Part shown: positions 1 to 53,866 of the stretch, one piece after another
How the letters are laid out: every line of letters begins with the position of its first letter
Numbering within the stretch: the stretch's first letter is position 1
IMG/VR virus record: IMGVR_UViG_3300024908_000010
Span: 1-53,866 of that record
Reading direction: 5' to 3' (one strand)
DNA length: 53,866 nucleotides
Origin: a virus
Lineage: Duplodnaviria; Caudoviricetes
The notes under the pieces: model-generated
What the model was told of the DNA's origin: nothing
Databases searched by the model: none
What the model saw: the letters and a program-made list of their open reading frames with translations, nothing else
Position numbers and translations under genes: made by a program

Positions 1-1
1 A

Positions 2-493
2 TCTGGTGCTGTTCAAGTTAAAAAAGAAACGCTTGAATTAAAGCAACTGATGCATAACATTATTGAAGATGCGCAATTTGAAGCTGAATCAAAGAACATG
101 AAATTAAAGATGTCTCTAGATCAAAACCACCTATTACAAGGGCAGCCTGATTTACTGTACCGCGCGATTGAGAATGTAGTTCGCAACGCGATTAAATATG
201 GTCCTGATAATAGTGTGATTAATATCGATTGCAGCAAACATAACGACAATCAGAAAATTAAAATTACGGTAACAGATCAAGGTGCTGGAGTCGATGCGCT
301 CGAGTTAGAAGATATATTCAAACCGTTTGTTAGGGGTAGTTCTGGTAGCCAGACAGTTGGTCACGGTGTTGGATTGGCGATTACCAAACAAGTGATTGAG
401 GCTCATAGTGGGCAGGTGATTGCGAAAAACATCACACCTCAGGGATTTTGTGTTGAAATCTCACTACCATATAACGGCTTATCCCTCAGCTAA
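2..493 (+). CDS. Host sensor histidine kinase, C-terminal HATPase_c domain (5' truncated by window edge)
   Basis: N box ENVVRNAIKY, G1 DQGAGV, F box IFKPF, G2 GHGVGLAI; frame is open upstream of the ATG at 50. Confidence 0.93.
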   Translation, partial: SGAVQVKKETLELKQLMHNIIEDAQFEAESKNMKLKMSLDQNHLLQGQPDLLYRAIENVVRNAIKYGPDNSVINIDCSKHNDNQKIKITVTDQGAGVDALELEDIFKPFVRGSSGSQTVGHGVGLAITKQVIEAHSGQVIAKNITPQGFCVEISLPYNGLSLS

Positions 494-676
494 TAAAGTA
501 AATTAGACCACGTCAATCAACACGCACAAACTAAATTGTTGCAGGTTAGGTAGAACACCTAGCACTCTTTTCGCTCTCACTATGTGAGACATGAGCATTT
601 CTTAATGCTCACGAATTTAGCAAACAAGCCTACTCGCTTGAACATCTCACTAAAGTACATTAAAAAATTAGCAAAA

Positions 677-717
677 AAAAAGCATTAAAATCAACAGGAT
701 TGATTTTAATGCTTTTT
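677..717. terminator. Intrinsic terminator hairpin, probably the original tRNA-Leu terminator displaced by integration
   Basis: 18-bp perfect inverted repeat AAAAAGCATTAAAATCAA-cagga-TTGATTTTAATGCTTTTT abutting the duplicated tRNA 3' end. Confidence 0.8.
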
Positions 718-733
718 GGTGCGAAAGGAGAGA
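715..733. repeat. Left att core (duplicated tRNA-Leu 3' end)
   Basis: TTTGGTGCGAAAGGAGAGA, identical to 53740-53758. Confidence 0.95.
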
Positions 734-977
734 AACGTACATCCTTATTTGGTAGTTCTTACAGAGGTAGTAGTTAGATTAATTGTTAGAATAAAATTAA
801 TGGTACGAGTGCAACTTCGAGCACCTCGATTATTTTAAAGCGCTTTATTTCGCCATAAATTAACCTATGAATTAACTATAAACCATTTTTATGCAAATAA
901 ATACACACACTCAACCAATGAGATTATTATATCGCATGGATAAAGTGATTGTGTTTTCTCTTTGGTGCATGCTTGCG

Positions 978-1709
978 CTAGTAACTAAAATTAGTTTTTG
1001 CGTCTTTACCTCTGTAAAGTATTGCGGCTTCATCAAAAGCTTTGGCGGCTTGAATCGGGTCTTTGTAGCTACCTAAATCAATCACATTCTTAATGCCGTT
1101 TTTGGTGATAGTGATTGCCGCTCTATAAGTCAATGTTCTCATTTTAGGATTATCATTTATCCTAACTCCTCTATATCCAGTTTTGTTTCTTAGCGAATGA
1201 ATAGTTACTGGCTGGACATTGCCAAGCTTTTGCCATGACTGGTTACGTTTTATATGGCTTATTTTTACTTTTGAAACTCCATACATTGACGAAAGCTCTC
1301 TGTTAGTCAATTTTAAATTTCTAATTTCAGTAACTTGTTTTTCTGTAAGCTTGGCATTTATATTTTTAACGCCGTCTGGCAATCTGCCTTTAACAGACGC
1401 ATCATGCATATTTGCTGCGCTATCACCCAAGAAAAGGTGATCTGGATTTATGTTATGTCGTCCAAGTTCTTCATGCTTATGGCAAACATGCAATTCGCCA
1501 TCTATAGGCCCATTGATAAGTTCGTATGCAAATCTGTGTGCAGATACAGTTTTGCCTTTATACCAAAATCCACCATATCCATTGCCAGTTTTTCCACCCT
1601 TCCAAAGCCAAGCGTTTGTATTTGAATCTACGTGAATGTATTTAATAAAGCGTTGAACAGTGTCAGGGTCTATGTGATTTGAAAATCTGGTAATATCTAT
1701 TTCAGCCAT
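978..1709 (-). CDS. HNH endonuclease with C-terminal AP2-like DNA-binding domain
   Basis: WLWKG..GYG..AHRFAYE..VCH..NPDHL..N HNH motif; TGYRGV..YRAAI..LGSY..AAKAFDEAA..TNF AP2 motif. Confidence 0.88.
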   Translation of the reverse strand: MAEIDITRFSNHIDPDTVQRFIKYIHVDSNTNAWLWKGGKTGNGYGGFWYKGKTVSAHRFAYELINGPIDGELHVCHKHEELGRHNINPDHLFLGDSAANMHDASVKGRLPDGVKNINAKLTEKQVTEIRNLKLTNRELSSMYGVSKVKISHIKRNQSWQKLGNVQPVTIHSLRNKTGYRGVRINDNPKMRTLTYRAAITITKNGIKNVIDLGSYKDPIQAAKAFDEAAILYRGKDAKTNFSY

Positions 1710-1779
1710 GATTGCCTCTCAACAGGTTAATGGTGGTTAGCTATGCAATTGAGCCGCAAACTCTTTTGCATAGCGCATA

Positions 1780-1890
1780 CTACATCATGTCAATTCGATG
1801 CCAAATATAAGCGCCTACTGTGAATAACAAGAACAAAAAAATAACAAGCCAATGCTCTATTATTTTCCAAATTTCCCATTTAGTTTTCAT
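1780..1890 (-). CDS. Putative 36-aa single-TM peptide
   Basis: MKTKWEIWKIIEHWLVIFLFLLFTVGAYIWHRIDMM fills the gap after the giant gene; not in the ORF track. Confidence 0.4.
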   Translation of the reverse strand: MKTKWEIWKIIEHWLVIFLFLLFTVGAYIWHRIDMM

Positions 1891-1909
1891 GATTAAAGTT
1901 TACCACTAA

Positions 1910-4900
1910 TTAATTTGATTGCTTATCAAATATATTGATGTATTTATCGTAAATTTTTTTCTCTTCATCTTCAAGCTCATTAATCATTTTAATTTTTTCA
2001 CTAAGCGTTAAGTTTTCATTAAGCTTGATAGCGCCAATAGCATCACGCTTACCGTTAGCCATTTTCAACATCCTATCAGACATTTTTGACATTTTAATCA
2101 GCATGCCATTTTCATTTATAAAATCAGCAATAGCCGCTGTATCGTGTGCTTTTTTTGCCAAAGCTAATTGATCTGCAGCCATATCTGCTTCATTTTTTCT
2201 TTCCCAGAAAGCGGAACGTGAATCTGTTACGCCTGTTTCGCGTGCAAACTTACGTGCTATTGGAATGTCTTTAAGGTTCTGCGGAGATACCCCTTGCGCC
2301 CCCTGTTTAACGATATTTGCAGAATCAAAAGCGAACTGCCCCGCGCCACCCGTTAGAGATTTAACCCAGAATTTTAATGTTTCTGGCGATACGTCCACCA
2401 CTCCAGATTTAAAATTACTGCCACCTGTAAAGCTATTAAGCTTTTCAGATACGCCATCATATAAACTACCCTGCGTACCTCGATTCATTAACTGTGAATC
2501 TGGCGTGGCAGGGTTCCATTTTTTAGGTGTTATTGGTCGACCAAAGCTATCCTCATTTACGCCTGGTGCTAACGCCATCTTTGGTAATGTTGGCAGTAGC
2601 TGGAATAAACCATTTTCGCCTTCCATTGGGTTCCCAACTGGCGAGAAGTTTGCAAACAAACTAGATGCAACACGATTGCCAAGCTTGCCATAGTTAGCGC
2701 CATCTTGCGTAGCATCTGCCATGACATTACCTAAAGACCAAAATACACGGTAGCCATAAGGCAGCGTCAATGTAAATTGCGTGCCGAACATATCAAACAC
2801 AATGTTACCGTCCTTGATATAGTCTGGCGTTTTATTCCACTTATCTTTATCTTCATCATCGCCATTCAGCGCCATCATTGCCATTGTGAAGGCCATAGCC
2901 GTCATGCCGCCAGCAAGCGCTTGAGCTTGGCGTTTGTATGGTGATTCCATTAATGCTTCTTGAATTAACTTAGTGCCTTGTACGGCTGGATTAAAGAACA
3001 GGTAGAGCGCACCTGCTGCGTTTGATTGCTCACCTTTACGGTTGAAGTTCATCAAGTTTTTTGCTTGTGCCGCAGACCTGCCCTTGCTTATGCCGTTTTC
3101 GGTTAATGTTTTATAAGTCGCTACACGTAAAGCGTTTTCAGTAATGGCGTTAATACTTTCCATCAGTTTCAAAAAGTGCCCAATAATCGGTATCTTTTTA
3201 AAGCCTGCTGAACCCGCTTTTAAACTCGCCATTGTATGTGCTGCTTTTGCACTTTTACCGTTAGCAATATTTTTCTCATAAACCGATTTATAAGTCGCTA
3301 AAGCCCCTTGATACTCATTGTAGCTAGATTGAATATCATTGCCTATACGCTCTAAATCACTTAGATATGCGCCACCTGTAGAGCCGCCTTGTGCTCGATA
3401 TTCATTAACTAAAGCAGATGAACCTTTATTTTTAAAGTGCTTAACCAACTCTTTAACAGCCGTTGGATAGTTAGCAAATATTTTTGCAGTAGTTACGCCA
3501 CCTAAATTGCCTGTTAATGTAATCGCGCCTTGAATCGAGTCACGAATCGGGTTGGTAAAAATAAAGTCTGGGCTGTAACCAGTATAGGCTTTTGATAGCC
3601 AGTTATTCACTTCACGGCCTGCCGAAAATATGGCATTCAAATGCTCAACGCCCATGTTTTTATATTCACGCGCTGCAATCTCGTCATTAATTTGCAAGCG
3701 TATCGCATGCCCCCCCACGTAAACCGTCACTTCGTTATCAGCTAATTGTGGTGACGCTTGTAACATCACGCGCACAGGGTCTTTTGTTTGATCAACGCTA
3801 AAGTTTGATTTAGTTTGGCCAAACGCTACTTGTGATTGAATGTACAGCTCGGCTTCTTTTCGCGTGGCGAATGTGGCGGTATCAATACCTTTATTAGCCA
3901 CCACATAAGCTGTTTCTCCTTGCTTTAATACTTGGCGCTTAACGGGCTTATCAATCGTGATAATGTCATCGTTTTTGGCCGCTAATGCAAAGCGAATTAA
4001 TGCTTTTCCTACACGGTTTTTTTCGTCCAATGTAATAGCTGATTCGTGATCGCGCAAAATATTTTCAATAATCGCTTCATCGCGCAACCCATGGCCTAGA
4101 CGTTGTTTGTTTCTAACACGAACATTTAAGCCTTGTCCAGTGCCGGTGGTCGTGCCAGCATCGTCACCGCCCTTAACTGGCACATACATTTCATAAGCGC
4201 TTTCCCAAGCCGCCACCAGTTCGGGAGTCAATAACCCAGAATCGATTTTTATTTTTTTAGTTTGCTCGGTAATTTTGCGCCAATCGTTAGCGATGCTTTT
4301 CAATTCCACAAAGTTTGGCAACTCTTTAAAAGCGTCCATTGCGTCTTGCGCTTCTGCATCGCTTACGCCAAATGCAGTTGCATCTTCTCTGTTCTGCAAC
4401 TGTCTAGCGCGTTTGTTTGCCTCTGGCGCATGTTGCGCTTTTAGAAAATCGCCTATTTGTTCCATGCTTAAATCAGCCGCTTGTGTGCGCTTGATTAACG
4501 GCTCTACTTGGCCTTCTCTAAAGTCCTCTTTACGGGTAGATATACGCCCACTCATGAGCGTTTCCGCTAAGTAAACGTCTGCGGCTTCGTCTAATTCCAA
4601 GCCTTTTTCAACTAGAAAATCTTGCAAAACTTTAAAACGGTTAAACTTATCTTGGCCTATACGTTGAATCTTTTGCGCTGTGGTTTCGGCTGGTATTTCG
4701 TTGTTTAAATTGCCTTGCGATGAAGTGCGACTAAAACGAATATCAGGATTAGTAGGGTTGAAGTCGCCGTTGTTGCCGAACCATGCTTTGAATTGTGGTG
4801 TTTCAGTTTGAGGCGTGCTGCGTGAGTAGAACGTGCCTCTTAAGCTGTCTGCCAGTCCGCGATTCTGTAACTCGCGCACATACGTGCCCAGTATTTCACT

Positions 4901-7900
4901 CCTTCTTTCGCGGCTCTTTTCGCGTAGAAAGGTATTGTAGAAAGCTGCTCTCTTTGCCGTGCGGATTCCTGCGCGATAAGGATTGCTCGTTTCAGTGGCG
5001 TTGACGGTAGCATCTTGTGAACTTCCATCAACAATTCGTGATCCACTGTCGCCATCTGTTCTGGCGTAATAGTCGGATAACACGCGCTCAAAATCATCAT
5101 TGGTGAATTGCTCACCATTGATGGTTGTAAAGTCTTGTGTTGTTGGGTCAAAGATGACATTTTTAAGTTCTGGTAAATTAGTAATTGCACCGTGATAAAC
5201 AGTATAAATCAGTTCTTTAATGTTGTGTGCATCGTCACCTGTTTTCCAGTTGATTTTACGCACTGATTCGCCAAATTCTTTTGTTTTTTCATCGAATGAA
5301 TAGTACAAATCTGGGTCTGTTTGAGCCACATGAGGCGCAATGTGCTTAGTAGTTCCGTACTTCAATGCACTAGACAGCATATTCTCTGCACGGCGGTAGA
5401 AAGCCTTGGCGGTTAAACCAAGCGGATCACCAATAAACACCTTGTCATTGTTGTATGCATAAGCTGCGGCCAGTGAATAAATACGGCTACCAATATCTGC
5501 GCCTGAACGTAAGCGAGATACGTTAATCCAAACCTCATTGCCCTTTTCATAGATAACGGCTGAGCGATATTTAGCGTTTGGTAAAAACACCTCCCAAGCG
5601 GTATCAGCGCCATCTAGTTTTGTTTGTGACTTACCAAATGGTTCAACACGGAATTGCGTGTTCATATCGCTGGCAATATCAGCTATATCTTTTGCATCAG
5701 ATGGGGCGTTCTCAAAGAAATCTTCGTTTCTAGCAGTGAACTCAAGCGCAGCGGTTAGGAATGTGTCGCCTTCTGCTTTTGATGGTACGCGGTTGTTGCG
5801 GCTGTAATACATATTATTGCTTGAGATAAGGCTAACAACATCCTCGCCCTTAGCATAGCGTGAAGCCATTGAAACAATATCTCTAACATCAACATCAGTC
5901 ATCTCAACATTGAATACCAGTTTTGCGAATGCCTTGATGCCATCAATTAAGCGCTGCCATATTGACCTAACAACAGGTGACATTTCAACATCTTGGTCGC
6001 CACGCTCAGCGATAAAAGCTAAAACTTCACCAGCCATTGCGGTATCGTCAATATCCGGCTGCGATTGTTTAACATCATCCCAAATGCCGCGAATGTACTT
6101 ATTGCCTGCTTTATTTAATGTTTTAACTTGCGTTAGCAATTTAGGGAATAAAGTTTTATCAACTTCATTCAGCATGCTCTCAACCGACATATGCCCGATT
6201 GCTTCATGCGCAAACACTTCTCTTAAGCGCTCCTCACTGTTAATGGCATTGGTATTAATCCATATTTCACCATTTGAATATAGGCCTTCCACGTCATTGA
6301 TTCTTACGCTCAATGCGGCCTGAATGTTTTGTTCGCTAGGTAACTGAGTGACCAACTCTAAGCGCTCAATGAGTAGTTGTTCGCTTCCGTTAATTTCCTC
6401 AATAATGCTTGAAGGAATTGGCAGTTTAGAATGATGGTCAACTAACTTTACCTTAGGTATGCCTTTGTGTGACTTCTGCAACTCATCAATAATTGATTGT
6501 GCTTTTTCTTTGTCCATGCCACGGTATGGGGTGGCATTACTACGGCTAAACATCACCACGTTGCCACTGTCGGTTTCTTTGGTTTTTAACTCGCCAAACA
6601 ACGCATCGAACAATGGATTTATTTCCGCTTGCTCTGCTCTTGTTGGATATGGGTATGGATCTTCAAATGCGCCAAAATCTTTAGCTGCTTGGTTAGCAAT
6701 CTCGTAAACGTCCTCATCTTCAATGTTGGCTAAATAGTCATTAGATCTTCCAGCGTCTTTAGACTTAGCAATTAAATATGCTTCAAACGCTCTCGCAGCC
6801 AACTCTTCTGCGGTACTCCAATAATCATTGGTGCGCGTATTGTCAATTTTAGATGAGCGTGTGTAATAGTCTGATTTGCGAATAGCATCCATCAGATTCT
6901 TAAATGCACTTAGCACTTCTGGCCTGATAGATTCATCCAGCTCAAAGCCCTGCCCTGCTTTGTATGTACGCTTTTGTTGTGGCTTCTGTGTTAGGTATTC
7001 ATTGTCACCACGGGCTTTTGAAAAGTAATTGTCCATGGCATGAAACCACTCATGGCCCAAGCTACCAAACCCATTCACTTTAGTGAGGTTAATCACCACT
7101 TCACCACGTTCAAAATGCGCTGCTGCTGGATTTTTCCCACCTTTGCCACGCGCACCAAAAGCCAAGCCTAAAGTGCCGTTTAATGAGATAGCGCGAGGCG
7201 GTACGCCAATAATGTTCGCAAGATCAAGCAATGCGTCATAAGCATTGTTTAAATCTCTTGGTCGGCGTGATTGCTCTACATAGTTACCAAACTGTACCCC
7301 TCTAAAGCCAAACTCTGCGGCAAACTTCTCAGGTGTTACATCTTGTCCTAAGCGATAGTCAATTCCAACGCGAGGGTTGTTTGTACTTCTGCGCTCTGGG
7401 CGCACGTTTTTACGTTGCTCAAGCAACTGCAACAACTCAGCCTCATTGTCTGCATAATATTGGAACGCCTCTTTAGGTGATTTAAACCCACCTTTAAGGT
7501 CAATATATTTATTTGATGCGACCTTTTTACCAATGACTAAATCGCCAGTGGCGGTAACTCGATAAACGTCCAATTTCGTTTTACGTTCTGTACCTTCTGG
7601 TGCAACTTCAAGCTTAATGCGTAATGCATCTACGGCACTTTGTCGGTCATTGAAATATTCACGCTTGCCATTTGGAAACTCTAGCGCAGTTTTCTTGCCT
7701 GCTTCTGCAACGCCTTTATCAAATGAAGTCCATCCACCAGTAATTTTGTAGCCTTTGGCAGACTTAAACGCTGGATACCCAATTTCACCATACAGATTGA
7801 TTCTGTCGGCAAATTTATTATTTACATTGCTCGCGCTTAATATACCTAATACATCATCAATGCTTTTGCTTCCGTTGATTAGTCCATTTGAAAACTCGCG

Positions 7901-10900
7901 CAAAGCAGTAAGCTCACTTACCCATCTACGTACCTTGCTTGGCATTTTAGGTTTGCTAGGAATTTCATCTCGCATCGCTTTGATTGCAGCAATGGCTTTA
8001 ATATCCATGCCACTAGCAATTAGGTTATCGTAGTCAGGTTCAGGAAAGTGTTTAGATAAAGTAATGTCTTTGGCATCAGCAGGCAATTCATCGCCCATGG
8101 CTTTCTGATAGTTTTTCCAAAGGTCTTTTTTAGCGCCTTCTAGCTTCTCGCCGAAGTCATCAATGCGGCCTACTGGCGCTTGATCTGCCACATCCTCTTC
8201 TGCCGCTTCGTTTGGGGCACCATAAGCATCAGCCACCTCATCAGCCGTGACTTTACCTTCGCGCACATCTTTAATGGTGTCTAGCTTTTCCTTGCCTTTA
8301 ACGCCTGCGGCGGTGAGCGCTTCTGCGGCTTTGGCTACTTCGTCATTTGCTTGACCGTTGCTTGATTGATTGGCTGTATTTTCTGCAACATCCTCGCCAG
8401 TGCTAGCTTCTGTATTTGACTGTTGCTTGATTGGCGCTGAGAACAAATCTTGCGCCCCGGCTGCTGCGGCCTGATCTGCTTCACTGTTTGAACCAGTTAG
8501 AGTGAATGTATCTTGATTGTCATTGCCTGAATTGCGCTTAGCGTCTTTTGCACGCTCGGCATCAGCAACGGCTTGTTTGGCGGTAGTATTGTCGCCTAGT
8601 AGGTCGGTTTTACTGTCTGTTACTTCCGCTTGCTGACTGGCGTTAGTTTGCGTTGTTGTTGTACTTCTTTCGCCGCTTCCAGTATCGCCATTCTCGCGCT
8701 CGGTGTTAATGACGCGAGCCTCTGTAGCAGTTTCTCTTTCCTCGTTTGTGGCTTGTCTGAGTTGCTCATTGATTTCATCCTCTGTTAATAGTTCTGCCGC
8801 CTCTTGAACATCGCTTTCAGCTGTTGCTCCTGCGTCTTGGTAGTATTGATTCGCTTGAGCCTCTTCAACAACTGCATACGGCAATACTGATTCACCGTTT
8901 CGTATTTTTTCCGAAAGGTAATCATACGCCTCTGTTGAATCAAAAGCATCATCATTAGCGCCGTTAGATTCAAGGCGCATGTTGTATGGTAGGTAATCGA
9001 CTAAATCACCTGATTCAATCAAGCCCTTGAGTGAACGGTTAGATGCTTGTTTGAATACTTGGTTATATCCACCAGGCGCAAAGCCTTTTACTTCGCCTGT
9101 AACATCTTGTTTTTCAGATAGCTTAATGCCGCCAATGTCACGTAGGGTTGCTAGTAGCGTCTTAGGTTTGTATTGTTTAGGTGATTTTGGCTTTTGTACT
9201 TTAGATGTTGTAGCACCACTCTCAACGGTTGAGCTTGGGAATTCTTTAACATCATCAAGCAACTGAGCAATAGGCGCATTCAAACGGATTACATCAACAT
9301 CGCCGCCTTTGTTTAATTTAGATAGCCATTGATGATGGCCGTCTAACACATGGTTGTCAGATGAAACCAAGATTGAACGGTCACCGCCTGCATACTTGCT
9401 TGCCTTCTTAACCTTGGCTTCTGAAAACTCTTGCTGTGTTGGTTTAAGTGATGATGCTGGTACCGTTTCTTGCGTGTGGTCCACGCCTCTAGCATTCAAA
9501 AAGTTAACCATCGCGCCACGGTGCTCTGCTTTTACTTGCGGCATTTCTGAGCGTGGAATGTTTAGCGTGCCAGATTCAGGACTGAATGCGGTCCACTCTT
9601 TGTTAATTTTCTCACCAACATGTACGCCTTTTACCTTTTCATCGACACGTTCCGCTGTTGTGTTTACGCTATCGACATTAGTAATGCCACGTAACTTCAA
9701 CTCTTCATCAATTTGGCTAATGACTTTTGCATCAGTGGTCATGCTGCGCATCTTCGGCAAGAAGTCGTCTGTGGCTTGGGCGAATGGACGTGATACTGCA
9801 TCTTCGCCATTAAGTATAGCTATTGCATCGTTCCCTTGTATTCCATTTCCATTAAGTTGATCGCTTCCGCTGCCTTGTGCAGATGCTTCGGTAGAGTTAT
9901 CAATTGGTCCTGTATCGCTCCGTCCTGCAAGCTGATTAGGTAAATCTCCCAAGCTTCCTTGTATGTTATCACTTGAGCCTGTAATGGTTTCGTTAGCCAG
10001 CTCGGTAGTGGCATTAGTCGTATCGCTGACATTCTCATCCCCTAAAATATCGCTTGCTGGTATGGCTTCTGTGGCGCTTTGCACTTCTGCAAGTAAGGCA
10101 TCATCACTGATTGAATTTAACAAGCCTGTTTGTGGCACGGGTATATCAATTGCTTTTTCAGCAAGCGCAATAGCGTCATCAATACTTGCATCGGGATTGG
10201 TAATATTGGCAAGCGCTGTATCTGCCTCGGCTTGTTTAGCGTCAAACTCAACTTGTAGTGTTTCAGCGTCAATGTCGCCTTGAGTGTTACCATCAACACG
10301 GACATTTGAAGTAACTTGCTTAAAAGATCCAGCACCTTGCAACGCGCCGACAACTGCACCTGGCACGCCTGCTGCTGCCGCTTCTAATAACCCTTGTCTG
10401 TTGATTTGTCCAAAGTCTATTTCTTCTCGATTGCCAAATGCGTATTCGCCAGTTTGTACGCCTAATCCTTGGCCACCACCTTCAACATATTCTTGCAAAG
10501 ATTCTTTACCTGCAGTTTTTGCTGCATTAGCAAGGCGATTTACTGATGATGAAACGCCACTATTCCCTCTGGCAATTACGCCTTCCGCACCGCCCTTAGT
10601 AATCTTATTGCCTAGTAGCGTAGTAATACCAGCAATTGCCGCTGCCGTGTATTTAGTGCGTGCGTCACCTTCTGCCTCGCTAAATGCGCCGCCTGCGTTT
10701 ACACCAACGTTCATGGCAATAGCGGCTTGTGTGCCTTTTTCACGGCCATACCTTGCAGCTAGCGTTTTGATTGACTCTGCATTACGCCCAGCATATTTAG
10801 CAGTTAAGTTCGCTGCTGCCTTTTCACTGGCTAGTTTAGTCACGCCTGCACCAACGCCACCACTTGCTAACATAAAGCCAAGTGAAGGGATTGCAACATC

Positions 10901-11752
10901 AGATAAAACAGATGGGTTTGCAGTTAAAAACTCTGTTAGTTGAATGCCTGTACCATTTTTTACAATGTTTTGTAGCTCAATAGACTTCTGGCGCAACTCT
11001 GGCGACTGCTTATCTGTCTGGTACTTAATGGCATCATCGAAGCCTTCACCCATCGACATAATCATGTCACCCACTACTGGGATGTAATTCGTGCCTAACC
11101 CTAAAATATCTGTTGCCATCTTCCCTGTTGTCGGGGCGATCTTAGCTACTGCCCTTACGGTATCAAGTGCGTAATCAACGACCTCTCTCTGTGGCAAGCC
11201 GTTTGCTATGGTCGCAATGTCGTTTCCGTCCTCGCCTTGCTCAACCATGTTTTTAGCTGTGTTAAAGTCAGCATTTGAGTTCTTCATGACTTTGTTAATT
11301 TTCGCTTCTTTGCGATTATCACCAATGCCATCTTCTTTAATTTCTTGATATTGTTTATCTACCTCTGATGCGACATTGCCTAGCCAATCTTTGCGATTGG
11401 AAAGTTCTGCTCTTTTTTGTGGTGTTGCATTTTCGTAGGAAGACTTAACTTTATTGAAAGTTTGGTCCGTGACTGGTGCGCCTTTGCGCTCAATGGCACG
11501 GCGATCATCAATAACCTTTCCATCCATGCCATCAACAACTGACTTGTATTTGCTATTTGGTGTAATAGCTTTAACAATATCGTCTTTTACTTGAGATAGG
11601 AATGATTGAGGCTTAGGCGATTCCGGCTGTGGCGCTTGTGCAAAATCCGCATCTATCTGATCCGCGATTGAAGGCATTGCTTGCGATATTTCTGCCTCGC
11701 TCATGCCGCCTGGGAATGTGATTGATTTACCGCGATATACTACGTTAGCCAT
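1910..11752 (-). CDS. Giant polyvalent / DNA-ejection protein (ParB-like, LPD5, LPD1, zincin metallopeptidase, GNAT-like, LPD38-like regions)
   Basis: 3280 aa; motifs VLDGHHQW, IDDFGEKLEGAKKD, FRGVQFGN..HEWFHAMDNYF..EELAARAFE, HEAIGH, GSRIY, C-terminal LPYGY..NEDSFGRPI; last gene of the virion block. Confidence 0.85.
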   Translation of the reverse strand: MANVVYRGKSITFPGGMSEAEISQAMPSIADQIDADFAQAPQPESPKPQSFLSQVKDDIVKAITPNSKYKSVVDGMDGKVIDDRRAIERKGAPVTDQTFNKVKSSYENATPQKRAELSNRKDWLGNVASEVDKQYQEIKEDGIGDNRKEAKINKVMKNSNADFNTAKNMVEQGEDGNDIATIANGLPQREVVDYALDTVRAVAKIAPTTGKMATDILGLGTNYIPVVGDMIMSMGEGFDDAIKYQTDKQSPELRQKSIELQNIVKNGTGIQLTEFLTANPSVLSDVAIPSLGFMLASGGVGAGVTKLASEKAAANLTAKYAGRNAESIKTLAARYGREKGTQAAIAMNVGVNAGGAFSEAEGDARTKYTAAAIAGITTLLGNKITKGGAEGVIARGNSGVSSSVNRLANAAKTAGKESLQEYVEGGGQGLGVQTGEYAFGNREEIDFGQINRQGLLEAAAAGVPGAVVGALQGAGSFKQVTSNVRVDGNTQGDIDAETLQVEFDAKQAEADTALANITNPDASIDDAIALAEKAIDIPVPQTGLLNSISDDALLAEVQSATEAIPASDILGDENVSDTTNATTELANETITGSSDNIQGSLGDLPNQLAGRSDTGPIDNSTEASAQGSGSDQLNGNGIQGNDAIAILNGEDAVSRPFAQATDDFLPKMRSMTTDAKVISQIDEELKLRGITNVDSVNTTAERVDEKVKGVHVGEKINKEWTAFSPESGTLNIPRSEMPQVKAEHRGAMVNFLNARGVDHTQETVPASSLKPTQQEFSEAKVKKASKYAGGDRSILVSSDNHVLDGHHQWLSKLNKGGDVDVIRLNAPIAQLLDDVKEFPSSTVESGATTSKVQKPKSPKQYKPKTLLATLRDIGGIKLSEKQDVTGEVKGFAPGGYNQVFKQASNRSLKGLIESGDLVDYLPYNMRLESNGANDDAFDSTEAYDYLSEKIRNGESVLPYAVVEEAQANQYYQDAGATAESDVQEAAELLTEDEINEQLRQATNEERETATEARVINTERENGDTGSGERSTTTTQTNASQQAEVTDSKTDLLGDNTTAKQAVADAERAKDAKRNSGNDNQDTFTLTGSNSEADQAAAAGAQDLFSAPIKQQSNTEASTGEDVAENTANQSSNGQANDEVAKAAEALTAAGVKGKEKLDTIKDVREGKVTADEVADAYGAPNEAAEEDVADQAPVGRIDDFGEKLEGAKKDLWKNYQKAMGDELPADAKDITLSKHFPEPDYDNLIASGMDIKAIAAIKAMRDEIPSKPKMPSKVRRWVSELTALREFSNGLINGSKSIDDVLGILSASNVNNKFADRINLYGEIGYPAFKSAKGYKITGGWTSFDKGVAEAGKKTALEFPNGKREYFNDRQSAVDALRIKLEVAPEGTERKTKLDVYRVTATGDLVIGKKVASNKYIDLKGGFKSPKEAFQYYADNEAELLQLLEQRKNVRPERRSTNNPRVGIDYRLGQDVTPEKFAAEFGFRGVQFGNYVEQSRRPRDLNNAYDALLDLANIIGVPPRAISLNGTLGLAFGARGKGGKNPAAAHFERGEVVINLTKVNGFGSLGHEWFHAMDNYFSKARGDNEYLTQKPQQKRTYKAGQGFELDESIRPEVLSAFKNLMDAIRKSDYYTRSSKIDNTRTNDYWSTAEELAARAFEAYLIAKSKDAGRSNDYLANIEDEDVYEIANQAAKDFGAFEDPYPYPTRAEQAEINPLFDALFGELKTKETDSGNVVMFSRSNATPYRGMDKEKAQSIIDELQKSHKGIPKVKLVDHHSKLPIPSSIIEEINGSEQLLIERLELVTQLPSEQNIQAALSVRINDVEGLYSNGEIWINTNAINSEERLREVFAHEAIGHMSVESMLNEVDKTLFPKLLTQVKTLNKAGNKYIRGIWDDVKQSQPDIDDTAMAGEVLAFIAERGDQDVEMSPVVRSIWQRLIDGIKAFAKLVFNVEMTDVDVRDIVSMASRYAKGEDVVSLISSNNMYYSRNNRVPSKAEGDTFLTAALEFTARNEDFFENAPSDAKDIADIASDMNTQFRVEPFGKSQTKLDGADTAWEVFLPNAKYRSAVIYEKGNEVWINVSRLRSGADIGSRIYSLAAAYAYNNDKVFIGDPLGLTAKAFYRRAENMLSSALKYGTTKHIAPHVAQTDPDLYYSFDEKTKEFGESVRKINWKTGDDAHNIKELIYTVYHGAITNLPELKNVIFDPTTQDFTTINGEQFTNDDFERVLSDYYARTDGDSGSRIVDGSSQDATVNATETSNPYRAGIRTAKRAAFYNTFLREKSRERRSEILGTYVRELQNRGLADSLRGTFYSRSTPQTETPQFKAWFGNNGDFNPTNPDIRFSRTSSQGNLNNEIPAETTAQKIQRIGQDKFNRFKVLQDFLVEKGLELDEAADVYLAETLMSGRISTRKEDFREGQVEPLIKRTQAADLSMEQIGDFLKAQHAPEANKRARQLQNREDATAFGVSDAEAQDAMDAFKELPNFVELKSIANDWRKITEQTKKIKIDSGLLTPELVAAWESAYEMYVPVKGGDDAGTTTGTGQGLNVRVRNKQRLGHGLRDEAIIENILRDHESAITLDEKNRVGKALIRFALAAKNDDIITIDKPVKRQVLKQGETAYVVANKGIDTATFATRKEAELYIQSQVAFGQTKSNFSVDQTKDPVRVMLQASPQLADNEVTVYVGGHAIRLQINDEIAAREYKNMGVEHLNAIFSAGREVNNWLSKAYTGYSPDFIFTNPIRDSIQGAITLTGNLGGVTTAKIFANYPTAVKELVKHFKNKGSSALVNEYRAQGGSTGGAYLSDLERIGNDIQSSYNEYQGALATYKSVYEKNIANGKSAKAAHTMASLKAGSAGFKKIPIIGHFLKLMESINAITENALRVATYKTLTENGISKGRSAAQAKNLMNFNRKGEQSNAAGALYLFFNPAVQGTKLIQEALMESPYKRQAQALAGGMTAMAFTMAMMALNGDDEDKDKWNKTPDYIKDGNIVFDMFGTQFTLTLPYGYRVFWSLGNVMADATQDGANYGKLGNRVASSLFANFSPVGNPMEGENGLFQLLPTLPKMALAPGVNEDSFGRPITPKKWNPATPDSQLMNRGTQGSLYDGVSEKLNSFTGGSNFKSGVVDVSPETLKFWVKSLTGGAGQFAFDSANIVKQGAQGVSPQNLKDIPIARKFARETGVTDSRSAFWERKNEADMAADQLALAKKAHDTAAIADFINENGMLIKMSKMSDRMLKMANGKRDAIGAIKLNENLTLSEKIKMINELEDEEKKIYDKYINIFDKQSN

Positions 11753-11775
11753 GCTGATTATCCAGAAACAATAAA

Positions 11776-11799
11776 GGGTTGGATAATTCTATCCAACCC
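11776..11799 (-). terminator. Hairpin / intrinsic terminator overlapping a late-promoter motif
   Basis: GGGTTGGATA-gaat-TATCCAACCC followed by TTTATTGTTT on the minus strand. Confidence 0.6.
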
Positions 11800-11809
11800 C
11801 ACTTGTGTT
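11786..11809 (-). promoter_or_regulatory. Putative late promoter motif, copy upstream of the giant protein
   Basis: AACACAAGTGGG-gttgga-TAGAAT. Confidence 0.6.
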
Positions 11810-11821
11810 ACCAGAAAAGCA

Positions 11822-12706
11822 CTATCGGTTATACGTGTAGTTACCGCTCTTATCTTTGCTTAGAGCGCCATTTGATTTCTCTGGCACCTTGCCTTTCTTT
11901 GTTTCTCTAATTTCATTGCCATCTTTATCATAATATGTTTTTGCGATAGTTATAACTTCATTATCGTCCTTACCCCATGAAGCCTTTTCTCGGCTGTAAT
12001 CATCACGGCCTTTGCCTTTGTTTTCTGGCTTTCTTTTCCAGTCTGCAAAAGATTGATCGTCATCACTTTGTTTTTGCGGAGCACGTCCTGCTGCACTTAC
12101 CTTAGCTTTTTGGCTAACCAATATGTTGGCCGCTTTTTCTGCATCGCCATCAGCCATGCGCCATGCTAATTCAAGCTCACTTTTTGGCACATCAACTTTT
12201 TGGCCACCTTCCAGCACTATTTTTGCTGTGCCATTAGATTTATCAAACGCCATGACAGAACCATCTTCAAGCTTAATGCTTTCAAAGTCTTTGCCTTTTG
12301 GTACCATCTTTGCAAATGTTTCAGCAGATTTAAAGTCACCGCCTTTCATGGCACGCTCGAAGCCATCTTGCATGGTTGCCTTGCGTGTAGTTTTAACTTC
12401 ATCACCGCCAGATTTAACCATCTGCTCTTGGCCTTTTTCATCCGTGTATTTATTAATGACTGATTCAGGAGTTTTAGTCGTTTCCTCAACGTCAGCCATA
12501 TATGCTTTATTGCGCTCAATTTCGGCGGCGGCGCGTTTATCCTCCATCGCATAGCCAGCTTCTTTTAATCGAAGCTCTTTATCCATCTGTGCATCAAGCA
12601 ACGCCGTCTTTAAATCAAACTCTTGCTTCTGAGCCAGATCACGGCCTCGCCCCTCTGAATATCCTTTAGCCGCGCCTGCTGCCATAAAACCTAATAAGCC
12701 AGACAT
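11822..12706 (-). CDS. Putative internal virion / ejection protein
   Basis: Gly/Ala-rich N-terminus, charged helical body, no Cys, adjacent to the giant protein. Confidence 0.6.
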   Translation of the reverse strand: MSGLLGFMAAGAAKGYSEGRGRDLAQKQEFDLKTALLDAQMDKELRLKEAGYAMEDKRAAAEIERNKAYMADVEETTKTPESVINKYTDEKGQEQMVKSGGDEVKTTRKATMQDGFERAMKGGDFKSAETFAKMVPKGKDFESIKLEDGSVMAFDKSNGTAKIVLEGGQKVDVPKSELELAWRMADGDAEKAANILVSQKAKVSAAGRAPQKQSDDDQSFADWKRKPENKGKGRDDYSREKASWGKDDNEVITIAKTYYDKDGNEIRETKKGKVPEKSNGALSKDKSGNYTYNR

Positions 12707-13167
12707 TATTCTGCTCCCTGATACTGTGATAAAGCTTGTTCCGATATTTGCCCAAACTGTTGTGGATCAACACCAAAACCGCGCATTAAAGAATCGATCA
12801 TTGTTTGCATTGCTTGCGCAATAATCTCTGGTGCCATTTCTTCCTCTGTCACCGTTTCTAAAAACTCTGCAGCCTGTGCAAGTAGATATGTTCCAGCAGG
12901 TACAATCACTTCGCCTGGCATTGTCTGGTTGCTTTTTTGGTAAAGCATCGCCATTAAGCTCGCAATTTGCGAACCAAGCATTTCGCCAATATCACCTTCA
13001 CTTTTATTTAGCATTTGAATAATATCTTCGTGCGTTTCCTCTGAGAATATCACCTTCATCCCAGCCTTAACTACACGCGCAAAAGCTTCTTGAAACTCTT
13101 TAGGTACACTTGCGGCCATATCCTCGGCAATTGCCGCTGGCTTTGCGTTAAATTGTTTCTGGTCCAT
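12706..13167 (-). CDS. Phage hypothetical protein (ejection cluster)
   Basis: 153 aa, translationally coupled to both neighbours. Confidence 0.6.
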   Translation of the reverse strand: MDQKQFNAKPAAIAEDMAASVPKEFQEAFARVVKAGMKVIFSEETHEDIIQMLNKSEGDIGEMLGSQIASLMAMLYQKSNQTMPGEVIVPAGTYLLAQAAEFLETVTEEEMAPEIIAQAMQTMIDSLMRGFGVDPQQFGQISEQALSQYQGAE

Positions 13168-14168
13168 TACGCACCTCCCATTTGTGAAAGCATGCCTGCA
13201 CCAGATTTAGCTTGCTGAATTTGATTGTATTCTTCTGGTGTAACGTATTTCACTTCACCTTCAATCGACACGGCTATTTTCCCTGGTGTATTAGTGCCAG
13301 GCTGTCTGTTATAAACGTTCTGATCTTGGTTAACAGTCGCGGCACTATTGGGTTGGAATTGTAAGTTTTTTTGGCGCTGAGCAATCAGGTCCATCTGTTG
13401 CTGTTGTGCCGCAGTTTGTGTGTTTGTTTGGTCAACTCTTGCATCTGTAAGTGGCTGCAACTGCTCAAGCTCTTGACCCTTCATGTAGCCATCTGACAAG
13501 CCACCTAATGCACTGAGTGCGCCTTGGCTATTGTTAAGCGTACCCAATAAGCCACTTCCAACATCTTTTACGCCATCGACCGCACGACCAATGAATGATT
13601 CTGGCACACCATTCACATGAGTTAATTGCTCTGTACCACTTGACCTTAACGCACCGCCAATGCCAGAGGTGTCAGCCGCGTTAGTTGTAACGCCAGCCGT
13701 ATCTTTAATGCCTGCGGCAATCGTGCTATCGCCAATACCAAGCCCCGACTTAATGTTACTAAAAACACTTTTAACTGCATCGCCTGATACTGTATTAAAG
13801 AAGTTAGATGTGCCATCTGCTGCGCTTGAAAACGGATTGACAAAACCACCTTCTAAGCCAGTAAAAGCACCAACGCCAAAACCTGCAAGCCCAGCAACCG
13901 CACCAATTGTGGATAATGCTTTATTGCCGGTAATTGCACCAAGACCACTTGCGATACCGCCTGCAATCATAATTCCACCAAGCAGTGTACTTGTTGCTGC
14001 CATACCTGCTGATATAGAGCCAACAGCGGCCGCAACACCAAGTGCTGGACCATTTTTTTCACCATATGGCGCACCCCTATGTGGACTTGCATATGGCATT
14101 TCAACCGACAATCGGCGAGTATGAGTAATAGTTTTGTACTCAATATTTGGTATTTGAATGGCGATCAT
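13167..14168 (-). CDS. Putative DNA transfer (ejection) protein with Gly/Ala-rich hydrophobic helices
   Basis: Long GA-rich hydrophobic segments and Q-rich C-terminus, typical of podophage pilot proteins. Confidence 0.65.
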   Translation of the reverse strand: MIAIQIPNIEYKTITHTRRLSVEMPYASPHRGAPYGEKNGPALGVAAAVGSISAGMAATSTLLGGIMIAGGIASGLGAITGNKALSTIGAVAGLAGFGVGAFTGLEGGFVNPFSSAADGTSNFFNTVSGDAVKSVFSNIKSGLGIGDSTIAAGIKDTAGVTTNAADTSGIGGALRSSGTEQLTHVNGVPESFIGRAVDGVKDVGSGLLGTLNNSQGALSALGGLSDGYMKGQELEQLQPLTDARVDQTNTQTAAQQQQMDLIAQRQKNLQFQPNSAATVNQDQNVYNRQPGTNTPGKIAVSIEGEVKYVTPEEYNQIQQAKSGAGMLSQMGGA

Positions 14169-14526
14169 TTTTCGTGTCCTTGTCTAGCCAAAAATATTCA
14201 TGTTGCTGATCTTCGTGTGTTTTTTTAAAGCCAAACAACTCAATAAGTTTTTTGTATTTATCGTTCTTGTAGAGCTTTGTTACCAAGAACTCATGCTTAT
14301 CTAACAATGCATTGACTACTTCATGCATCATTTGCTTACGTCCAATCACTTTGCGAAATCTTTTGTTAAGCGCAAAATGTATTTCGTTGTTTTGCATCAT
14401 CGTTTCACCAATCTGCACGCCTTGATAAATGATTGGCTCAACATTCCATTTTAATAACGCAAGCTTCACCTGCTCAACCGTTAAGTGTTCTTCATTGATT
14501 AAATAATTCTGTATTTCTTTCATCAT
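14140..14526 (-). CDS. Putative GNAT-fold virion-associated protein
   Basis: EIHF..LVTK..KLIELFGFK pattern; position before the ejection genes as in T7 gp13-like genes. Confidence 0.55.
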   Translation of the reverse strand: MMKEIQNYLINEEHLTVEQVKLALLKWNVEPIIYQGVQIGETMMQNNEIHFALNKRFRKVIGRKQMMHEVVNALLDKHEFLVTKLYKNDKYKKLIELFGFKKTHEDQQHEYFWLDKDTKNDRHSNTKY

Positions 14527-15368
14527 GCTGTTGGGAATGTAAGCAGGCCATCGAGGTTTAAACCGCCAATTTTCCCTAGTATGTTTAATCCTGTTTTTAA
14601 TAATTCATTTTGATTTGTCACTGCCGCTGTCTTAGCCTCTGGCGTTAGGTCTGGGTTTTGTAAAATGTCGCTAATATTTCTCACTGACTGCTGGTAAAGT
14701 GAACCTGCAGAAGCCTCAGACTGCAGTATGGTTTTATAACTCGCCTCAATGTCTGCTAATTGAAGCTTGTTGCTTTGGTCCATGAACTGCTTAATCACTA
14801 CGTTCTGCTCATTTGCATTAAAAATGTTTGTTTTGTTTTGCTCTGAGGCGTTGAACTGATTTGTTTGATTCTGATTTTGCGCATTGAACTTGTTAATGTC
14901 TTGCTCATTGCTAGCATTAAACTGGTTATTTTGCTGTGTCTGGCTCGCATTAAAAGTATTAGATTGTTGCTGGTTTGCCTGATTAGTATTAAGCACGCTA
15001 CTATTTACACCAGCGTCATATTGAGCGATTGGAACCGCTCTATCCATTACCGCAGCCTGCCCAGCCTGAACCGCCATTGAGCTATTTAACATGCCCCTGC
15101 TATTAGCGGCCTGTTTTGCTTTTGCTGCGGCTTGTTGCATCAATGGCGAATCCTCACCGATTACCTTGTTAACTTGAGTGCTTAACAGTTCATTGTTGTT
15201 CACATCTCTAGTAATTGCAGATGTTAAGCCTGATGGTGCGCTTGCTGCGTTTGCCACTGTTGATGCTGGCGCTGTTTGTGTTGTTGCAAGCTGAGGCGTA
15301 GCGCTCATATTGTTGTAGTTATTAATCCCATCTGTCGGGGTCCATGACTGATTAGTTGTTGTCGCCAT
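14523..15368 (-). CDS. Virion protein with N/Q-rich NxFNA repeats
   Basis: NSRGMLNSSMA motif and five 11-residue-period NxFNA repeats. Confidence 0.6.
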   Translation of the reverse strand: MATTTNQSWTPTDGINNYNNMSATPQLATTQTAPASTVANAASAPSGLTSAITRDVNNNELLSTQVNKVIGEDSPLMQQAAAKAKQAANSRGMLNSSMAVQAGQAAVMDRAVPIAQYDAGVNSSVLNTNQANQQQSNTFNASQTQQNNQFNASNEQDINKFNAQNQNQTNQFNASEQNKTNIFNANEQNVVIKQFMDQSNKLQLADIEASYKTILQSEASAGSLYQQSVRNISDILQNPDLTPEAKTAAVTNQNELLKTGLNILGKIGGLNLDGLLTFPTA

Positions 15369-15370
15369 TT

Positions 15371-15964
15371 CTATTCCTTTTCACACCCTACTTGTTCGCA
15401 TGCAGCATTCGCCCATCCGCGCAATCTGTTGTAATCATTTGTTGTTAACTTGCACGCACCTTCTAGCGCAGAATAACCTGCGTAGCACTCTCGTTCACGT
15501 TCGGTAAATCTGCTGGTATCGCTTGTAGCTTCTGGCAATCCAGAACTAACACGCTCGGCTTCGAGGCGCATGCGCTCAGTAAAGTTAAACTTAGTGCTAT
15601 CAATACGATTTTCATAGTAGGCCCTTAGGTTTTTTGTTTCACGTTCGCGGTCTAGGTTAAATTTGGCGATCACTGCGCCGTGTTGTTTTTCACTTTCTTG
15701 CAGAGCCTTTTTAGCCACGGCTAACTTGGTTGCGTTTTCAGCACTACGCTTCATGGTTTCTAGTGCTATGTCGTCTTTAAACTGCTTATGCAGTTGCACT
15801 TGCTTGGATAAGTCAAGCTCAGCCTTATCAGCACGAGCCACCTGTGCGCTGTATTGTGAGTAGCAATACCAAAGCACCAGTAACGGCAAAATAATTCGCC
15901 AATACTTCATTACAAAGCCAGCAACATGCGATGCTAAAAGTTTGATTAATGTCCACGCAATCAT
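15371..15964 (-). CDS. Putative Rz-like inner-membrane spanin
   Basis: N-terminal TM helix then coiled coil, directly downstream of the endolysin. Confidence 0.6.
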   Translation of the reverse strand: MIAWTLIKLLASHVAGFVMKYWRIILPLLVLWYCYSQYSAQVARADKAELDLSKQVQLHKQFKDDIALETMKRSAENATKLAVAKKALQESEKQHGAVIAKFNLDRERETKNLRAYYENRIDSTKFNFTERMRLEAERVSSGLPEATSDTSRFTERERECYAGYSALEGACKLTTNDYNRLRGWANAACEQVGCEKE

Positions 15965-16515
15965 AAAAGGTTGGCCTTAATCGGCTTCATGCCGCCTCTA
16001 ACCCAAGCTGAAACGTCGAAATTTGGGCAGTCTTTTACCCACTCATTACGTGTAATTTGACCGTCACCATTAAGGTCTGGTGAATAATCTCGGTGGCCTT
16101 TGATTGAAATTCCCATATCTTTGTAAGCATTTAACGCACCTTCAACAGTTGCGTGCGGCTTGCCTTGGATAATTGATGATAGATTAATCAAGCAGGTACG
16201 AAGCGTTTCCCACTGCTCTGGTGTGTATTTATCAGTGCCGATTAAACAAATGCCAATCGAACCTGTATTACGGCCTTGTACGTGTGCGCCCAACTCTTCC
16301 AGCCCACGACCAGTTTCAATCTGTCCATCTACCGTAATCACGTAGTGATAGCCGATGCTTCCAAATTCTGGATTAAAGTTTCGCTTTGCTTGGCTATTAC
16401 GCTTAAATCCAATCTTTGGATTGGCATGCATCACGTCAATATCTTTTGCGCGAATATCCTTGCCATTAGGCGTGGCTGAGCAGTGAATAACAATGTCTTT
16501 AACTAAACGCTTCAT
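15961..16515 (-). CDS. Endolysin, N-acetylmuramoyl-L-alanine amidase (Amidase_2, T7-lysozyme-like)
   Basis: IVIHCSAT, IGYHYVI, GAHV, SIGICLIG, GHRD, KDCPNFDV; start placed at the ATG after the AGAAAGG RBS. Confidence 0.92.
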   Translation of the reverse strand: MKRLVKDIVIHCSATPNGKDIRAKDIDVMHANPKIGFKRNSQAKRNFNPEFGSIGYHYVITVDGQIETGRGLEELGAHVQGRNTGSIGICLIGTDKYTPEQWETLRTCLINLSSIIQGKPHATVEGALNAYKDMGISIKGHRDYSPDLNGDGQITRNEWVKDCPNFDVSAWVRGGMKPIKANLL

Positions 16516-16828
16516 TGTCAGCCTTTCTTCTTGATTTATGATTTGTTTTATCAATTAGAAAGTGGTGTATAAGCGGATATTCAATGCTTAAATATTTTAT
16601 TAGCCTAAAGTACGTTTCTGGCCACATAAATAATGCGATGGTGCACCCAAATAAAATGCTAGAACTATCATGTGTTACAAAAATAAGATACGGTCCACTC
16701 ATCGCAGCACCAACATATTTTGCAATCATGCAGTATCTGTTTTCTCCATTTGTAACTGATGCCAAATAAATCGAATCGGCAAGTATATAAAGTCCAATTA
16801 ACACGGACAGGATTAGTTGGAATTTCAT
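16499..16828 (-). CDS. Membrane protein of the lysis cassette (holin/antiholin candidate)
   Basis: About 3 hydrophobic segments, basic C-terminus, directly upstream of the endolysin. Confidence 0.55.
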   Translation of the reverse strand: MKFQLILSVLIGLYILADSIYLASVTNGENRYCMIAKYVGAAMSGPYLIFVTHDSSSILFGCTIALFMWPETYFRLIKYLSIEYPLIHHFLIDKTNHKSRRKADNEAFS

Positions 16829-17193
16829 TTTTTTACCTCAAGTAAATTGTATTTAGATGTAAATATCTGAATTAACCAATCCCTAAATGGCTTATCAATT
16901 ACTGCAAATCCCAACATAAAAGCAACTGGGCGCTGTGGCACGTTATTAATATCTAGCCATGCATGAAATATCCACACAATCCCATGGACCATGACGCATG
17001 CAATAAATGTTGAAAGAATGATTAACCATATTGATTTGCTAACTCTTAATGCACTGTTTCGATAGACAGCCCAATAAGCACCACCAAATGCAGTAATAAT
17101 CACTCCAATTGGCAAATCGAAAAGAGCGCTTAATGCTGCTGTTAATGTTGCAACTATCCATGGGCTGGTTGCGTGCGTTACTGGATCTGGCAT
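16825..17193 (-). CDS. Putative holin
   Basis: Three to four TM segments; first gene of the lysis cassette. Confidence 0.65.
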   Translation of the reverse strand: MPDPVTHATSPWIVATLTAALSALFDLPIGVIITAFGGAYWAVYRNSALRVSKSIWLIILSTFIACVMVHGIVWIFHAWLDINNVPQRPVAFMLGFAVIDKPFRDWLIQIFTSKYNLLEVKK

Positions 17194-17223
17194 TTTTTTC
17201 TACCTTACTGTTTTTATGTGCCA

Positions 17224-17247
17224 ATGTTAGCAACGTCCACCTGTGTC
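17224..17247 (-). promoter_or_regulatory. Putative late promoter motif, copy upstream of the lysis cassette
   Basis: GACACAGGTGGA-cgttgc-TAACAT. Confidence 0.65.
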
Positions 17248-17268
17248 ATAACTCAGATGTATGGGCGT

Positions 17269-17295
17269 AAAAAAACCGCAATTAAGCGGCTTTTT
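17269..17295. terminator. Intrinsic terminator (bidirectional type)
   Basis: A7-CCGC-aattaa-GCGG-C-T5. Confidence 0.75.
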
Positions 17296-17306
17296 AATGT
17301 TTCGGT

Positions 17307-17750
17307 TTATTTAATTTTTGTTTTCTCAAAATTCAGCGATAACAAATGCTGAGGTGTAATACGATGGTGATACTTACTATCAAACGGCCTTTGACCACCT
17401 GCTGCTAGAATGCTGGCCACCAACTCAGCACACGACCATTTATCATCTTCCTGCCAGTTTCGCTTTAGCCCGATACCAATCACACCGAGCCAATCGTATT
17501 GCTTACCAAGCTGGCCAATCGCAAACGCCTCTGATACATCCAGCTCTTTCACTGGGATATGCATCATCACGGCCTTAGATGACTTTGCTAACCTATCGTT
17601 AACCTTACCAAGTACAACGCCCTCCCCTGCAATTGCACCGATAAGCAAATTTTCATCAAGCACCAAGTCAACATGGCTATACTCTGACCAGGTAATAAAC
17701 CTGATCAACCATGAGCCAAGATGCCGCCTACGGCTGAATAAGAGCTTCAT
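17307..17750 (-). CDS. Permuted papain-like (YaeF/YiiX, permuted NlpC/P60) hydrolase
   Basis: N-terminal YSHV (His), GKQYDW, C-terminal WSCAELVA (Cys), ITPQ. Confidence 0.85.
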   Translation of the reverse strand: MKLLFSRRRHLGSWLIRFITWSEYSHVDLVLDENLLIGAIAGEGVVLGKVNDRLAKSSKAVMMHIPVKELDVSEAFAIGQLGKQYDWLGVIGIGLKRNWQEDDKWSCAELVASILAAGGQRPFDSKYHHRITPQHLLSLNFEKTKIK

Positions 17751-18339
17751 CTACATACTCCTGTGGGAATCCATCAAGTACGTCATAGGCTTCAAGTTGT
17801 CCAATGGTCATGGTTTGGATGGCTGCACGCTTGGCTTCTGCTACACCAAAAATCACTTGTTCACGCATAACCTGTGCCGCAAATAGCTCACCAGCCAGTG
17901 CTTGTGTCATAGTCACAAAAGAACCGTCTAGCGTTTTCCATTTCAGATTTGCAGGGATGTTTGCGCCCATGATGACCAATGCAATTTGTTGTTGCTTTGA
18001 ATCGGTGTCTGAGTGAAACCACTTATCCTGAACCAAGCAGCCGCCATTAGTTTTAACGTAATCACGATGGCTTTTAATCTGTGTCCACAAACGCTCACGG
18101 ATAGCGGTTAAGTCCATTGGTGTATTGATATATGTCACTGTTGCGCCGTTGTACTCTTCGGTCACATTGTAGAAATTACGGTTAGCAGGTTGATTAGTTG
18201 CTACTACCAACTCAAGGCCAAATGATTGCAATATCTCAGGAGATTTATCACCTAATGCGGTAAATGGATAAGAGTTGCCATCAATCGTAAAGTCCATGCC
18301 ATCGTTAATATATTGATTGCTTGCTTGTCTGTAATACAT
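17728..18339 (-). CDS. DUF4376-like tail fibre-associated protein
   Basis: IKSHRD..GG..WFHSD..WKTLDGSFV pattern, downstream of the fibre genes. Confidence 0.75.
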   Translation of the reverse strand: MYYRQASNQYINDGMDFTIDGNSYPFTALGDKSPEILQSFGLELVVATNQPANRNFYNVTEEYNGATVTYINTPMDLTAIRERLWTQIKSHRDYVKTNGGCLVQDKWFHSDTDSKQQQIALVIMGANIPANLKWKTLDGSFVTMTQALAGELFAAQVMREQVIFGVAEAKRAAIQTMTIGQLEAYDVLDGFPQEYVDEALIQP

Positions 18340-18341
18340 GG

Positions 18342-19937
18342 TTAATTCCCTTTTGCGTTCTGATGTTTAAAGGCTGACTTGCTCTCAGGGCTTAATATTG
18401 TTGCCGTCCAAGTGTTAGTGCCCGATGAGTTGTAACTAGATGATGAGGTGCGTAGCTTGAAGCCGTTGGCTAGCCTGTCCGCATGAGTTCCCCATGTGAC
18501 TGCGTTACCATTGATAGTGAGTGTTTTAGGTGTACCGTTGCACCAGATGAATGGACCAATAGCATTTGCATTACCTGTGAAGCTTCCTGATTCAATCACA
18601 TCGGTGCTGGTTAGGTTTGCTGTGCATAGTGCTTTGAAGCCAGCAGTTGGTGTATGCGCTGAAACTCTTTGTCCAAAGTTAAAATCAGTGACAGATGATG
18701 TATTACCGTTTGGTATGTAAGCTGGTAAATATGTATCTGCATTAATCGAAATTGAACCTTGACTTACATTATTTTTAAAAAAGGTAACTGTTAGGTTATC
18801 TAAATCAAGCTCAACTCTAACAACGTCATTTGTCGTATATGTAGCACCGTAAGCAGTTAAACTTCCTGAGTTCACTTGCTTACTACCATCATTCACATAA
18901 AAAACACCATTCCCTGTTGATTGCAAGCCACCTGATGCAGTTGATGATATTGAAAGAAGTCCAATAAGCGTTAAGTTGTTTAATTGAGTTATGGTTGCTT
19001 CCCAAAACCACTTACCAGTACTAACAGCAATAGTTCCCCTTGAACAGCGGTCAGCAGGGGCGTTTGCCTGTATAGATAAATTACCTTTAGATAGTGTACC
19101 AACACCCAATGCTAGTGGGTTCCATACGCAATAATTCCCACTAGGCTGAACCGCACTTGCACTACCATTTCCTGCTGGCACATCTAACATCCAGCAACCA
19201 TTCACACCAGCAGAACGTGTGAAGTTTGTGAGCGTCCAGTGATTGTTGTTACCTGACTTGTCGTAACCTAGCGTTGTGGTGCTTGTGCCGTCTTTGAAGT
19301 CTAGGTAGAAGCCGTTTGTGCCGTAGGTACCTGTATATTTCTTGGCTACCCATTGGCCAGTGGTTGCATTTGTTTCACCGAATGATGAAGGTGTTAAAGC
19401 TTGACCATCTACAAAGTGCACCTCAGATAAATAACCATCCAATACGTTAGATGAATTTGTAAAGCAGAATAAAGCATGTGGGATAGCTGTGTTTAAATTA
19501 CTAACTCCTGCGAAATCAGAATCAACTTGGGCACCATTTACTAGGATTTTAGTGGCAGACCCATTCATCACCCACATAAAGTGCATGTGAGCGGATGTAT
19601 CTCTGTATTTTGTAGTTGACGTGTAAAATATGCCACCGTTATACCTGACCTCTATCCGGTCAGACGTATTGAACCATGCAAAATAACCATTAGCAGAGTT
19701 TTCACCAAATATTACTTGACCAGCACCCAATGCAGAACGCTTCATGCGCAACGAGAGCGTCCACACTGCTGCGTTTGTAGGAGTGCCGAAAGTGCGGCGA
19801 AGATAAGTGTTCGCCGCCGCATTAAACCTCAAACTACGCTCAATCACATACCCACCAGCAGCACTACCACCACCAGACATAAAAAAGCTAGGTGTGTAAA
19901 GACTGTAAAGCTTAGAGATAAAGTTTCTAATCATCAC
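18342..19937 (-). CDS. Receptor-binding / tail protein with LamG (ConA-like) and SPRY-like domains
   Basis: SLRFN..WTLS..DGYLSEVHFVDGQAL..YGTNGFYLDF; GKWFWE..DLDNLTVTFFKN..NFGQ. Confidence 0.75.
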   Translation of the reverse strand: MMIRNFISKLYSLYTPSFFMSGGGSAAGGYVIERSLRFNAAANTYLRRTFGTPTNAAVWTLSLRMKRSALGAGQVIFGENSANGYFAWFNTSDRIEVRYNGGIFYTSTTKYRDTSAHMHFMWVMNGSATKILVNGAQVDSDFAGVSNLNTAIPHALFCFTNSSNVLDGYLSEVHFVDGQALTPSSFGETNATTGQWVAKKYTGTYGTNGFYLDFKDGTSTTTLGYDKSGNNNHWTLTNFTRSAGVNGCWMLDVPAGNGSASAVQPSGNYCVWNPLALGVGTLSKGNLSIQANAPADRCSRGTIAVSTGKWFWEATITQLNNLTLIGLLSISSTASGGLQSTGNGVFYVNDGSKQVNSGSLTAYGATYTTNDVVRVELDLDNLTVTFFKNNVSQGSISINADTYLPAYIPNGNTSSVTDFNFGQRVSAHTPTAGFKALCTANLTSTDVIESGSFTGNANAIGPFIWCNGTPKTLTINGNAVTWGTHADRLANGFKLRTSSSSYNSSGTNTWTATILSPESKSAFKHQNAKGN

Positions 19938-21059
19938 TTAACCCACATTCGCCAAGTGACCGTCATAGATGAGCGTGTTCCCAGCGCCACCGATAAAGCT
20001 AATAATGTCGTAAGCACCGTTAGTGGTTGCGCCAGCAGTTAAAGGCGGTGTTGCATTAGGAAATTTAAACGCAGCATTCCAAGCAAATACACGCGCAGAG
20101 GTATCACCGGCTTTTAGCATGAACTTATACATGGCCTTTTCTGTGATACCTGTAGGCGCGCCAAATGTAACGGTGATTGCATTGGTTAGCGTCACCTCAC
20201 GGATTTGGTCTGCGCCATCGAACGTATACGTTGAGGTAGTTGATACTGCGCCAGAGCCGTTGTCAGGCACTTGAGTTGCAGTGAAAGTGTTGGCTACGTT
20301 TTTCTTGACGGTGTTGGCATCGTAAGCTTGAACGTCTGTGCCGATCACTAAACCTAATGTGGTTCTTGATGCTGCGGCATCTGCATCATTTAATAGTGTT
20401 TGAATAAATGCTGAAACACCAAGCGTTGTTAGGTAAGCCGAAGCATCAGCATCATCTAGTAAAGTGCGAGAAAATGCGGTGAGGTCTGTTAATGCCGCTG
20501 CGCCTGCTCCTGTAAAGTATGGCAGTTTATTTGCATCGGTAACAAGAGAAGCTAGTGCGGTTAAATCTGGATCTAACGGCTGATAGCCCGATGCTACTGC
20601 CGCCGCGGTCACTCGCGTATCAATATCCGCCTGCAATTCAGCCAATGCCGCATTTAGATTAGTGGAGGTAAGATTGCCAACGGCCTCAGTAGTAATCGTA
20701 TTGTTTGCTGCAACAATTGTCTTATTAATAAGCGTTTGTGCTGCGCTTAACAATGCAAACACATCGCTTACCACTTGAGGGATTGTATGTTTCTGCCCAG
20801 CATTTTGACCAATCTCACCACCGGCAACAACTAAATCACCTGCAATATTGGCATCAGTTCCATTGTCGGAAATAACGTTTGAAGTTTCTAGCGCATTGCC
20901 TGCAGCATTTACTTTTACAGATTTGCCACCATTACCTGCTAACGTTGGTAATTTATTAAACCCTGCTTCAATTGCATCAAGTTCGGCACGCATGGAAGCA
21001 GATGAGCCACTTGCGCCAGTTTGCGGATAGCCGGTTGAATCATAATATGGGTTCGACAT
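19938..21059 (-). CDS. Tail fibre / spike protein
   Basis: [29 protein letters not shown] fibre motif; N-terminal virion-anchor-like segment. Confidence 0.75.
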
Positions 21060-21069
21060 AATTAACTAC

Positions 21070-23109
21070 CTATCTTAATAATCTGCGTTGCGTGTAATGA
21101 ATAATCGCGCTGTTCACGGTAAATGGTCTAAATAGCGCAGATGAGCTACGCAATATCAGCGATATATTTTCAGCGGTGCCTGTAATATCCTGCTCTGCAG
21201 GTAACAAGGTTCTACCATCCCAATAGAACTGATCCCAAACGAACTGATCCCAGAACACACTGCCGAAAGCCGTTTGAATACCACTTAATATTCCCTGATC
21301 AATTTCATTGCTCGCATAGCCAATCTCATACGTTGCATCAAGCTCTGCATAACTGCCGCCAGTAATTTCATAAATAGCTTTTCTGAAACGCTTTCTTAAC
21401 CTTGGGTTTTTCATGAATGAGAAAGCTAGATTCATGTATGCAATAATTGGCTCACCATCAAAGCTTGTGCCACGCTCCATACGATATACAAATCCATCTG
21501 TATCACCTGCGTAGATAAACTCTTCACCGTTATTACTTTCATAAGAACTCATGACCGTCATGGTGTGTGCGTATTGAATTGGCATTGCGCCTTTAAATTC
21601 ACCGTTCTGCATGGTGATATGTAGCGCATAACGATCATTAAATAAAAGGCGGTACTGGTCGCGCAATCGCACAATGCAACTGCCAATGGCGCGTGTTACT
21701 CTTGATTCAATAAATGGACGAATAAACTTTGTAAGCTGTGCGCTTGAGAAGTTACCGAATTGATCTGTGGCCGCAATCTGGCGCACGCCGAGTGCATCCA
21801 TCACATAGCCTTCACCAATGTTTTGCATGGTGTAAGCGAAACCGCCGACCTCAAAACCAAGCGTAACCAGTTGAAAATCTGCTGAGCTATTACCGTAAAG
21901 AATCGATGTTTTGTTCGTGGTAAAAATGGCTAATGCAGGACTTTGATTAGAACCTATCATCGGCAAGAAGCCAGATATGGTATCTCCCATCGCCAGCTCA
22001 CCAGCACCAGAAATGATGGTCCAAAGATATGGTTCACCAGGTGCGCTATTCTGTGCACTACCATTAAATGACAAGAACAAATGATTCACATGCACATCAA
22101 TGTGCTTTGGCGTGTCGTTCGCCATGCCTGTGCTAATCGGTACAAATACCGTGCCATCAAACTCAAATGCACGATGCGTACCACTAGCACCGTACATTTT
22201 TATCGTACCTGCACCACCACCGAAGTTATAGTTGATGCACTCATAGCGGCCATTAGGATTTAAAGTGATTGCAGATTCGGCACCACTTAACGTCACCGCA
22301 CCTGATCCAGTGCTCGTTGCTGCGCCAGCAATAAAACTACCACCTGTTGGCTCTGTAATGATTAATCGACCTGTATTCACGCCAGATTGCAAACTACCAG
22401 TCTGAACAACAACTTTAAGAATCGTTGCAGATACGCCACCTTGCGTAAGTGTGTCGCCATCTTCAATGTCTAAATTGGCATTAGTAAATGCAATCTCATA
22501 ACCAAGATCAATCAGCGTCCAGCCAGAAGGTGATGAAACGTATATATCGGCCTCGGTACCTGCTGCATTATTTCTAAATGCATAGACGTTTCCGTTATAA
22601 CGATGCACGCCTAAAATGCCACCACTACCAGGCACGGCGCTAATATCTTGACGATAAACATCAGTCGCAAGCTTTGTGTATTCTGCTTGCTGTAAAGGCG
22701 TTTCGGCCAATCCAGATATAGCAATACTGGTTGACGTAGCAACTACTACCGCTGACACTGATATATCCTCACCTAAAACAAACGCGCCGGTTAGCTTAGT
22801 AAAGATAATGTTGCCATCCGTCCGTGTTAGCACAACGCCAGTCGCGCCACTTGTAGCACCGACAATCACATCATTGACACTTACCGTACCAACAAAATTA
22901 CATGCGATTGAGTAGAACAAGGCATCAGATGGTGAGGCATGACCATCGAAGCGCTCATAACCTGCAACACGGCGATAACCACCATCAATATCAATTTCAA
23001 AATTAAGAGAATCACGGCACATCCCATCTGGCGTTGATAGTGGCGGTGTAACTAGATTTAATCCACCCTTAAGCGCAAAGTAAGTGGTTAATACGGATGG
23101 TAAACTCAT
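21070..23109 (-). CDS. Tail nozzle / packaged-DNA stabilization protein (tail tubular B-like)
   Basis: 679 aa, beta-rich, N-terminal GGLNL, WDQFVWDQFYWD near the C-terminus; synteny. Confidence 0.7.
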   Translation of the reverse strand: MSLPSVLTTYFALKGGLNLVTPPLSTPDGMCRDSLNFEIDIDGGYRRVAGYERFDGHASPSDALFYSIACNFVGTVSVNDVIVGATSGATGVVLTRTDGNIIFTKLTGAFVLGEDISVSAVVVATSTSIAISGLAETPLQQAEYTKLATDVYRQDISAVPGSGGILGVHRYNGNVYAFRNNAAGTEADIYVSSPSGWTLIDLGYEIAFTNANLDIEDGDTLTQGGVSATILKVVVQTGSLQSGVNTGRLIITEPTGGSFIAGAATSTGSGAVTLSGAESAITLNPNGRYECINYNFGGGAGTIKMYGASGTHRAFEFDGTVFVPISTGMANDTPKHIDVHVNHLFLSFNGSAQNSAPGEPYLWTIISGAGELAMGDTISGFLPMIGSNQSPALAIFTTNKTSILYGNSSADFQLVTLGFEVGGFAYTMQNIGEGYVMDALGVRQIAATDQFGNFSSAQLTKFIRPFIESRVTRAIGSCIVRLRDQYRLLFNDRYALHITMQNGEFKGAMPIQYAHTMTVMSSYESNNGEEFIYAGDTDGFVYRMERGTSFDGEPIIAYMNLAFSFMKNPRLRKRFRKAIYEITGGSYAELDATYEIGYASNEIDQGILSGIQTAFGSVFWDQFVWDQFYWDGRTLLPAEQDITGTAENISLILRSSSALFRPFTVNSAIIHYTQRRLLR

Positions 23110-23999
23110 GATGCAATAGTTTCAGTGTAAGGGTTAGCTGAGGCCAGTTCATTGCTGACAACTGAGCCACCACTGCCCACTACTTGTGAATTGGCAGCAT
23201 CTTTCTTGAGCAAAGGTTTTAATTTGTTGGTGAGCTCAGAATACGCATTAACAGTTGAGTTTCCTTTGCTTCCATTGATACTGTTACCAAGTGCATTAAT
23301 GTCATTAGTGGCAGATTCTGCCACCTCAAGGTTTTTATACAGCGCACCAAACCCACCAAATGTTTCTGCTTGAACAAATCTTGATGGATCTGAAACGCGC
23401 ATTGCATCAAGGTCTTTTTGTGTGTAATTCTCTGGCACATTGTATTGCCCTAGCCTTTTCACTGATCCTAGCAATCCACCTAAGCCGTTGTTGTATGATT
23501 CCATCTTCTTAGCCGCATCAGCCATCGCCTCTTCTTGCGTCTTGAACATACTGCCTTTAGTGGCAAATGAAGATTTTGGCGGCTCAATAGGCGCAACGTT
23601 TGCATAATCCCCTGCCCCATTTTTTATAGTATTTTGCGTGTACCCAAAATATTCATTGGTTGGTGGTGCAGGTAAAGCTGCTGGATTGTCTGATATTGAA
23701 TAGCGCACTGTGGATTTGTTCGCCATCTGGTCTTTTAAAATGGCGTATCTATCGTTGTAGGCGCTTACCTTTTTTTTGTAGTCATCATCATTGTTAATTT
23801 GACGTGCAAGCCTGTCAGCTTTTTGTGACATATTGCGTGTTCTAAACGATGCACTATCACCAATCGTTTCTTCTACTTGGCGCTTGTTTGATGTTGAGAT
23901 TCTTTCAAGCTCTGGCAGTGCTTGTAGCTTTGCAAATTCCGCATAATAAGCTGCCGCTGCCGCTTGTTGCGCTTTACGCTTTTGTGATGATGCGCCCAT
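23106..23999 (-). CDS. Hypothetical protein (possible internal virion protein)
   Basis: 297 aa, coupled to neighbours, no Cys or Trp. Confidence 0.55.
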   Translation of the reverse strand: MGASSQKRKAQQAAAAAYYAEFAKLQALPELERISTSNKRQVEETIGDSASFRTRNMSQKADRLARQINNDDDYKKKVSAYNDRYAILKDQMANKSTVRYSISDNPAALPAPPTNEYFGYTQNTIKNGAGDYANVAPIEPPKSSFATKGSMFKTQEEAMADAAKKMESYNNGLGGLLGSVKRLGQYNVPENYTQKDLDAMRVSDPSRFVQAETFGGFGALYKNLEVAESATNDINALGNSINGSKGNSTVNAYSELTNKLKPLLKKDAANSQVVGSGGSVVSNELASANPYTETIAS

Positions 24000-24007
24000 A
24001 ATTATTC

Positions 24008-24682
24008 CTAAATAAGCGGTTCAGCCATTTGCACATCTGGCAATTGGTTAAGTTCTAATTTGCCCATGTAAAATGAAATGTTCTTTTGTGCGCGTGCAAT
24101 GACTTCGCCTGCTGATTCATACAGCCCGTAAGATTCAAGCGCCTTCCAAACAATCAACTCATGAAACTGTGCTGGCATTTCAGGCTCATCTGCATCAATC
24201 AGTAATCTTTGCGGCGTTTTCCAATACTGGCCGCTGACAGTAAACACGCCATCTGGCTTAGGACCAATTAAGAGCTTTTGGTCTGGTGCTACTGCAAAAC
24301 AAACTGGCGTGCCTGATGGCTGTGGTCCAGTGAGATATACGCTGCGATATTGACGATAAAGCAATTCGCCCAGCTCAAATTCATTAGAGATACCAACGCT
24401 AGTACGGAAAGACTTGATTGTGTCTGAATCCCATTGGCTAAATCGCTCAGTAATACCAGCTTCCAATGGGGTGTAGTCATACTTGTTTAGCGTAGTTTCA
24501 AACTCAAAGTCCGCACGCATCCAGTTCCAGTTTTGGCGACCAAGTTGGATCATGTTGTATGCACTATTAACCCATGCGACAATGCGACCCATTTCACCAT
24601 TCTGGCTACTTACTGTTGCAGGGCCAACACCACTGATGCCAGCCTCTCGCCTTACCTCTTTGCATATCTCTAAGAACGTCAT
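24008..24682 (-). CDS. Head-tail adaptor (tail tubular A-like)
   Basis: MTFLEIC..WNWM..IGPKPD..PAQFHELIVW pattern; synteny. Confidence 0.7.
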   Translation of the reverse strand: MTFLEICKEVRREAGISGVGPATVSSQNGEMGRIVAWVNSAYNMIQLGRQNWNWMRADFEFETTLNKYDYTPLEAGITERFSQWDSDTIKSFRTSVGISNEFELGELLYRQYRSVYLTGPQPSGTPVCFAVAPDQKLLIGPKPDGVFTVSGQYWKTPQRLLIDADEPEMPAQFHELIVWKALESYGLYESAGEVIARAQKNISFYMGKLELNQLPDVQMAEPLI

Positions 24683-24689
24683 GGCTTAA

Positions 24690-25238
24690 CTATGCTCGGC
24701 GTGTTGCACGTAGGTTGCGCAACCACTCAAGACCTTCGCGTGTATCTTGAATTACTGTAAATTGATATGGTGAAATGCTGTATGCTTTTTGGAATGATTC
24801 AAGCACACCTTCACTATTCACTTGCTCATGGTTTTTATATCGAACTTGGCGCGATGCGGAAGCAACGCCTAAATACTTACGTTTAATTGTCACCTCAACG
24901 CCGCGTGGAACCCATGGAATACCATTTGGCCCAGCGCCCACACTATTGATTGATAAGTAAACATACTTTTCTGCGTCTGCCGTGTTGCCTTCTTGAAACA
25001 TTACGGTTACTGGCTCTTCAAGAAAGGCTAATTTTTTTGCTTTATCATCTAATCCGTGAATAGATTGAATTTCAATATCTTCACCAATTAGCTGTTTCTC
25101 ACCCTTTTGAGAAAATTTAACGGTCTTTTCTGGGGCTACTTCTAACTCTTCTGATGCAATCGCATTGGATTTAATAACAGGTGCTGATTTAGCATCTGTT
25201 GGTTTACGTGCTGGTGTATTTTTGGTCACTCTGGCCAT
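24690..25238 (-). CDS. Conserved phage structural-region protein
   Basis: 182 aa, VPRGVEV..YQF motif, own promoter motif. Confidence 0.6.
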   Translation of the reverse strand: MARVTKNTPARKPTDAKSAPVIKSNAIASEELEVAPEKTVKFSQKGEKQLIGEDIEIQSIHGLDDKAKKLAFLEEPVTVMFQEGNTADAEKYVYLSINSVGAGPNGIPWVPRGVEVTIKRKYLGVASASRQVRYKNHEQVNSEGVLESFQKAYSISPYQFTVIQDTREGLEWLRNLRATRRA

Positions 25239-25299
25239 TGATGGGTTACTCCTGTGTGAGTTTGAAAACTAAGTGTTTAAACTAAGCATTAACGCACCC

Positions 25300-25323
25300 A
25301 AGATAACGCAATCCACCTGTGTC
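25300..25323 (-). promoter_or_regulatory. Putative late promoter motif, copy upstream of the tail block
   Basis: GACACAGGTGGA-ttgcgt-TATCTT. Confidence 0.65.
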
Positions 25324-25335
25324 GCAATTTGATAC

Positions 25336-25361
25336 AAAAAAGCCCCAATTAAGGGGCTTTT
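25336..25361. terminator. Intrinsic terminator after the capsid operon
   Basis: A6-GCCCC-aattaa-GGGGC-T4. Confidence 0.8.
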
Positions 25362-25386
25362 CTTCAAGTGTTAACTTATAGGTTAA

Positions 25387-25752
25387 CTATGCGATTGCTT
25401 TGAAGTAGCAAGTCTTGCTTGCCAATACAAGTGCGAGTGTCGCATTTTGTAACACACGGAAACCGTTGTCAGTTAATGTAATGCCACCGTTACCGCCGGT
25501 AACTTCAAGTGTACGAGTACCAGCAGCTGCAGTTTTGATACAACTGTTAGCTGCCATTCCTTCATAAAACTCGCCACCAACACGATCAGTTGCGTTGATA
25601 AATTCAACGTATTTAGGTTTAAAGCCAACGTCAATTTCGATATAGTCAGTTGCAGTGATTGCAGTTGCATCGAATACTACTTTACCAACAGCTACCTGAC
25701 CGTTTTGCTGTGATGGATTCAAGGTTACTGTACGCGCTATATTTTCAGCCAT
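25387..25752 (-). CDS. Putative capsid decoration protein
   Basis: 121 aa, beta-rich, two genes after the major capsid gene, AGGAAGGA RBS. Confidence 0.6.
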   Translation of the reverse strand: MAENIARTVTLNPSQQNGQVAVGKVVFDATAITATDYIEIDVGFKPKYVEFINATDRVGGEFYEGMAANSCIKTAAAGTRTLEVTGGNGGITLTDNGFRVLQNATLALVLASKTCYFKAIA

Positions 25753-25790
25753 GATAATTCCTTCCTAATGAGTTAAGTAAACACCACAGC

Positions 25791-26000
25791 TTAAGCTGTA
25801 AGTGTTAATGCTGCTGGATTTGTAGTCGCAGCATAATTTGTGTCTGTTACGCCTGCATCCGCATCAAGCTTTGCAGTGATTGCAACAATACTTGCACGCA
25901 AAGCGGTGTTATCGGCTAAAACAGCTTCTAACAGCTCACGCTGTGCTTTTGCTTCACGCTTGTCTTTAAATGTGGAGGTTTGTTGTTTGATTGAGGCCAT
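25791..26000 (-). CDS. Small virion protein (69 aa)
   Basis: AAAGGA RBS before MASIK; AKLDADAGVTDTNY motif. Confidence 0.6.
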   Translation of the reverse strand: MASIKQQTSTFKDKREAKAQRELLEAVLADNTALRASIVAITAKLDADAGVTDTNYAATTNPAALTLTA

Positions 26001-26054
26001 ACCATTTCCTTTACTAATAAATTTAACAAAGGGGAATTCCACCCCTTTAGTTGA

Positions 26055-27098
26055 TTAAGCTAGGTTAGGTGTACCAACTTCTAAAACAGCCATCCAGCCT
26101 TGGTTAAGCACTAATGAATCGTAGTAGAACTTAGAGCCTGCATAACCACGTTGGCCCAATGGGTCGGCTTTATCTGCAACACCAGGTGGAACCCATGTCG
26201 GTGTAATTGCATCAACGCCGCGCAACATCACATTGCCCCAAGCCTCTTCTGCCGCTACGATGCAAGGGTAAACGTCAATCAATGTGCCGTTAGTTGAGGC
26301 TAAGCCTGTTGCACCAATTGCCGCACCTGCATCGATGTACGGCGCAAGTTCTGGTGATGTAACAAAGCGGAAGTTTTCAGCAGAACCGATTTCACCTTCT
26401 GAAATGGTTTTACGACTGCCGTAATCTGCCACTGGCACAAAGCCTGGCAAATCACGAATAGCAGGGTCCATATCAGTATGGCAATAAACCACGTATGAAG
26501 CCTCAACTGATGAAGTGCCATAGCCTGGGCTTGCATCTAAAATGCTTGTGATTTGTTTTGCATGGTTAGATTTTAAGCCTTTAGTAACACGGCGAATTAA
26601 GTTAAGACTTAATGTTTCATCCACTGTATCTGTGCTTGAACCACCAGCGTAGTATTTGTTGGTACCAGCCTTTAATGCACCGAAGCAAACCATTTCACGA
26701 ATCAAACCAATCGTTTCACCGATTTGTTTTTTCATGTCGCCAGCAACGTCATCTTCGTACAAGTCAAATGTCTTGTCTGTGATTGAATACAATACGCCGT
26801 ATTGTTCAACTACTGCAGTTACATCGGTGTAAGCCATCGTGCGTGCAGTTGGTGTTACACCTTCGTTAAGTTTGTAGCCATCAGCGAAAGTGCCTACATT
26901 TGAACCATTGATCCAAACGTTATCAACGCCGCCTGGTGGCAATGCACGGCGATAAACAACAGTATCGCTTGAGTTTTTAGGCATCTTTTTTTGTAAGCCT
27001 GTTTTGCATAATACTTCCATTGGCATGGCGTGTTTAAGAATATCGCCTTTAAGTTTGCCAATACGTGCTGCTTGTGTGGTCATTGTTTGAATAGCCAT
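26055..27098 (-). CDS. Major capsid protein, N4-gp56-like family
   Basis: KMPKNS..EGVTP..EQYG..EIGS..DVYP..DPLGQRG. Confidence 0.9.
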   Translation of the reverse strand: MAIQTMTTQAARIGKLKGDILKHAMPMEVLCKTGLQKKMPKNSSDTVVYRRALPPGGVDNVWINGSNVGTFADGYKLNEGVTPTARTMAYTDVTAVVEQYGVLYSITDKTFDLYEDDVAGDMKKQIGETIGLIREMVCFGALKAGTNKYYAGGSSTDTVDETLSLNLIRRVTKGLKSNHAKQITSILDASPGYGTSSVEASYVVYCHTDMDPAIRDLPGFVPVADYGSRKTISEGEIGSAENFRFVTSPELAPYIDAGAAIGATGLASTNGTLIDVYPCIVAAEEAWGNVMLRGVDAITPTWVPPGVADKADPLGQRGYAGSKFYYDSLVLNQGWMAVLEVGTPNLA

Positions 27099-27110
27099 GA
27101 TATTTCCTTT

Positions 27111-27992
27111 TTATTTTTTAAACGCCGCATTAAAACCGTCTAACTCGCTCATTGCTTGCGGCTTTATTGCTGCTTGTGTACCTTTAGGTGTAATGGCACG
27201 TTGTAAACGCTCTTTGCGTTCTTGCGCACCGCTATTTTTTGTGGCGTGCCAACTCTTAAACTCAGAAAGCTTTTCACCGATATACATTGCATCCCAGCTA
27301 TCATCTAACTTTGTACGCTCATCATCTGGTAGCGTTTGCTTCCAAACTTTGTAATCGTCCGAAGTCAGTAACTGCGGTGCGTCTTTGTGCTGGATCAGCA
27401 ACAAATTCTTTTGCATATCCTTACTTAACTCTTCACGCACTTGCGCTACACGGCTTTCAAATACATCGTTAGATTGATTCGTATCTGCCGTGCCAAAGCT
27501 ATTAAAATCTTCTGCCAATATCTCTGCAATTTCTGGGAACTCTTCACTCAATCGTTTGAAGTTTGCGCCACTAAAATTCATCTTGGCTTGTTGCTGATTT
27601 TGCCCATTCTTTTGCAATTCAAGTAATACGCGATTTATCTCACCAATTTTGCCGTGCACCTTACGAATTTCAGCAGTTGTCATCTGCTCAACTTCTTCGA
27701 TCTTTGGCATCTTGGCTAACATTGCTGTTAGTTGCTCTGGTGTTAAACCTACTTGTTGCTCAATTGGCGCATCATCAACTGCCTTAACTTCATCTTGTGT
27801 AGCGTCATCAGCATTGCTTACCTCTGCTTCTTCTGTGCTTGTTTCATCAGTAGGGGCTTCATCAGCGCGTACTTCATTATTCAAACTTGCAGAAAATGCA
27901 GCAGATTCCTCTGCCTGTGCTACCTCATGCGCGGTTGCTTGCGCTTCAAGGTCGGTTGCTTCATCAATTGCTTGCGTTCCATCTAATTGCAT
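27111..27992 (-). CDS. Capsid scaffolding protein
   Basis: Acidic N-terminus, coiled coil, C-terminal GFNAAF, directly upstream of the capsid gene. Confidence 0.75.
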   Translation of the reverse strand: MQLDGTQAIDEATDLEAQATAHEVAQAEESAAFSASLNNEVRADEAPTDETSTEEAEVSNADDATQDEVKAVDDAPIEQQVGLTPEQLTAMLAKMPKIEEVEQMTTAEIRKVHGKIGEINRVLLELQKNGQNQQQAKMNFSGANFKRLSEEFPEIAEILAEDFNSFGTADTNQSNDVFESRVAQVREELSKDMQKNLLLIQHKDAPQLLTSDDYKVWKQTLPDDERTKLDDSWDAMYIGEKLSEFKSWHATKNSGAQERKERLQRAITPKGTQAAIKPQAMSELDGFNAAFKK

Positions 27993-28005
27993 TTAAAACT
28001 CCTCA

Positions 28006-28242
28006 TTACTCAAAAGGGGGTGATTCCTCAACGCCTCTTGCCAAACTCGGCGGTGGATTTTCCAGCGCCAAAAAACTTTTAATCTCTAAAATTCTGCCTC
28101 GCATTTTTGCTGTTTGAACTGCATCTGCATCACCATCGTTTTGCTTTCTGCATGTTTCTAATCTAGCTTCTAAATGCGTTTTGATTTTCGCCCAAAGTGC
28201 AGTCTGCTTTTCAGCAGCGTTTAGCAGTAACTTATTCGACAT
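28006..28242 (-). CDS. Conserved small head-region protein
   Basis: W..IK..L..R..ND..RGRI..LALE pattern between portal and scaffold. Confidence 0.65.
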   Translation of the reverse strand: MSNKLLLNAAEKQTALWAKIKTHLEARLETCRKQNDGDADAVQTAKMRGRILEIKSFLALENPPPSLARGVEESPPFE

Positions 28243-28248
28243 GTGCTT

Positions 28249-28272
28249 ACTTTATTCTTGTCCACCTGTGTC
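28249..28272 (-). promoter_or_regulatory. Putative late promoter motif, copy driving scaffold/capsid genes
   Basis: GACACAGGTGGA-caagaa-TAAAGT inside the 3' end of the 103-aa gene. Confidence 0.65.
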
Positions 28273-28563
28273 AAAGGGGCTTTTTCCATCTTTTAATCTT
28301 TGAATTGCATGATTCACAGCTTTATCCATAATTGGCTTAGGAATGTCGCTAGGCTTAGGCTCATTCTCTAAAAGATATTTAATTTCTTCTTGGTCTAGCG
28401 TTGGCACCAGTAAAGGTATTTCCATTTCGCCTGCACCAAAATCAACCCCAACAGATATTTCTGTAGATACTTTTCCATCAGGCCTTTGAAGCACACCCAA
28501 AAATCCAGAACCTTTTTTTGTTCCGTCATTTCTGTTACCAAACTCATTTAATAAGCCAGCCAC
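28252..28563 (-). CDS. Conserved phage hypothetical protein
   Basis: 103 aa, RNDGTKKG.GFLG..STEISVG..IPLLVP. Confidence 0.65.
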   Translation of the reverse strand: MAGLLNEFGNRNDGTKKGSGFLGVLQRPDGKVSTEISVGVDFGAGEMEIPLLVPTLDQEEIKYLLENEPKPSDIPKPIMDKAVNHAIQRLKDGKSPFDTGGQE

Positions 28564-30800
28564 TACAATCCACTTCCTAACTGCTGTTTAATGATGATTT
28601 CCTGATTTTGCAAATCTTTCTTGGTGCGCTCTTTCATGGCAGTATCAGCCAATTGCGCCTTAATCTGTTGAATAGACAAATTGCGCTTGTCGGCAAGCTC
28701 CATCAACTTAGTGTCATATGCCATCTTCGCTAGTAATTCACGGCTTGCACGTTCTTCGCGTGCATCCTGCAAATCAATCTCACGCTGCGTCATCTTCTCT
28801 TGCGTGTTAGCTTGAGATACTTGCACCATGCCTTCTGTACGGATCTTGGTTGCTTCAATCGTTGCTTGTGCGGTAATTGCGCGAGGGTCTTGTGGTGGAT
28901 TCGCCGCGGCCTGCTCTGCCATTTTTGCCAGCTCATCTTCGGTATACATAAACAATTTAGGATTCAATCGCTGCGACTTAAAGTATTCTTGCACCCACTT
29001 TTTGGGGTCAATACCAAATTGAGGGTTAGCAACCATCTCGCCCATTTGTGCAATGTTCTGGTTTTGAATATCACGCTCAACCAGGGCGCTAGAGCCTTTG
29101 GCAATTATTTTGTAATCGCCCTTTTCGCTCTCTGGCACTTCTGGGTCTAAGATCAACCACTCGTAATAGCGTGAAATATGCGGCTCTGTTACTTTGTCAT
29201 CATAGGTTCGTGCAATGCGGCGCATGACCGTTGATGCATTGTTGTTTAGCATCTGCATACCGCCAACTGTTTCAGGTGCGGCACCTTGTTGGCCTTGCAA
29301 TAACATTGGCAAGCCTGTGACATCCTCAGCCATCTTGATTGCGAACTCAACGATGTTAAATAACTGGTCTTGCATAGCAGGAATGTTGATTGCTGCGAAT
29401 GCTTCATTCACTGGACCAACTGCATCTTCAACCATGTACCAAAGCTTACGTGGTGTAATTTGCCAAACACCATCAGCAGGCTCAATAATGCCTCTGCGCA
29501 TGACAATCTGCGGACCACTCATTAAGCCTGCGTTATCCATCACATTACGCACCGCAGCATTCAACATGCGCTGTGGCGTTCTAATTTGTCTTGATACGCC
29601 GATACCAGCCCAGTAGCCATCACGCTCTTGCCAGTTCATCACGTCATAAGGGAATGCACCGCTATCAAGTGGATTAATTGCCGCCTTTACTACACGGTCA
29701 TTAATCATCACCACGATTGCTGGCACGCTATCATCACCTTCACATGGGCACCCTGCGGCTTCCATATCCTCTGGTGAAATAAAGCCTGTGTAATACCAAA
29801 TCTCGTATTGGCTCTTATTGTCCAAGTTAAGTGATTGACGTTCTGCGTCTTTCTCTTCTAGGTTCTTTTTCTGCGGACCTTCTTCAATACACATTTCCAA
29901 CATTTCTTTAATGTATGAAGGGTCTTGTTTCAAATCATCCATGCCACGAATAGTGATACGGTCTTTCTCAAAGACAAACGAACCATTGTGAATATCATTG
30001 CCGCATGAAGGGTCTGGGTATAAATCCCAACAATCAATTGAGCGTGATTCTGGGTAGATTTCCATCTTGCGAACAATAGAAGTTAAGCCGCCTTCTTTGC
30101 TAATTGATCCAACGGTTCTAGCGACTGGGTACGGACCTTTAATCACTCCGGTACCTAACCTTGCGCAACTTTCAATCACCTTGCGTGTTTCGTGGTTAAA
30201 GCGAGATTCTTTTAACCAATCATCAATGCGTGTTTCAGCATCCTTAGCGGCAAGTCGTGCAACCTCAAGTATTTGTTCGGCATGTTCGCCTACGGTCATT
30301 TGCTTTGGATTGCCTGCATCATCTGAACTCATAACAGGCTGGCCGTTAGGTGCAACTAATGGCTCTTTGCTTTTGTTATTCTTTAGCAAGCTTGGGATTG
30401 GTGTAGGTTCTATTGCCCAGTTCTGATCATCAGTAGGTAATAACATATCAGCCACCTTTGCGGCAGCTGCATCAACGTATGATCGAGTAATGTTTAAGAA
30501 AATGCGTGAACGTGTTGCTTTTTTTTTATCCTTGTCGGCTCCGCCTTCTGGTGATAAAGGCTTGCCACGGTTACGATACAGGTCGCGGTTAGCGTCATCT
30601 ATCCCCTCGTAGTGATCTTCATCCTCGCGCCAATCCTCTTCAATGCCAGATAGTTGACGCGCCTGAATAGCTTCTTCGCGCTTTTTAACTAAGACTGTGC
30701 TTAAAGATTGCAGCCTAGAGATACGTTCTTCGTAGGCTTTCTGCTCTTCAAGCTTTTGCGCCTCTTCATCAATCTGCGCCGTTAATTCAACGTTGTTCAT
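28563..30800 (-). CDS. Portal protein (P22-like podovirus type)
   Basis: 745 aa, RLGTGVIKGP, DLYPDP, EDVTG, C-terminal coiled coil; follows terminase. Confidence 0.88.
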   Translation of the reverse strand: MNNVELTAQIDEEAQKLEEQKAYEERISRLQSLSTVLVKKREEAIQARQLSGIEEDWREDEDHYEGIDDANRDLYRNRGKPLSPEGGADKDKKKATRSRIFLNITRSYVDAAAAKVADMLLPTDDQNWAIEPTPIPSLLKNNKSKEPLVAPNGQPVMSSDDAGNPKQMTVGEHAEQILEVARLAAKDAETRIDDWLKESRFNHETRKVIESCARLGTGVIKGPYPVARTVGSISKEGGLTSIVRKMEIYPESRSIDCWDLYPDPSCGNDIHNGSFVFEKDRITIRGMDDLKQDPSYIKEMLEMCIEEGPQKKNLEEKDAERQSLNLDNKSQYEIWYYTGFISPEDMEAAGCPCEGDDSVPAIVVMINDRVVKAAINPLDSGAFPYDVMNWQERDGYWAGIGVSRQIRTPQRMLNAAVRNVMDNAGLMSGPQIVMRRGIIEPADGVWQITPRKLWYMVEDAVGPVNEAFAAINIPAMQDQLFNIVEFAIKMAEDVTGLPMLLQGQQGAAPETVGGMQMLNNNASTVMRRIARTYDDKVTEPHISRYYEWLILDPEVPESEKGDYKIIAKGSSALVERDIQNQNIAQMGEMVANPQFGIDPKKWVQEYFKSQRLNPKLFMYTEDELAKMAEQAAANPPQDPRAITAQATIEATKIRTEGMVQVSQANTQEKMTQREIDLQDAREERASRELLAKMAYDTKLMELADKRNLSIQQIKAQLADTAMKERTKKDLQNQEIIIKQQLGSGL

Positions 30801-30808
30801 GGATGTTA

Positions 30809-31057
30809 TTACTCTTCCATGTCCATCATCATGCCGCTTTTAATTGGCTCTTTTACGCTTGCATTAAATGCCGCTTCTTCAACTTCTGGTGGAGGCTCAT
30901 CACCTAGTAAAATACGCTCAGCTACATCAACACCTGCTTCAAAAGTTTCTACTGGCTCAAAGTCTTGAGTGTCAATCGTAGCTGGATCAACTTCACCAAC
31001 TGTCATTTGGCCTTCATCGGATAACATAATAACTACTGCGAATGGCATGATAAACAC
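30809..31057 (-). CDS. Acidic hypothetical protein
   Basis: GGAG RBS, between the late promoter motif and the portal gene. Confidence 0.55.
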   Translation of the reverse strand: MFIMPFAVVIMLSDEGQMTVGEVDPATIDTQDFEPVETFEAGVDVAERILLGDEPPPEVEEAAFNASVKEPIKSGMMMDMEE

Positions 31058-31083
31058 TCCGTAAACTAATTTAATTTACAGAA

Positions 31084-31107
31084 AAGATAACAGTGTCCAT
31101 GTGTGTG
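31084..31107 (-). promoter_or_regulatory. Putative late promoter motif, copy upstream of the portal block
   Basis: CACACACATGGA-cactgt-TATCTT. Confidence 0.55.
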
Positions 31108-31115
31108 ACAGGCGT

Positions 31116-31142
31116 AAAAAAGCCCACGGCTTAGGTGGGCTT
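31116..31142 (-). terminator. Intrinsic terminator after the terminase block
   Basis: AAGCCCAC-loop-GTGGGC-T6 on the minus strand. Confidence 0.75.
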
Positions 31143-31169
31143 GGTGTTAACCTTTATTCAATGTGGACT

Positions 31170-31358
31170 TTAGGCATTAACCTTTACCATATCCTTGCCA
31201 TTCCAAACTAAAGTCACACGATTAGTTACCTTGCCGCAGTGAACACAAGTATGCGTTCGATCATACTTAGTGACGATTTGAGCATTAATAGATGGCATCC
31301 ATTTATCTTCTATGCGTATTGAGTGAAATCCTAAGTTACAAATAAATTTTCTAATCAT
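31170..31358 (-). CDS. Small Cys/His zinc-binding hypothetical protein
   Basis: ICNLGFH..CVHCG; AAGGA RBS. Confidence 0.6.
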   Translation of the reverse strand: MIRKFICNLGFHSIRIEDKWMPSINAQIVTKYDRTHTCVHCGKVTNRVTLVWNGKDMVKVNA

Positions 31359-31385
31359 TGCACAGTCCTTTTATAAATTGTCATA

Positions 31386-32178
31386 TCAATACCCAACTTC
31401 GCTATCAAGTACACCAAATCCAGATGAAGGAGCAGTCCGTTTAGGTGTGTTTACTTTGGCGTGGCGTAGCATCATGACCGCATATCTAACCGCACTCAAA
31501 ATATCATCAAACTCTTTAACTATTTTACCATCCTTGCGATGATATAAGCGGTACTCTTCAAAGTAACCGTCCAAATGTGCGAACACTTTAAACCGCCCTG
31601 TTTGCATACGGTCTAATATTTCAAGCACACCTGCCTCAACGCCATTACCGCCGGTGCCTTCTTCTTCACCTTTTTGTGGTGGATGAGTTGCTTTATCCTT
31701 AAGCATATTCACGCCTAAGTTACGGTACTGTTGTGCAATGGCTTCGCCAGAACCTTTGTCGTGCTGCAATCCATCATGAGGCCATGCAACAGGAATCCAT
31801 TTACCCCTTGCGTTGATTGAAACAGAATGCACGGCTGGCGTTTGCTCACTCAATCTGTGAATGTCATATACATAAACAATGTCTGCATCTCTATCCCATG
31901 CAATCCAACCTGCTGCAGTCGGGTGATCCCAACCGAAGTCCAAACCTGCAATGCGTGGCCAGTGTGCAGGGATTGAGAAAGGCTGCACTTTAATCAACTC
32001 TTCATCTATTGTAAAAATACGTCCTGAACCTAGCACTGGAATCCCCCTTGATCGTGCATCACGTAGATGCGATGGTGTCGAATCTAACAATTCTCTTTTA
32101 GTTTTCTCGCTGAGGTGAGGTACATCGTCAATTCCACCCTGCCATAACAAGGTACTTCGATTCAGAAACTTTAGGCAT
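31386..32178 (-). CDS. terL: Terminase large subunit, C-terminal part (lid + RNase H nuclease); frameshifted near 32130
   Basis: DDVPHL..RDARSRGIP..GLDFGWDHPTA..WPHDG..DDILSAVRY; upstream MPKVSESKYLVMAGWN* lies in another frame. Confidence 0.85.
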
Positions 32179-32238
32179 CTGATCCCCCTGATATGGCAAG
32201 GCGTGTTTGGCCTGCTCCATTCATGTAGTTGGCTTTCA

Positions 32239-33003
32239 TTATTTAAGCTTCATTCCCTTTGGTATGAACTGCATTACTGTATCTGTCATGCCTTCTAGTG
32301 GTGTAAATGTCATGTAAATTAAACCTTCTGTTGTTGCTGTTCTTATCAAGCATTCGCCATATATATCCATTGGCGGCTCTTCGTCCAACCAAATGCCATC
32401 TTGTTCAGTGCCTTCAAAAGCACCCCTGCCTTGTTGATATGATTTAAGGCCAAGCAAAGAGAAGCCTCCATTAACATGTTTAATCTCTACCTTATCAATC
32501 AAATCACTAACGCCTTGCTTCCAGCTAATATCACCGATGCATTCACCTGGTATTAATCCAGTGCCGCTTAATCGCTTAGTTGACCCACTGCCTTGCACCT
32601 TGCCAAATAACTTAGCTTGCACAATGTCGCGTGTAGTTTCATTCGTCTTACCAGCCGCCCAAAAGCTAACTGGCGCATCCCACATCGCACCATTCCACCA
32701 TGGAGGATATAACCCTGTTAAATGCAATGCCGTTTCATAACCTCCTGCGCCTTCTGTCTTACCGATACGATTTGCCGCCATAAAACAACGCTCTCTGTAT
32801 ATGTCGCCAGCCTCGAAAAACTCCATGTGCTTAGGATATAACTCACGGCGCAATGGGCCTTCTTCTGGGTAATATGTATAAAGTTTTCTTCTACTTAGCC
32901 TTCGTAGCTGCTCTTGCTGAATTTTTAGCGCTTCCAATTGCAGCTTGCGCAGCTCTGAGGGCTTCTTGGTTAGCGTTGTATCGCTGTTCAAGTTCATCGT
33001 CAT
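32239..33003 (-). CDS. terL: Terminase large subunit, N-terminal ATPase part
   Basis: YPKH, Walker A AANRIGKT, Walker B IWLDEE, coupling motif TFTP; stop shortly after. Confidence 0.9.
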   Translation of the reverse strand: MTMNLNSDTTLTKKPSELRKLQLEALKIQQEQLRRLSRRKLYTYYPEEGPLRRELYPKHMEFFEAGDIYRERCFMAANRIGKTEGAGGYETALHLTGLYPPWWNGAMWDAPVSFWAAGKTNETTRDIVQAKLFGKVQGSGSTKRLSGTGLIPGECIGDISWKQGVSDLIDKVEIKHVNGGFSLLGLKSYQQGRGAFEGTEQDGIWLDEEPPMDIYGECLIRTATTEGLIYMTFTPLEGMTDTVMQFIPKGMKLK

Positions 33004-33673
33004 TTAACCTTTCAAAATCACCAGGGGAGCCAGTTTCTTTGCGCTCAATGAACATTCCTAGATGCTTAGCAACATTCTCTAGCGCAGAACTCTGGTCAAT
33101 CATCTTTATTTCAAGACCTTCTTTAGTGACCTTAACCCCTGCATAAAGCATTGCTGTTTGTTCATCAATGGTGCGTGTGTCATGTGGCGTGACTTCACCA
33201 GTGCCGCGACCAAAACATTTAGGACACTGTGCATGTGGAGTATGTGTTGGGTTAAATCCATAGCCACCGCCATTGTCTGGTATAACATGCACCTCATCTG
33301 GATTTGCTTCGGCATAGTTCACAGCTTCTGCATAGGCTGATGTAAATTCATCTTCATCAATCCATTGATACAAATGTGATTTACCATAGCAATAACGGCA
33401 AGCGCAGCGCCTATACTCAATTAGCTTGCGCGGATCTGCTGTTGCAATCTTCCACCAGCGATCAAGCACCATGTCTTGAGTGATTTCAGTACGTTTTGAG
33501 CGCTCATCTATTCGCATGGCGATATATTCAGAAACCTTAACATTGCTTAACAATCTTGAAGCCTGAACTTCTGCCGTCTTTTCTGAATACCCACAACGAA
33601 TAGCAGCCTGCTTACCATTAAGATCAACAAGGTACTCATCACCAAATCTAATTTGTTTTTCATTTAAACTCAA
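32891..33673 (-). CDS. terS: Terminase small subunit with Zn-finger insertion
   Basis: KQIRF..YLVDLNGKQAAIRCGYS..ASRLL; CRYC..CPKC; LAKHLGMF-like end; TTG start after GGAG. Confidence 0.9.
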   Translation of the reverse strand: MSLNEKQIRFGDEYLVDLNGKQAAIRCGYSEKTAEVQASRLLSNVKVSEYIAMRIDERSKRTEITQDMVLDRWWKIATADPRKLIEYRRCACRYCYGKSHLYQWIDEDEFTSAYAEAVNYAEANPDEVHVIPDNGGGYGFNPTHTPHAQCPKCFGRGTGEVTPHDTRTIDEQTAMLYAGVKVTKEGLEIKMIDQSSALENVAKHLGMFIERKETGSPGDFERLNDDELEQRYNANQEALRAAQAAIGSAKNSARAATKAK

Positions 33674-33778
33674 AGCATCACTCCTGCATTGCTTGCCTGC
33701 AGCGCTGCACTGTTTCAATAGTTGTGTTTAATACATATTCAGCAGACAATTCTATTTTTTTAGGCGTAAGCTCTGCCA

Positions 33779-33994
33779 TTACATACCATCCCGATAATTC
33801 TTAGCAGGAATCCTGCCTGCTTGTTCTTTTTTAATCTGGCAACCGCCCAAAAAAGAATTTTCATAAGCAAAGTTACCGCCTTTCCACTCTTCGCTACATT
33901 TTTTATTACCTTCCAAATACGTAGCAATACAGCCAAATAAAATAAGCACCGCAATAATTAATATTGAGCGAATCATTTCTATAATTATGTTCAT
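33779..33994 (-). CDS. Small membrane-anchored hypothetical protein
   Basis: N-terminal TM helix, C..GC motif, IPAKNYR. Confidence 0.55.
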   Translation of the reverse strand: MNIIIEMIRSILIIAVLILFGCIATYLEGNKKCSEEWKGGNFAYENSFLGGCQIKKEQAGRIPAKNYRDGM

Positions 33995-34046
33995 ATCAAC
34001 TTTTCTTTCTCATCGTTTAAAACAGATTTTTATAAGTCATTTGGCT

Positions 34047-34457
34047 TTAATCATCCTCACAAACATGAACACGCGCTTTTACTGTTGATGGTATCGGCAC
34101 TACTTGGCTAAATATCCCAATGTTATAAATCACTGGCACTTGTTTCTTTCGGTACAAATGCGTCACTCTGTTTCTTTTCTTGTAATCTACCCACTCAACT
34201 TTCTTGCACTCTATTGAATCCAATCGCTCTACCGCTATTTGTAGGAGCTTTACCGCCTGGTGAAAGTTAATGCCAACGTTCTTACTAATCTCTGCCGCTG
34301 ATTGCCACTCATTACTTAACGAGCCGTCTAGTAAAACAATGTTTTCTAGCTTTCTCTGTCTGCGTGATTTTTTAGAGAAGAACGATTTATAGCGAACTAC
34401 AATCGTTCCCAAGTCATCCCATAAAGGGTATTTAAAGTTGTCGTAAATTACGCGCAT
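34047..34457 (-). CDS. Hypothetical protein, possible winged-helix
   Basis: WQSAAEISKNVGI..AVKLL..LYR. Confidence 0.55.
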   Translation of the reverse strand: MRVIYDNFKYPLWDDLGTIVVRYKSFFSKKSRRQRKLENIVLLDGSLSNEWQSAAEISKNVGINFHQAVKLLQIAVERLDSIECKKVEWVDYKKRNRVTHLYRKKQVPVIYNIGIFSQVVPIPSTVKARVHVCEDD

Positions 34458-34459
34458 TG

Positions 34460-34615
34460 CTACCCTGCTTTAACTTCTTCCAGTTTCTGCATCTTGACTA
34501 TATCTGCCACCATCTGATGCGCAGGTGATTTGTCGTCAATGACAGGGTGAAATTTAACTTCTATCTCTACCTCGCCGTTTGGTAGGTCTTTAATCTTTAC
34601 TAATGCTTCTGCCAT
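34460..34615 (-). CDS. Hypothetical protein (51 aa)
   Basis: MAEALVKIKDLPNGEVEIEVKFHP..SPAHQ; AAGGGG RBS; not in the ORF track. Confidence 0.55.
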   Translation of the reverse strand: MAEALVKIKDLPNGEVEIEVKFHPVIDDKSPAHQMVADIVKMQKLEEVKAG

Positions 34616-34641
34616 TTCATTCCCCTTCGTTAAAAAATTTA

Positions 34642-35322
34642 TTACAACAATCCCATGGTTGAAGCAATATGCACCTTGCCGGTCCTAGTTGGCACTCTTG
34701 GTACATGTTGCATTTTTACTGTCATCACGCCGTTCACATACTTTGGCTTATCTTCTGGCTCATCTTTTTTCATGCGCAAATCTTTAACATCTGGCTCTCT
34801 TAAACTGCCTTGGTCATACAAAGGCTCAACTGTTCTATACAGCATCAATCGCTGGCTTTCTTGTCCTGATATTTCTTCAAGGTACCCTGCATCACGTAAG
34901 AATCTAAAGTGAGCATAAAATGCGTTATCTGATTGCAGACCTATTAACAGTCTTACTTCTGAGCCTTTCTTTGCACTGGCGCAAACATCTAAAATCTTCT
35001 GCCTAATCTCTGCTGTACTTAAGTTGGTTACTTGGCCTGCTTTAATGTACTTACTTTTTCTCAGTTCGTTTTTTACGCCTGATAAGCGCTTAACAAAGTT
35101 AACCTCACGATCAGTGAGTTCTGTTTTGAGTGATTGATATAAATTGCACCATCTTCCGTTTTTGCTTGTGCCACGCGAAATAGTCATTAATCCTTGCGAT
35201 ACGAATAGATTGCACATCTGATTTAGTTTGATGTAATCAGATTGGTGTTCTGATTTATCTTTTGCACCTGATGGCTCTTCAAACATTCTTAGCACTTTTT
35301 CATATTTTTGCTTTTCGTTCAT
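34642..35322 (-). CDS. Hypothetical protein with possible tandem winged helices (late-regulator position)
   Basis: 226 aa; two similar KVL/KIL..G..LY units; follows ninG where Q normally lies. Confidence 0.55.
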   Translation of the reverse strand: MNEKQKYEKVLRMFEEPSGAKDKSEHQSDYIKLNQMCNLFVSQGLMTISRGTSKNGRWCNLYQSLKTELTDREVNFVKRLSGVKNELRKSKYIKAGQVTNLSTAEIRQKILDVCASAKKGSEVRLLIGLQSDNAFYAHFRFLRDAGYLEEISGQESQRLMLYRTVEPLYDQGSLREPDVKDLRMKKDEPEDKPKYVNGVMTVKMQHVPRVPTRTGKVHIASTMGLL

Positions 35323-35912
35323 GCTGCTAACCTTTCTTGTTCTTTTTTTGCTTCTTTAATCATTGATTTAAACTTTGCGATCAATTCTTTACACTCATCT
35401 ACGGTGTAGCGGTGGATTTCGTTGTAGTTCTCTATAAATTCAAATCGCTCCATGCCTATTTTCTTTATCAGTCGTGGGCGGTAATAGAATGTATTGCTGC
35501 TTAAATGCACATTGCAGTTGTTGCTACATTGCTTGTGTATGTTGTCTAGGTGAAATCTCAACTGTGGTGCGGCCTTCACAGTGCGGTAATGCCCTGCATC
35601 GTATTTAATGTTTGGGTTAGTCGTTCCGCAACTGATACAAGGCTCGTAAAAATCTCTTAACTTCACATACTGGTTACAGTAGCGCTCTACAATCTTTAAC
35701 CACTTTGATAGCGGCCTAATCTCTACAAGCTTCTGCTTAGTTTCTTTCCGTACTCGCTTGGCCTCACTCGCCTCACGTTTAATGCGTAGGCTTTTGGCGT
35801 GATCCGCAGCGCATTGCCAATCACATACCGATTGCATCTGCTTCTCTGGCTGAAAGTATTTTTTGCAGGCTTTGCAGCGTTTCTTCTTAGGTGGTTTGAT
35901 TGGTTTAATCAT
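35319..35912 (-). CDS. ninG: NinG/Rap-family recombination endonuclease
   Basis: CKAC..VC..C, LRD..PCISCG, DAGHY, NIHKQC..CN. Confidence 0.92.
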   Translation of the reverse strand: MIKPIKPPKKKRCKACKKYFQPEKQMQSVCDWQCAADHAKSLRIKREASEAKRVRKETKQKLVEIRPLSKWLKIVERYCNQYVKLRDFYEPCISCGTTNPNIKYDAGHYRTVKAAPQLRFHLDNIHKQCSNNCNVHLSSNTFYYRPRLIKKIGMERFEFIENYNEIHRYTVDECKELIAKFKSMIKEAKKEQERLAA

Positions 35913-36400
35913 GCAAACCTCAACATCTTCTCTACTACGTTATTCACCTCTTCGCGCCCTGCGTATGTGCTTAAAACATCAGCAAGCAATACATCAAGGC
36001 AACGGTTATAAACTTCTTCAAAGTCTGGTTGCTCCATCCTTGCAAAGCTGATTGACTTAGGTTCTAACCTTAAACGACCATCTAGCCCGAATGTCTGCTC
36101 ATAAAACCCTGCGGCAATCAGTACATCAGCGCGGAATATTTCAAAGTTCTTTTGCACTTCGCGGCCTTTGTAGCTTTTATGCTTGCGCTGTGGCTCCCAT
36201 GCATCAAAGCCTAGGTTCAACATTGCGAAAAACTTGCGATGATGGCGGCTATTGCGTGGTAACTTTGCCTCGATAGAACACAACTCACCCTCTTCAAGTC
36301 TGCTTAAGCGTGTCTTGAAGTTTTTGTAAGCAACCTGATCGGCTTCACTCATTCCGCGAAGTGAGCCGTCTGGTTGTTTTACTAGGGTGATGGTTGCCAT
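35909..36400 (-). CDS. DUF1367 (NinB-like) protein
   Basis: PRN..HRKFFAML..AGFY..PKSISFARM..FEEVY. Confidence 0.85.
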   Translation of the reverse strand: MATITLVKQPDGSLRGMSEADQVAYKNFKTRLSRLEEGELCSIEAKLPRNSRHHRKFFAMLNLGFDAWEPQRKHKSYKGREVQKNFEIFRADVLIAAGFYEQTFGLDGRLRLEPKSISFARMEQPDFEEVYNRCLDVLLADVLSTYAGREEVNNVVEKMLRFA

Positions 36401-37260
36401 TAGTCAGTACACCCACAATCCGCAAGCTCAACATCCTCGTAACCGTAAAAGTCACCTTGGCTTACTGCCATTTGTTTAATTTCAAAGTAGCTAGGCCTAT
36501 CTTTTCTAAACTTACCTGTCTTTGCGATAAGTTCTTTTTCAGAAAATGGCCTTGATTCTTGCTCGATCCACCAGTCTGCTAGGCTTGGCGCTTCACTTAC
36601 CAATGAGAGCGTTTGTCCTGCGCCTTTTAAAAAGCACAAATCACAATTGCCGTGCATAGTTTTGCCGTTCATGTTTGGCAAGTTGAGATCAAACGGCTGA
36701 CCTTTCCAAAACTTTCCAACATCTGCGGCCGTTATTCCGATGCTTGCCAATGGTGCGTATCGTTCAAATGGTTCTGATGATGGGATTGATAACTTAGCCA
36801 CACGGCTTGGCTCGTCCGATCTAAAACCAATGGCAACATCCCAGTTCTTCCAGCCAAGAACTTGTTGTGCATATAGCTTCATTACGCGAATTTTTAATTC
36901 AATCGTGCAAAATCGCATTGTTGGATTAGGCAGATAGTTCTTATGCGTAATGAGGTCGGCAAACGGCTCGCCATTTCTGCTTGCTGTTTCGTAAGTCACT
37001 TCACGCCAGCGCTTTTGTGGCTCTTCGTGTGATTGATACTCAAGCCATACAATCGGCACATTCCAGCGTTTTGAACACTCATTAACAAAGTCCAATGTTT
37101 GCGGCATTTCTTTACCTGTGTTTGCAAATACAACCTTTACAAAATCAGGTAATACTCGATCATGAGCATCAAGCAACATATCAAGCATCATTCCGCTAGT
37201 GCGGCCACCGCTAAAACTAAGCATAGTTGGTGATGTTATTACTAAGCCCATACCTACCAC
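36400..37260 (-). CDS. PAPS-reductase-like adenine nucleotide alpha hydrolase
   Basis: PP-loop SFSGGRTS, FANTGKE, RFCT.ELK, GNCDLCFLK, C-terminal CGC. Confidence 0.85.
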   Translation of the reverse strand: MVGMGLVITSPTMLSFSGGRTSGMMLDMLLDAHDRVLPDFVKVVFANTGKEMPQTLDFVNECSKRWNVPIVWLEYQSHEEPQKRWREVTYETASRNGEPFADLITHKNYLPNPTMRFCTIELKIRVMKLYAQQVLGWKNWDVAIGFRSDEPSRVAKLSIPSSEPFERYAPLASIGITAADVGKFWKGQPFDLNLPNMNGKTMHGNCDLCFLKGAGQTLSLVSEAPSLADWWIEQESRPFSEKELIAKTGKFRKDRPSYFEIKQMAVSQGDFYGYEDVELADCGCTD

Positions 37261-37460
37261 TCAACCTTTGCAGGCTCTTCATCAGTACCCTTGCTCTCGT
37301 AATTAGGGCAATCGGCAGCAACCCAAAAATCACGGTAGCCAACGCCATAGCCATTCGGTAAGAACCGTTTGCACTTCTCTCGATGCTGGCAAATGTGCGT
37401 TTGCACTGGTGATTCACCGCGGCAAAACTCGTATGAACTTGTTGGTGTTGGCTTACTCAT
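37254..37460 (-). CDS. Small Cys-rich hypothetical protein
   Basis: C..C....C.RF..C pattern. Confidence 0.55.
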   Translation of the reverse strand: MSKPTPTSSYEFCRGESPVQTHICQHREKCKRFLPNGYGVGYRDFWVAADCPNYESKGTDEEPAKVEW

Positions 37461-37462
37461 GA

Positions 37463-37852
37463 TTAACCTAAATCCGATACAGAATCAGCAGCCGTTTTAA
37501 CTACGCCAATGGTTTCAGGAATTGGAAAGCCAGTTTGCTTGCGAGCGCCTTCGTGTAGCGATTGCTTAAGCAAATAGCCTTCAAGCGCCCAAATCTTTTC
37601 GCGTGCATTTTGGTAAGCGATTTTTTTACCAATTTCTGCATCAAAGTTTGCAGCACTTACGCATGCGCTCTCACCGGTTACTTGTGTTCCGTTTTTAAGT
37701 TCCAATGCGCACACTGTTAGCGTTGTGCCTTCTGGTTGCCAATAACGATCTTTTACAATCACGCTATCAATAAGATCAGGTGTTAAACGAGGTGCATTTA
37801 AACCTTTAGTTTGAATTTCTTGCTCAATTTGTTGTTCGCTCATAATCATCAT
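37463..37852 (-). CDS. Phage Gp49/Gp66 family protein (candidate nucleotide-signal sponge)
   Basis: APRLTP..TLTVC..LKNG..VTGESACV...NFDAEIG..IA..KIW.LEGYLL. Confidence 0.85.
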   Translation of the reverse strand: MMIMSEQQIEQEIQTKGLNAPRLTPDLIDSVIVKDRYWQPEGTTLTVCALELKNGTQVTGESACVSAANFDAEIGKKIAYQNAREKIWALEGYLLKQSLHEGARKQTGFPIPETIGVVKTAADSVSDLG

Positions 37853-38040
37853 CCTTGTTTAAAAAGTTGTTTAATCTCAGCTCTTGATTGAGCTGCAGTC
37901 TTTACTGCCTTCACTTCACTCTCACCACTTGCTTTCACTTCACCTGTAAATGTCTGAGTTCCATTTGTGGCCCGGTAAGTAAAACTAAATCCAGCATCAC
38001 GCATTTCTTTGATGAATTGATTGCAGGTTTTCTCGATCAT
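37849..38040 (-). CDS. Hypothetical protein
   Basis: ATGA-coupled on both sides. Confidence 0.5.
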   Translation of the reverse strand: MIEKTCNQFIKEMRDAGFSFTYRATNGTQTFTGEVKASGESEVKAVKTAAQSRAEIKQLFKQG

Positions 38041-38636
38041 GCCGCCTGCTCTTTTTGCATACTCTCAATCAGTTCTATGCGAGAACCAATCCAAGCCATT
38101 ACAGTTTTACAAAGAGATATGAATTGTTCATCCGTTAAATCTCGCTTTGCTAAGTTCACTTCTTTTGATAGCCATTGCAGATTTTCAATTGCATCTAAAC
38201 CACCTTTTGCTTTTGGCAATTTATGGTCAAGTTGAGCTGTTCTATCAAGCCTTAATCCACTAAGCGCACATAATCCCTTTTGGCTTTTCCATAAAGATGC
38301 AATTTGTTTTGTAGTAGCTTTGTTTTCGCCTTTCAATTTCATTGCCTTAACCCAAAAGAATCTTTTACTTGCGTATTCACGCATTTTCTCCCTAGCTTTT
38401 TCTGGGTTTTTTGCTCTTAAAGAATTTTGATAATTTCTAATTGCTTGTGGGTTTTCTTCACGAACTTTCTTCATGTGCAATCTTTTTCTTTCTCGCGTTA
38501 CTTCACCGCCTTCTTTATAGAGTTTTCTTTGATATTCTCTTTCGCAATTTTTGCACTTTCCAATTCGATAACCTTTTTTATGAAAACGAAATTCAATAAG
38601 GGGTTTTTCTACTAAACACTCTTTGCAGATATACAT
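38037..38636 (-). CDS. HNH endonuclease
   Basis: CKEC..CKNC; LDHKLPKAKGG..ENLQWL..VN..K. Confidence 0.85.
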   Translation of the reverse strand: MYICKECLVEKPLIEFRFHKKGYRIGKCKNCEREYQRKLYKEGGEVTRERKRLHMKKVREENPQAIRNYQNSLRAKNPEKAREKMREYASKRFFWVKAMKLKGENKATTKQIASLWKSQKGLCALSGLRLDRTAQLDHKLPKAKGGLDAIENLQWLSKEVNLAKRDLTDEQFISLCKTVMAWIGSRIELIESMQKEQAA

Positions 38637-39898
38637 AAATCCTCCACCAATTGAATCCTAGTTCCCAACCAAAACATCACAGGCACTGCCATCGAGTTAC
38701 CCAACGCCTTGTAACGTGCTGAATCACTTGCGCCTGGTATGTTCGTAAAATCATCGCTAAATCCTTGAAGGCGCTCACACTCTATTGGCATGAGGCGGCG
38801 CACTTGCATCTTGTGAAATAGTTGCTGGTCTGCACCTGTTGATAGAGTAAATGCTGAATCTTCTGCGCCTAAATAACCTTTGCCGCCGCCTTCACATCCA
38901 CCTCTGACTTTAAAAGTCAGAGGTGCTGCAACGTGCTGAAACAAGACATTCTCGCCTCCGTTATTTCTACCTTGGGCAAAAGCAATGTCTGATACGCATG
39001 GATCTTGAGTGCCGTGGACTACATGAGAAACCGTATGAACATTGTCAAAGTGACCTCCGTGCATCGGTATTAGATTTGATGTTTCTGGGTCCTGATTCTG
39101 GCAACCAGCGCCCCTCGCTGTTAGGCATTTGGCTACTTGGTACGAACAACCCCCCCCCCCATTGATGTGCTGGTTTTCTAACCCTTGCTTAGTACCAAAT
39201 GAGGCATTTAAAGTAGGTGCAACTTGAGCAGGCCATGTGACACAAAAATCTAATTCGTTAGCGTTTCCTGCTGGTCTGTTGAGGCCGCCACCGTTTGAAG
39301 TGAGTGTTCCAGCAATTTCGGTAACTTCTTCCCTCTTTTCTCTGCTCGGCGCAGAATTCCCCTGCAAGCTGTCGCGCTCAAAAAGTACCGCTGCGGCACT
39401 TCCGAAGTCACCAAGACATCCGACAACGAACACACGTCTGCGGCGCTGTGGCACTCCAAAATATTGAGCGTCAAGAACCCTGTAGGCGAACCCATACCCG
39501 AGTTCCCCCAACATAGCGAGGAAGCTTCCGAAATCCCTTCCACCGTTACTGGACAAGACACCTGGTACGTTTTCCCAAACCAACCATTTGGGCTGTAGTC
39601 GTTTAGCAAGCGCACCAAACTCAAGCATGAGGTTTCCTCGTGGGTCATTAAGGCCTGCTCTAAGTCCTGCAACCGAGAATGATTGGCATGGTGTTCCTCC
39701 AACAAGAAGCTCAATTGGCTCATAATCATCTTTCTGAATAGTCGTAAAGTCGCCATGTAACGGCACGTTTGGATAGTGGTGCGCCAATACCTCGCGTGGG
39801 AATTTTTCAATTTCACTGAAAAAAGAAGGCTTCCAACCTAACGGATGCCATGCGGCAGTAGCAGCTTCAATGCCTGAACATACAGAACCGTAAATCAT
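38612..39898 (-). CDS. C5 cytosine DNA methyltransferase (alpha polypeptide)
   Basis: Motif I SVCSGIEA, IV GGTPCQ, VI ENV, VIII QRRRR, RRL.P.E.ERLQGF, X YKALGNS. Confidence 0.95.
   Translation of the reverse strand: MIYGSVCSGIEAATAAWHPLGWKPSFFSEIEKFPREVLAHHYPNVPLHGDFTTIQKDDYEPIELLVGGTPCQSFSVAGLRAGLNDPRGNLMLEFGALAKRLQPKWLVWENVPGVLSSNGGRDFGSFLAMLGELGYGFAYRVLDAQYFGVPQRRRRVFVVGCLGDFGSAAAVLFERDSLQGNSAPSREKREEVTEIAGTLTSNGGGLNRPAGNANELDFCVTWPAQVAPTLNASFGTKQGLENQHINGGGGCSYQVAKCLTARGAGCQNQDPETSNLIPMHGGHFDNVHTVSHVVHGTQDPCVSDIAFAQGRNNGGENVLFQHVAAPLTFKVRGGCEGGGKGYLGAEDSAFTLSTGADQQLFHKMQVRRLMPIECERLQGFSDDFTNIPGASDSARYKALGNSMAVPVMFWLGTRIQLVEDLCISAKSV
39150..39160. repeat. G11 homopolymer (C11 on + strand) inside the MTase gene
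   Basis: Direct count of 11 C. Confidence 0.9.
39250..39723 (-). CDS. Nested alternative-frame ORF: M.EcoHK31I-beta-like MTase subunit
   Basis: CSLSDVL..VPQRYFLSATACRGILRRAEKRGKKLP..L matches the recalled beta-polypeptide pattern; start uncertain. Confidence 0.75.
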   Translation of the reverse strand: MSQLSFLLEEHHANHSRLQDLEQALMTHEETSCLSLVRLLNDYSPNGWFGKTYQVSCPVTVEGISEASSLCWGNSGMGSPTGFLTLNILECHSAADVCSLSDVLVTSEVPQRYFLSATACRGILRRAEKRGKKLPKLLEHSLQTVAASTDQQETLTN

Positions 39899-40374
39899 GC
39901 CGTCATCGCCTCAACTTCTTTTGCAAGCTTCAATGAAATATCTGGGTAAGCTTTCGGATTAGCTAAGATTGGTTTAATCCATGCGCGGTAATCAGTGCGA
40001 CTTTTTGCCGTCATTGATGTTGATATTTCAGTCATGCGCTCATGGTTCTTTTGCAACTCTTCTTGCGTAAACTGCCTGCCAATTGCCTTGGTCATTTCAC
40101 TTGGTGTACTGGCTTTACATAACTGCACAAACTCTGGCAATGTTGGGGGAAATCTCAAGTGATCAGCGCAATAATCAACGGCTTTAAATACCGCTTTTGA
40201 ACTCATGCCAGATAGCTTCAATTGCCATTCCGCTTTCACAGAATCAACTGGCACGTCCGACCACATATCAATCCAATGCTTGCCGTAGAAACTAGCCATG
40301 CGCAGAAATAAGCGGTCTATCGGGTTCTGTTGTGTAGTCTGATACATCGATGATTCTTGGCTGGTTGTCTGCAT
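39895..40374 (-). CDS. Replication protein (lambda P-like helicase loader candidate)
   Basis: IDRLF.RM..YG..W..FPPTLPEF..LC; follows the initiator; GGAG RBS before MQTT. Confidence 0.65.
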   Translation of the reverse strand: MQTTSQESSMYQTTQQNPIDRLFLRMASFYGKHWIDMWSDVPVDSVKAEWQLKLSGMSSKAVFKAVDYCADHLRFPPTLPEFVQLCKASTPSEMTKAIGRQFTQEELQKNHERMTEISTSMTAKSRTDYRAWIKPILANPKAYPDISLKLAKEVEAMTA

Positions 40375-41194
40375 TTGTAATATCTCCGAACATGGCTTTA
40401 GCCGTTGCACTGCGTTTATCGTGAATTGATTGAGTTTTCTGTGGTGCGGTTGGTAGTGCGCCTTTTGATACGTTTCTAATCCAATTGCGCCAAGTAGCCT
40501 CCCAATCAGCTTTTTTAGATTTGGCTTGATTTGAGTTTGCTATCCAATGGTCTTTAAACTTTTCGGCTTCTTTTCTAATCAAGTCTGCAGTAAGGTCTGG
40601 TCTTTCAGATAAAGCCCATTCCCCCCATGCTTTTGGCAGCAACCAATTTGGATCAAGTGCTTTCCCTTTTTGCTTGGGTGCGGAATTTATTTCCGCACAA
40701 GAATTACTGTTACTGTTACTGTTACTGTTACTGTTACTGTTACTGTTACTGGTTAACGAAGGGTTGTTTAACGGTTCGTTAACTGTTTCAGTTTTCGTGT
40801 AATCCAAACCCAAAAAATATGCGTTAAGCCTCATGTATTCTTGCTTCCAGCTACATTCGTCAGGAATTGATTGTGCAATTTTTGCCGCACTCTTGAATTG
40901 ATTTGGGTTCTCTGGTTTGTTCCACTCAAAATGTTTAACAATCCATACCCATTTGGTGGTTTCGCAACGGTTAGCAAAGCCCTTATTTAACAGTTCATTA
41001 AGGGTTGAATTAACCCTTTCAGAACCCCATTGCAAGTCATCGCAAACATACCCATCAGGCAATCTAAATGCGCCTGATATTGTTCCGTGTGGGCATGTAA
41101 GTAGGTACATCGCAAGCGACCTTGCATCTTCACTCATGGTCCTTGTTGTCTGGCTAGTCCAAAACGATGTATGAACCTTTCCATAATCGCGCAT
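40292..41194 (-). CDS. Phage replication initiator
   Basis: MRDYGKV...FW N-terminus, SN-repeat linker, DnaT-like FKDHW..DWEATWRNW. Confidence 0.85.
   Translation of the reverse strand: MRDYGKVHTSFWTSQTTRTMSEDARSLAMYLLTCPHGTISGAFRLPDGYVCDDLQWGSERVNSTLNELLNKGFANRCETTKWVWIVKHFEWNKPENPNQFKSAAKIAQSIPDECSWKQEYMRLNAYFLGLDYTKTETVNEPLNNPSLTSNSNSNSNSNSNSNSNSCAEINSAPKQKGKALDPNWLLPKAWGEWALSERPDLTADLIRKEAEKFKDHWIANSNQAKSKKADWEATWRNWIRNVSKGALPTAPQKTQSIHDKRSATAKAMFGDITNADNQPRIIDVSDYTTEPDRPLISAHG
40704..40751. repeat. (TTACTG)8 in-frame tandem repeat encoding (SN)8
   Basis: Eight exact hexamers. Confidence 0.95.
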
Positions 41195-41203
41195 TATTTA
41201 TTA

Positions 41204-41307
41204 CTCCTTATGCCGCCATGCACTGGCGTTCCCTTATGAAATATAGAAGCGCTGGCGTGACTGAACGCATAAGGAAAATTCAGTCTGGATGCCTCCATTG
41301 CCAGCGC
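41204..41307 (-). promoter_or_regulatory. Structured 5' leader of the replication initiator with anti-SD loop
   Basis: Three-way junction; loop UUCCUUAUGC complementary to the SD region GCAUAAGGAG. Confidence 0.6.
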
Positions 41308-41315
41308 GTAAACCA

Positions 41316-41606
41316 TTAAACTGCCGCCTTATTGACGATCAGCTGATACTCAAACAAGCCATTCCCTTTGTGCTTTTTGTTAACCGTGTGCGAACCAAAG
41401 CGTTCTTTACGCATGTGTCTTAACTGCGCAGATATGCTTGATTCGTGGTGACCTGTTAACGCCGCTATTTTGCTAAGTGAGCGAAACTCACCATCTGCCA
41501 TTAGATTGAATATGTCGATGTACTGATTGGTTAAGCGTGCGCTATCGCGGTCATGCTTGTAATCAGCACCGTTGAATCTTGAGGTTTTAGAGATTGAATT
41601 AATCAT
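41316..41606 (-). CDS. Winged-helix hypothetical protein
   Basis: MADG.FRSL..IA..ESSISAQLR..RK..FG..EY.L. Confidence 0.7.
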   Translation of the reverse strand: MINSISKTSRFNGADYKHDRDSARLTNQYIDIFNLMADGEFRSLSKIAALTGHHESSISAQLRHMRKERFGSHTVNKKHKGNGLFEYQLIVNKAAV

Positions 41607-41609
41607 TCC

Positions 41610-41867
41610 CTATTGCCCCCCTATTCCTGCAATGAGATTCAAACGGTTTTGCTGTAACCTTTGAATTGTGTCTAATCCATGTGCATCAATAAGGGCTTTC
41701 ATGCGTAGGTATTCAACTAACGAACCAAAACCAGCTTCACGCGCTTTGCGGTGTAAAATTTCCAGTGTTTCCTCTGGAATGCGCACCTTTGGGATTTCAG
41801 CAGTGCATTTACCTAGAATGCAGGCTTCGCTTGAGCGACTAAATGAAATACCTTTTGTCATATACAA
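41610..41867 (-). CDS. Putative regulator in the cII position (RHH-like)
   Basis: KVRIPEETLEILHRKAREAG..EYLR; follows cro. Confidence 0.6.
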   Translation of the reverse strand: MYMTKGISFSRSSEACILGKCTAEIPKVRIPEETLEILHRKAREAGFGSLVEYLRMKALIDAHGLDTIQRLQQNRLNLIAGIGGQ

Positions 41868-41909
41868 AACCTCTCAACCAACTGTTTTAGTAATTTTTTT
41901 GCATGGGAT

Positions 41910-42134
41910 TTATGCGGCGGTTCTTATAAAAGCCCAGTCAACATTAGGCGACAAATCTTCAACCAATACGGCTCTGTTCGATTCGCGCTCAATGTTCACC
42001 ACAAGCTCAGATTTAAAGGTGGTTCCTTCTGAAATTGCTTTGCGCAAATAACCGATAGTTGTGCCGCACCTGATAGCAAAATTATCTTGCTCAGCGGTGG
42101 TAAGTGAATTGAGAAATTCGCGTAATTTGTCCAT
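41910..42134 (-). CDS. cro: Cro-like (YdaS-type) HTH regulator
   Basis: FA.RCGTT.GYL..IERES..DL.P.VDW; divergent from cI. Confidence 0.85.
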   Translation of the reverse strand: MDKLREFLNSLTTAEQDNFAIRCGTTIGYLRKAISEGTTFKSELVVNIERESNRAVLVEDLSPNVDWAFIRTAA

Positions 42135-42141
42135 AAACGAA

Positions 42142-42220
42142 ACATTACCAAATAGTAATTTAATTTGCAAGAATTATTTACCTTTTGGTGTTTTACTAAA
42201 TGGTAAATAACAGTTAAATT
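42142..42220. promoter_or_regulatory. OR region: PR, PRM and three operators
   Basis: PR (-) TTGCAA-N17-TAATGT; PRM (+) TTTACT-N17-TAAATT; operators ATTACCAAATAGTAAT 42144-42159, TTTACCTTTTGGTGTT 42177-42192, TTTACTAAATGGTAAA 42192-42207. Confidence 0.8.
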
Positions 42221-42227
42221 AAAATTT

Positions 42228-42908
42228 ATGGATAACCGAAGCCAAACAGCCGATAAAAGACGTGAGAACTTACGCAGATGGATTGATGAAAGATGCGAGG
42301 GGTCTCAGGCAAAATTCGTTGATGTAACAGGCATCAATCAAGGGGAGTTGTCAGGCTTATTGCGTGATAAGTCATTTGGTGAGAAAAAAGCAAGAAGCTT
42401 AGAATTGAGTGCAGGAATGCCTCAATTTTATTTGGATGGCATCATTGCAAATGAATTTACAAGTAAAGAATTGCCGCCGAATAGTTACAAAGTAGAAGCA
42501 AGCTTGTCTTACCCTCCTGTTTACGGAAAAGCTATGGGCGGTTTACCAGATAGATTATTTACAGATGAAGGCCGTTTATGTAATGGTCATGATGAGTATG
42601 GTGAAGTGTATTCAAGTGATAAGAATGCATTTATCACTAGGGTTGATGGAAACTCAATGATTCCTAAATACCATCATGGCGGCTATGCGTTGGTTGAGCC
42701 TGACACTGAACCAGAGCTTGAAGATGATGTATTGATTAAACTAACTACAGGCCAGGTGATGCTTAAGAAATTAATATCACGCAGAGGTGGTGTAGTGCTA
42801 TCGAGTTATGGTGACCCAGTTATTTATACGTTTACACCTGATCAGATTGTTTGGATGTATTACGTTGCTTATCCAGTGCCGGCTAGAAAAATTAAGAATA
42901 GGGTTTAA
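42228..42908 (+). CDS. cI: CI-like repressor (HTH + S24 autopeptidase)
   Basis: N-terminal HTH with SFGEKKAR..E; VDGNSM.P (Ser), MLKKL (Lys). Confidence 0.92.
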   Translation: MDNRSQTADKRRENLRRWIDERCEGSQAKFVDVTGINQGELSGLLRDKSFGEKKARSLELSAGMPQFYLDGIIANEFTSKELPPNSYKVEASLSYPPVYGKAMGGLPDRLFTDEGRLCNGHDEYGEVYSSDKNAFITRVDGNSMIPKYHHGGYALVEPDTEPELEDDVLIKLTTGQVMLKKLISRRGGVVLSSYGDPVIYTFTPDQIVWMYYVAYPVPARKIKNRV

Positions 42909-42909
42909 T

Positions 42910-43647
42910 GTGAGCAATTCATTACATGTTTTAGACATTGCAGAGATTGTTTTAAAAGATGGCAATAAGCCTATGCACGTTAATGAAATAGCAATGACTG
43001 CTGCAAATAAAGGGTTGATAGTAAATTTAACTCTTGAGGAATTTACAAAGAAGTTAAATTCATCTTTGCTTGCAAATACAAAAACAGAAAAACCAAAATT
43101 TACAAGAGTAAAAAGCGCAAAAGGAGTTTATAGGAAAGGTTTTTATCGCCTTAAAAGAATTATTAAGCAGCCAGACTTATTTCCTACACCTGAGCCTACT
43201 CAATCAGAAGATACAGGGTATATTGGCAAAGCTGGCGAAATGGCAGTAATGGCGGAGCTTTTGTTTAGAAACTTTAACGTTTCCATGATGATGGTTGATA
43301 AAGGGATAGACATTGTTGCAGCAAACGATGTTGGAAAGTATTTTCATATACAAGTAAAAACAACTGGCGGTAGAGATGGGTATTACTTGTTTACAATTAA
43401 AAGAAAAGCATTTGACGCAAATAATGCGGGTAACACTTTTTACATTTTTGTAATTAGAAACCCAAACAAATCTGATTTTTTAATTTTGCCAAACGCAATA
43501 CTAGCAAGCTATATAGCACTTGATGTTGTTAGAGGTTCAGAATCACTCAGCTTAAAAGTTACTTACGACAGCAAAACAAAGAAATATACGCTAAACGGCA
43601 GGGTTGATATTACAGTTCACGTCAATAAGTTCGCACAAATAAACTAA
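42910..43647 (+). CDS. HARE-HTH (HB1-like) + PD-(D/E)XK endonuclease
   Basis: AEIVL...KPMHVNEI..KG.YRL; GKAGE.AV..EL..DKGIDIVA..IQVKT; GTG start 1 nt after the cI stop. Confidence 0.8.
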   Translation: MSNSLHVLDIAEIVLKDGNKPMHVNEIAMTAANKGLIVNLTLEEFTKKLNSSLLANTKTEKPKFTRVKSAKGVYRKGFYRLKRIIKQPDLFPTPEPTQSEDTGYIGKAGEMAVMAELLFRNFNVSMMMVDKGIDIVAANDVGKYFHIQVKTTGGRDGYYLFTIKRKAFDANNAGNTFYIFVIRNPNKSDFLILPNAILASYIALDVVRGSESLSLKVTYDSKTKKYTLNGRVDITVHVNKFAQIN

Positions 43648-43796
43648 AACAGCAACGCTAACTTAAATCAATATAAAATGAATTGCACTGGAATAATGTT
43701 TGATGACGCTTCTTTGCAAGACGCACAAAGCGTGGAAGATGTACAACCTAGATACGGAAAATATGAATAGAAATCATAAAATAAAGGCGCCATCTA

Positions 43797-44150
43797 ATGA
43801 CATTTAATACTATTTTAAAAAATGGATTCCCTCCTAGATTAATGGTAGTAGTTATTATTTTAGCATTGGTATTTCCTCCGTACTTAAATTATGTTGGCCC
43901 TAATACTTTGTACCATTTTGGCTATGGGTTCATCTTTAACTTACCAGAGTTTGATAATGGTTCTGATGCCTTTGTTTACATAGAGATGGTTTTATTAGAA
44001 ATATTTGTATTGGTGCTTTCATCGTATTTCTATGGCTTGCATGTAATCACAAAAAATAACAAGCTTAAAGATGAGTTTGAAAAAATAATAGATGAAGAAC
44101 TAAAGCCAAGAAGAGTACATATTTCACCAAGCCAAATAGAAGATAATTAA
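43797..44150 (+). CDS. Two-TM membrane protein (moron)
   Basis: LVFPPY..GYGFIF..second TM; AT-rich. Confidence 0.65.
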   Translation: MTFNTILKNGFPPRLMVVVIILALVFPPYLNYVGPNTLYHFGYGFIFNLPEFDNGSDAFVYIEMVLLEIFVLVLSSYFYGLHVITKNNKLKDEFEKIIDEELKPRRVHISPSQIEDN

Positions 44151-44152
44151 TT

Positions 44153-44293
44153 GAAGTATCTCAAGGCTTATGGGATGCTGTTAATGCAATTATCTCAGGC
44201 TACAATCGTGGCGCAGATTCTGCATTAAGAAATAGGCCTAGAAATGCATCCTGCACTACTATCGGGAATACTACTGATTGTTATGAGTATTAA
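44153..44293 (+). pseudogene. 3' remnant of a gene resembling phage lipoproteins
   Basis: Startless frame ending SCTTIGNTTDCYEY*. Confidence 0.4.
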
Positions 44294-44502
44294 TAGATCG
44301 CAACATGGGATCATTAAAGTTAAACGCATACTAGCTACAATAGCATCGCCATTCGTACAAGGTGGTGCTAATGTTCCAGTGCCTATTATTGATGTGGCAA
44401 TCTAGTAGCAATGGCACTGCGCGCCAATTGGCAAATTGAATTTGTGTTACAATCAATACTCTATGTAAGCATATTAGCCAATACATTTATTAAAATAACT
44501 CA

Positions 44503-44799
44503 ATGACAATATACGCTGCAATTCCTCTAGCCAATAACATTGCAAGACTCTCAGAGTCTGTGAGTGAGGTATTCCCTGATGATAATATCAATACGTACGC
44601 TCTACCTTCTGGCGCAGGTTTTTTAATAAACTTTAGCGGAACAAATCAGGAACTTTGCGACAAACTGTTTATCACTCAAGGAAAAACTGAGGAACAAAAG
44701 TCATACGTTGGATCCACCCTTGTTGTACCTTTTGATTACTACTGGGGCGTTGGAAATTCATCTATGTGGGAATGGCTAAAAGCTAGGTTTGAGGAATAA
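44503..44799 (+). CDS. Hypothetical protein, possible ferredoxin (Cas2/SinR-like) fold
   Basis: 98 aa, alternating beta/alpha pattern, YYWG...MWEWL. Confidence 0.65.
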   Translation: MTIYAAIPLANNIARLSESVSEVFPDDNINTYALPSGAGFLINFSGTNQELCDKLFITQGKTEEQKSYVGSTLVVPFDYYWGVGNSSMWEWLKARFEE

Positions 44800-44801
44800 C
44801 A

Positions 44802-45248
44802 ATGGCAAATCAACCTGGACATGATGCAGACTCCCCTCCGCAAAGTGAGGCAGTTACAAAACCAACCCCAAGAGCAGATTCAAGCTACTTCACTCAAGAG
44901 GTTGAGTACACTAGGCAAGCAATCAATGAAATGCGAATAGAGATGAATAAGCATGCGGCTGACTCTAAAGCAGAAATAACAAAAGCTGTAGATGCATTCA
45001 TTAAAAACACTATTGAAGTCAACAGCAAGACTGCTATTTTAAGCGCCGAAACGAAAGGGCAATATGCAACACTTGACGTATCAGTGAAGCAGCTTACAAA
45101 ATCCATTGATGAGATGAAGCCAAAGGTTGATTCACTAACTAGTTGGAGATTGTTACTAATTGGAGGAAGCACCGTAATTATGGCTTTATTTAGTATACTT
45201 CTAACTCTATGGATCAAAGGGGTAATAAAAATCTCATGGCCCATTTAA
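44802..45248 (+). CDS. Coiled-coil protein with C-terminal TM helix
   Basis: GAGGA RBS, 2 nt after the previous gene; heptad region, then LLLIGG..LTLWI. Confidence 0.7.
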   Translation: MANQPGHDADSPPQSEAVTKPTPRADSSYFTQEVEYTRQAINEMRIEMNKHAADSKAEITKAVDAFIKNTIEVNSKTAILSAETKGQYATLDVSVKQLTKSIDEMKPKVDSLTSWRLLLIGGSTVIMALFSILLTLWIKGVIKISWPI

Positions 45249-45258
45249 ACTTTTAACC

Positions 45259-45281
45259 AACCTGCTTCGGCAGGTTTTTTT
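45259..45281 (+). terminator. Intrinsic terminator
   Basis: AACCTGC-ttcg-GCAGGTT followed by T-run. Confidence 0.85.
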
Positions 45282-45320
45282 ACGTCCATTCAGTTATACG
45301 CAAAAATCGTACAGCTCACT

Positions 45321-45344
45321 AACCGCCCACTGAGGCGGTTTTTT
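45321..45344 (+). terminator. Second intrinsic terminator
   Basis: AACCGCC-cactga-GGCGGTT followed by T-run. Confidence 0.8.
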
Positions 45345-45382
45345 ACGTCTAAATTTCCTCACTATAAAAATAATTAAAATAA

Positions 45383-45425
45383 ATTACCAAATGGTATTGA
45401 CACGATAATTACCATTTAGTAATAT
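45383..45425 (+). promoter_or_regulatory. PL promoter with two CI operators
   Basis: TTGACA(45397)-N17-TAATAT(45420); ATTACCAAATGGTATT and ATTACCATTTAGTAAT match the OR operators. Confidence 0.88.
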
Positions 45426-45516
45426 TCACACATCGCAACAAAACACCGTTTCGATACTTCCCCAAAGTTTATGGGCGAAAGCGCGAGTGAGTAGCCCACT
45501 TTTTAAGGTGAATGAA

Positions 45517-45741
45517 ATGAACATATTGCAATCAGGTTTAGCGATGCAAGCCATGCAGGTTAAGGCAAATAAGGTAGCTGTTATCGGCACAGATAAGACC
45601 GTAGAAGCTTTTAAATCACAAGGCAAGGTGTTGGTACATAAACCAGCCAGTTTAGACGCCTTACGTGCTGAGAAAGAAGCTAAGAAAGCGCGTGAAGCAC
45701 AGCGCCAGATGATGGCACATACATCGCCAGAGGCGGCTTAG
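45517..45741 (+). CDS. First PL-operon gene, hypothetical
   Basis: AAGGTG RBS, basic helical C-terminus. Confidence 0.6.
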   Translation: MNILQSGLAMQAMQVKANKVAVIGTDKTVEAFKSQGKVLVHKPASLDALRAEKEAKKAREAQRQMMAHTSPEAA

Positions 45742-45743
45742 TC

Positions 45744-46004
45744 ATGGCTGATACAAATACAGGTGGTGCGGCATTTCCAAATCAAAAGCTTAGAACAAAT
45801 GGTGACGATGGTTGTGGAATGTACGCTTTTGACCAAGGCATGACGTTACGCGACTACTTTGCGGCGCAATCGCTTGGTTTAATTCTTAGCAATCCTGAAC
45901 GCTTGGAAACTGTGAATAGCATTAAAACACTAGGTCCACAAAAATCCATAGCACGAATGGCTTACAGCCTAGCAGATGCAATGCTTGAGGCTAGAAAGGC
46001 TTAA
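45744..46004 (+). CDS. Conserved phage hypothetical protein
   Basis: GGAAFP..GMTLRDYFAA..AY.LADAML.AR. Confidence 0.8.
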   Translation: MADTNTGGAAFPNQKLRTNGDDGCGMYAFDQGMTLRDYFAAQSLGLILSNPERLETVNSIKTLGPQKSIARMAYSLADAMLEARKA

Positions 46005-46006
46005 TC

Positions 46007-46189
46007 ATGCCCTTACTAGAGCAATACATCATTGACCAAGACGGCAACAAGCGTGTGGTGTTTGAAGAATCTGAAAACAAGCACGCCAACGAGTTTGCAG
46101 AGTACCAAGCTGGCTATGAAGCCGCACCAAACAAGCTTGATTACAACATGCAACTGATGAAGAAGATTAGAGCGAGGCATCCGCTATGA
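46007..46189 (+). CDS. Hypothetical protein
   Basis: AAAGG RBS, coupled. Confidence 0.55.
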   Translation: MPLLEQYIIDQDGNKRVVFEESENKHANEFAEYQAGYEAAPNKLDYNMQLMKKIRARHPL

Positions 46190-46377
46190 AAACACTTTAC
46201 TCAATATTATGGGCGCTGATTATTGCCTTGGTATTTTTCGGTGCAACACACATCCAGCAACAGTTAAACGCTGAGATTGATAAGCGTGCAAATGCAAAGT
46301 TTAAAGATGGTTGGTGCAATGTTGAAATGTCAGGAAGTGACGCATCAATCGAATGTAGCAGAGTGAGCAAGATATGA
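46186..46377 (+). CDS. Small membrane-anchored hypothetical protein
   Basis: N-terminal TM, ATGA coupling. Confidence 0.55.
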   Translation: MKTLYSILWALIIALVFFGATHIQQQLNAEIDKRANAKFKDGWCNVEMSGSDASIECSRVSKI

Positions 46378-46506
46378 GTTTTATCAAGCATTACCTCTAT
46401 TGCCGCGAGTTTGGCAGCGGAATAGTTAAGAGTTTTTTGAGAGCAATAAAAGTAAGTATTTAGGATTTTCAACTATCGGCATAGTCCCGATTAAGAAAGG
46501 TATCAA

Positions 46507-47433
46507 ATGGAAGCAAATACAGAGTTAGCAGTACAGCAAGATTCTCAACTTAACACTATTGAGCCAAGTCGCTTGTCGTCACTGTCAATCATGAGCAGTG
46601 ATGACCACATGGCTAGAGTTACAAAAATAGCGAAGTTAATGGCATCAAGCAAAGTTAGCATTCCTAAACATTTGCAAGGCAATGAAGGTGATTGTGCTGC
46701 AGTTGTCATGCAATCAATGAATTGGGGCATGGATCCGTTCATTGTCGCCCAAAAAACACACTTGGTTGGCAGCACCTTGGGGTATGAGGCGCAGTTAGTT
46801 AATGCTGTTGTTTGTTCAAGCAAAGCCATATCTGGAACATTCAGCTATGAATATAAAGATGAAGTAGGCAGCGGTGCGTCTATGTCTGTTAGTTGCAGAG
46901 TAGGAGCGGTTCTTCGTGGACAGAGTGAAATCACTTGGGGCGAGTGGCTAAACAGTAATTCAGTTACCACTAAAAATAGTCCTCTCTGGAAAACAAACGT
47001 AAAACAGCAGATGAGCTACTTGCAGGTAAAAAACTGGTCAAGACTTTATGCCCCTTCTGCAATCCTTGGCGTTTACACATACGATGAATTGTTAGATTCA
47101 CCAATTAAAGACATTAACGCTGCACCGCCTCGCCCACGTAACGGCGCTGAATATGGTCGCCAAGCTCAAGAGCAGCAACAAGGCCGTGTAATTGATTCAG
47201 GCCAAGAAGAGCAACGCGCAGGATTGATTAACGCGCTTGAAGCATTTGCCGCAAAAGGCAGTGCGCCATTCTTGACCCAATGGAAAAAAACAGCGCGTGA
47301 AGAAAGAGTGCTTATTGGTGAGCCTGAATACCTAAGAATCTTAGCTAAAGCTGAGGAAGCAGACCTTAACCAAAAGCCTGCAGTTGATGCTGACTTTGTA
47401 GATCAAATGAACAAAACAGAGGCAGATCAATAA
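46507..47433 (+). CDS. recT: RecT-family single-strand annealing protein
   Basis: IPKHLQG..DC.AV.MQ..WGMDP..VAQKT..LGYEAQLVNAV..SPLWK..WSRLYAP..ILGVY. Confidence 0.9.
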   Translation: MEANTELAVQQDSQLNTIEPSRLSSLSIMSSDDHMARVTKIAKLMASSKVSIPKHLQGNEGDCAAVVMQSMNWGMDPFIVAQKTHLVGSTLGYEAQLVNAVVCSSKAISGTFSYEYKDEVGSGASMSVSCRVGAVLRGQSEITWGEWLNSNSVTTKNSPLWKTNVKQQMSYLQVKNWSRLYAPSAILGVYTYDELLDSPIKDINAAPPRPRNGAEYGRQAQEQQQGRVIDSGQEEQRAGLINALEAFAAKGSAPFLTQWKKTAREERVLIGEPEYLRILAKAEEADLNQKPAVDADFVDQMNKTEADQ

Positions 47434-48107
47434 TGTTTGAGAACCAGAATCTAATCAGCCCAGAGCAAAGAACCGAAGATTGGTACAAGGCGCGTGCTGG
47501 AAAGTTTACTGGCTCTCGCTTTGTAGATGTGTTAGCTAAAGGAAATAAGGCTTACACAGACCTAATCAATCAGATCGTAGTGGAGCGTCTAACCAATGAT
47601 TATATTGATACTGGCATGGATTCCTACGCGCTTAAATGGGGTCGTGATGTAGAGCCTTTCGCAAGGCAAGCATATAGCTTTTATACAGGAAACAGAGTTA
47701 CTCAAGCGCAGTTTAAAGACCATCCTGTTTATAGCTTTGTAGGGGTTTCACCAGATGGTCTTATTTCAGAGCAAAAAGGTGGATCAGAGTTTAAGTGCCC
47801 TAAAGACCCAAAAATTCACATTGACCGCTTTATAAATGGAATGAACGAAAAAGAGTTTATGCCGCAGGTTCAAGGTTGCATCTGGTGCTACGAGTTTGAT
47901 TGGTGGGATTGGGTGAGCTTTGATCCGCGAATGCCAGAGCACGCAAAGCTATACATACAAAGAGTATGGCGCGATGACAAATACATCGCAAATTTAGAGA
48001 AAACAGTATTAGTAGCAGAAGGTGAAGTAAGGGAAAAGCTGGATAAGTTCAAGCCAGAAACCATTGAAGCACTTTTAAATAATTACGACCAAAGGAAAAC
48101 ATCATGA
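47433..48107 (+). CDS. YqaJ / lambda-type exonuclease
   Basis: QRTEDW..RAGKFTGS, WG...EP.AR, SPDGL, EFKCP, QVQG, SFDPR. Confidence 0.92.
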   Translation: MFENQNLISPEQRTEDWYKARAGKFTGSRFVDVLAKGNKAYTDLINQIVVERLTNDYIDTGMDSYALKWGRDVEPFARQAYSFYTGNRVTQAQFKDHPVYSFVGVSPDGLISEQKGGSEFKCPKDPKIHIDRFINGMNEKEFMPQVQGCIWCYEFDWWDWVSFDPRMPEHAKLYIQRVWRDDKYIANLEKTVLVAEGEVREKLDKFKPETIEALLNNYDQRKTS

Positions 48108-49297
48108 ACGCACCATTACAAACAGTAGAAGCAGAAAAAATTGCTAGCCAAGAGTTGGTTACGCTAGACCCAAAAACTTACGTTGCAGCAGTATATGAGC
48201 CATTCAGTAACCGCCTACAGGCAGCGATTAAATCTTCATCAAAAGTAACTTATGCCATAGCAACTAAAGAAGGCATGGCAACGGCTAAAGAATGTCGCGC
48301 CCTATTCCGCACTATTCGCCTTGATTGCGATAAAGAGCGTGCAGCACGTAAAGCGCCAATTATAGCTATTGGTAAATTGTTGGAATCAGCATACACCGAG
48401 ATTGAAACGGCGGTTAAGGCACATGAAGAAAAGTTCGATGCAGACATTAAAGCAGAAGAGCAACGCCTAGAGGATGAAAAAGCAGCGAAGCTAAAAGCCG
48501 AAGAACAGGCAAAGGCCGCTATTCAAAACAAGATTGATGCCATCAAAAACAAGCCTCTTGGTGTGATGAATAAAACAGTGGCAGACATTGAAGAGGCTAT
48601 CGCGGAGCTATCACCGCTAATCCCTACACCTGCAGAGTTCGGTGAGCGCTTCATTGAGGCTGAATATGCACTTAAAGGTGCGCTGGAAACACTTAATAGC
48701 ATTCTAGCAGGCAAAAAAGCGCAAGAGCAGTTAGAGGCACAAAACAAAGCAGCAGAAGCGGAAGCGGCTGAACAGGCTAAAGAGGCTGCGCGTGTGGATG
48801 GCATCAAAGCAAAGATCCAGAACATTAAGAACTACATCATTAAAGGATCTGATTGTGACTTTTCTAGTCAGCTTGCATCGCTTGCAGAAGAGCTTGAACT
48901 AATCTCTATCACTGAAAAAGAGTATCAAGAATTTACCGAAGAGGCACTGGCCGCCGCATCAAAATCAATGCAGTTTCTATTGAAGCAAAAGGCTGTTTTG
49001 CTAAATACAGAACTTGAAGAGAAAGCCGCTAAAGAGGCCGCTGAAATCAAAGCGCGCCAAGAGCTTGAAGCGAAGATTATTGCAGAGGCTAAGAACGATG
49101 ACGGTGCTGTTGTTGACGCGACATTTAACGAATCTGACTTTAAGAATGTGTTTGCAGAACCAATACAGAAAATTGCAAACGCTAAGCGCCCTACTGCTCA
49201 AGCAATCATCGCCCTAGTAGCTACTACATACAAAGTTGAGGCAAAGACCGCAGAGCGTTGGTTGGCTCAATCGTTTGGTGAGTTGAAGGCGGCGTAA
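48104..49297 (+). CDS. Long coiled-coil phage protein
   Basis: 397 aa, Ala/Glu/Lys-rich, R...KAP motif. Confidence 0.7.
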   Translation: MNAPLQTVEAEKIASQELVTLDPKTYVAAVYEPFSNRLQAAIKSSSKVTYAIATKEGMATAKECRALFRTIRLDCDKERAARKAPIIAIGKLLESAYTEIETAVKAHEEKFDADIKAEEQRLEDEKAAKLKAEEQAKAAIQNKIDAIKNKPLGVMNKTVADIEEAIAELSPLIPTPAEFGERFIEAEYALKGALETLNSILAGKKAQEQLEAQNKAAEAEAAEQAKEAARVDGIKAKIQNIKNYIIKGSDCDFSSQLASLAEELELISITEKEYQEFTEEALAAASKSMQFLLKQKAVLLNTELEEKAAKEAAEIKARQELEAKIIAEAKNDDGAVVDATFNESDFKNVFAEPIQKIANAKRPTAQAIIALVATTYKVEAKTAERWLAQSFGELKAA

Positions 49298-49445
49298 TAA
49301 AACGGCGTGTAACTTCGAGCGTTCTTTATTAAATCGAAGTCGATTGACTGGCGTAAGCAGTCACATGAATTAAGCCGACTTTATAACGTGGCGCATCACT
49401 AAAGCCAATGCGTAGGCTACCTCACTGGGGTTAAGTCGGTTTAAT

Positions 49446-49580
49446 TGATGGGTAATGCGCAGGCTGATGCGCAAACGGTAACTTAGAGATAAGTGCTTAT
49501 AAGGGAGTAGGTTAATTTATTTAACTGCTATGTAAACGCGCCGAAGCACTGAGCCAGAAACACAGCACTGGTACCCATCA
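49446..49580 (+). ncRNA. Candidate structured RNA (cloverleaf-like junction with kissing loops)
   Basis: 9-bp closing stem, three internal stems, loop GCUG complementary to loop CAGC. Confidence 0.55.
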
Positions 49581-49602
49581 CCAATTTTATGAAAGGTAGA
49601 TC

Positions 49603-49875
49603 ATGGCTGATTTAACACTACACGTTAAACGTGAATATTTTGAACAAATGCGCGATGGCACTAAGCCAGAAGAATTTAGATTGTGCACACTCTACTGGAA
49701 AAAGCGACTTGAGAAGTATTACGACAACGTTGTTATTTGCCTTGGTTACCCAAAGAAAGATGACCAGAGCAAAAGAATTGTAAGAAAGTGGCGCGGTTCA
49801 GTTATTAAAACAATCACTCATAAACACTTTGGAAGTAATCCAGTAGCGGTTTATGCAATAGATGTTAGAGGTTAA
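49603..49875 (+). CDS. ASCH/PUA-like domain protein
   Basis: L.VKREYFEQM..G.K.EEFR...YW.KRL..GY. Confidence 0.85.
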   Translation: MADLTLHVKREYFEQMRDGTKPEEFRLCTLYWKKRLEKYYDNVVICLGYPKKDDQSKRIVRKWRGSVIKTITHKHFGSNPVAVYAIDVRG

Positions 49876-49877
49876 TC

Positions 49878-49958
49878 ATGGCAAAGCATAAAAAGGTAAA
49901 AGGCGGCGAACGCAAAAATCGCAAAGAGATTAGACGATCCAAAGGCCATAAGGTATGA
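49878..49958 (+). CDS. 26-aa Arg/Lys-rich peptide
   Basis: GAGG RBS, MAKHKKVKGGERKNRKEIRRSKGHKV, ATGA-coupled to the next gene. Confidence 0.5.
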   Translation: MAKHKKVKGGERKNRKEIRRSKGHKV

Positions 49959-50449
49959 AAAAGCAAAAGAAACGCACCAAAGCATTTAACCCTAACAAGC
50001 ATCGCATCAACAGTTTGGCAGGATTAAACGTGATTAAAAAGCACCAGCCATTAACGATAGATGAACAAAGAGAGTTGTGCCAAAGCGCAGTTACCTCACT
50101 CAATGCCATGCAGTTTGGAATAGACCTAAGCCCGAATGATTTTACGATCCTATGTGATGTTATCAATATCTCGCTAGTGTTTACTGAAAGAGGTCTAGGC
50201 AAAGAATATTTAGATGAATTGTATGCGGCGCGTGATGCTTTGCAGAGAAGCAAAATGCGTTTCTTAGACACTGGAAAGCTTGGATTTTTTGGCCCCGATT
50301 TAGACACTATGAAATTCGCACTTAAGGTACACAACTGGCAGTTAGAGCGTTGCAGCTTTGGAATGTTTGAGAGCGCCTACGAAACGCAAAATGCGCGTAT
50401 TAAAGCAGGTAATTTTTATAGAGGTGAAAGTGAAAGGTTAGCGGCATGA
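49955..50449 (+). CDS. Conserved phage hypothetical protein
   Basis: 164 aa, basic N-terminus. Confidence 0.7.
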   Translation: MKKQKKRTKAFNPNKHRINSLAGLNVIKKHQPLTIDEQRELCQSAVTSLNAMQFGIDLSPNDFTILCDVINISLVFTERGLGKEYLDELYAARDALQRSKMRFLDTGKLGFFGPDLDTMKFALKVHNWQLERCSFGMFESAYETQNARIKAGNFYRGESERLAA

Positions 50450-50610
50450 AAACAGTTAAATTAGTTAGCTTAGTAGCATTTGCAATGTTCTTATGGCAAT
50501 GCGGAATGTATGCACTTGGTGTTCCGTCAGACTTACCTATGTGGCGCTGGCTTCTTGGTATTTCATGTTTAGGTTTTTCAGTTGGTATTGCTAATTGGGC
50601 TAATAAATGA
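50446..50610 (+). CDS. 54-aa two-TM peptide
   Basis: ATGA-coupled; two hydrophobic helices; not in the ORF track. Confidence 0.5.
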   Translation: MKTVKLVSLVAFAMFLWQCGMYALGVPSDLPMWRWLLGISCLGFSVGIANWANK

Positions 50611-50753
50611 ACGCTGAAATGAAAAGCAGATTGTTAGGCATGGTTTTAGAAGTATGCAAAAGCTATGGGATGACCGCTAAAGATGTTCAGGAAATATTCA
50701 ACAAAAGAACTATCGAAGGCGGCATGAAAATATTGGAGCAAAAAAATGGCTAA
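50607..50753 (+). CDS. 48-aa hypothetical protein
   Basis: ATGA-coupled, overlaps the next start. Confidence 0.45.
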   Translation: MNAEMKSRLLGMVLEVCKSYGMTAKDVQEIFNKRTIEGGMKILEQKNG

Positions 50754-51009
50754 AAACTACTTTACGGATGAGCAGGTTAAATCGCTAGTTAAGTCGTCTA
50801 TGGCTTGGGCTGAAAATATGCAACTTAGCATTCGACAATTAGCTGAATTTAAATCCATTATGAACCTAGCAGTAGAAGAGGCGATTGTGCGTGTAGGCAC
50901 AGTTGAATGCGCTGATGTAGCTGAATACTCAACAGAATATTGGGGGATTTTGCACGAACCAGTAACGCTAGGCGAACCCCTCTACTCAGTCAAAGAATTG
51001 GATAACTAA
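50746..51009 (+). CDS. Hypothetical protein
   Basis: GGAG RBS; G.PLY motif. Confidence 0.6.
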   Translation: MAKNYFTDEQVKSLVKSSMAWAENMQLSIRQLAEFKSIMNLAVEEAIVRVGTVECADVAEYSTEYWGILHEPVTLGEPLYSVKELDN

Positions 51010-51060
51010 CATGACTGATTTAATTAGCAGTATCAAACGTAATGCAGATGGGGTGGAGTG

Positions 51061-51150
51061 ATGTTATTCCATCCAATGAATAAATGTAGCAAGTGCAAGC
51101 TAAGTGGATTTAAAGGCGCAAGATGCCCTCGCTGTGGGAAGCTAATTTAA
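51061..51150 (+). CDS. 29-aa zinc-ribbon peptide
   Basis: CSKC..CPRCG, GGAG upstream. Confidence 0.4.
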   Translation: MLFHPMNKCSKCKLSGFKGARCPRCGKLI

Positions 51151-51161
51151 AAGGAAGGTGA

Positions 51162-51467
51162 ATGATTGTGGATAAATGTAAATGTGACTTGAGGACAAAA
51201 TTAGTTGGTGATGGTTGCCAACACTGTAATCCTCAAATAACAATTGATAGTTTAATTGAGGAACTCCAAACCCTACGCGCCAAAGTAGCATCGGCAGAGG
51301 TGTTGGTGGAGGCTTTGCGTACAGTTATGAACGAGGCAGAAGAAATAGTATTACACGACACTAATTTTGTAGCTGTTCCTTTTGAAATATTTGACAAGAT
51401 GGAAGATGAATACGAAGCCCTGACCACCTACGACAAACTTAGTGAGGTTAAACATGACACAAAATAA
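51162..51467 (+). CDS. Hypothetical protein
   Basis: CKCDLRTKLVGDGCQHCNP; strong RBS. Confidence 0.65.
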   Translation: MIVDKCKCDLRTKLVGDGCQHCNPQITIDSLIEELQTLRAKVASAEVLVEALRTVMNEAEEIVLHDTNFVAVPFEIFDKMEDEYEALTTYDKLSEVKHDTK

Positions 51468-51786
51468 TGACGAGGTGTTGATTGCTAAAAAGGAATTACT
51501 GGAAGACTTAGTCGATAGAATGTCTGGAGTTTATTCTGACTACCACAAAGAGATTGTTCAAGACGAATTGAATGATACTTTAGAAGCTATAAGCAATTTA
51601 CTACCAATATCGCAGAACGAACAGCAACCTAAGCAAATACCAGAGGGGTGCGCTATCGTAAACGTGGAAGATTTAATAAACCTTGCAGTTTCGTATTGTG
51701 AGGATGGAATGCACCCAGACGATTTGGAGCGCGATATTCGAGCCATGCTTAACGCAGCACCAACCAATACGGAGGTGGGGGAATGA
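51454..51786 (+). CDS. Hypothetical protein
   Basis: GAGG RBS; IPEG..RAMLNAAP. Confidence 0.6.
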   Translation: MTQNNDEVLIAKKELLEDLVDRMSGVYSDYHKEIVQDELNDTLEAISNLLPISQNEQQPKQIPEGCAIVNVEDLINLAVSYCEDGMHPDDLERDIRAMLNAAPTNTEVGE

Positions 51787-52286
51787 CTAACCAAGTAAAT
51801 CAAGAGTTTGAGAAGTGGTGGTACGGAACGGATGCTAATTTAATTTTACGTAGTAGAAATTCAGCAGAAGCGGGCTACCAAGCCTGCACCCAAGCCAGTG
51901 AAAGTGAAATAAACTCACTTAAGCAACGTGTGCATGAAGTAGAAGCTAGGGCATTAGAAGAAAGCAACAAATATGTAGAGTATTGCAATCTAGCGGAAGC
52001 AAAAATAGCAGAACTAACCGCATCTAACAATCAGTTGCATGAGGCTTTGGAAAGAATGGTTGAATCTTATCAATATGAAGCTAGTAGCGAAAATGAATCA
52101 TTGCTTAATGCTTTTAAAGTGTTGGAATCAACCACTGCACAATCACTAGCAGAGCATGATAACGCCACCATCGACCGCTGTAAAAACATTGTAGCAGATG
52201 ACGCACTAGCGATTACGTTTCAAAGCATGGGCGCATATAGAAGCGCGATCATCAAACAAATAGGTGAACTGAAAGCCACACCATAA
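51783..52286 (+). CDS. Hypothetical coiled-coil protein
   Basis: EFEKWW; ITFQSMGAYRSA. Confidence 0.65.
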   Translation: MTNQVNQEFEKWWYGTDANLILRSRNSAEAGYQACTQASESEINSLKQRVHEVEARALEESNKYVEYCNLAEAKIAELTASNNQLHEALERMVESYQYEASSENESLLNAFKVLESTTAQSLAEHDNATIDRCKNIVADDALAITFQSMGAYRSAIIKQIGELKATP

Positions 52287-52436
52287 CCAGAAAATTCTAC
52301 GTTGAATGCACTAACACTAAGTGTGAAGTAAAAGGATTTGCCGCAGCATCACAGCTAGCAAGTAAGCTATTTAAAATGGGACATGAGCCTGAAATTACGA
52401 TTAAGTACAAACAAGATAAGTTGGAAGGGAAATAAG

Positions 52437-52613
52437 ATGAATTTACTAAAAACAGAAGAGACTGCGAAAAAGGTAGGCGTGTGTGTAGATCACTTTAGAA
52501 AGATCATCAAGCATCAACCAGATTTTCCAAAGCCAATTAAGCTTACGCCCAAGGCACACCCAAAATGGAGTGAAGAAGCAATTGAAGAATATTTAAAAAA
52601 GAAAGCGGCCTAG
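52437..52613 (+). CDS. xis: Excisionase / AlpA-family protein
   Basis: LL..EETAKKVGV..PDFPKPIKL..W....IEEY; convergent with integrase. Confidence 0.85.
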   Translation: MNLLKTEETAKKVGVCVDHFRKIIKHQPDFPKPIKLTPKAHPKWSEEAIEEYLKKKAA

Positions 52614-53581
52614 TCTAATTTTGAAACTAAATCACTTGCGGCTTTGTTGTAATAAACCAGCAACATTTTCAAATCTTTGTGACCGACAACGCGCGCCAAT
52701 TCAAGCACTTCTAACTTAGATGCCAGGCGCGTAATAGCTAAATGCCTAGTGTCATGGAAATGCAGATCGTCAATAGCAACTAGCTTCTTAGCCTTTCTAA
52801 ATAGACTATCAAGCTGGCTAGTATTGATATTAAATACATACGTTTTATCAAGCCCTTTGCACTGCTCAAGTATGGCCATCGCCGCCTTGCTCAAAGGCAC
52901 AGACCTAATGCCGGTATAAGTTTTAGAATCATTTATCTTCGCAACGCGATCATTTATATCTGACCATTTTAGATTGCAAATTTCTTGCGCACGAAAAGCT
53001 GTTTCAATTGCAAACATAAAAGCAGCACCAACTCGGCTAGTTATAGTAGTTAGAATTGCATTGTTAGAATAGTTAAGTGCAAAACATAGCCTGTCTATTT
53101 CGTCATCTGTAATGATTCGATCTCTAGGTGGCTGGCCTTGTGGCTTCTTTAGCCCTTTCATTGGATTATCTTTCAGGTACTCCCACTCAGTAATAGCAAT
53201 CTGTAAGCAATGACTTAATAAAGCCCACTCGCGTAACACCGATAAAGCACTAACTTCTTTAAGCCGCCTGTCGCGCCATTCTGCAAATGTATTCTTAGTT
53301 AAATCGCCTATCTTAATCTTGGCGACTTCATCGTTAAGAAACTTGTTGATGCGGATTGTTTCCCATCGTGAGCCTTTTTTCTTAACAGAAACTTCATCAC
53401 GGTACTTTTCTAGGAGCTTGCCGAATGTAATCGATGGCGTTTTATTATCTTTGCCAGCCTTAAGAGATTCCTCCCAGACGTAGCCTTCTGCTTTCGTTGC
53501 GAAAGTTTTTACTTGCGCCTTGTAATTAACAGTTACTTGAAAACGCCACTTGCCGGATGCGGTCTTTGTTACGTTGGCCAT
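52610..53581 (-). CDS. int: Tyrosine integrase
   Basis: ETAFRAQEI (R), SKT (K), HFHDTRH, VGH, LVYY (Y). Confidence 0.95.
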   Translation of the reverse strand: MANVTKTASGKWRFQVTVNYKAQVKTFATKAEGYVWEESLKAGKDNKTPSITFGKLLEKYRDEVSVKKKGSRWETIRINKFLNDEVAKIKIGDLTKNTFAEWRDRRLKEVSALSVLREWALLSHCLQIAITEWEYLKDNPMKGLKKPQGQPPRDRIITDDEIDRLCFALNYSNNAILTTITSRVGAAFMFAIETAFRAQEICNLKWSDINDRVAKINDSKTYTGIRSVPLSKAAMAILEQCKGLDKTYVFNINTSQLDSLFRKAKKLVAIDDLHFHDTRHLAITRLASKLEVLELARVVGHKDLKMLLVYYNKAASDLVSKLD

Positions 53582-53673
53582 GAGTAGTTAGAATGATGGT
53601 GAGAAAGTAGTGAGAATATATATCTTTATATCCCCAGAATCAACCAGAATCAACCACATATACCCATAAACAA

Positions 53674-53717
53674 AAACCCCGTGATATTTAGCTTATAAGC
53701 CAATAAACACGGGGTTT
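53674..53717 (-). terminator. Phage-supplied hairpin downstream of the tRNA
   Basis: AAACCCCGTG...CACGGGGTTT inverted repeat. Confidence 0.6.
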
Positions 53718-53739
53718 CATGGTGCTTTTACAACTCAAA

Positions 53740-53758
53740 TTTGGTGCGAAAGGAGAGA
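53740..53758. repeat. Right att core
   Basis: Identical to 715-733. Confidence 0.95.
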
Positions 53759-53826
53759 CTCGAACTCTCACGCCTTACGGCGCTGGAACCTAAATCCAGT
53801 GCGTCTACCAATTCCGCCACTCTCGC
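53742..53826 (-). tRNA. tRNA-Leu (anticodon TAG)
   Basis: 85-nt cloverleaf GCGAGAG..CTGGA-TT-TAG-GT-TCCAG, long variable arm, GTTCGAG, CCA end. Confidence 0.97.
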
Positions 53827-53866
53827 AGGTAGTTTACGACTTAACAAAACAGCCGTCGTTCAACAA

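Follow-up and report, generated by a model that had tools for sequence, protein, structure and literature searches.

To our knowledge, few +1 or short-hop recoding sites are known in bacteria or phages, and prfB dominates what is understood of them. As described in the excerpts of the reports cited here, the RF2 (prfB) site consists of CUU UGA C with a Shine-Dalgarno (SD) sequence 3 nt upstream, the C after UGA and an SD close on the 5' side being known stimulators of the +1 shift (PMC5009743). T4 gene 60 and the MobA cassette combine a gene split with a 50-nt translational bypass (bioRxiv 10.1101/2022.08.31.505936; PMC5009743). The terminase of Streptomyces phage phiHau3 carries two 10-nt UUA-led inserts, for which a bypass was proposed with partial experimental support (PMC10732093), and in Jug phages terL is split by group I introns or inteins (PMC12880540). 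The locus compared with these systems lies in a window of 53,866 nt (the whole stretch of DNA that was analysed), which originates from a metagenome assembly and represents an integrated temperate phage with its integrase adjoining a tRNA-Leu.

The terL locus and its pieces

The large terminase gene (terL) was found in three pieces, all on the minus strand and at the coordinates reported in an earlier note on this DNA. Piece 1 (gene 1; 33003..32239) encodes the N-terminal 254 aa of TerL, that is, the ATPase domain from the Walker A strand to TFTP, and terminates with TFTPLEGMTDTVMQFIPKGMKLK and a TAA (32241-32239). It matched Pfam Terminase_6N (E 2.7e-13; profile positions 1-150 of 215) and contains both AANRIGKT (Walker A region) and TFTP, identifying the ATPase domain. 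Piece 2 lies in the same frame as piece 1, beyond the TAA, a TGA and one more TGA. As the earlier note had observed, it has its own ATG (32178-32176) downstream of GGGGGA (32188-32183); the product is MPKVSESKYLVMAGWN, followed by a TGA (32130-32128). These codons 1-16 of gene 2 plus the UGA (32128..32178) encode amino acids identical to those of L082, the closest relative among the matches listed in the metagenome scan. Piece 3, the remainder of gene 2 (31386..32129), is read in the +1 frame from GAC GAT GTA CCT CAC CTC (DDVPHL) at 32129 to its end at 31386, and comprises the ATPase lid, a linker and the RNase H-like nuclease domain. Its match to Terminase_6C (E 7.1e-22) identifies the nuclease domain, and its first 50 residues matched the end of Terminase_6N (profile 169-213). 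The homologue P0005 matched the P22 gp2 nuclease structure 4dkw (E 2.1e-44).

The fused homologues P0001 and P0005 span all three pieces, so each piece is conserved TerL sequence, as had been proposed. From 32249 onwards the +1 frame stays open, TTG 32150 being the start that gene callers assign to it. The start MLWQGGI of the ORF track, rightly suspected of being artefactual, is out-of-frame sequence. The small terminase gene forms the upstream context (32891..33718, minus strand; Terminase_2, E 4.2e-35). The window held neither a second copy of gene 2 or other terminase nuclease gene nor a phage suppressor tRNA able to read four bases, its sole tRNA being the host-type tRNA-Leu at the attachment end. 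In a rough look at the ORF map, no obviously broken long ORFs were seen in the rest of the prophage.

Large terminases encoded by two genes

TerL was split in 17 of 151 related loci, in which the overlaps vary and three relative frames occur. Gene 2 of the relatives has an ATG or GTG of its own, and a gene 2-type start (MP..SKYLV.AGW) was carried by 49 of the 120 protein-cluster representatives (consensus MPxVSxSKYLVMAGW); this start is located in the loop after motif III. The window has the same kind of start, with the conserved MP..[KR]YLV.AGW beginning at the ATG at 32178, downstream of GGGGGA. In L082 the junction reads ..AAA TAATG CCT.., the gene 1 stop overlapping the start of a gene 2 of 262 aa, and L082, L001 and L041 all share the gene 1 TAA of the window with an overlapping ATG (TAATG). 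The gene 1 proteins of the window and L082 are identical (the genes differ at 18 of 762 nt, third positions accounting for 17), and gene 2 is 91% identical at the nucleotide level; within piece 3, differences amount to 65 of 738 nt (47 third-position) and 13 of 246 aa. Since stop and start overlap in the nearest relatives and other lineages have other overlaps and relative frames, the sequences indicate that the first break is no damage to the gene and that TerL in this phage is two polypeptides from two genes, as across the whole clade of P22-like relatives.

As in P22 gp2, Terminase_6N and Terminase_6C are both present and P0005 matches the P22 nuclease. Unlike P22 gp2, TerL is encoded here by two genes, the division lying within the ATPase fold, and the single polypeptide of P22-like TerL is not found in this clade. 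The earlier note had taken P22-like TerL to be continuous. This held for cultured phages (54% identity at most), which look fused in the rows inspected, as judged from abutting matches and not by ORF, but it did not hold for this clade. Gene 1 encodes most of the ATPase, and gene 2 the last core beta-strand, the lid and the nuclease. A model of the complex of both products scored 0.81, compared to 0.12 for the best control; the mark for such models was reached by 58 of 80 solved complexes and by 2 of 110 mismatched pairs, and this pair may pass it via likeness to solved single-chain terminases. At least 81% of the contacts were common to the model runs, and partner pLDDT was at least 78. Gene 2 residues 7-14 touch gene 1 residues 71-77 (Walker A strand) in the model, which predicts that the start of gene 2 forms a beta-strand paired with that strand in the centre of the interface. 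A two-gene TerL with overlapping stop and start was not found described in the open-access literature searched, supplements aside. Such a clade, with TerL split inside the ATPase fold, bears on packaging motor assembly, on TerL annotation and the use of TerL as a phylogenetic marker, and on completeness tools that score such genes as 'broken'. In L082-type phages, an endonuclease VII-like gene adjoins terL.

The junction cassette and its candidate recoding site

Alignment with L082 revealed a cassette of about 110 nt at the junction of the window, made up of a spacer, a synonymously altered stretch of gene 2 (codons 2-16) and an insertion of 4 nt. The spacer (61 nt; 32179..32239, minus strand) is missing from L082 and opens with the old start ATG of the TAATG overlap; no further copy was present in the window or the fetched loci, and comparison with Rfam gave no family and nothing near threshold. 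A 22-codon leader ORF, MKANYMNGAGQTRLAISGGSDA (32171..32239, minus strand), starts at the ATG that overlaps the gene 1 TAA and ends at its own TAA 5 nt past the gene 2 ATG; we infer that it relays translational coupling through the spacer. The gene 2 SD (GGGGGA, 32183..32188, minus strand) lies 4 nt 5' of the ATG, and both are enclosed in a predicted RNA hairpin of 81 nt (32129..32209, minus strand), within which the SD is paired. The hairpin joins the 3' half of the spacer to gene 2 codons 8-16 and to the U-UG of AAU-UGA. For the 119-nt stretch the folding energy was -37.8 kcal/mol (z -4.0; 0 of 200 shuffles as good) with main stem pair probabilities of 0.93-1.0, compared to z +0.48 for the L082 junction. 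A small hairpin that the earlier note had pointed out (GCAGGC..GCCTTGC) is locally no better than shuffles (z +0.88), the significant hairpin being that at 32209-32129. Codons 2-16 differ from L082 at 10 of 45 nt, all synonymous, a rate above that of the downstream sequence (65 of 738; Fisher p 0.007), and the flanks are identical over 40-42 nt. Five of the seven paired variant positions would fail to pair with the L082 base. The DNA of the cassette was read in one copy, that of the window, and the other copies are deduced from protein N-termini and a summary of contig alignments.

The 4-nt insertion, TGAC (32130-32127), sits between flanks that are identical and adjacent in L082. Codon 16 is thereby followed by UGA-C, and the other 246 codons of gene 2 come to lie in +1. 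The resulting candidate recoding site, AAU UGA C (32127..32133, minus strand), is directly preceded by the SD-like run GGGUGG (32134..32139, minus strand), in agreement with the earlier description of a break at AAT TGA C behind a G-rich stretch. The duplex of GGGUGG with the 16S 3' tail has an energy of -8.3 kcal/mol, compared to a mean of -4.0 and a strongest value of -8.5 in 76 relatives; the protein of P0285 implies that its Gly codon, too, must be GGG, and L082 has GGUUGG at this position. If AATT is read in a single step, an uninterrupted product of 263 aa results (..AGWNDDVPHL..). This product reads W-N-D-D-V-P-H, one residue more than a motif of invariant length, the spacing from W to [VA]PH being exactly two residues in 143 of the 143 homologues showing the motif. 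Structure 3' of the UGA was not significant (z +0.99), and selenocysteine was rejected on that account. Stop-codon reassignment was unhelpful, because the conserved frame changes at the UGA, and a single +1 shift at AAA-UAA would swap the conserved KYLVMAGW strand for unrelated sequence.

Like the RF2 site in the excerpts cited, the site in the window has an early UGA in frame (codon 17 here) that is followed by C, G-rich SD-like sequence on the 5' side, a +1 continuation and recurrence across lineages. Unlike that site, its P-site AAU cannot re-pair well in +1 (AAU to AUU leaves a middle-position mismatch), which is poor in terms of RF2-type slippage in general, and its SD-like run abuts the shift codon where the RF2 type has a spacing of about 3 nt, a comparison of register based on the pairing at the RF2 site. 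It also lies at the 3' foot of a long hairpin, has no link to RF2 autoregulation, belongs to a phage packaging gene and is itself polymorphic. With T4 gene 60, as far as the portions of the reports cover it, the locus shares an essential phage enzyme encoded as two genes, a short insert that breaks the frame of the second gene a few codons in, a stop after the take-off codon, an SD-like element, RNA structure, and presence in several lineages as if mobile. The insert, however, is 4 nt and not 50, the candidate take-off/landing pair AAU/GAC is only near-cognate, no homing endonuclease gene lies between the two terL genes here, and the gene split is far older and wider than the cassette. With phiHau3, in the part of the report consulted, it shares a temperate-phage large terminase broken up by very short inserts that disrupt the frame and whose flanking sequences adjoin each other in relatives, a Gly-Trp motif before the site, and a conserved junction to which a simple +1 shift would add residues. 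By contrast, the A-site codon is a UGA stop instead of the rare sense codon UUA tied to the bldA tRNA, terminase family and site are different, and the bypass is partly supported by experiment in phiHau3 whereas the site here is known from sequence.

The out-of-frame start LLWQGGIDDVPHL was found in three 90% clusters (P0249/50/53/58; P0123/242/244/245; P0268/275) that are 72-79% identical to each other, and each of the three also holds in-frame members. The out-of-frame type was on more contigs than the in-frame type in two clusters (19 vs 9 and 11 vs 1) and in 2 of 15 members of the third (P0122). A diverged form was present in a fourth lineage, P0285 (61% identical to piece 3), which reads ..RPSISSWPGGTSDDVPHL and, as deduced from the protein, corresponds to an intact M-P-x-x-x-x-x-KYLVMAGW read in +1 across a junction that has 3 nt more. 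Altogether the second break occurred in at least four lineages (57-79% identical). In 12 proteins of the out-of-frame type, every family-invariant column was kept after residue 16, with no decay in the sequences examined. Each side of the break is conserved in its own frame (codons 2-16 synonymous in frame 0, third-position bias of piece 3 in +1). At least half of the sampled words were present in 14 of the 22 listed public runs, and contigs of three runs cross the TGAC site gap-free; X7 and X12 are identical and X11 has 15 differences, X11 and X12 being interpreted for the parts of the stretch with contig cover. Ten of the 11 listed piece 3 differences in X11 are at third positions (p 1.3e-4). 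The X12 contigs are from an RNA library, in which the cassette is unedited, and may be DNA carry-over. Exact and degenerate junction patterns found nothing in viral contigs, or one unrelated gene (..SGIDDVPQ..), and a junction 19-mer gave 12 chance matches with unrelated flanks in genome contigs. Recurring as it does across lineages and runs, the second break cannot be put down to a private mutation or to read errors. In-frame close homologues had been named in the earlier note as what would speak for such a mutation or error; L082 and P0121, which have no insertion, do read AGWNDVPHL in frame, but as the break recurs, the argument does not apply as it was written. Since the layout recurs in related phages, the sequences indicate that it is no one-off defect.

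Readings of the AAU-UGA-C break

We favour, with a probability of about 0.5, a recurrent recoding cassette, at whose AAU-UGA-C ribosomes would either shift +1 or make a short hop. Having completed gene 1, ribosomes would go on to translate the leader ORF, melt the hairpin and initiate again at the ATG of gene 2. Some of them would then move +1 at AAU-UGA-C, or hop 4 nt onto GAC, either step being aided by GGGUGG/anti-SD pairing and by the weak UGA-C stop. Shifted ribosomes would make the full-length gene 2 product and others would release a 16-residue peptide; the junction peptides expected are AGWNDDVPHLSEK for a +1 shift and AGWNDVPHLSEK for a 4-nt hop. The cassette would thereby set or regulate the amount of the nuclease-bearing subunit, and would have moved between, or been kept in, several lineages. 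Several points weigh against this reading: AAU re-pairs poorly in +1, the +1 product alters the invariant spacing, the closest relatives function in the absence of the cassette, an inverted duplication could have produced the hairpin incidentally, and the third-position bias in the flanks may predate the arrival of the cassette if it moved by recombination. Moreover, because the phage is integrated, its abundance in metagenomes may reflect the host instead of viable virions. If the recoding is real, the site would naturally combine a P-site codon that is not slippery with a 5' hairpin and a relay ORF, and since near-identical phages either have it or lack it, it would be a ready comparative system on what makes ribosomes shift at a stop.

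The 4-nt insertion might instead be a defective allele that kills gene 2, persists in successful lysogens or via helper phages, and spreads by recombination. We consider this less likely than recoding, but a serious rival. It would fit an integrated phage with its integrase beside tRNA-Leu, the poor shift codon, the broken spacing of the +1 product, the in-frame state of the closest relatives and the presence of both alleles in one sample (X17; depth 48.9 for the L082-type contig and 6.5 for the cassette-type), but a lethal allele would need to have spread time and again with no benefit. It would also need to have done so in four or more lineages and, in two clusters, to have come to outnumber the in-frame type in contigs, with no invariant residue lost in 12 proteins, with codons 2-16 staying synonymous in frame 0 and the rest conserved in +1, and in a prophage that in the rough look had no obviously broken long ORFs elsewhere. 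An improbable alternative is a TerL made in three pieces with no recoding, in which the 16-mer is released at the UGA and terminating ribosomes restart in +1 at UUG 32150 or AUU 32132. The +1 frame is indeed open from 32249, gene callers start it at that TTG, the stop overlaps the AUU (AAUUGA), and one split is already tolerated in the clade; however, neither UUG nor AUU has an SD at a usable distance on its 5' side, none of the homologues has an in-frame start at these codons (the 49 starts in frame all begin with MP or MT before the strand), and the nuclease part without residues 2-15 would, according to the model, lose its main interface anchor.

The earlier note had read the first break as a bypass, and one polypeptide could in principle arise from a 72-nt bypass between AAA 32244-32242, with the stop directly after it, and AAA 32172-32170, followed by the +1 shift. 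The two codons do match 72 nt apart, but this account is highly improbable. L082, L001 and L041 stop gene 1 at the same stop and restart at TAATG, relatives terminate and restart where the AAA codons lie, with their own gene 2 ATG or GTG in three relative frames, and piece 2 likewise has its own SD and ATG. What had been taken for a gap between the codons is a 61-nt, lineage-specific insertion into an existing gene 1/gene 2 junction. A sequencing or assembly artefact, for which the metagenomic origin of the window is the sole point, has a negligible likelihood given identical or near-identical contigs from independent runs of 2017 and 2024 and the same out-of-frame protein start in JGI, ENA and Logan assemblies.

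Aside from the recoding cassette favoured above, we tentatively entertain, as a doubtful proposal, that the module of about 110 nt, comprising the leader ORF, the hairpin concealing SD and ATG, GGGUGG and UGA-C, is a self-contained recoding cassette that moves by gene conversion among the split terminase genes of different temperate phages and is kept for one of two benefits. It would then be a miniature counterpart of the T4 MobA/gene 60 element, lacking an endonuclease gene. The cassette may prevent a nearby nuclease from cutting, for example the endonuclease VII-like protein encoded next to terL in L082-type phages, or it may tie the supply of the nuclease subunit to the termination capacity of the host. 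The 16-residue strand peptide of non-shifted ribosomes could cap the gene 1 protein, giving nuclease-free motor subunits. As in the intron- or intein-split terL genes, in so far as the excerpt of that report describes them, TerL is a frequent target of selfish inserts. Unlike those elements, the 61 nt are too small to splice and have no Rfam match, stop and start overlap directly in the relatives, and the RNA-library contigs keep the insert. Relatives of gene 1 bear inteins (Pfam LAGLIDADG_3, Hint_2 and Intein_splicing).

Layout and origin of the three terminase pieces

The three-piece terminase layout described in the earlier note was borne out at sequence level. Piece 1 (33003-32239, minus strand), the N-terminal ATPase part of TerL encoded by gene 1, ends in ..FIPKGMKLK followed by TAA. 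Piece 2 starts on the minus strand at ATG 32178, behind GGGGGA, in the frame of piece 1 three stops later, and gives MPKVSESKYLVMAGWN before a TGA. Piece 3 (DDVPHL.., minus strand) runs in the +1 frame from GAC 32129 to 31386; pieces 2 and 3 together form gene 2. All pieces carry conserved TerL sequence, as the note had also held: the fused homologues P0005 and P0001 read ..FLPNG..SSKVSDSKYLVMAGWDDVPHL.. uninterrupted. Positions 1-150 of the Pfam ATPase model fell on piece 1 and 169-213 on the start of piece 3, and the solved P22 nuclease domain (4dkw) aligned only from GSGRIF onward, which places the breaks within the ATPase fold rather than at a domain boundary.

A conserved split of the gene accounts for the first break, between pieces 1 and 2. 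Searching for proteins about the length of piece 3 returned many nuclease-only proteins of ~262 aa. Start types were scored on the 120 cluster representatives listed: 49 start MP[KEQAR][VI]..[KR]YLV.AGW..VPHL, 13 have a sister-group start at the equivalent place before ..TIDDAEHY, and 58 have neither. At the DNA level, 160 related loci comprised 134 fused, 17 split and 9 incomplete genes; five apparent splits had been set aside as false calls from stops outside the gene. The split junctions took several forms (TAATG; ATG a few bases before TGA; GTGA; GTG behind AAGGAGG; a stop followed by a GTG in the same frame), with gene 2 in frame -1, +1 or 0 relative to gene 1. Such variety is consistent with separate initiation but not with a conserved frameshift or bypass. 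The 72-nt bypass that the note had considered is thus contradicted by the relatives, and its interpretation stood only in part, although the observation itself was confirmed. In the closest relative among the matches listed, L082 (a 54,854-bp metagenome contig), the gene 1 protein is identical to that of the window, and the junction ..AAG CTT AAA TAATG CCT AAA.. leads into a 262-aa gene 2 product starting MPKVSESKYLVMAGWNDVPHL.

A model of the gene 1 and gene 2 products in complex supports the view that they rebuild one TerL (score 0.81 vs. 0.12 for the best control), but this pass may stem from likeness to solved single-chain terminases. The mark applied was reached by 58/80 solved complexes and 2/110 mismatched pairs. 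The runs had at least 81% of contacts in common, with a partner pLDDT of at least 78. The modelled interface sets gene 2 residues 7-14 against gene 1 residues 71-77, the strand entering the Walker A loop.

In that sister group (a subset of P0142-P0237; locus L114), gene 2 starts ..M[TS]I[DE]DAEHY and the split lies at the equivalent position; one member, from Candidatus Propionivibrio aalborgensis, is named 'Large terminase protein (fragment)' at NCBI. Many close gene 1 relatives (P0007, P0075, P0004, P0012, P0036 and others) carry inteins (Pfam LAGLIDADG_3, Hint_2, Intein_splicing, Hom_end), which in P0007 and P0075 follow AANRIGK, inside the Walker A loop. The Logan contigs that encode P0007 and the out-of-frame gene 2 protein P0275 both measure 5,157 nt and may be one contig.

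The junction cassette and its recurrence

Alignment with L082 revealed two insertions: a spacer of 61 extra bases between TAATG and codon CCT (32239-32179) and four extra bases, TGAC, after the AAT of codon 16 (32130-32127). The 45 nt between them differ from L082 at 10 positions touching 9 codons, all synonymously, compared with 65/738 nt downstream and 18/762 nt in gene 1 (Fisher p 0.007 and 0.0002). On either side, the first difference from L082 lies 40-42 nt away. The insertions together amount to 65 nt, which agrees with a 4,005-nt contig from the public run X17 that shows 45 letters in place of 110 in the window. The old start ATG now begins a 22-codon ORF whose TAA lies 5 nt beyond the new gene 2 ATG, which has a GGGGGA of its own. 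A 119-nt stretch folds at -37.8 kcal/mol (z -4.0; 0/200 shuffles as good), whereas the L082 junction has no significant fold (z +0.48). The predicted hairpin joins the 3' half of the spacer to codons 8-16 and the U-UG of AAU-UGA and encloses the SD and the ATG. Pairing involves seven of the 10 variant positions, five of which would be left unpaired with the L082 base; the synonymous codon choices and the spacer thus match each other.

The second break, AAT TGA C between pieces 2 and 3, is not private to the window. The out-of-frame start (M/L)LWQGGIDDVPHL was present in three 90%-identity clusters, whose out-of-frame types are 72-79% identical to one another. In the window's cluster (12 members), the carriers are P0249, P0250, P0253 and P0258 (6+10+2+1 contigs); another seven members measure 262 aa, on 9 contigs (three were read, all in frame), and one was assigned to neither type. 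LLWQGG is the start of four of the nine members of the P0123 cluster; another four are called from a Met farther downstream, implying a break upstream, and one is in frame. Among the 15 members of the P0122 cluster, P0268 and P0275 start LLWQGG/MLWQGG; among the other 13, the three that were read (P0122, P0271, P0274) are in frame. Sharing the out-of-frame peptide exactly requires ~25 nt of identical DNA, in a stretch with five synonymous differences between the window and L082. P0285, which is 61% identical to piece 3, represents a fourth lineage and starts ..CLKYRRPSISSWPGGTSDDVPHL. Deduced from this protein, the only possible reading one base earlier is M-P-[KQE]-[IV]-x-x-x-K-Y-L-V-M-A-G-W, which would give the two-frame layout again, with 3 nt more at the junction and other synonymous codons. 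The Gly codon before Trp must be GGG in both variants (in P0285 as deduced from the protein), giving GGGUGG, which occurs in only 3/76 in-frame relatives.

The family-invariant columns after residue 16 were all kept in 12/12 proteins of the out-of-frame type. Runs X7 and X12 contained the window's sequence unchanged. X11, from another habitat and year, crossed the TGAC site without gaps, and its listed differences fell at third positions in 10/11 cases in piece 3 (p 1.3e-4) and 7/7 in piece 1. A second X17 contig (86% identical) covered 32038-32218 without gaps. P0127 (245 aa) is 98.4% identical to P0260 (262 aa), yet it is called only from the V of DVPHL; it may represent a fifth lineage broken at the same place.

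Candidate recoding and rival readings

The best description of these data is a recurrent candidate recoding cassette that sits in a naturally split terminase. In the complex model, the first strand provides the main contact of gene 2 with gene 1, which would be lost without it; as no second gene 2 copy exists in the window either, a working terminase would need codons 1-16 joined to the +1 frame. AAU UGA C is a weak stop context, as at the RF2 shift site, and the preceding 12 nt form a duplex of -8.3 kcal/mol with the 16S 3' tail (mean of 76 relatives -4.0, strongest -8.5). According to the review by Atkins et al. (PMC5009743), a following C makes UGA a weaker terminator, and +1 shifts are stimulated by an SD placed 3 nt upstream. 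A +1 shift at AAU-UGA-C could make the join, and AATT read as one step opens a 263-aa product, ..AGWNDDVPHL... The poor re-pairing of AAU on AUU argues against a plain +1 shift, as does the spacing from W to [VA]PH, which is exactly two residues in 143/143 homologues showing the motif. Alternatively, the Asn tRNA might hop 4 nt onto GAC (G-U at the first position), which would restore AGWNDVPHL exactly; the same reasoning was applied to 10-nt inserts in the phiHau3 terminase (PMC10732093). A plausible role of the leader ORF and hairpin is to couple translation of gene 2 to that of gene 1: the hairpin would conceal the SD and ATG until a ribosome arriving from TAATG opens it.

The main rival is that the cassette allele is defective and carried in a prophage. 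The integrated state of the phage, the presence of both alleles together in X17 and the poor quality of AAU as a shift codon favour this reading. However, the break is found in four lineages, no decay was seen, conservation is frame-specific on either side of the break, and contigs with the out-of-frame type outnumber those with the in-frame type in two clusters. Should the cassette spread by recombination, some of the selection signal in its flanks could be older than the cassette itself; only one cassette was read as DNA. The terminase might instead work as three pieces, with a restart at UUG or AUU, but neither has a usable SD and the anchoring strand would be dropped. A sequencing or assembly artefact was excluded.

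Functionally, the site most resembles the RF2 site and phiHau3 short-insert recoding. In layout, its nearest counterpart is the T4 gene 60/MobA element, likewise a gene in two parts whose second half holds a small disruptive insert after a few codons. Each of these systems has defining features that this site lacks. Splitting of terL by introns (Jug phages; PMC12880540) or by inteins, as in the gene 1 relatives, is a different matter. Searches of the open-access literature (papers without supplements) turned up no account of a two-gene TerL whose stop and start overlap, nor of this cassette.

The phage and its packaging region

The IMG/VR virus record (53,866 bp, classed linear, 42.5% GC, CheckV completeness estimate 92%) is a temperate phage in the integrated state. 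The integrase (52610-53581) adjoins a tRNA-Leu gene (anticodon TAG, 53742-53826) at the window's end, which is probably the attachment site and suggests a provirus trimmed from a longer contig. A CI-like repressor, a RecT/exonuclease pair and a DnaD-like loader are also encoded. One identical gene 2 protein lies on a contig of 106,891 nt.

The small terminase (33718-32891, minus strand; Terminase_2, E 4.2e-35) is overlapped at its 3' end by the longest reading of gene 1, by 113 nt (32891-33003). The exact 254-aa gene 1 protein was absent from the protein collection, indicating that gene callers picked another start. After the terminase pieces come two small minus-strand ORFs and the portal (30800-28563, minus strand). 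Directly 3' of gene 2 in L082 (3256-3825), two ORFs (77 and 109 aa) match successive stretches of a single endonuclease VII-like family, phrog_1035 positions 64-116 and 122-212; this nuclease gene is itself in two pieces. The window has no endonuclease VII-like gene, and an unrelated 62-aa ORF with a CxxC motif is found instead in the corresponding region (31150-31415). The early region holds a PAPS-reductase-like gene and a large DNA methyltransferase (36400-37260 and 38612-39898). A single ORF of 3,280 aa (1910-11752) lies beside an HNH endonuclease gene (978-1709; phrog_59, E 2.7e-21).

Follow-up and report, generated by a model that had tools for sequence, protein, structure and literature searches.

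Positions 49446-49583 on the plus strand of the virus record IMGVR_UViG_3300024908_000010 (IMG/VR; 53,866 nt, the whole of which is called the window here) are predicted to encode a tRNA-derived structured RNA, and the element concerned (49446-49580) is, as judged from sequence, a divergent member of a widespread phage RNA family. This assignment is based on the match of the window to R2, a covariance model whose 14 source sequences all come from GenBank phages and include neither the window nor any of its kin. The structural evidence for the family, obtained by comparative sequence analysis, is strong. The family is apparently undescribed: it is given no name by current tools (Rfam 15 and ARAGORN), and PGAP at best labels a relative as a pseudo-tRNA. 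The finding implies that many unannotated gaps in phage tRNA clusters would hold one conserved tRNA-derived RNA with a simple and testable architecture. Cultured E. coli, Pseudomonas, and Klebsiella phages are among its carriers.

Structure of the element and of its phage family

The element is closed by an acceptor-like stem formed by TGATGGGTA (49446-49454) and TACCCATCA (49572-49580). Within this stem, a D-arm-like hairpin (49456-49473), in which TGCGCA at 49456-49461 and at 49468-49473 enclose the loop GGCTGA, is followed by a variable central region of 79 nt at the position of the anticodon arm (49474-49552), which contains the arm AGTGCTT (49492-49498)/AAGCACT (49544-49550), and by a T-arm-like hairpin, GCCAG-AAACACAGCA-CTGGT (49553-49572), with the stem core CCAG (49554-49557)/CTGG (49568-49571). 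All of these features lie on the plus strand. The loop sequence GCTG at 49463-49466 is complementary to CAGC at 49563-49566, and a loop-loop contact between the two has been proposed. Directly 3' of the closing stem stands A-CCA (49580-49583), which the original prediction had not listed, followed by the AU-rich ATTTTAT. The stems and loops listed in the original prediction, which had described a cloverleaf-like RNA with kissing loops, were all found in place.

The minimum free energy (MFE) structure given by RNAfold for 49446-49580 is the cloverleaf (-39.2 kcal/mol, z -2.22), and 6 of 200 shuffled sequences folded as well; the reverse strand of the same segment has a z of -1.91. The cloverleaf is also the MFE structure in the context 49343-49596, and it is not part of the MFE structure of 49298-49610. 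Taken alone, the fold is modestly better than chance and only suggestive. That the predicted cloverleaf is more than chance is argued by the R2 match together with the covariation of the closing stem across relatives. R2 matches 49440-49588 (+) at full length (model positions 1-143) with 50.2 bits and an E value of 1.9e-11, and all nine tested pairs of the closing stem change on both sides across 16 sequences (14 from GenBank, the window, and allele E, one of the variants described below), with 44 cells changed on both sides in total. The covariation score is 0.323 vs 0.122 for shuffled alignments, none of 500 shuffles reached it, and slid controls gave at most 0.124. The cloverleaf of the original prediction is thereby corroborated by two measures from the relatives. 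The pair 21:30 of the D-arm-like hairpin is CG in 11 and UA in five sequences of the same alignment, and the pair 180:193 of the T-arm-like hairpin is GC in 13 and AU in two, namely the window and allele E (locus L026). R2 also scores 64.2 bits in allele E, 21.1 bits in allele B (locus L002), and 85.9 bits in an E. coli prophage.

The wider family came to light only with allele E as a blastn query. The search against GenBank phages detected the first hairpin in unannotated gaps of three phages: Alcaligenes phage CASP1, in which the module lies ~100 nt upstream of tRNA-Met and tRNA-Arg, Pseudomonas phage ZC08, in which it lies within a cluster of nine tRNAs, and Pseudomonas phage IME307. These three share a common plan, consisting of a closing stem whose sequence is different in each, the motif (G)AATGCG[C/T]AGGCTGAT[G/A]CGC, a variable stretch, and (C)ATGCCGGAGATCAGCACCGGCC, which abuts the 3' strand of the stem. 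A BLAST search with the ZC08 element returned 148 phage records; most of the matches cover the 3' motif (92-100% identity), and most fall in DNA that carries no annotation. Motifs of 19 to 25 nt are kept at 92-100% across these records, which come from several host genera; according to the first word of the organism name, 52 are Klebsiella, 38 Pseudomonas, and 31 Escherichia phages, and the remaining records include phages of Erwinia, Aeromonas, Burkholderia, Salmonella, and Xanthomonas as well as Stx2c-converting phages. Fourteen of the 148 records were fetched, and the R2 model and the counts of neighbouring genes given below are based on those 14.

In terms of RNA, the family plan consists of the closing stem, the hairpin AAUGCG(C/U)AGGCUGAU(G/A)CGC, a variable insert, and the hairpin GCCGG-AGAUCAGCA-CCGGC, which abuts the stem. 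The first hairpin of the window is identical to this plan. The last hairpin (GCCAG-AAACACAGCA-CUGGU) diverges from the family motif, GCCGG-AGATCAGCA-CCGGC in DNA letters, and retains the stem, the position without a spacer before the closing stem, and the CAGC of the loop. The closing stem ranges from 6 to ~20 bp across the family and the central insert roughly from 35 to 145 nt; the sequence of the insert is unrelated, and its length differs widely, both between alleles and between phages. The alignment shows a putative RNA core composed of a freely covarying closing stem and near-invariant D-arm-like and T-arm-like hairpins with complementary loops; the T-arm-like hairpin is stacked on the closing stem in the predicted structure, and a variable structured insert takes the place of the anticodon arm.

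The surroundings of the module were compared among the 14 loci. A tRNA gene lies within 400 nt in eight of them, always in the same orientation and in one case only 4 nt away, and no tRNA is nearby in the other six. The neighbours of the module in GenBank phages include tRNAs, holin, and other genes. In lambdoid prophages of Klebsiella and E. coli, the module is located between the Q antiterminator gene and the holin gene, with or without four tRNA genes in the interval (L045, 939-1258 and 1491-1632; L055, 1273-1414), a placement that corresponds to the leader of the late operon. Escherichia phage HC6 (L043, 1198-1233) and Klebsiella phage UPM 2146 (L044, 1246-1278) carry a short frame without a start codon ~170-200 nt upstream of the module, which starts with GCA AAC GAT and ends with GCG GCG TAA TAG in HC6 and with GTA GCT TAA in UPM 2146. 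This frame resembles the tag frame of tmRNA. The Rfam model tmRNA_permuted scored 27 and 22 bits in these two loci, below its cut-off of 47, and ARAGORN called no tmRNA in either phage; an unrecognised tmRNA-like RNA may be joined to the tRNA-like module there, as far as the sequences indicate.

The origin of the family was suggested by E. coli: of 5426 genomes, 733 contain a match to the version in Klebsiella prophages or to its upstream domain. Plasmids, some of them ~110-130 kb in size, hold 537 of the 780 matching places; these are 60-80% identical to the upstream domain (positions 1-123 of the query). In a prophage of NZ_CP104117, the same upstream domain is followed by a 115-nt feature (1347729-1347843) annotated by PGAP as a pseudogenic tRNA-Gly. 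It has the acceptor sequence of the HC6 module, a canonical D arm, an enlarged middle part, and a canonical T arm, and its T stem, GCCGG/CCGGC, matches the stem of the last hairpin of the module. Because a pseudo-tRNA with canonical arms occupies the homologous site, the family is considered to be tRNA-derived, its D and T loops having apparently been replaced by loops with Watson-Crick complementarity. The common loop pair is GCUGAU with AUCAGC. In the window's own group, the complementary loops are GCUG and CAGC in allele A (the window), CUGA and UCAG in allele E, and GCGA and UCGC in allele B, and the chance of such a 4-nt match is 0.09, 0.03, and 0.02, respectively, with alleles A and E perhaps not independent of each other. 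The five loop-loop pairs are 98.8% paired in the 16 sequences and nearly invariant, so that the covariation support rests on one allele (B). The loop-loop contact is therefore, on the sequences compared, likely but not proven. The tRNA-like shape and the D-loop/T-loop-like contact that had been predicted at the outset are borne out by the conserved core, the complementarity kept in allele B, and the canonical-armed pseudo-tRNA; as to covariation between the loops, the changed and still complementary pair of allele B speaks for it, while the near-invariance of these pairs in the family as a whole gives it no further backing.

The searches against known RNA families gave no name to the element. 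Rfam 15 at E ≤ 10 on the window region returned no family and no tRNA match at the element, and Rfam at E ≤ 1 on 14 related loci returned only tRNAs and chance matches; the question of whether this is a known Rfam family, which had been left for checking, was thus answered in the negative for any version of the element. ARAGORN found nothing in the window with introns allowed, and very lax settings produced scattered and inconsistent calls. As a candidate tRNA, the window sequence has no anticodon arm and no canonical elbow of a GG D-loop and a UUCRA T-loop, the T-like loop being AAACACAGCA. The literature search found no paper that prints either conserved motif and no description of the family. 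A catalogue of 10,006 candidate viral RNAs, in which tRNA-like candidates are mentioned, was published in 2023 (PMC10690425), and its supplements may contain this family.

The host phage, its allelic site and the neighbouring genes

The window is a temperate phage with the gene order CI-like repressor, RecT (46507-47433), YqaJ exonuclease (47433-48107), F0 (a 397-aa protein with no assigned function, upstream of the element), the 305-nt intergenic region holding the element, a 90-aa gene, small genes, integrase (52610-53581, minus strand), and tRNA-Leu (53742-53826, minus strand). The tRNA-Leu gene beside the integrase at the end of the record is 89-92% identical to the tRNA-Leu of several phages, and this end is probably the attachment-site region. 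A scan of the intergenic region for promoters and terminators found none. An upstream TTGACT was considered as a promoter element and dropped, since it is not conserved in the window's group, and a small peptide (MRRL...) in the first hairpin was dropped for having no usable ribosome-binding site (RBS) and a stem that covaries. No result supported an integron attC-like cassette, put/nut sites, or a riboswitch aptamer, all of which had been considered. One contig from an RNA library spans 49482-50064 and others 48946-49279; these are assembled contigs, which cannot show RNA ends, and 49296-49471 is uncovered, which says nothing for or against the element.

The window's own group, as found by pattern scans, comprises a few close relatives among viral and metagenome contigs. 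Scans of viral contigs for exact patterns yielded nothing beyond this same small group, a pattern scan of genome contigs for the region gave no match, and the 241 pattern matches of the F0 protein in genome contigs included no relative. RecT relatives are all below 60% identity. The blastn search of the window's intergenic region and of another variant, allele F, against GenBank phages gave no match. Within the group, the block 49362-49452 is 95-100% identical and is followed by ~80-155 nt of unrelated sequence and then by an identical flank, CC(C)ATCACCAATTTTATGAAAGG...ATG. At least six alleles of the middle part were counted (A in the window, B in L002, C, D, E in L026, and F/F'), the site compared being 49453-49573 in the window and its equivalent in L003, L025, and L030-L034; these alleles share at most the first ~21 nt of the middle part, and near-identical phages carry unrelated inserts between identical flanks. 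All alleles are predicted to fold into multi-branched structures closed by the same stem.

Allele F is represented by four sequences of 90-92% identity, in which seven of 74 predicted pairs are changed on both sides, GNRA loops stay GNRA, and several G.U pairs occur on the plus strand. The G.U pairs and GNRA loops point to a sense-strand RNA, and, on this comparative evidence, allele F is clearly under selection for structure. It is a well-supported structured RNA of ~165 nt without the family's two hairpins. Both hairpins are also missing in alleles C and D, and R2 gives no match at E ≤ 1 in any of the three. Since these alleles fall outside R2 and allele F nevertheless shows selected structure, the site tolerates other RNAs; from the sequences, unrelated RNA "cassettes" seem to be accommodated there while the flanks stay fixed. 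In contigs from a wastewater run searched with 49341-49607 of the window, the 5' domain (described below) was present at high summed depth, and loose ends of these contigs run into allele F, into an allele diverging after 49477, and into other downstream genes. One such contig joins 49364 to 49449, with the 5' domain seemingly absent or replaced.

The gene downstream of the element (49603-49875, +) encodes a 90-aa protein assigned to phrog_625, which is weakly ASCH/PUA-like. The original prediction had proposed this protein as a possible partner of the RNA, and this part of it did not hold. Among the 11 loci of the group that were compared, the element always lies 3' of RecT-(exonuclease)-F0 and is followed by five different, non-homologous first genes. 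Loci that encode more distant homologues of the 90-aa protein also speak against a general link: none of 19 was matched by R1, a model of the 5' domain, none of the five searched with R2 contained the module, and in 11 of the 14 examined the homologue directly adjoins the ORF before it (gap ≤ 13 nt). Because the element precedes five different genes and varies sharply between near-identical phages, a partnership with an ASCH protein is not supported, and the gene order points to the 90-aa gene as a neighbour of the RNA and not its partner. The AF2 model of the protein (pLDDT 91.2) resembles ASCH proteins best, with 3iuw, 2z0t, YqfB, and ZmASCH as the top matches; these matches are weak (Foldseek E 0.07-0.5, TM ~0.5), and VIA gave Z scores of 5.3-6.5 with an rmsd of 3-4 A over 76-82 residues, which is below the safe level of that tool. 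The protein matched no Pfam family at E ≤ 10, and none of its 28 homologues has a precomputed Pfam domain or an ASCH-type source name. An ASCH/PUA-like fold is thus plausible from the model and weakly supported. A 26-aa Lys/Arg-rich ORF (MAKHKKVKGG...) follows at 49878-49958, relatives of which are the first ORF after the element in L032, L038, and L039 and the second in L025 and L035.

Proposed working of the RNA and alternative explanations

We tentatively favour, with somewhat less than even confidence, the reading that the element is a natural tRNA-framed RNA that is excised by tRNA-processing enzymes and whose variable arm is the active part. The RNA would be transcribed within the early operon, would fold as a tRNA-like L in which loop-loop pairing replaces the canonical elbow, and would then be cut out by the host enzymes of tRNA maturation. 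The RNase P site would lie between U49446 and G49447; with trimming of the 3' end at the A-CCA that precedes AUUUU, a stable RNA of ~137 nt would result. The hypervariable central arm would be the working part and the tRNA-like frame a scaffold for processing and stabilisation. The 5' domain, which abuts the cut site, could pair alternatively with the 5' strand of the acceptor stem and in this way gate folding, or could be released as a second RNA.

The window matches a tRNA-type end, in which GAUGGGU/ACCCAUC (7 bp) and GCCAG/CUGGU (5 bp) form a stack and a discriminator A is followed by CCA. The processing-type signals of the window are U(-1), G1-C72, the 7 + 5 bp stack, A73-CCA, and the AU-rich trailer. 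It was reported that RNase P also processes the phage M3 RNA, the C4 antisense RNA, and polycistronic mRNAs (PMC11143913), that RNase E cleaves just after an encoded CCA (PMC2190699), and that E. coli processes and stabilises an engineered tRNA frame in which an insert takes the place of the anticodon arm (PMC3753655). The A-CCA after the stem is kept in all alleles of the window's group and is missing in all 14 GenBank relatives. Because no CCA is encoded outside the window's group and the stem elsewhere varies from 6 to ~20 bp, the 12-bp RNase P ruler and the encoded CCA are not features of the family, and the excision step is uncertain for the family as a whole.

A more far-reaching version of this proposal is that phages of many Proteobacteria carry a natural tRNA scaffold with a Watson-Crick-locked elbow, which is excised by the host and delivers a fast-evolving conflict payload such as an aptamer, a sponge, or a decoy, with the upstream domain gating the folding in some lineages. 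We consider this version doubtful; if it were true, the alleles would correspond, at the level of RNA, to hypervariable anti-defence genes. Should the arm prove to be a payload, the family would represent a new class of phage RNA effectors and a natural precedent for tRNA-scaffolded RNAs; if not, the family would still merit a model in RNA databases and would correct genome annotation.

About equally doubtful is the explanation that the 5' domain and the module are alternative mRNA folds, acting in cis as a leader or switch that controls the processing, stability, or translation of the variable gene cluster 20 nt downstream. In the region upstream of the element, the hairpin GACTG-GCGTAAG-CAGTC (49346-49362, +), whose pairs 18:32 and 21:29 change on both sides, is GGCTC-ACGTAAC-GAGCC in some relatives, and its position is taken in two variant groups (L002 and L032) by a tRNA-Met gene that abuts the conserved block; its 17-nt version GGCTCACGTAACGAGCC also occurs in Pseudomonas phage PS-1, ~99 nt upstream of the module. 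The 5' domain itself (~88 nt, 49364-49450, +) is predicted to form a P1 stem (49364-49381/49433-49450) around three short hairpins in a four-way junction, and it shares its final bases with the 5' strand of the closing stem. The 10 sequences of the domain that were compared are 95% identical, too uniform to show more than one covarying pair. PS-1 carries a domain that is built alike but differs in its P1 sequence; since R1 finds nothing outside the window's own group, this similarity is based on inspection by eye and the 17-nt identity. A 12-nt direct repeat (49407-49418, AATGCGTAGGCT; 49454-49465, AATGCGCAGGCT) places the start of the D-like hairpin a second time inside the 5' domain, and PS-1 carries ...AAGCGTAGGC at the equivalent position; the repeat could be a duplication or a shared binding motif.

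Alternative pairing is conceivable in that the segment 49440-49450 has two possible partners, the start of the 5' domain and the 3' flank, and the three segments change together in L031/L034 and again in PS-1 (UGCAUCGG/CCGAUGCA/CACUGCAUC), in which the two folds are near-isoenergetic (-98.6 vs -96.6 kcal/mol). In addition, different genes are preceded by a conserved flank that runs from the stem through the RBS to the start codon. These observations favour control in cis, but the two folds hardly compete in the window (-73.8 for the MFE structure with both domains vs -70.2 for the extended P1), the RBS lies outside any conserved pairing and differs in L030/L031, and the module of other phages precedes tRNAs or lies far from any start codon. 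A gating role of the 5' domain, as modelled from these energies, is possible but weakly supported.

It is unlikely that the RNA is a decoy or mimic, which is the idea of the original prediction without its ASCH link. In this reading, the frame would bind a factor of the host or of a rival that recognises tRNA-like shapes, for example a nuclease of a tRNA-targeting defence or an enzyme of processing or modification, and the arm would tune specificity. The tRNA-derived shape and the two hairpin motifs that are nearly invariant across host genera would fit a conserved recognising factor, and the fast turnover of alleles between near-identical phages, with more variants in other samples, would fit a conflict; moreover, phage tRNAs have been proposed to counter tRNA-targeting defences (PMC10264068). 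However, the module lacks an anticodon loop, the part that such nucleases usually attack, its elbow is rewired and unlike that of a normal tRNA, and no defence or counter-defence gene is consistently adjacent in the loci examined.

The hypervariable interior between conserved ends also recalls a trans-acting antisense or immunity RNA like C4 of P1/P7, an antisense RNA matured by RNase P (PMC11143913), which would be processed from the operon transcript and whose variable loops would set the specificity. This role is improbable, since Rfam found no match to C4 (RF01695) in the window even at E ≤ 10 and the 53.9-kb genome of the phage contains no complementary target of at least 14 nt, the best complementary stretch being 13 nt (E 0.16). 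It is likewise improbable that the element is a decaying pseudo-tRNA or a mosaic junction with no present function, whose structure was inherited from a tRNA ancestor: PGAP labels a relative as a pseudogene, the alleles differ wildly, and the site is the boundary between the RecT-exonuclease-F0 block and the variable small genes, but the sequence motifs are conserved across the 148 phage records and several host genera, compensatory change is found in every pair of the closing stem, and the derived, non-tRNA loops are themselves conserved.

Comparison with known systems

The excised, tRNA-framed RNA that we favour has counterparts among several known systems. Phage tRNAs and pseudo-tRNAs (RF00005) have the same order of acceptor stem, D arm, central arm, and T arm, the module lies in or beside phage tRNA clusters on the same strand, and the pseudo-tRNA-Gly shares with the module family the T stem GCCGG/CCGGC and the acceptor sequence. 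The module differs from tRNAs in its complementary D and T loops, in the insert of ~35-145 nt in place of the anticodon arm, and in a stem of 6-20 bp. The "species 1 and 2" of phage T4 are stable RNAs encoded within its tRNA cluster and are, like the module, small non-tRNA phage RNAs that sit with tRNAs.

Like the module, tmRNA and YrlA (RF00023 clan and RF02553) combine a tRNA-like end domain with a non-tRNA body, and the tag-style frame upstream of the module in HC6 and UPM 2146 adds a further likeness to tmRNA, with the Rfam model tmRNA_permuted reaching sub-threshold scores only in these two phages. The window differs in having neither a tag frame nor G3.U70 in the stem; ARAGORN calls no tmRNA in it, Rfam gives no tmRNA match, and there is no YrlA match either.

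The C4 RNA of P1/P7 and the M3 RNA of phi80 are small non-tRNA phage RNAs that are processed like tRNAs, as described in PMC11143913, and the module would be comparable to them in this respect; they differ in that they have no sequence or model similarity to it, and an antisense target was not found for the module in the phage's own genome. The engineered tRNA scaffold described in PMC3753655 keeps the acceptor stem and the D and T arms and carries an insert in place of the anticodon stem-loop, and its frame is recognised by cellular enzymes for RNA processing and protection. This scaffold is man-made and has canonical loops, whereas the module is natural, has a rewired elbow, and is presumed to be processed. 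The t-elements of plant mitochondria (PMC1920247) are likewise tRNA-like structures within transcripts, where they define mRNA ends; they are organellar and unrelated in sequence to the module, which combines a conserved core with a variable arm of its own.
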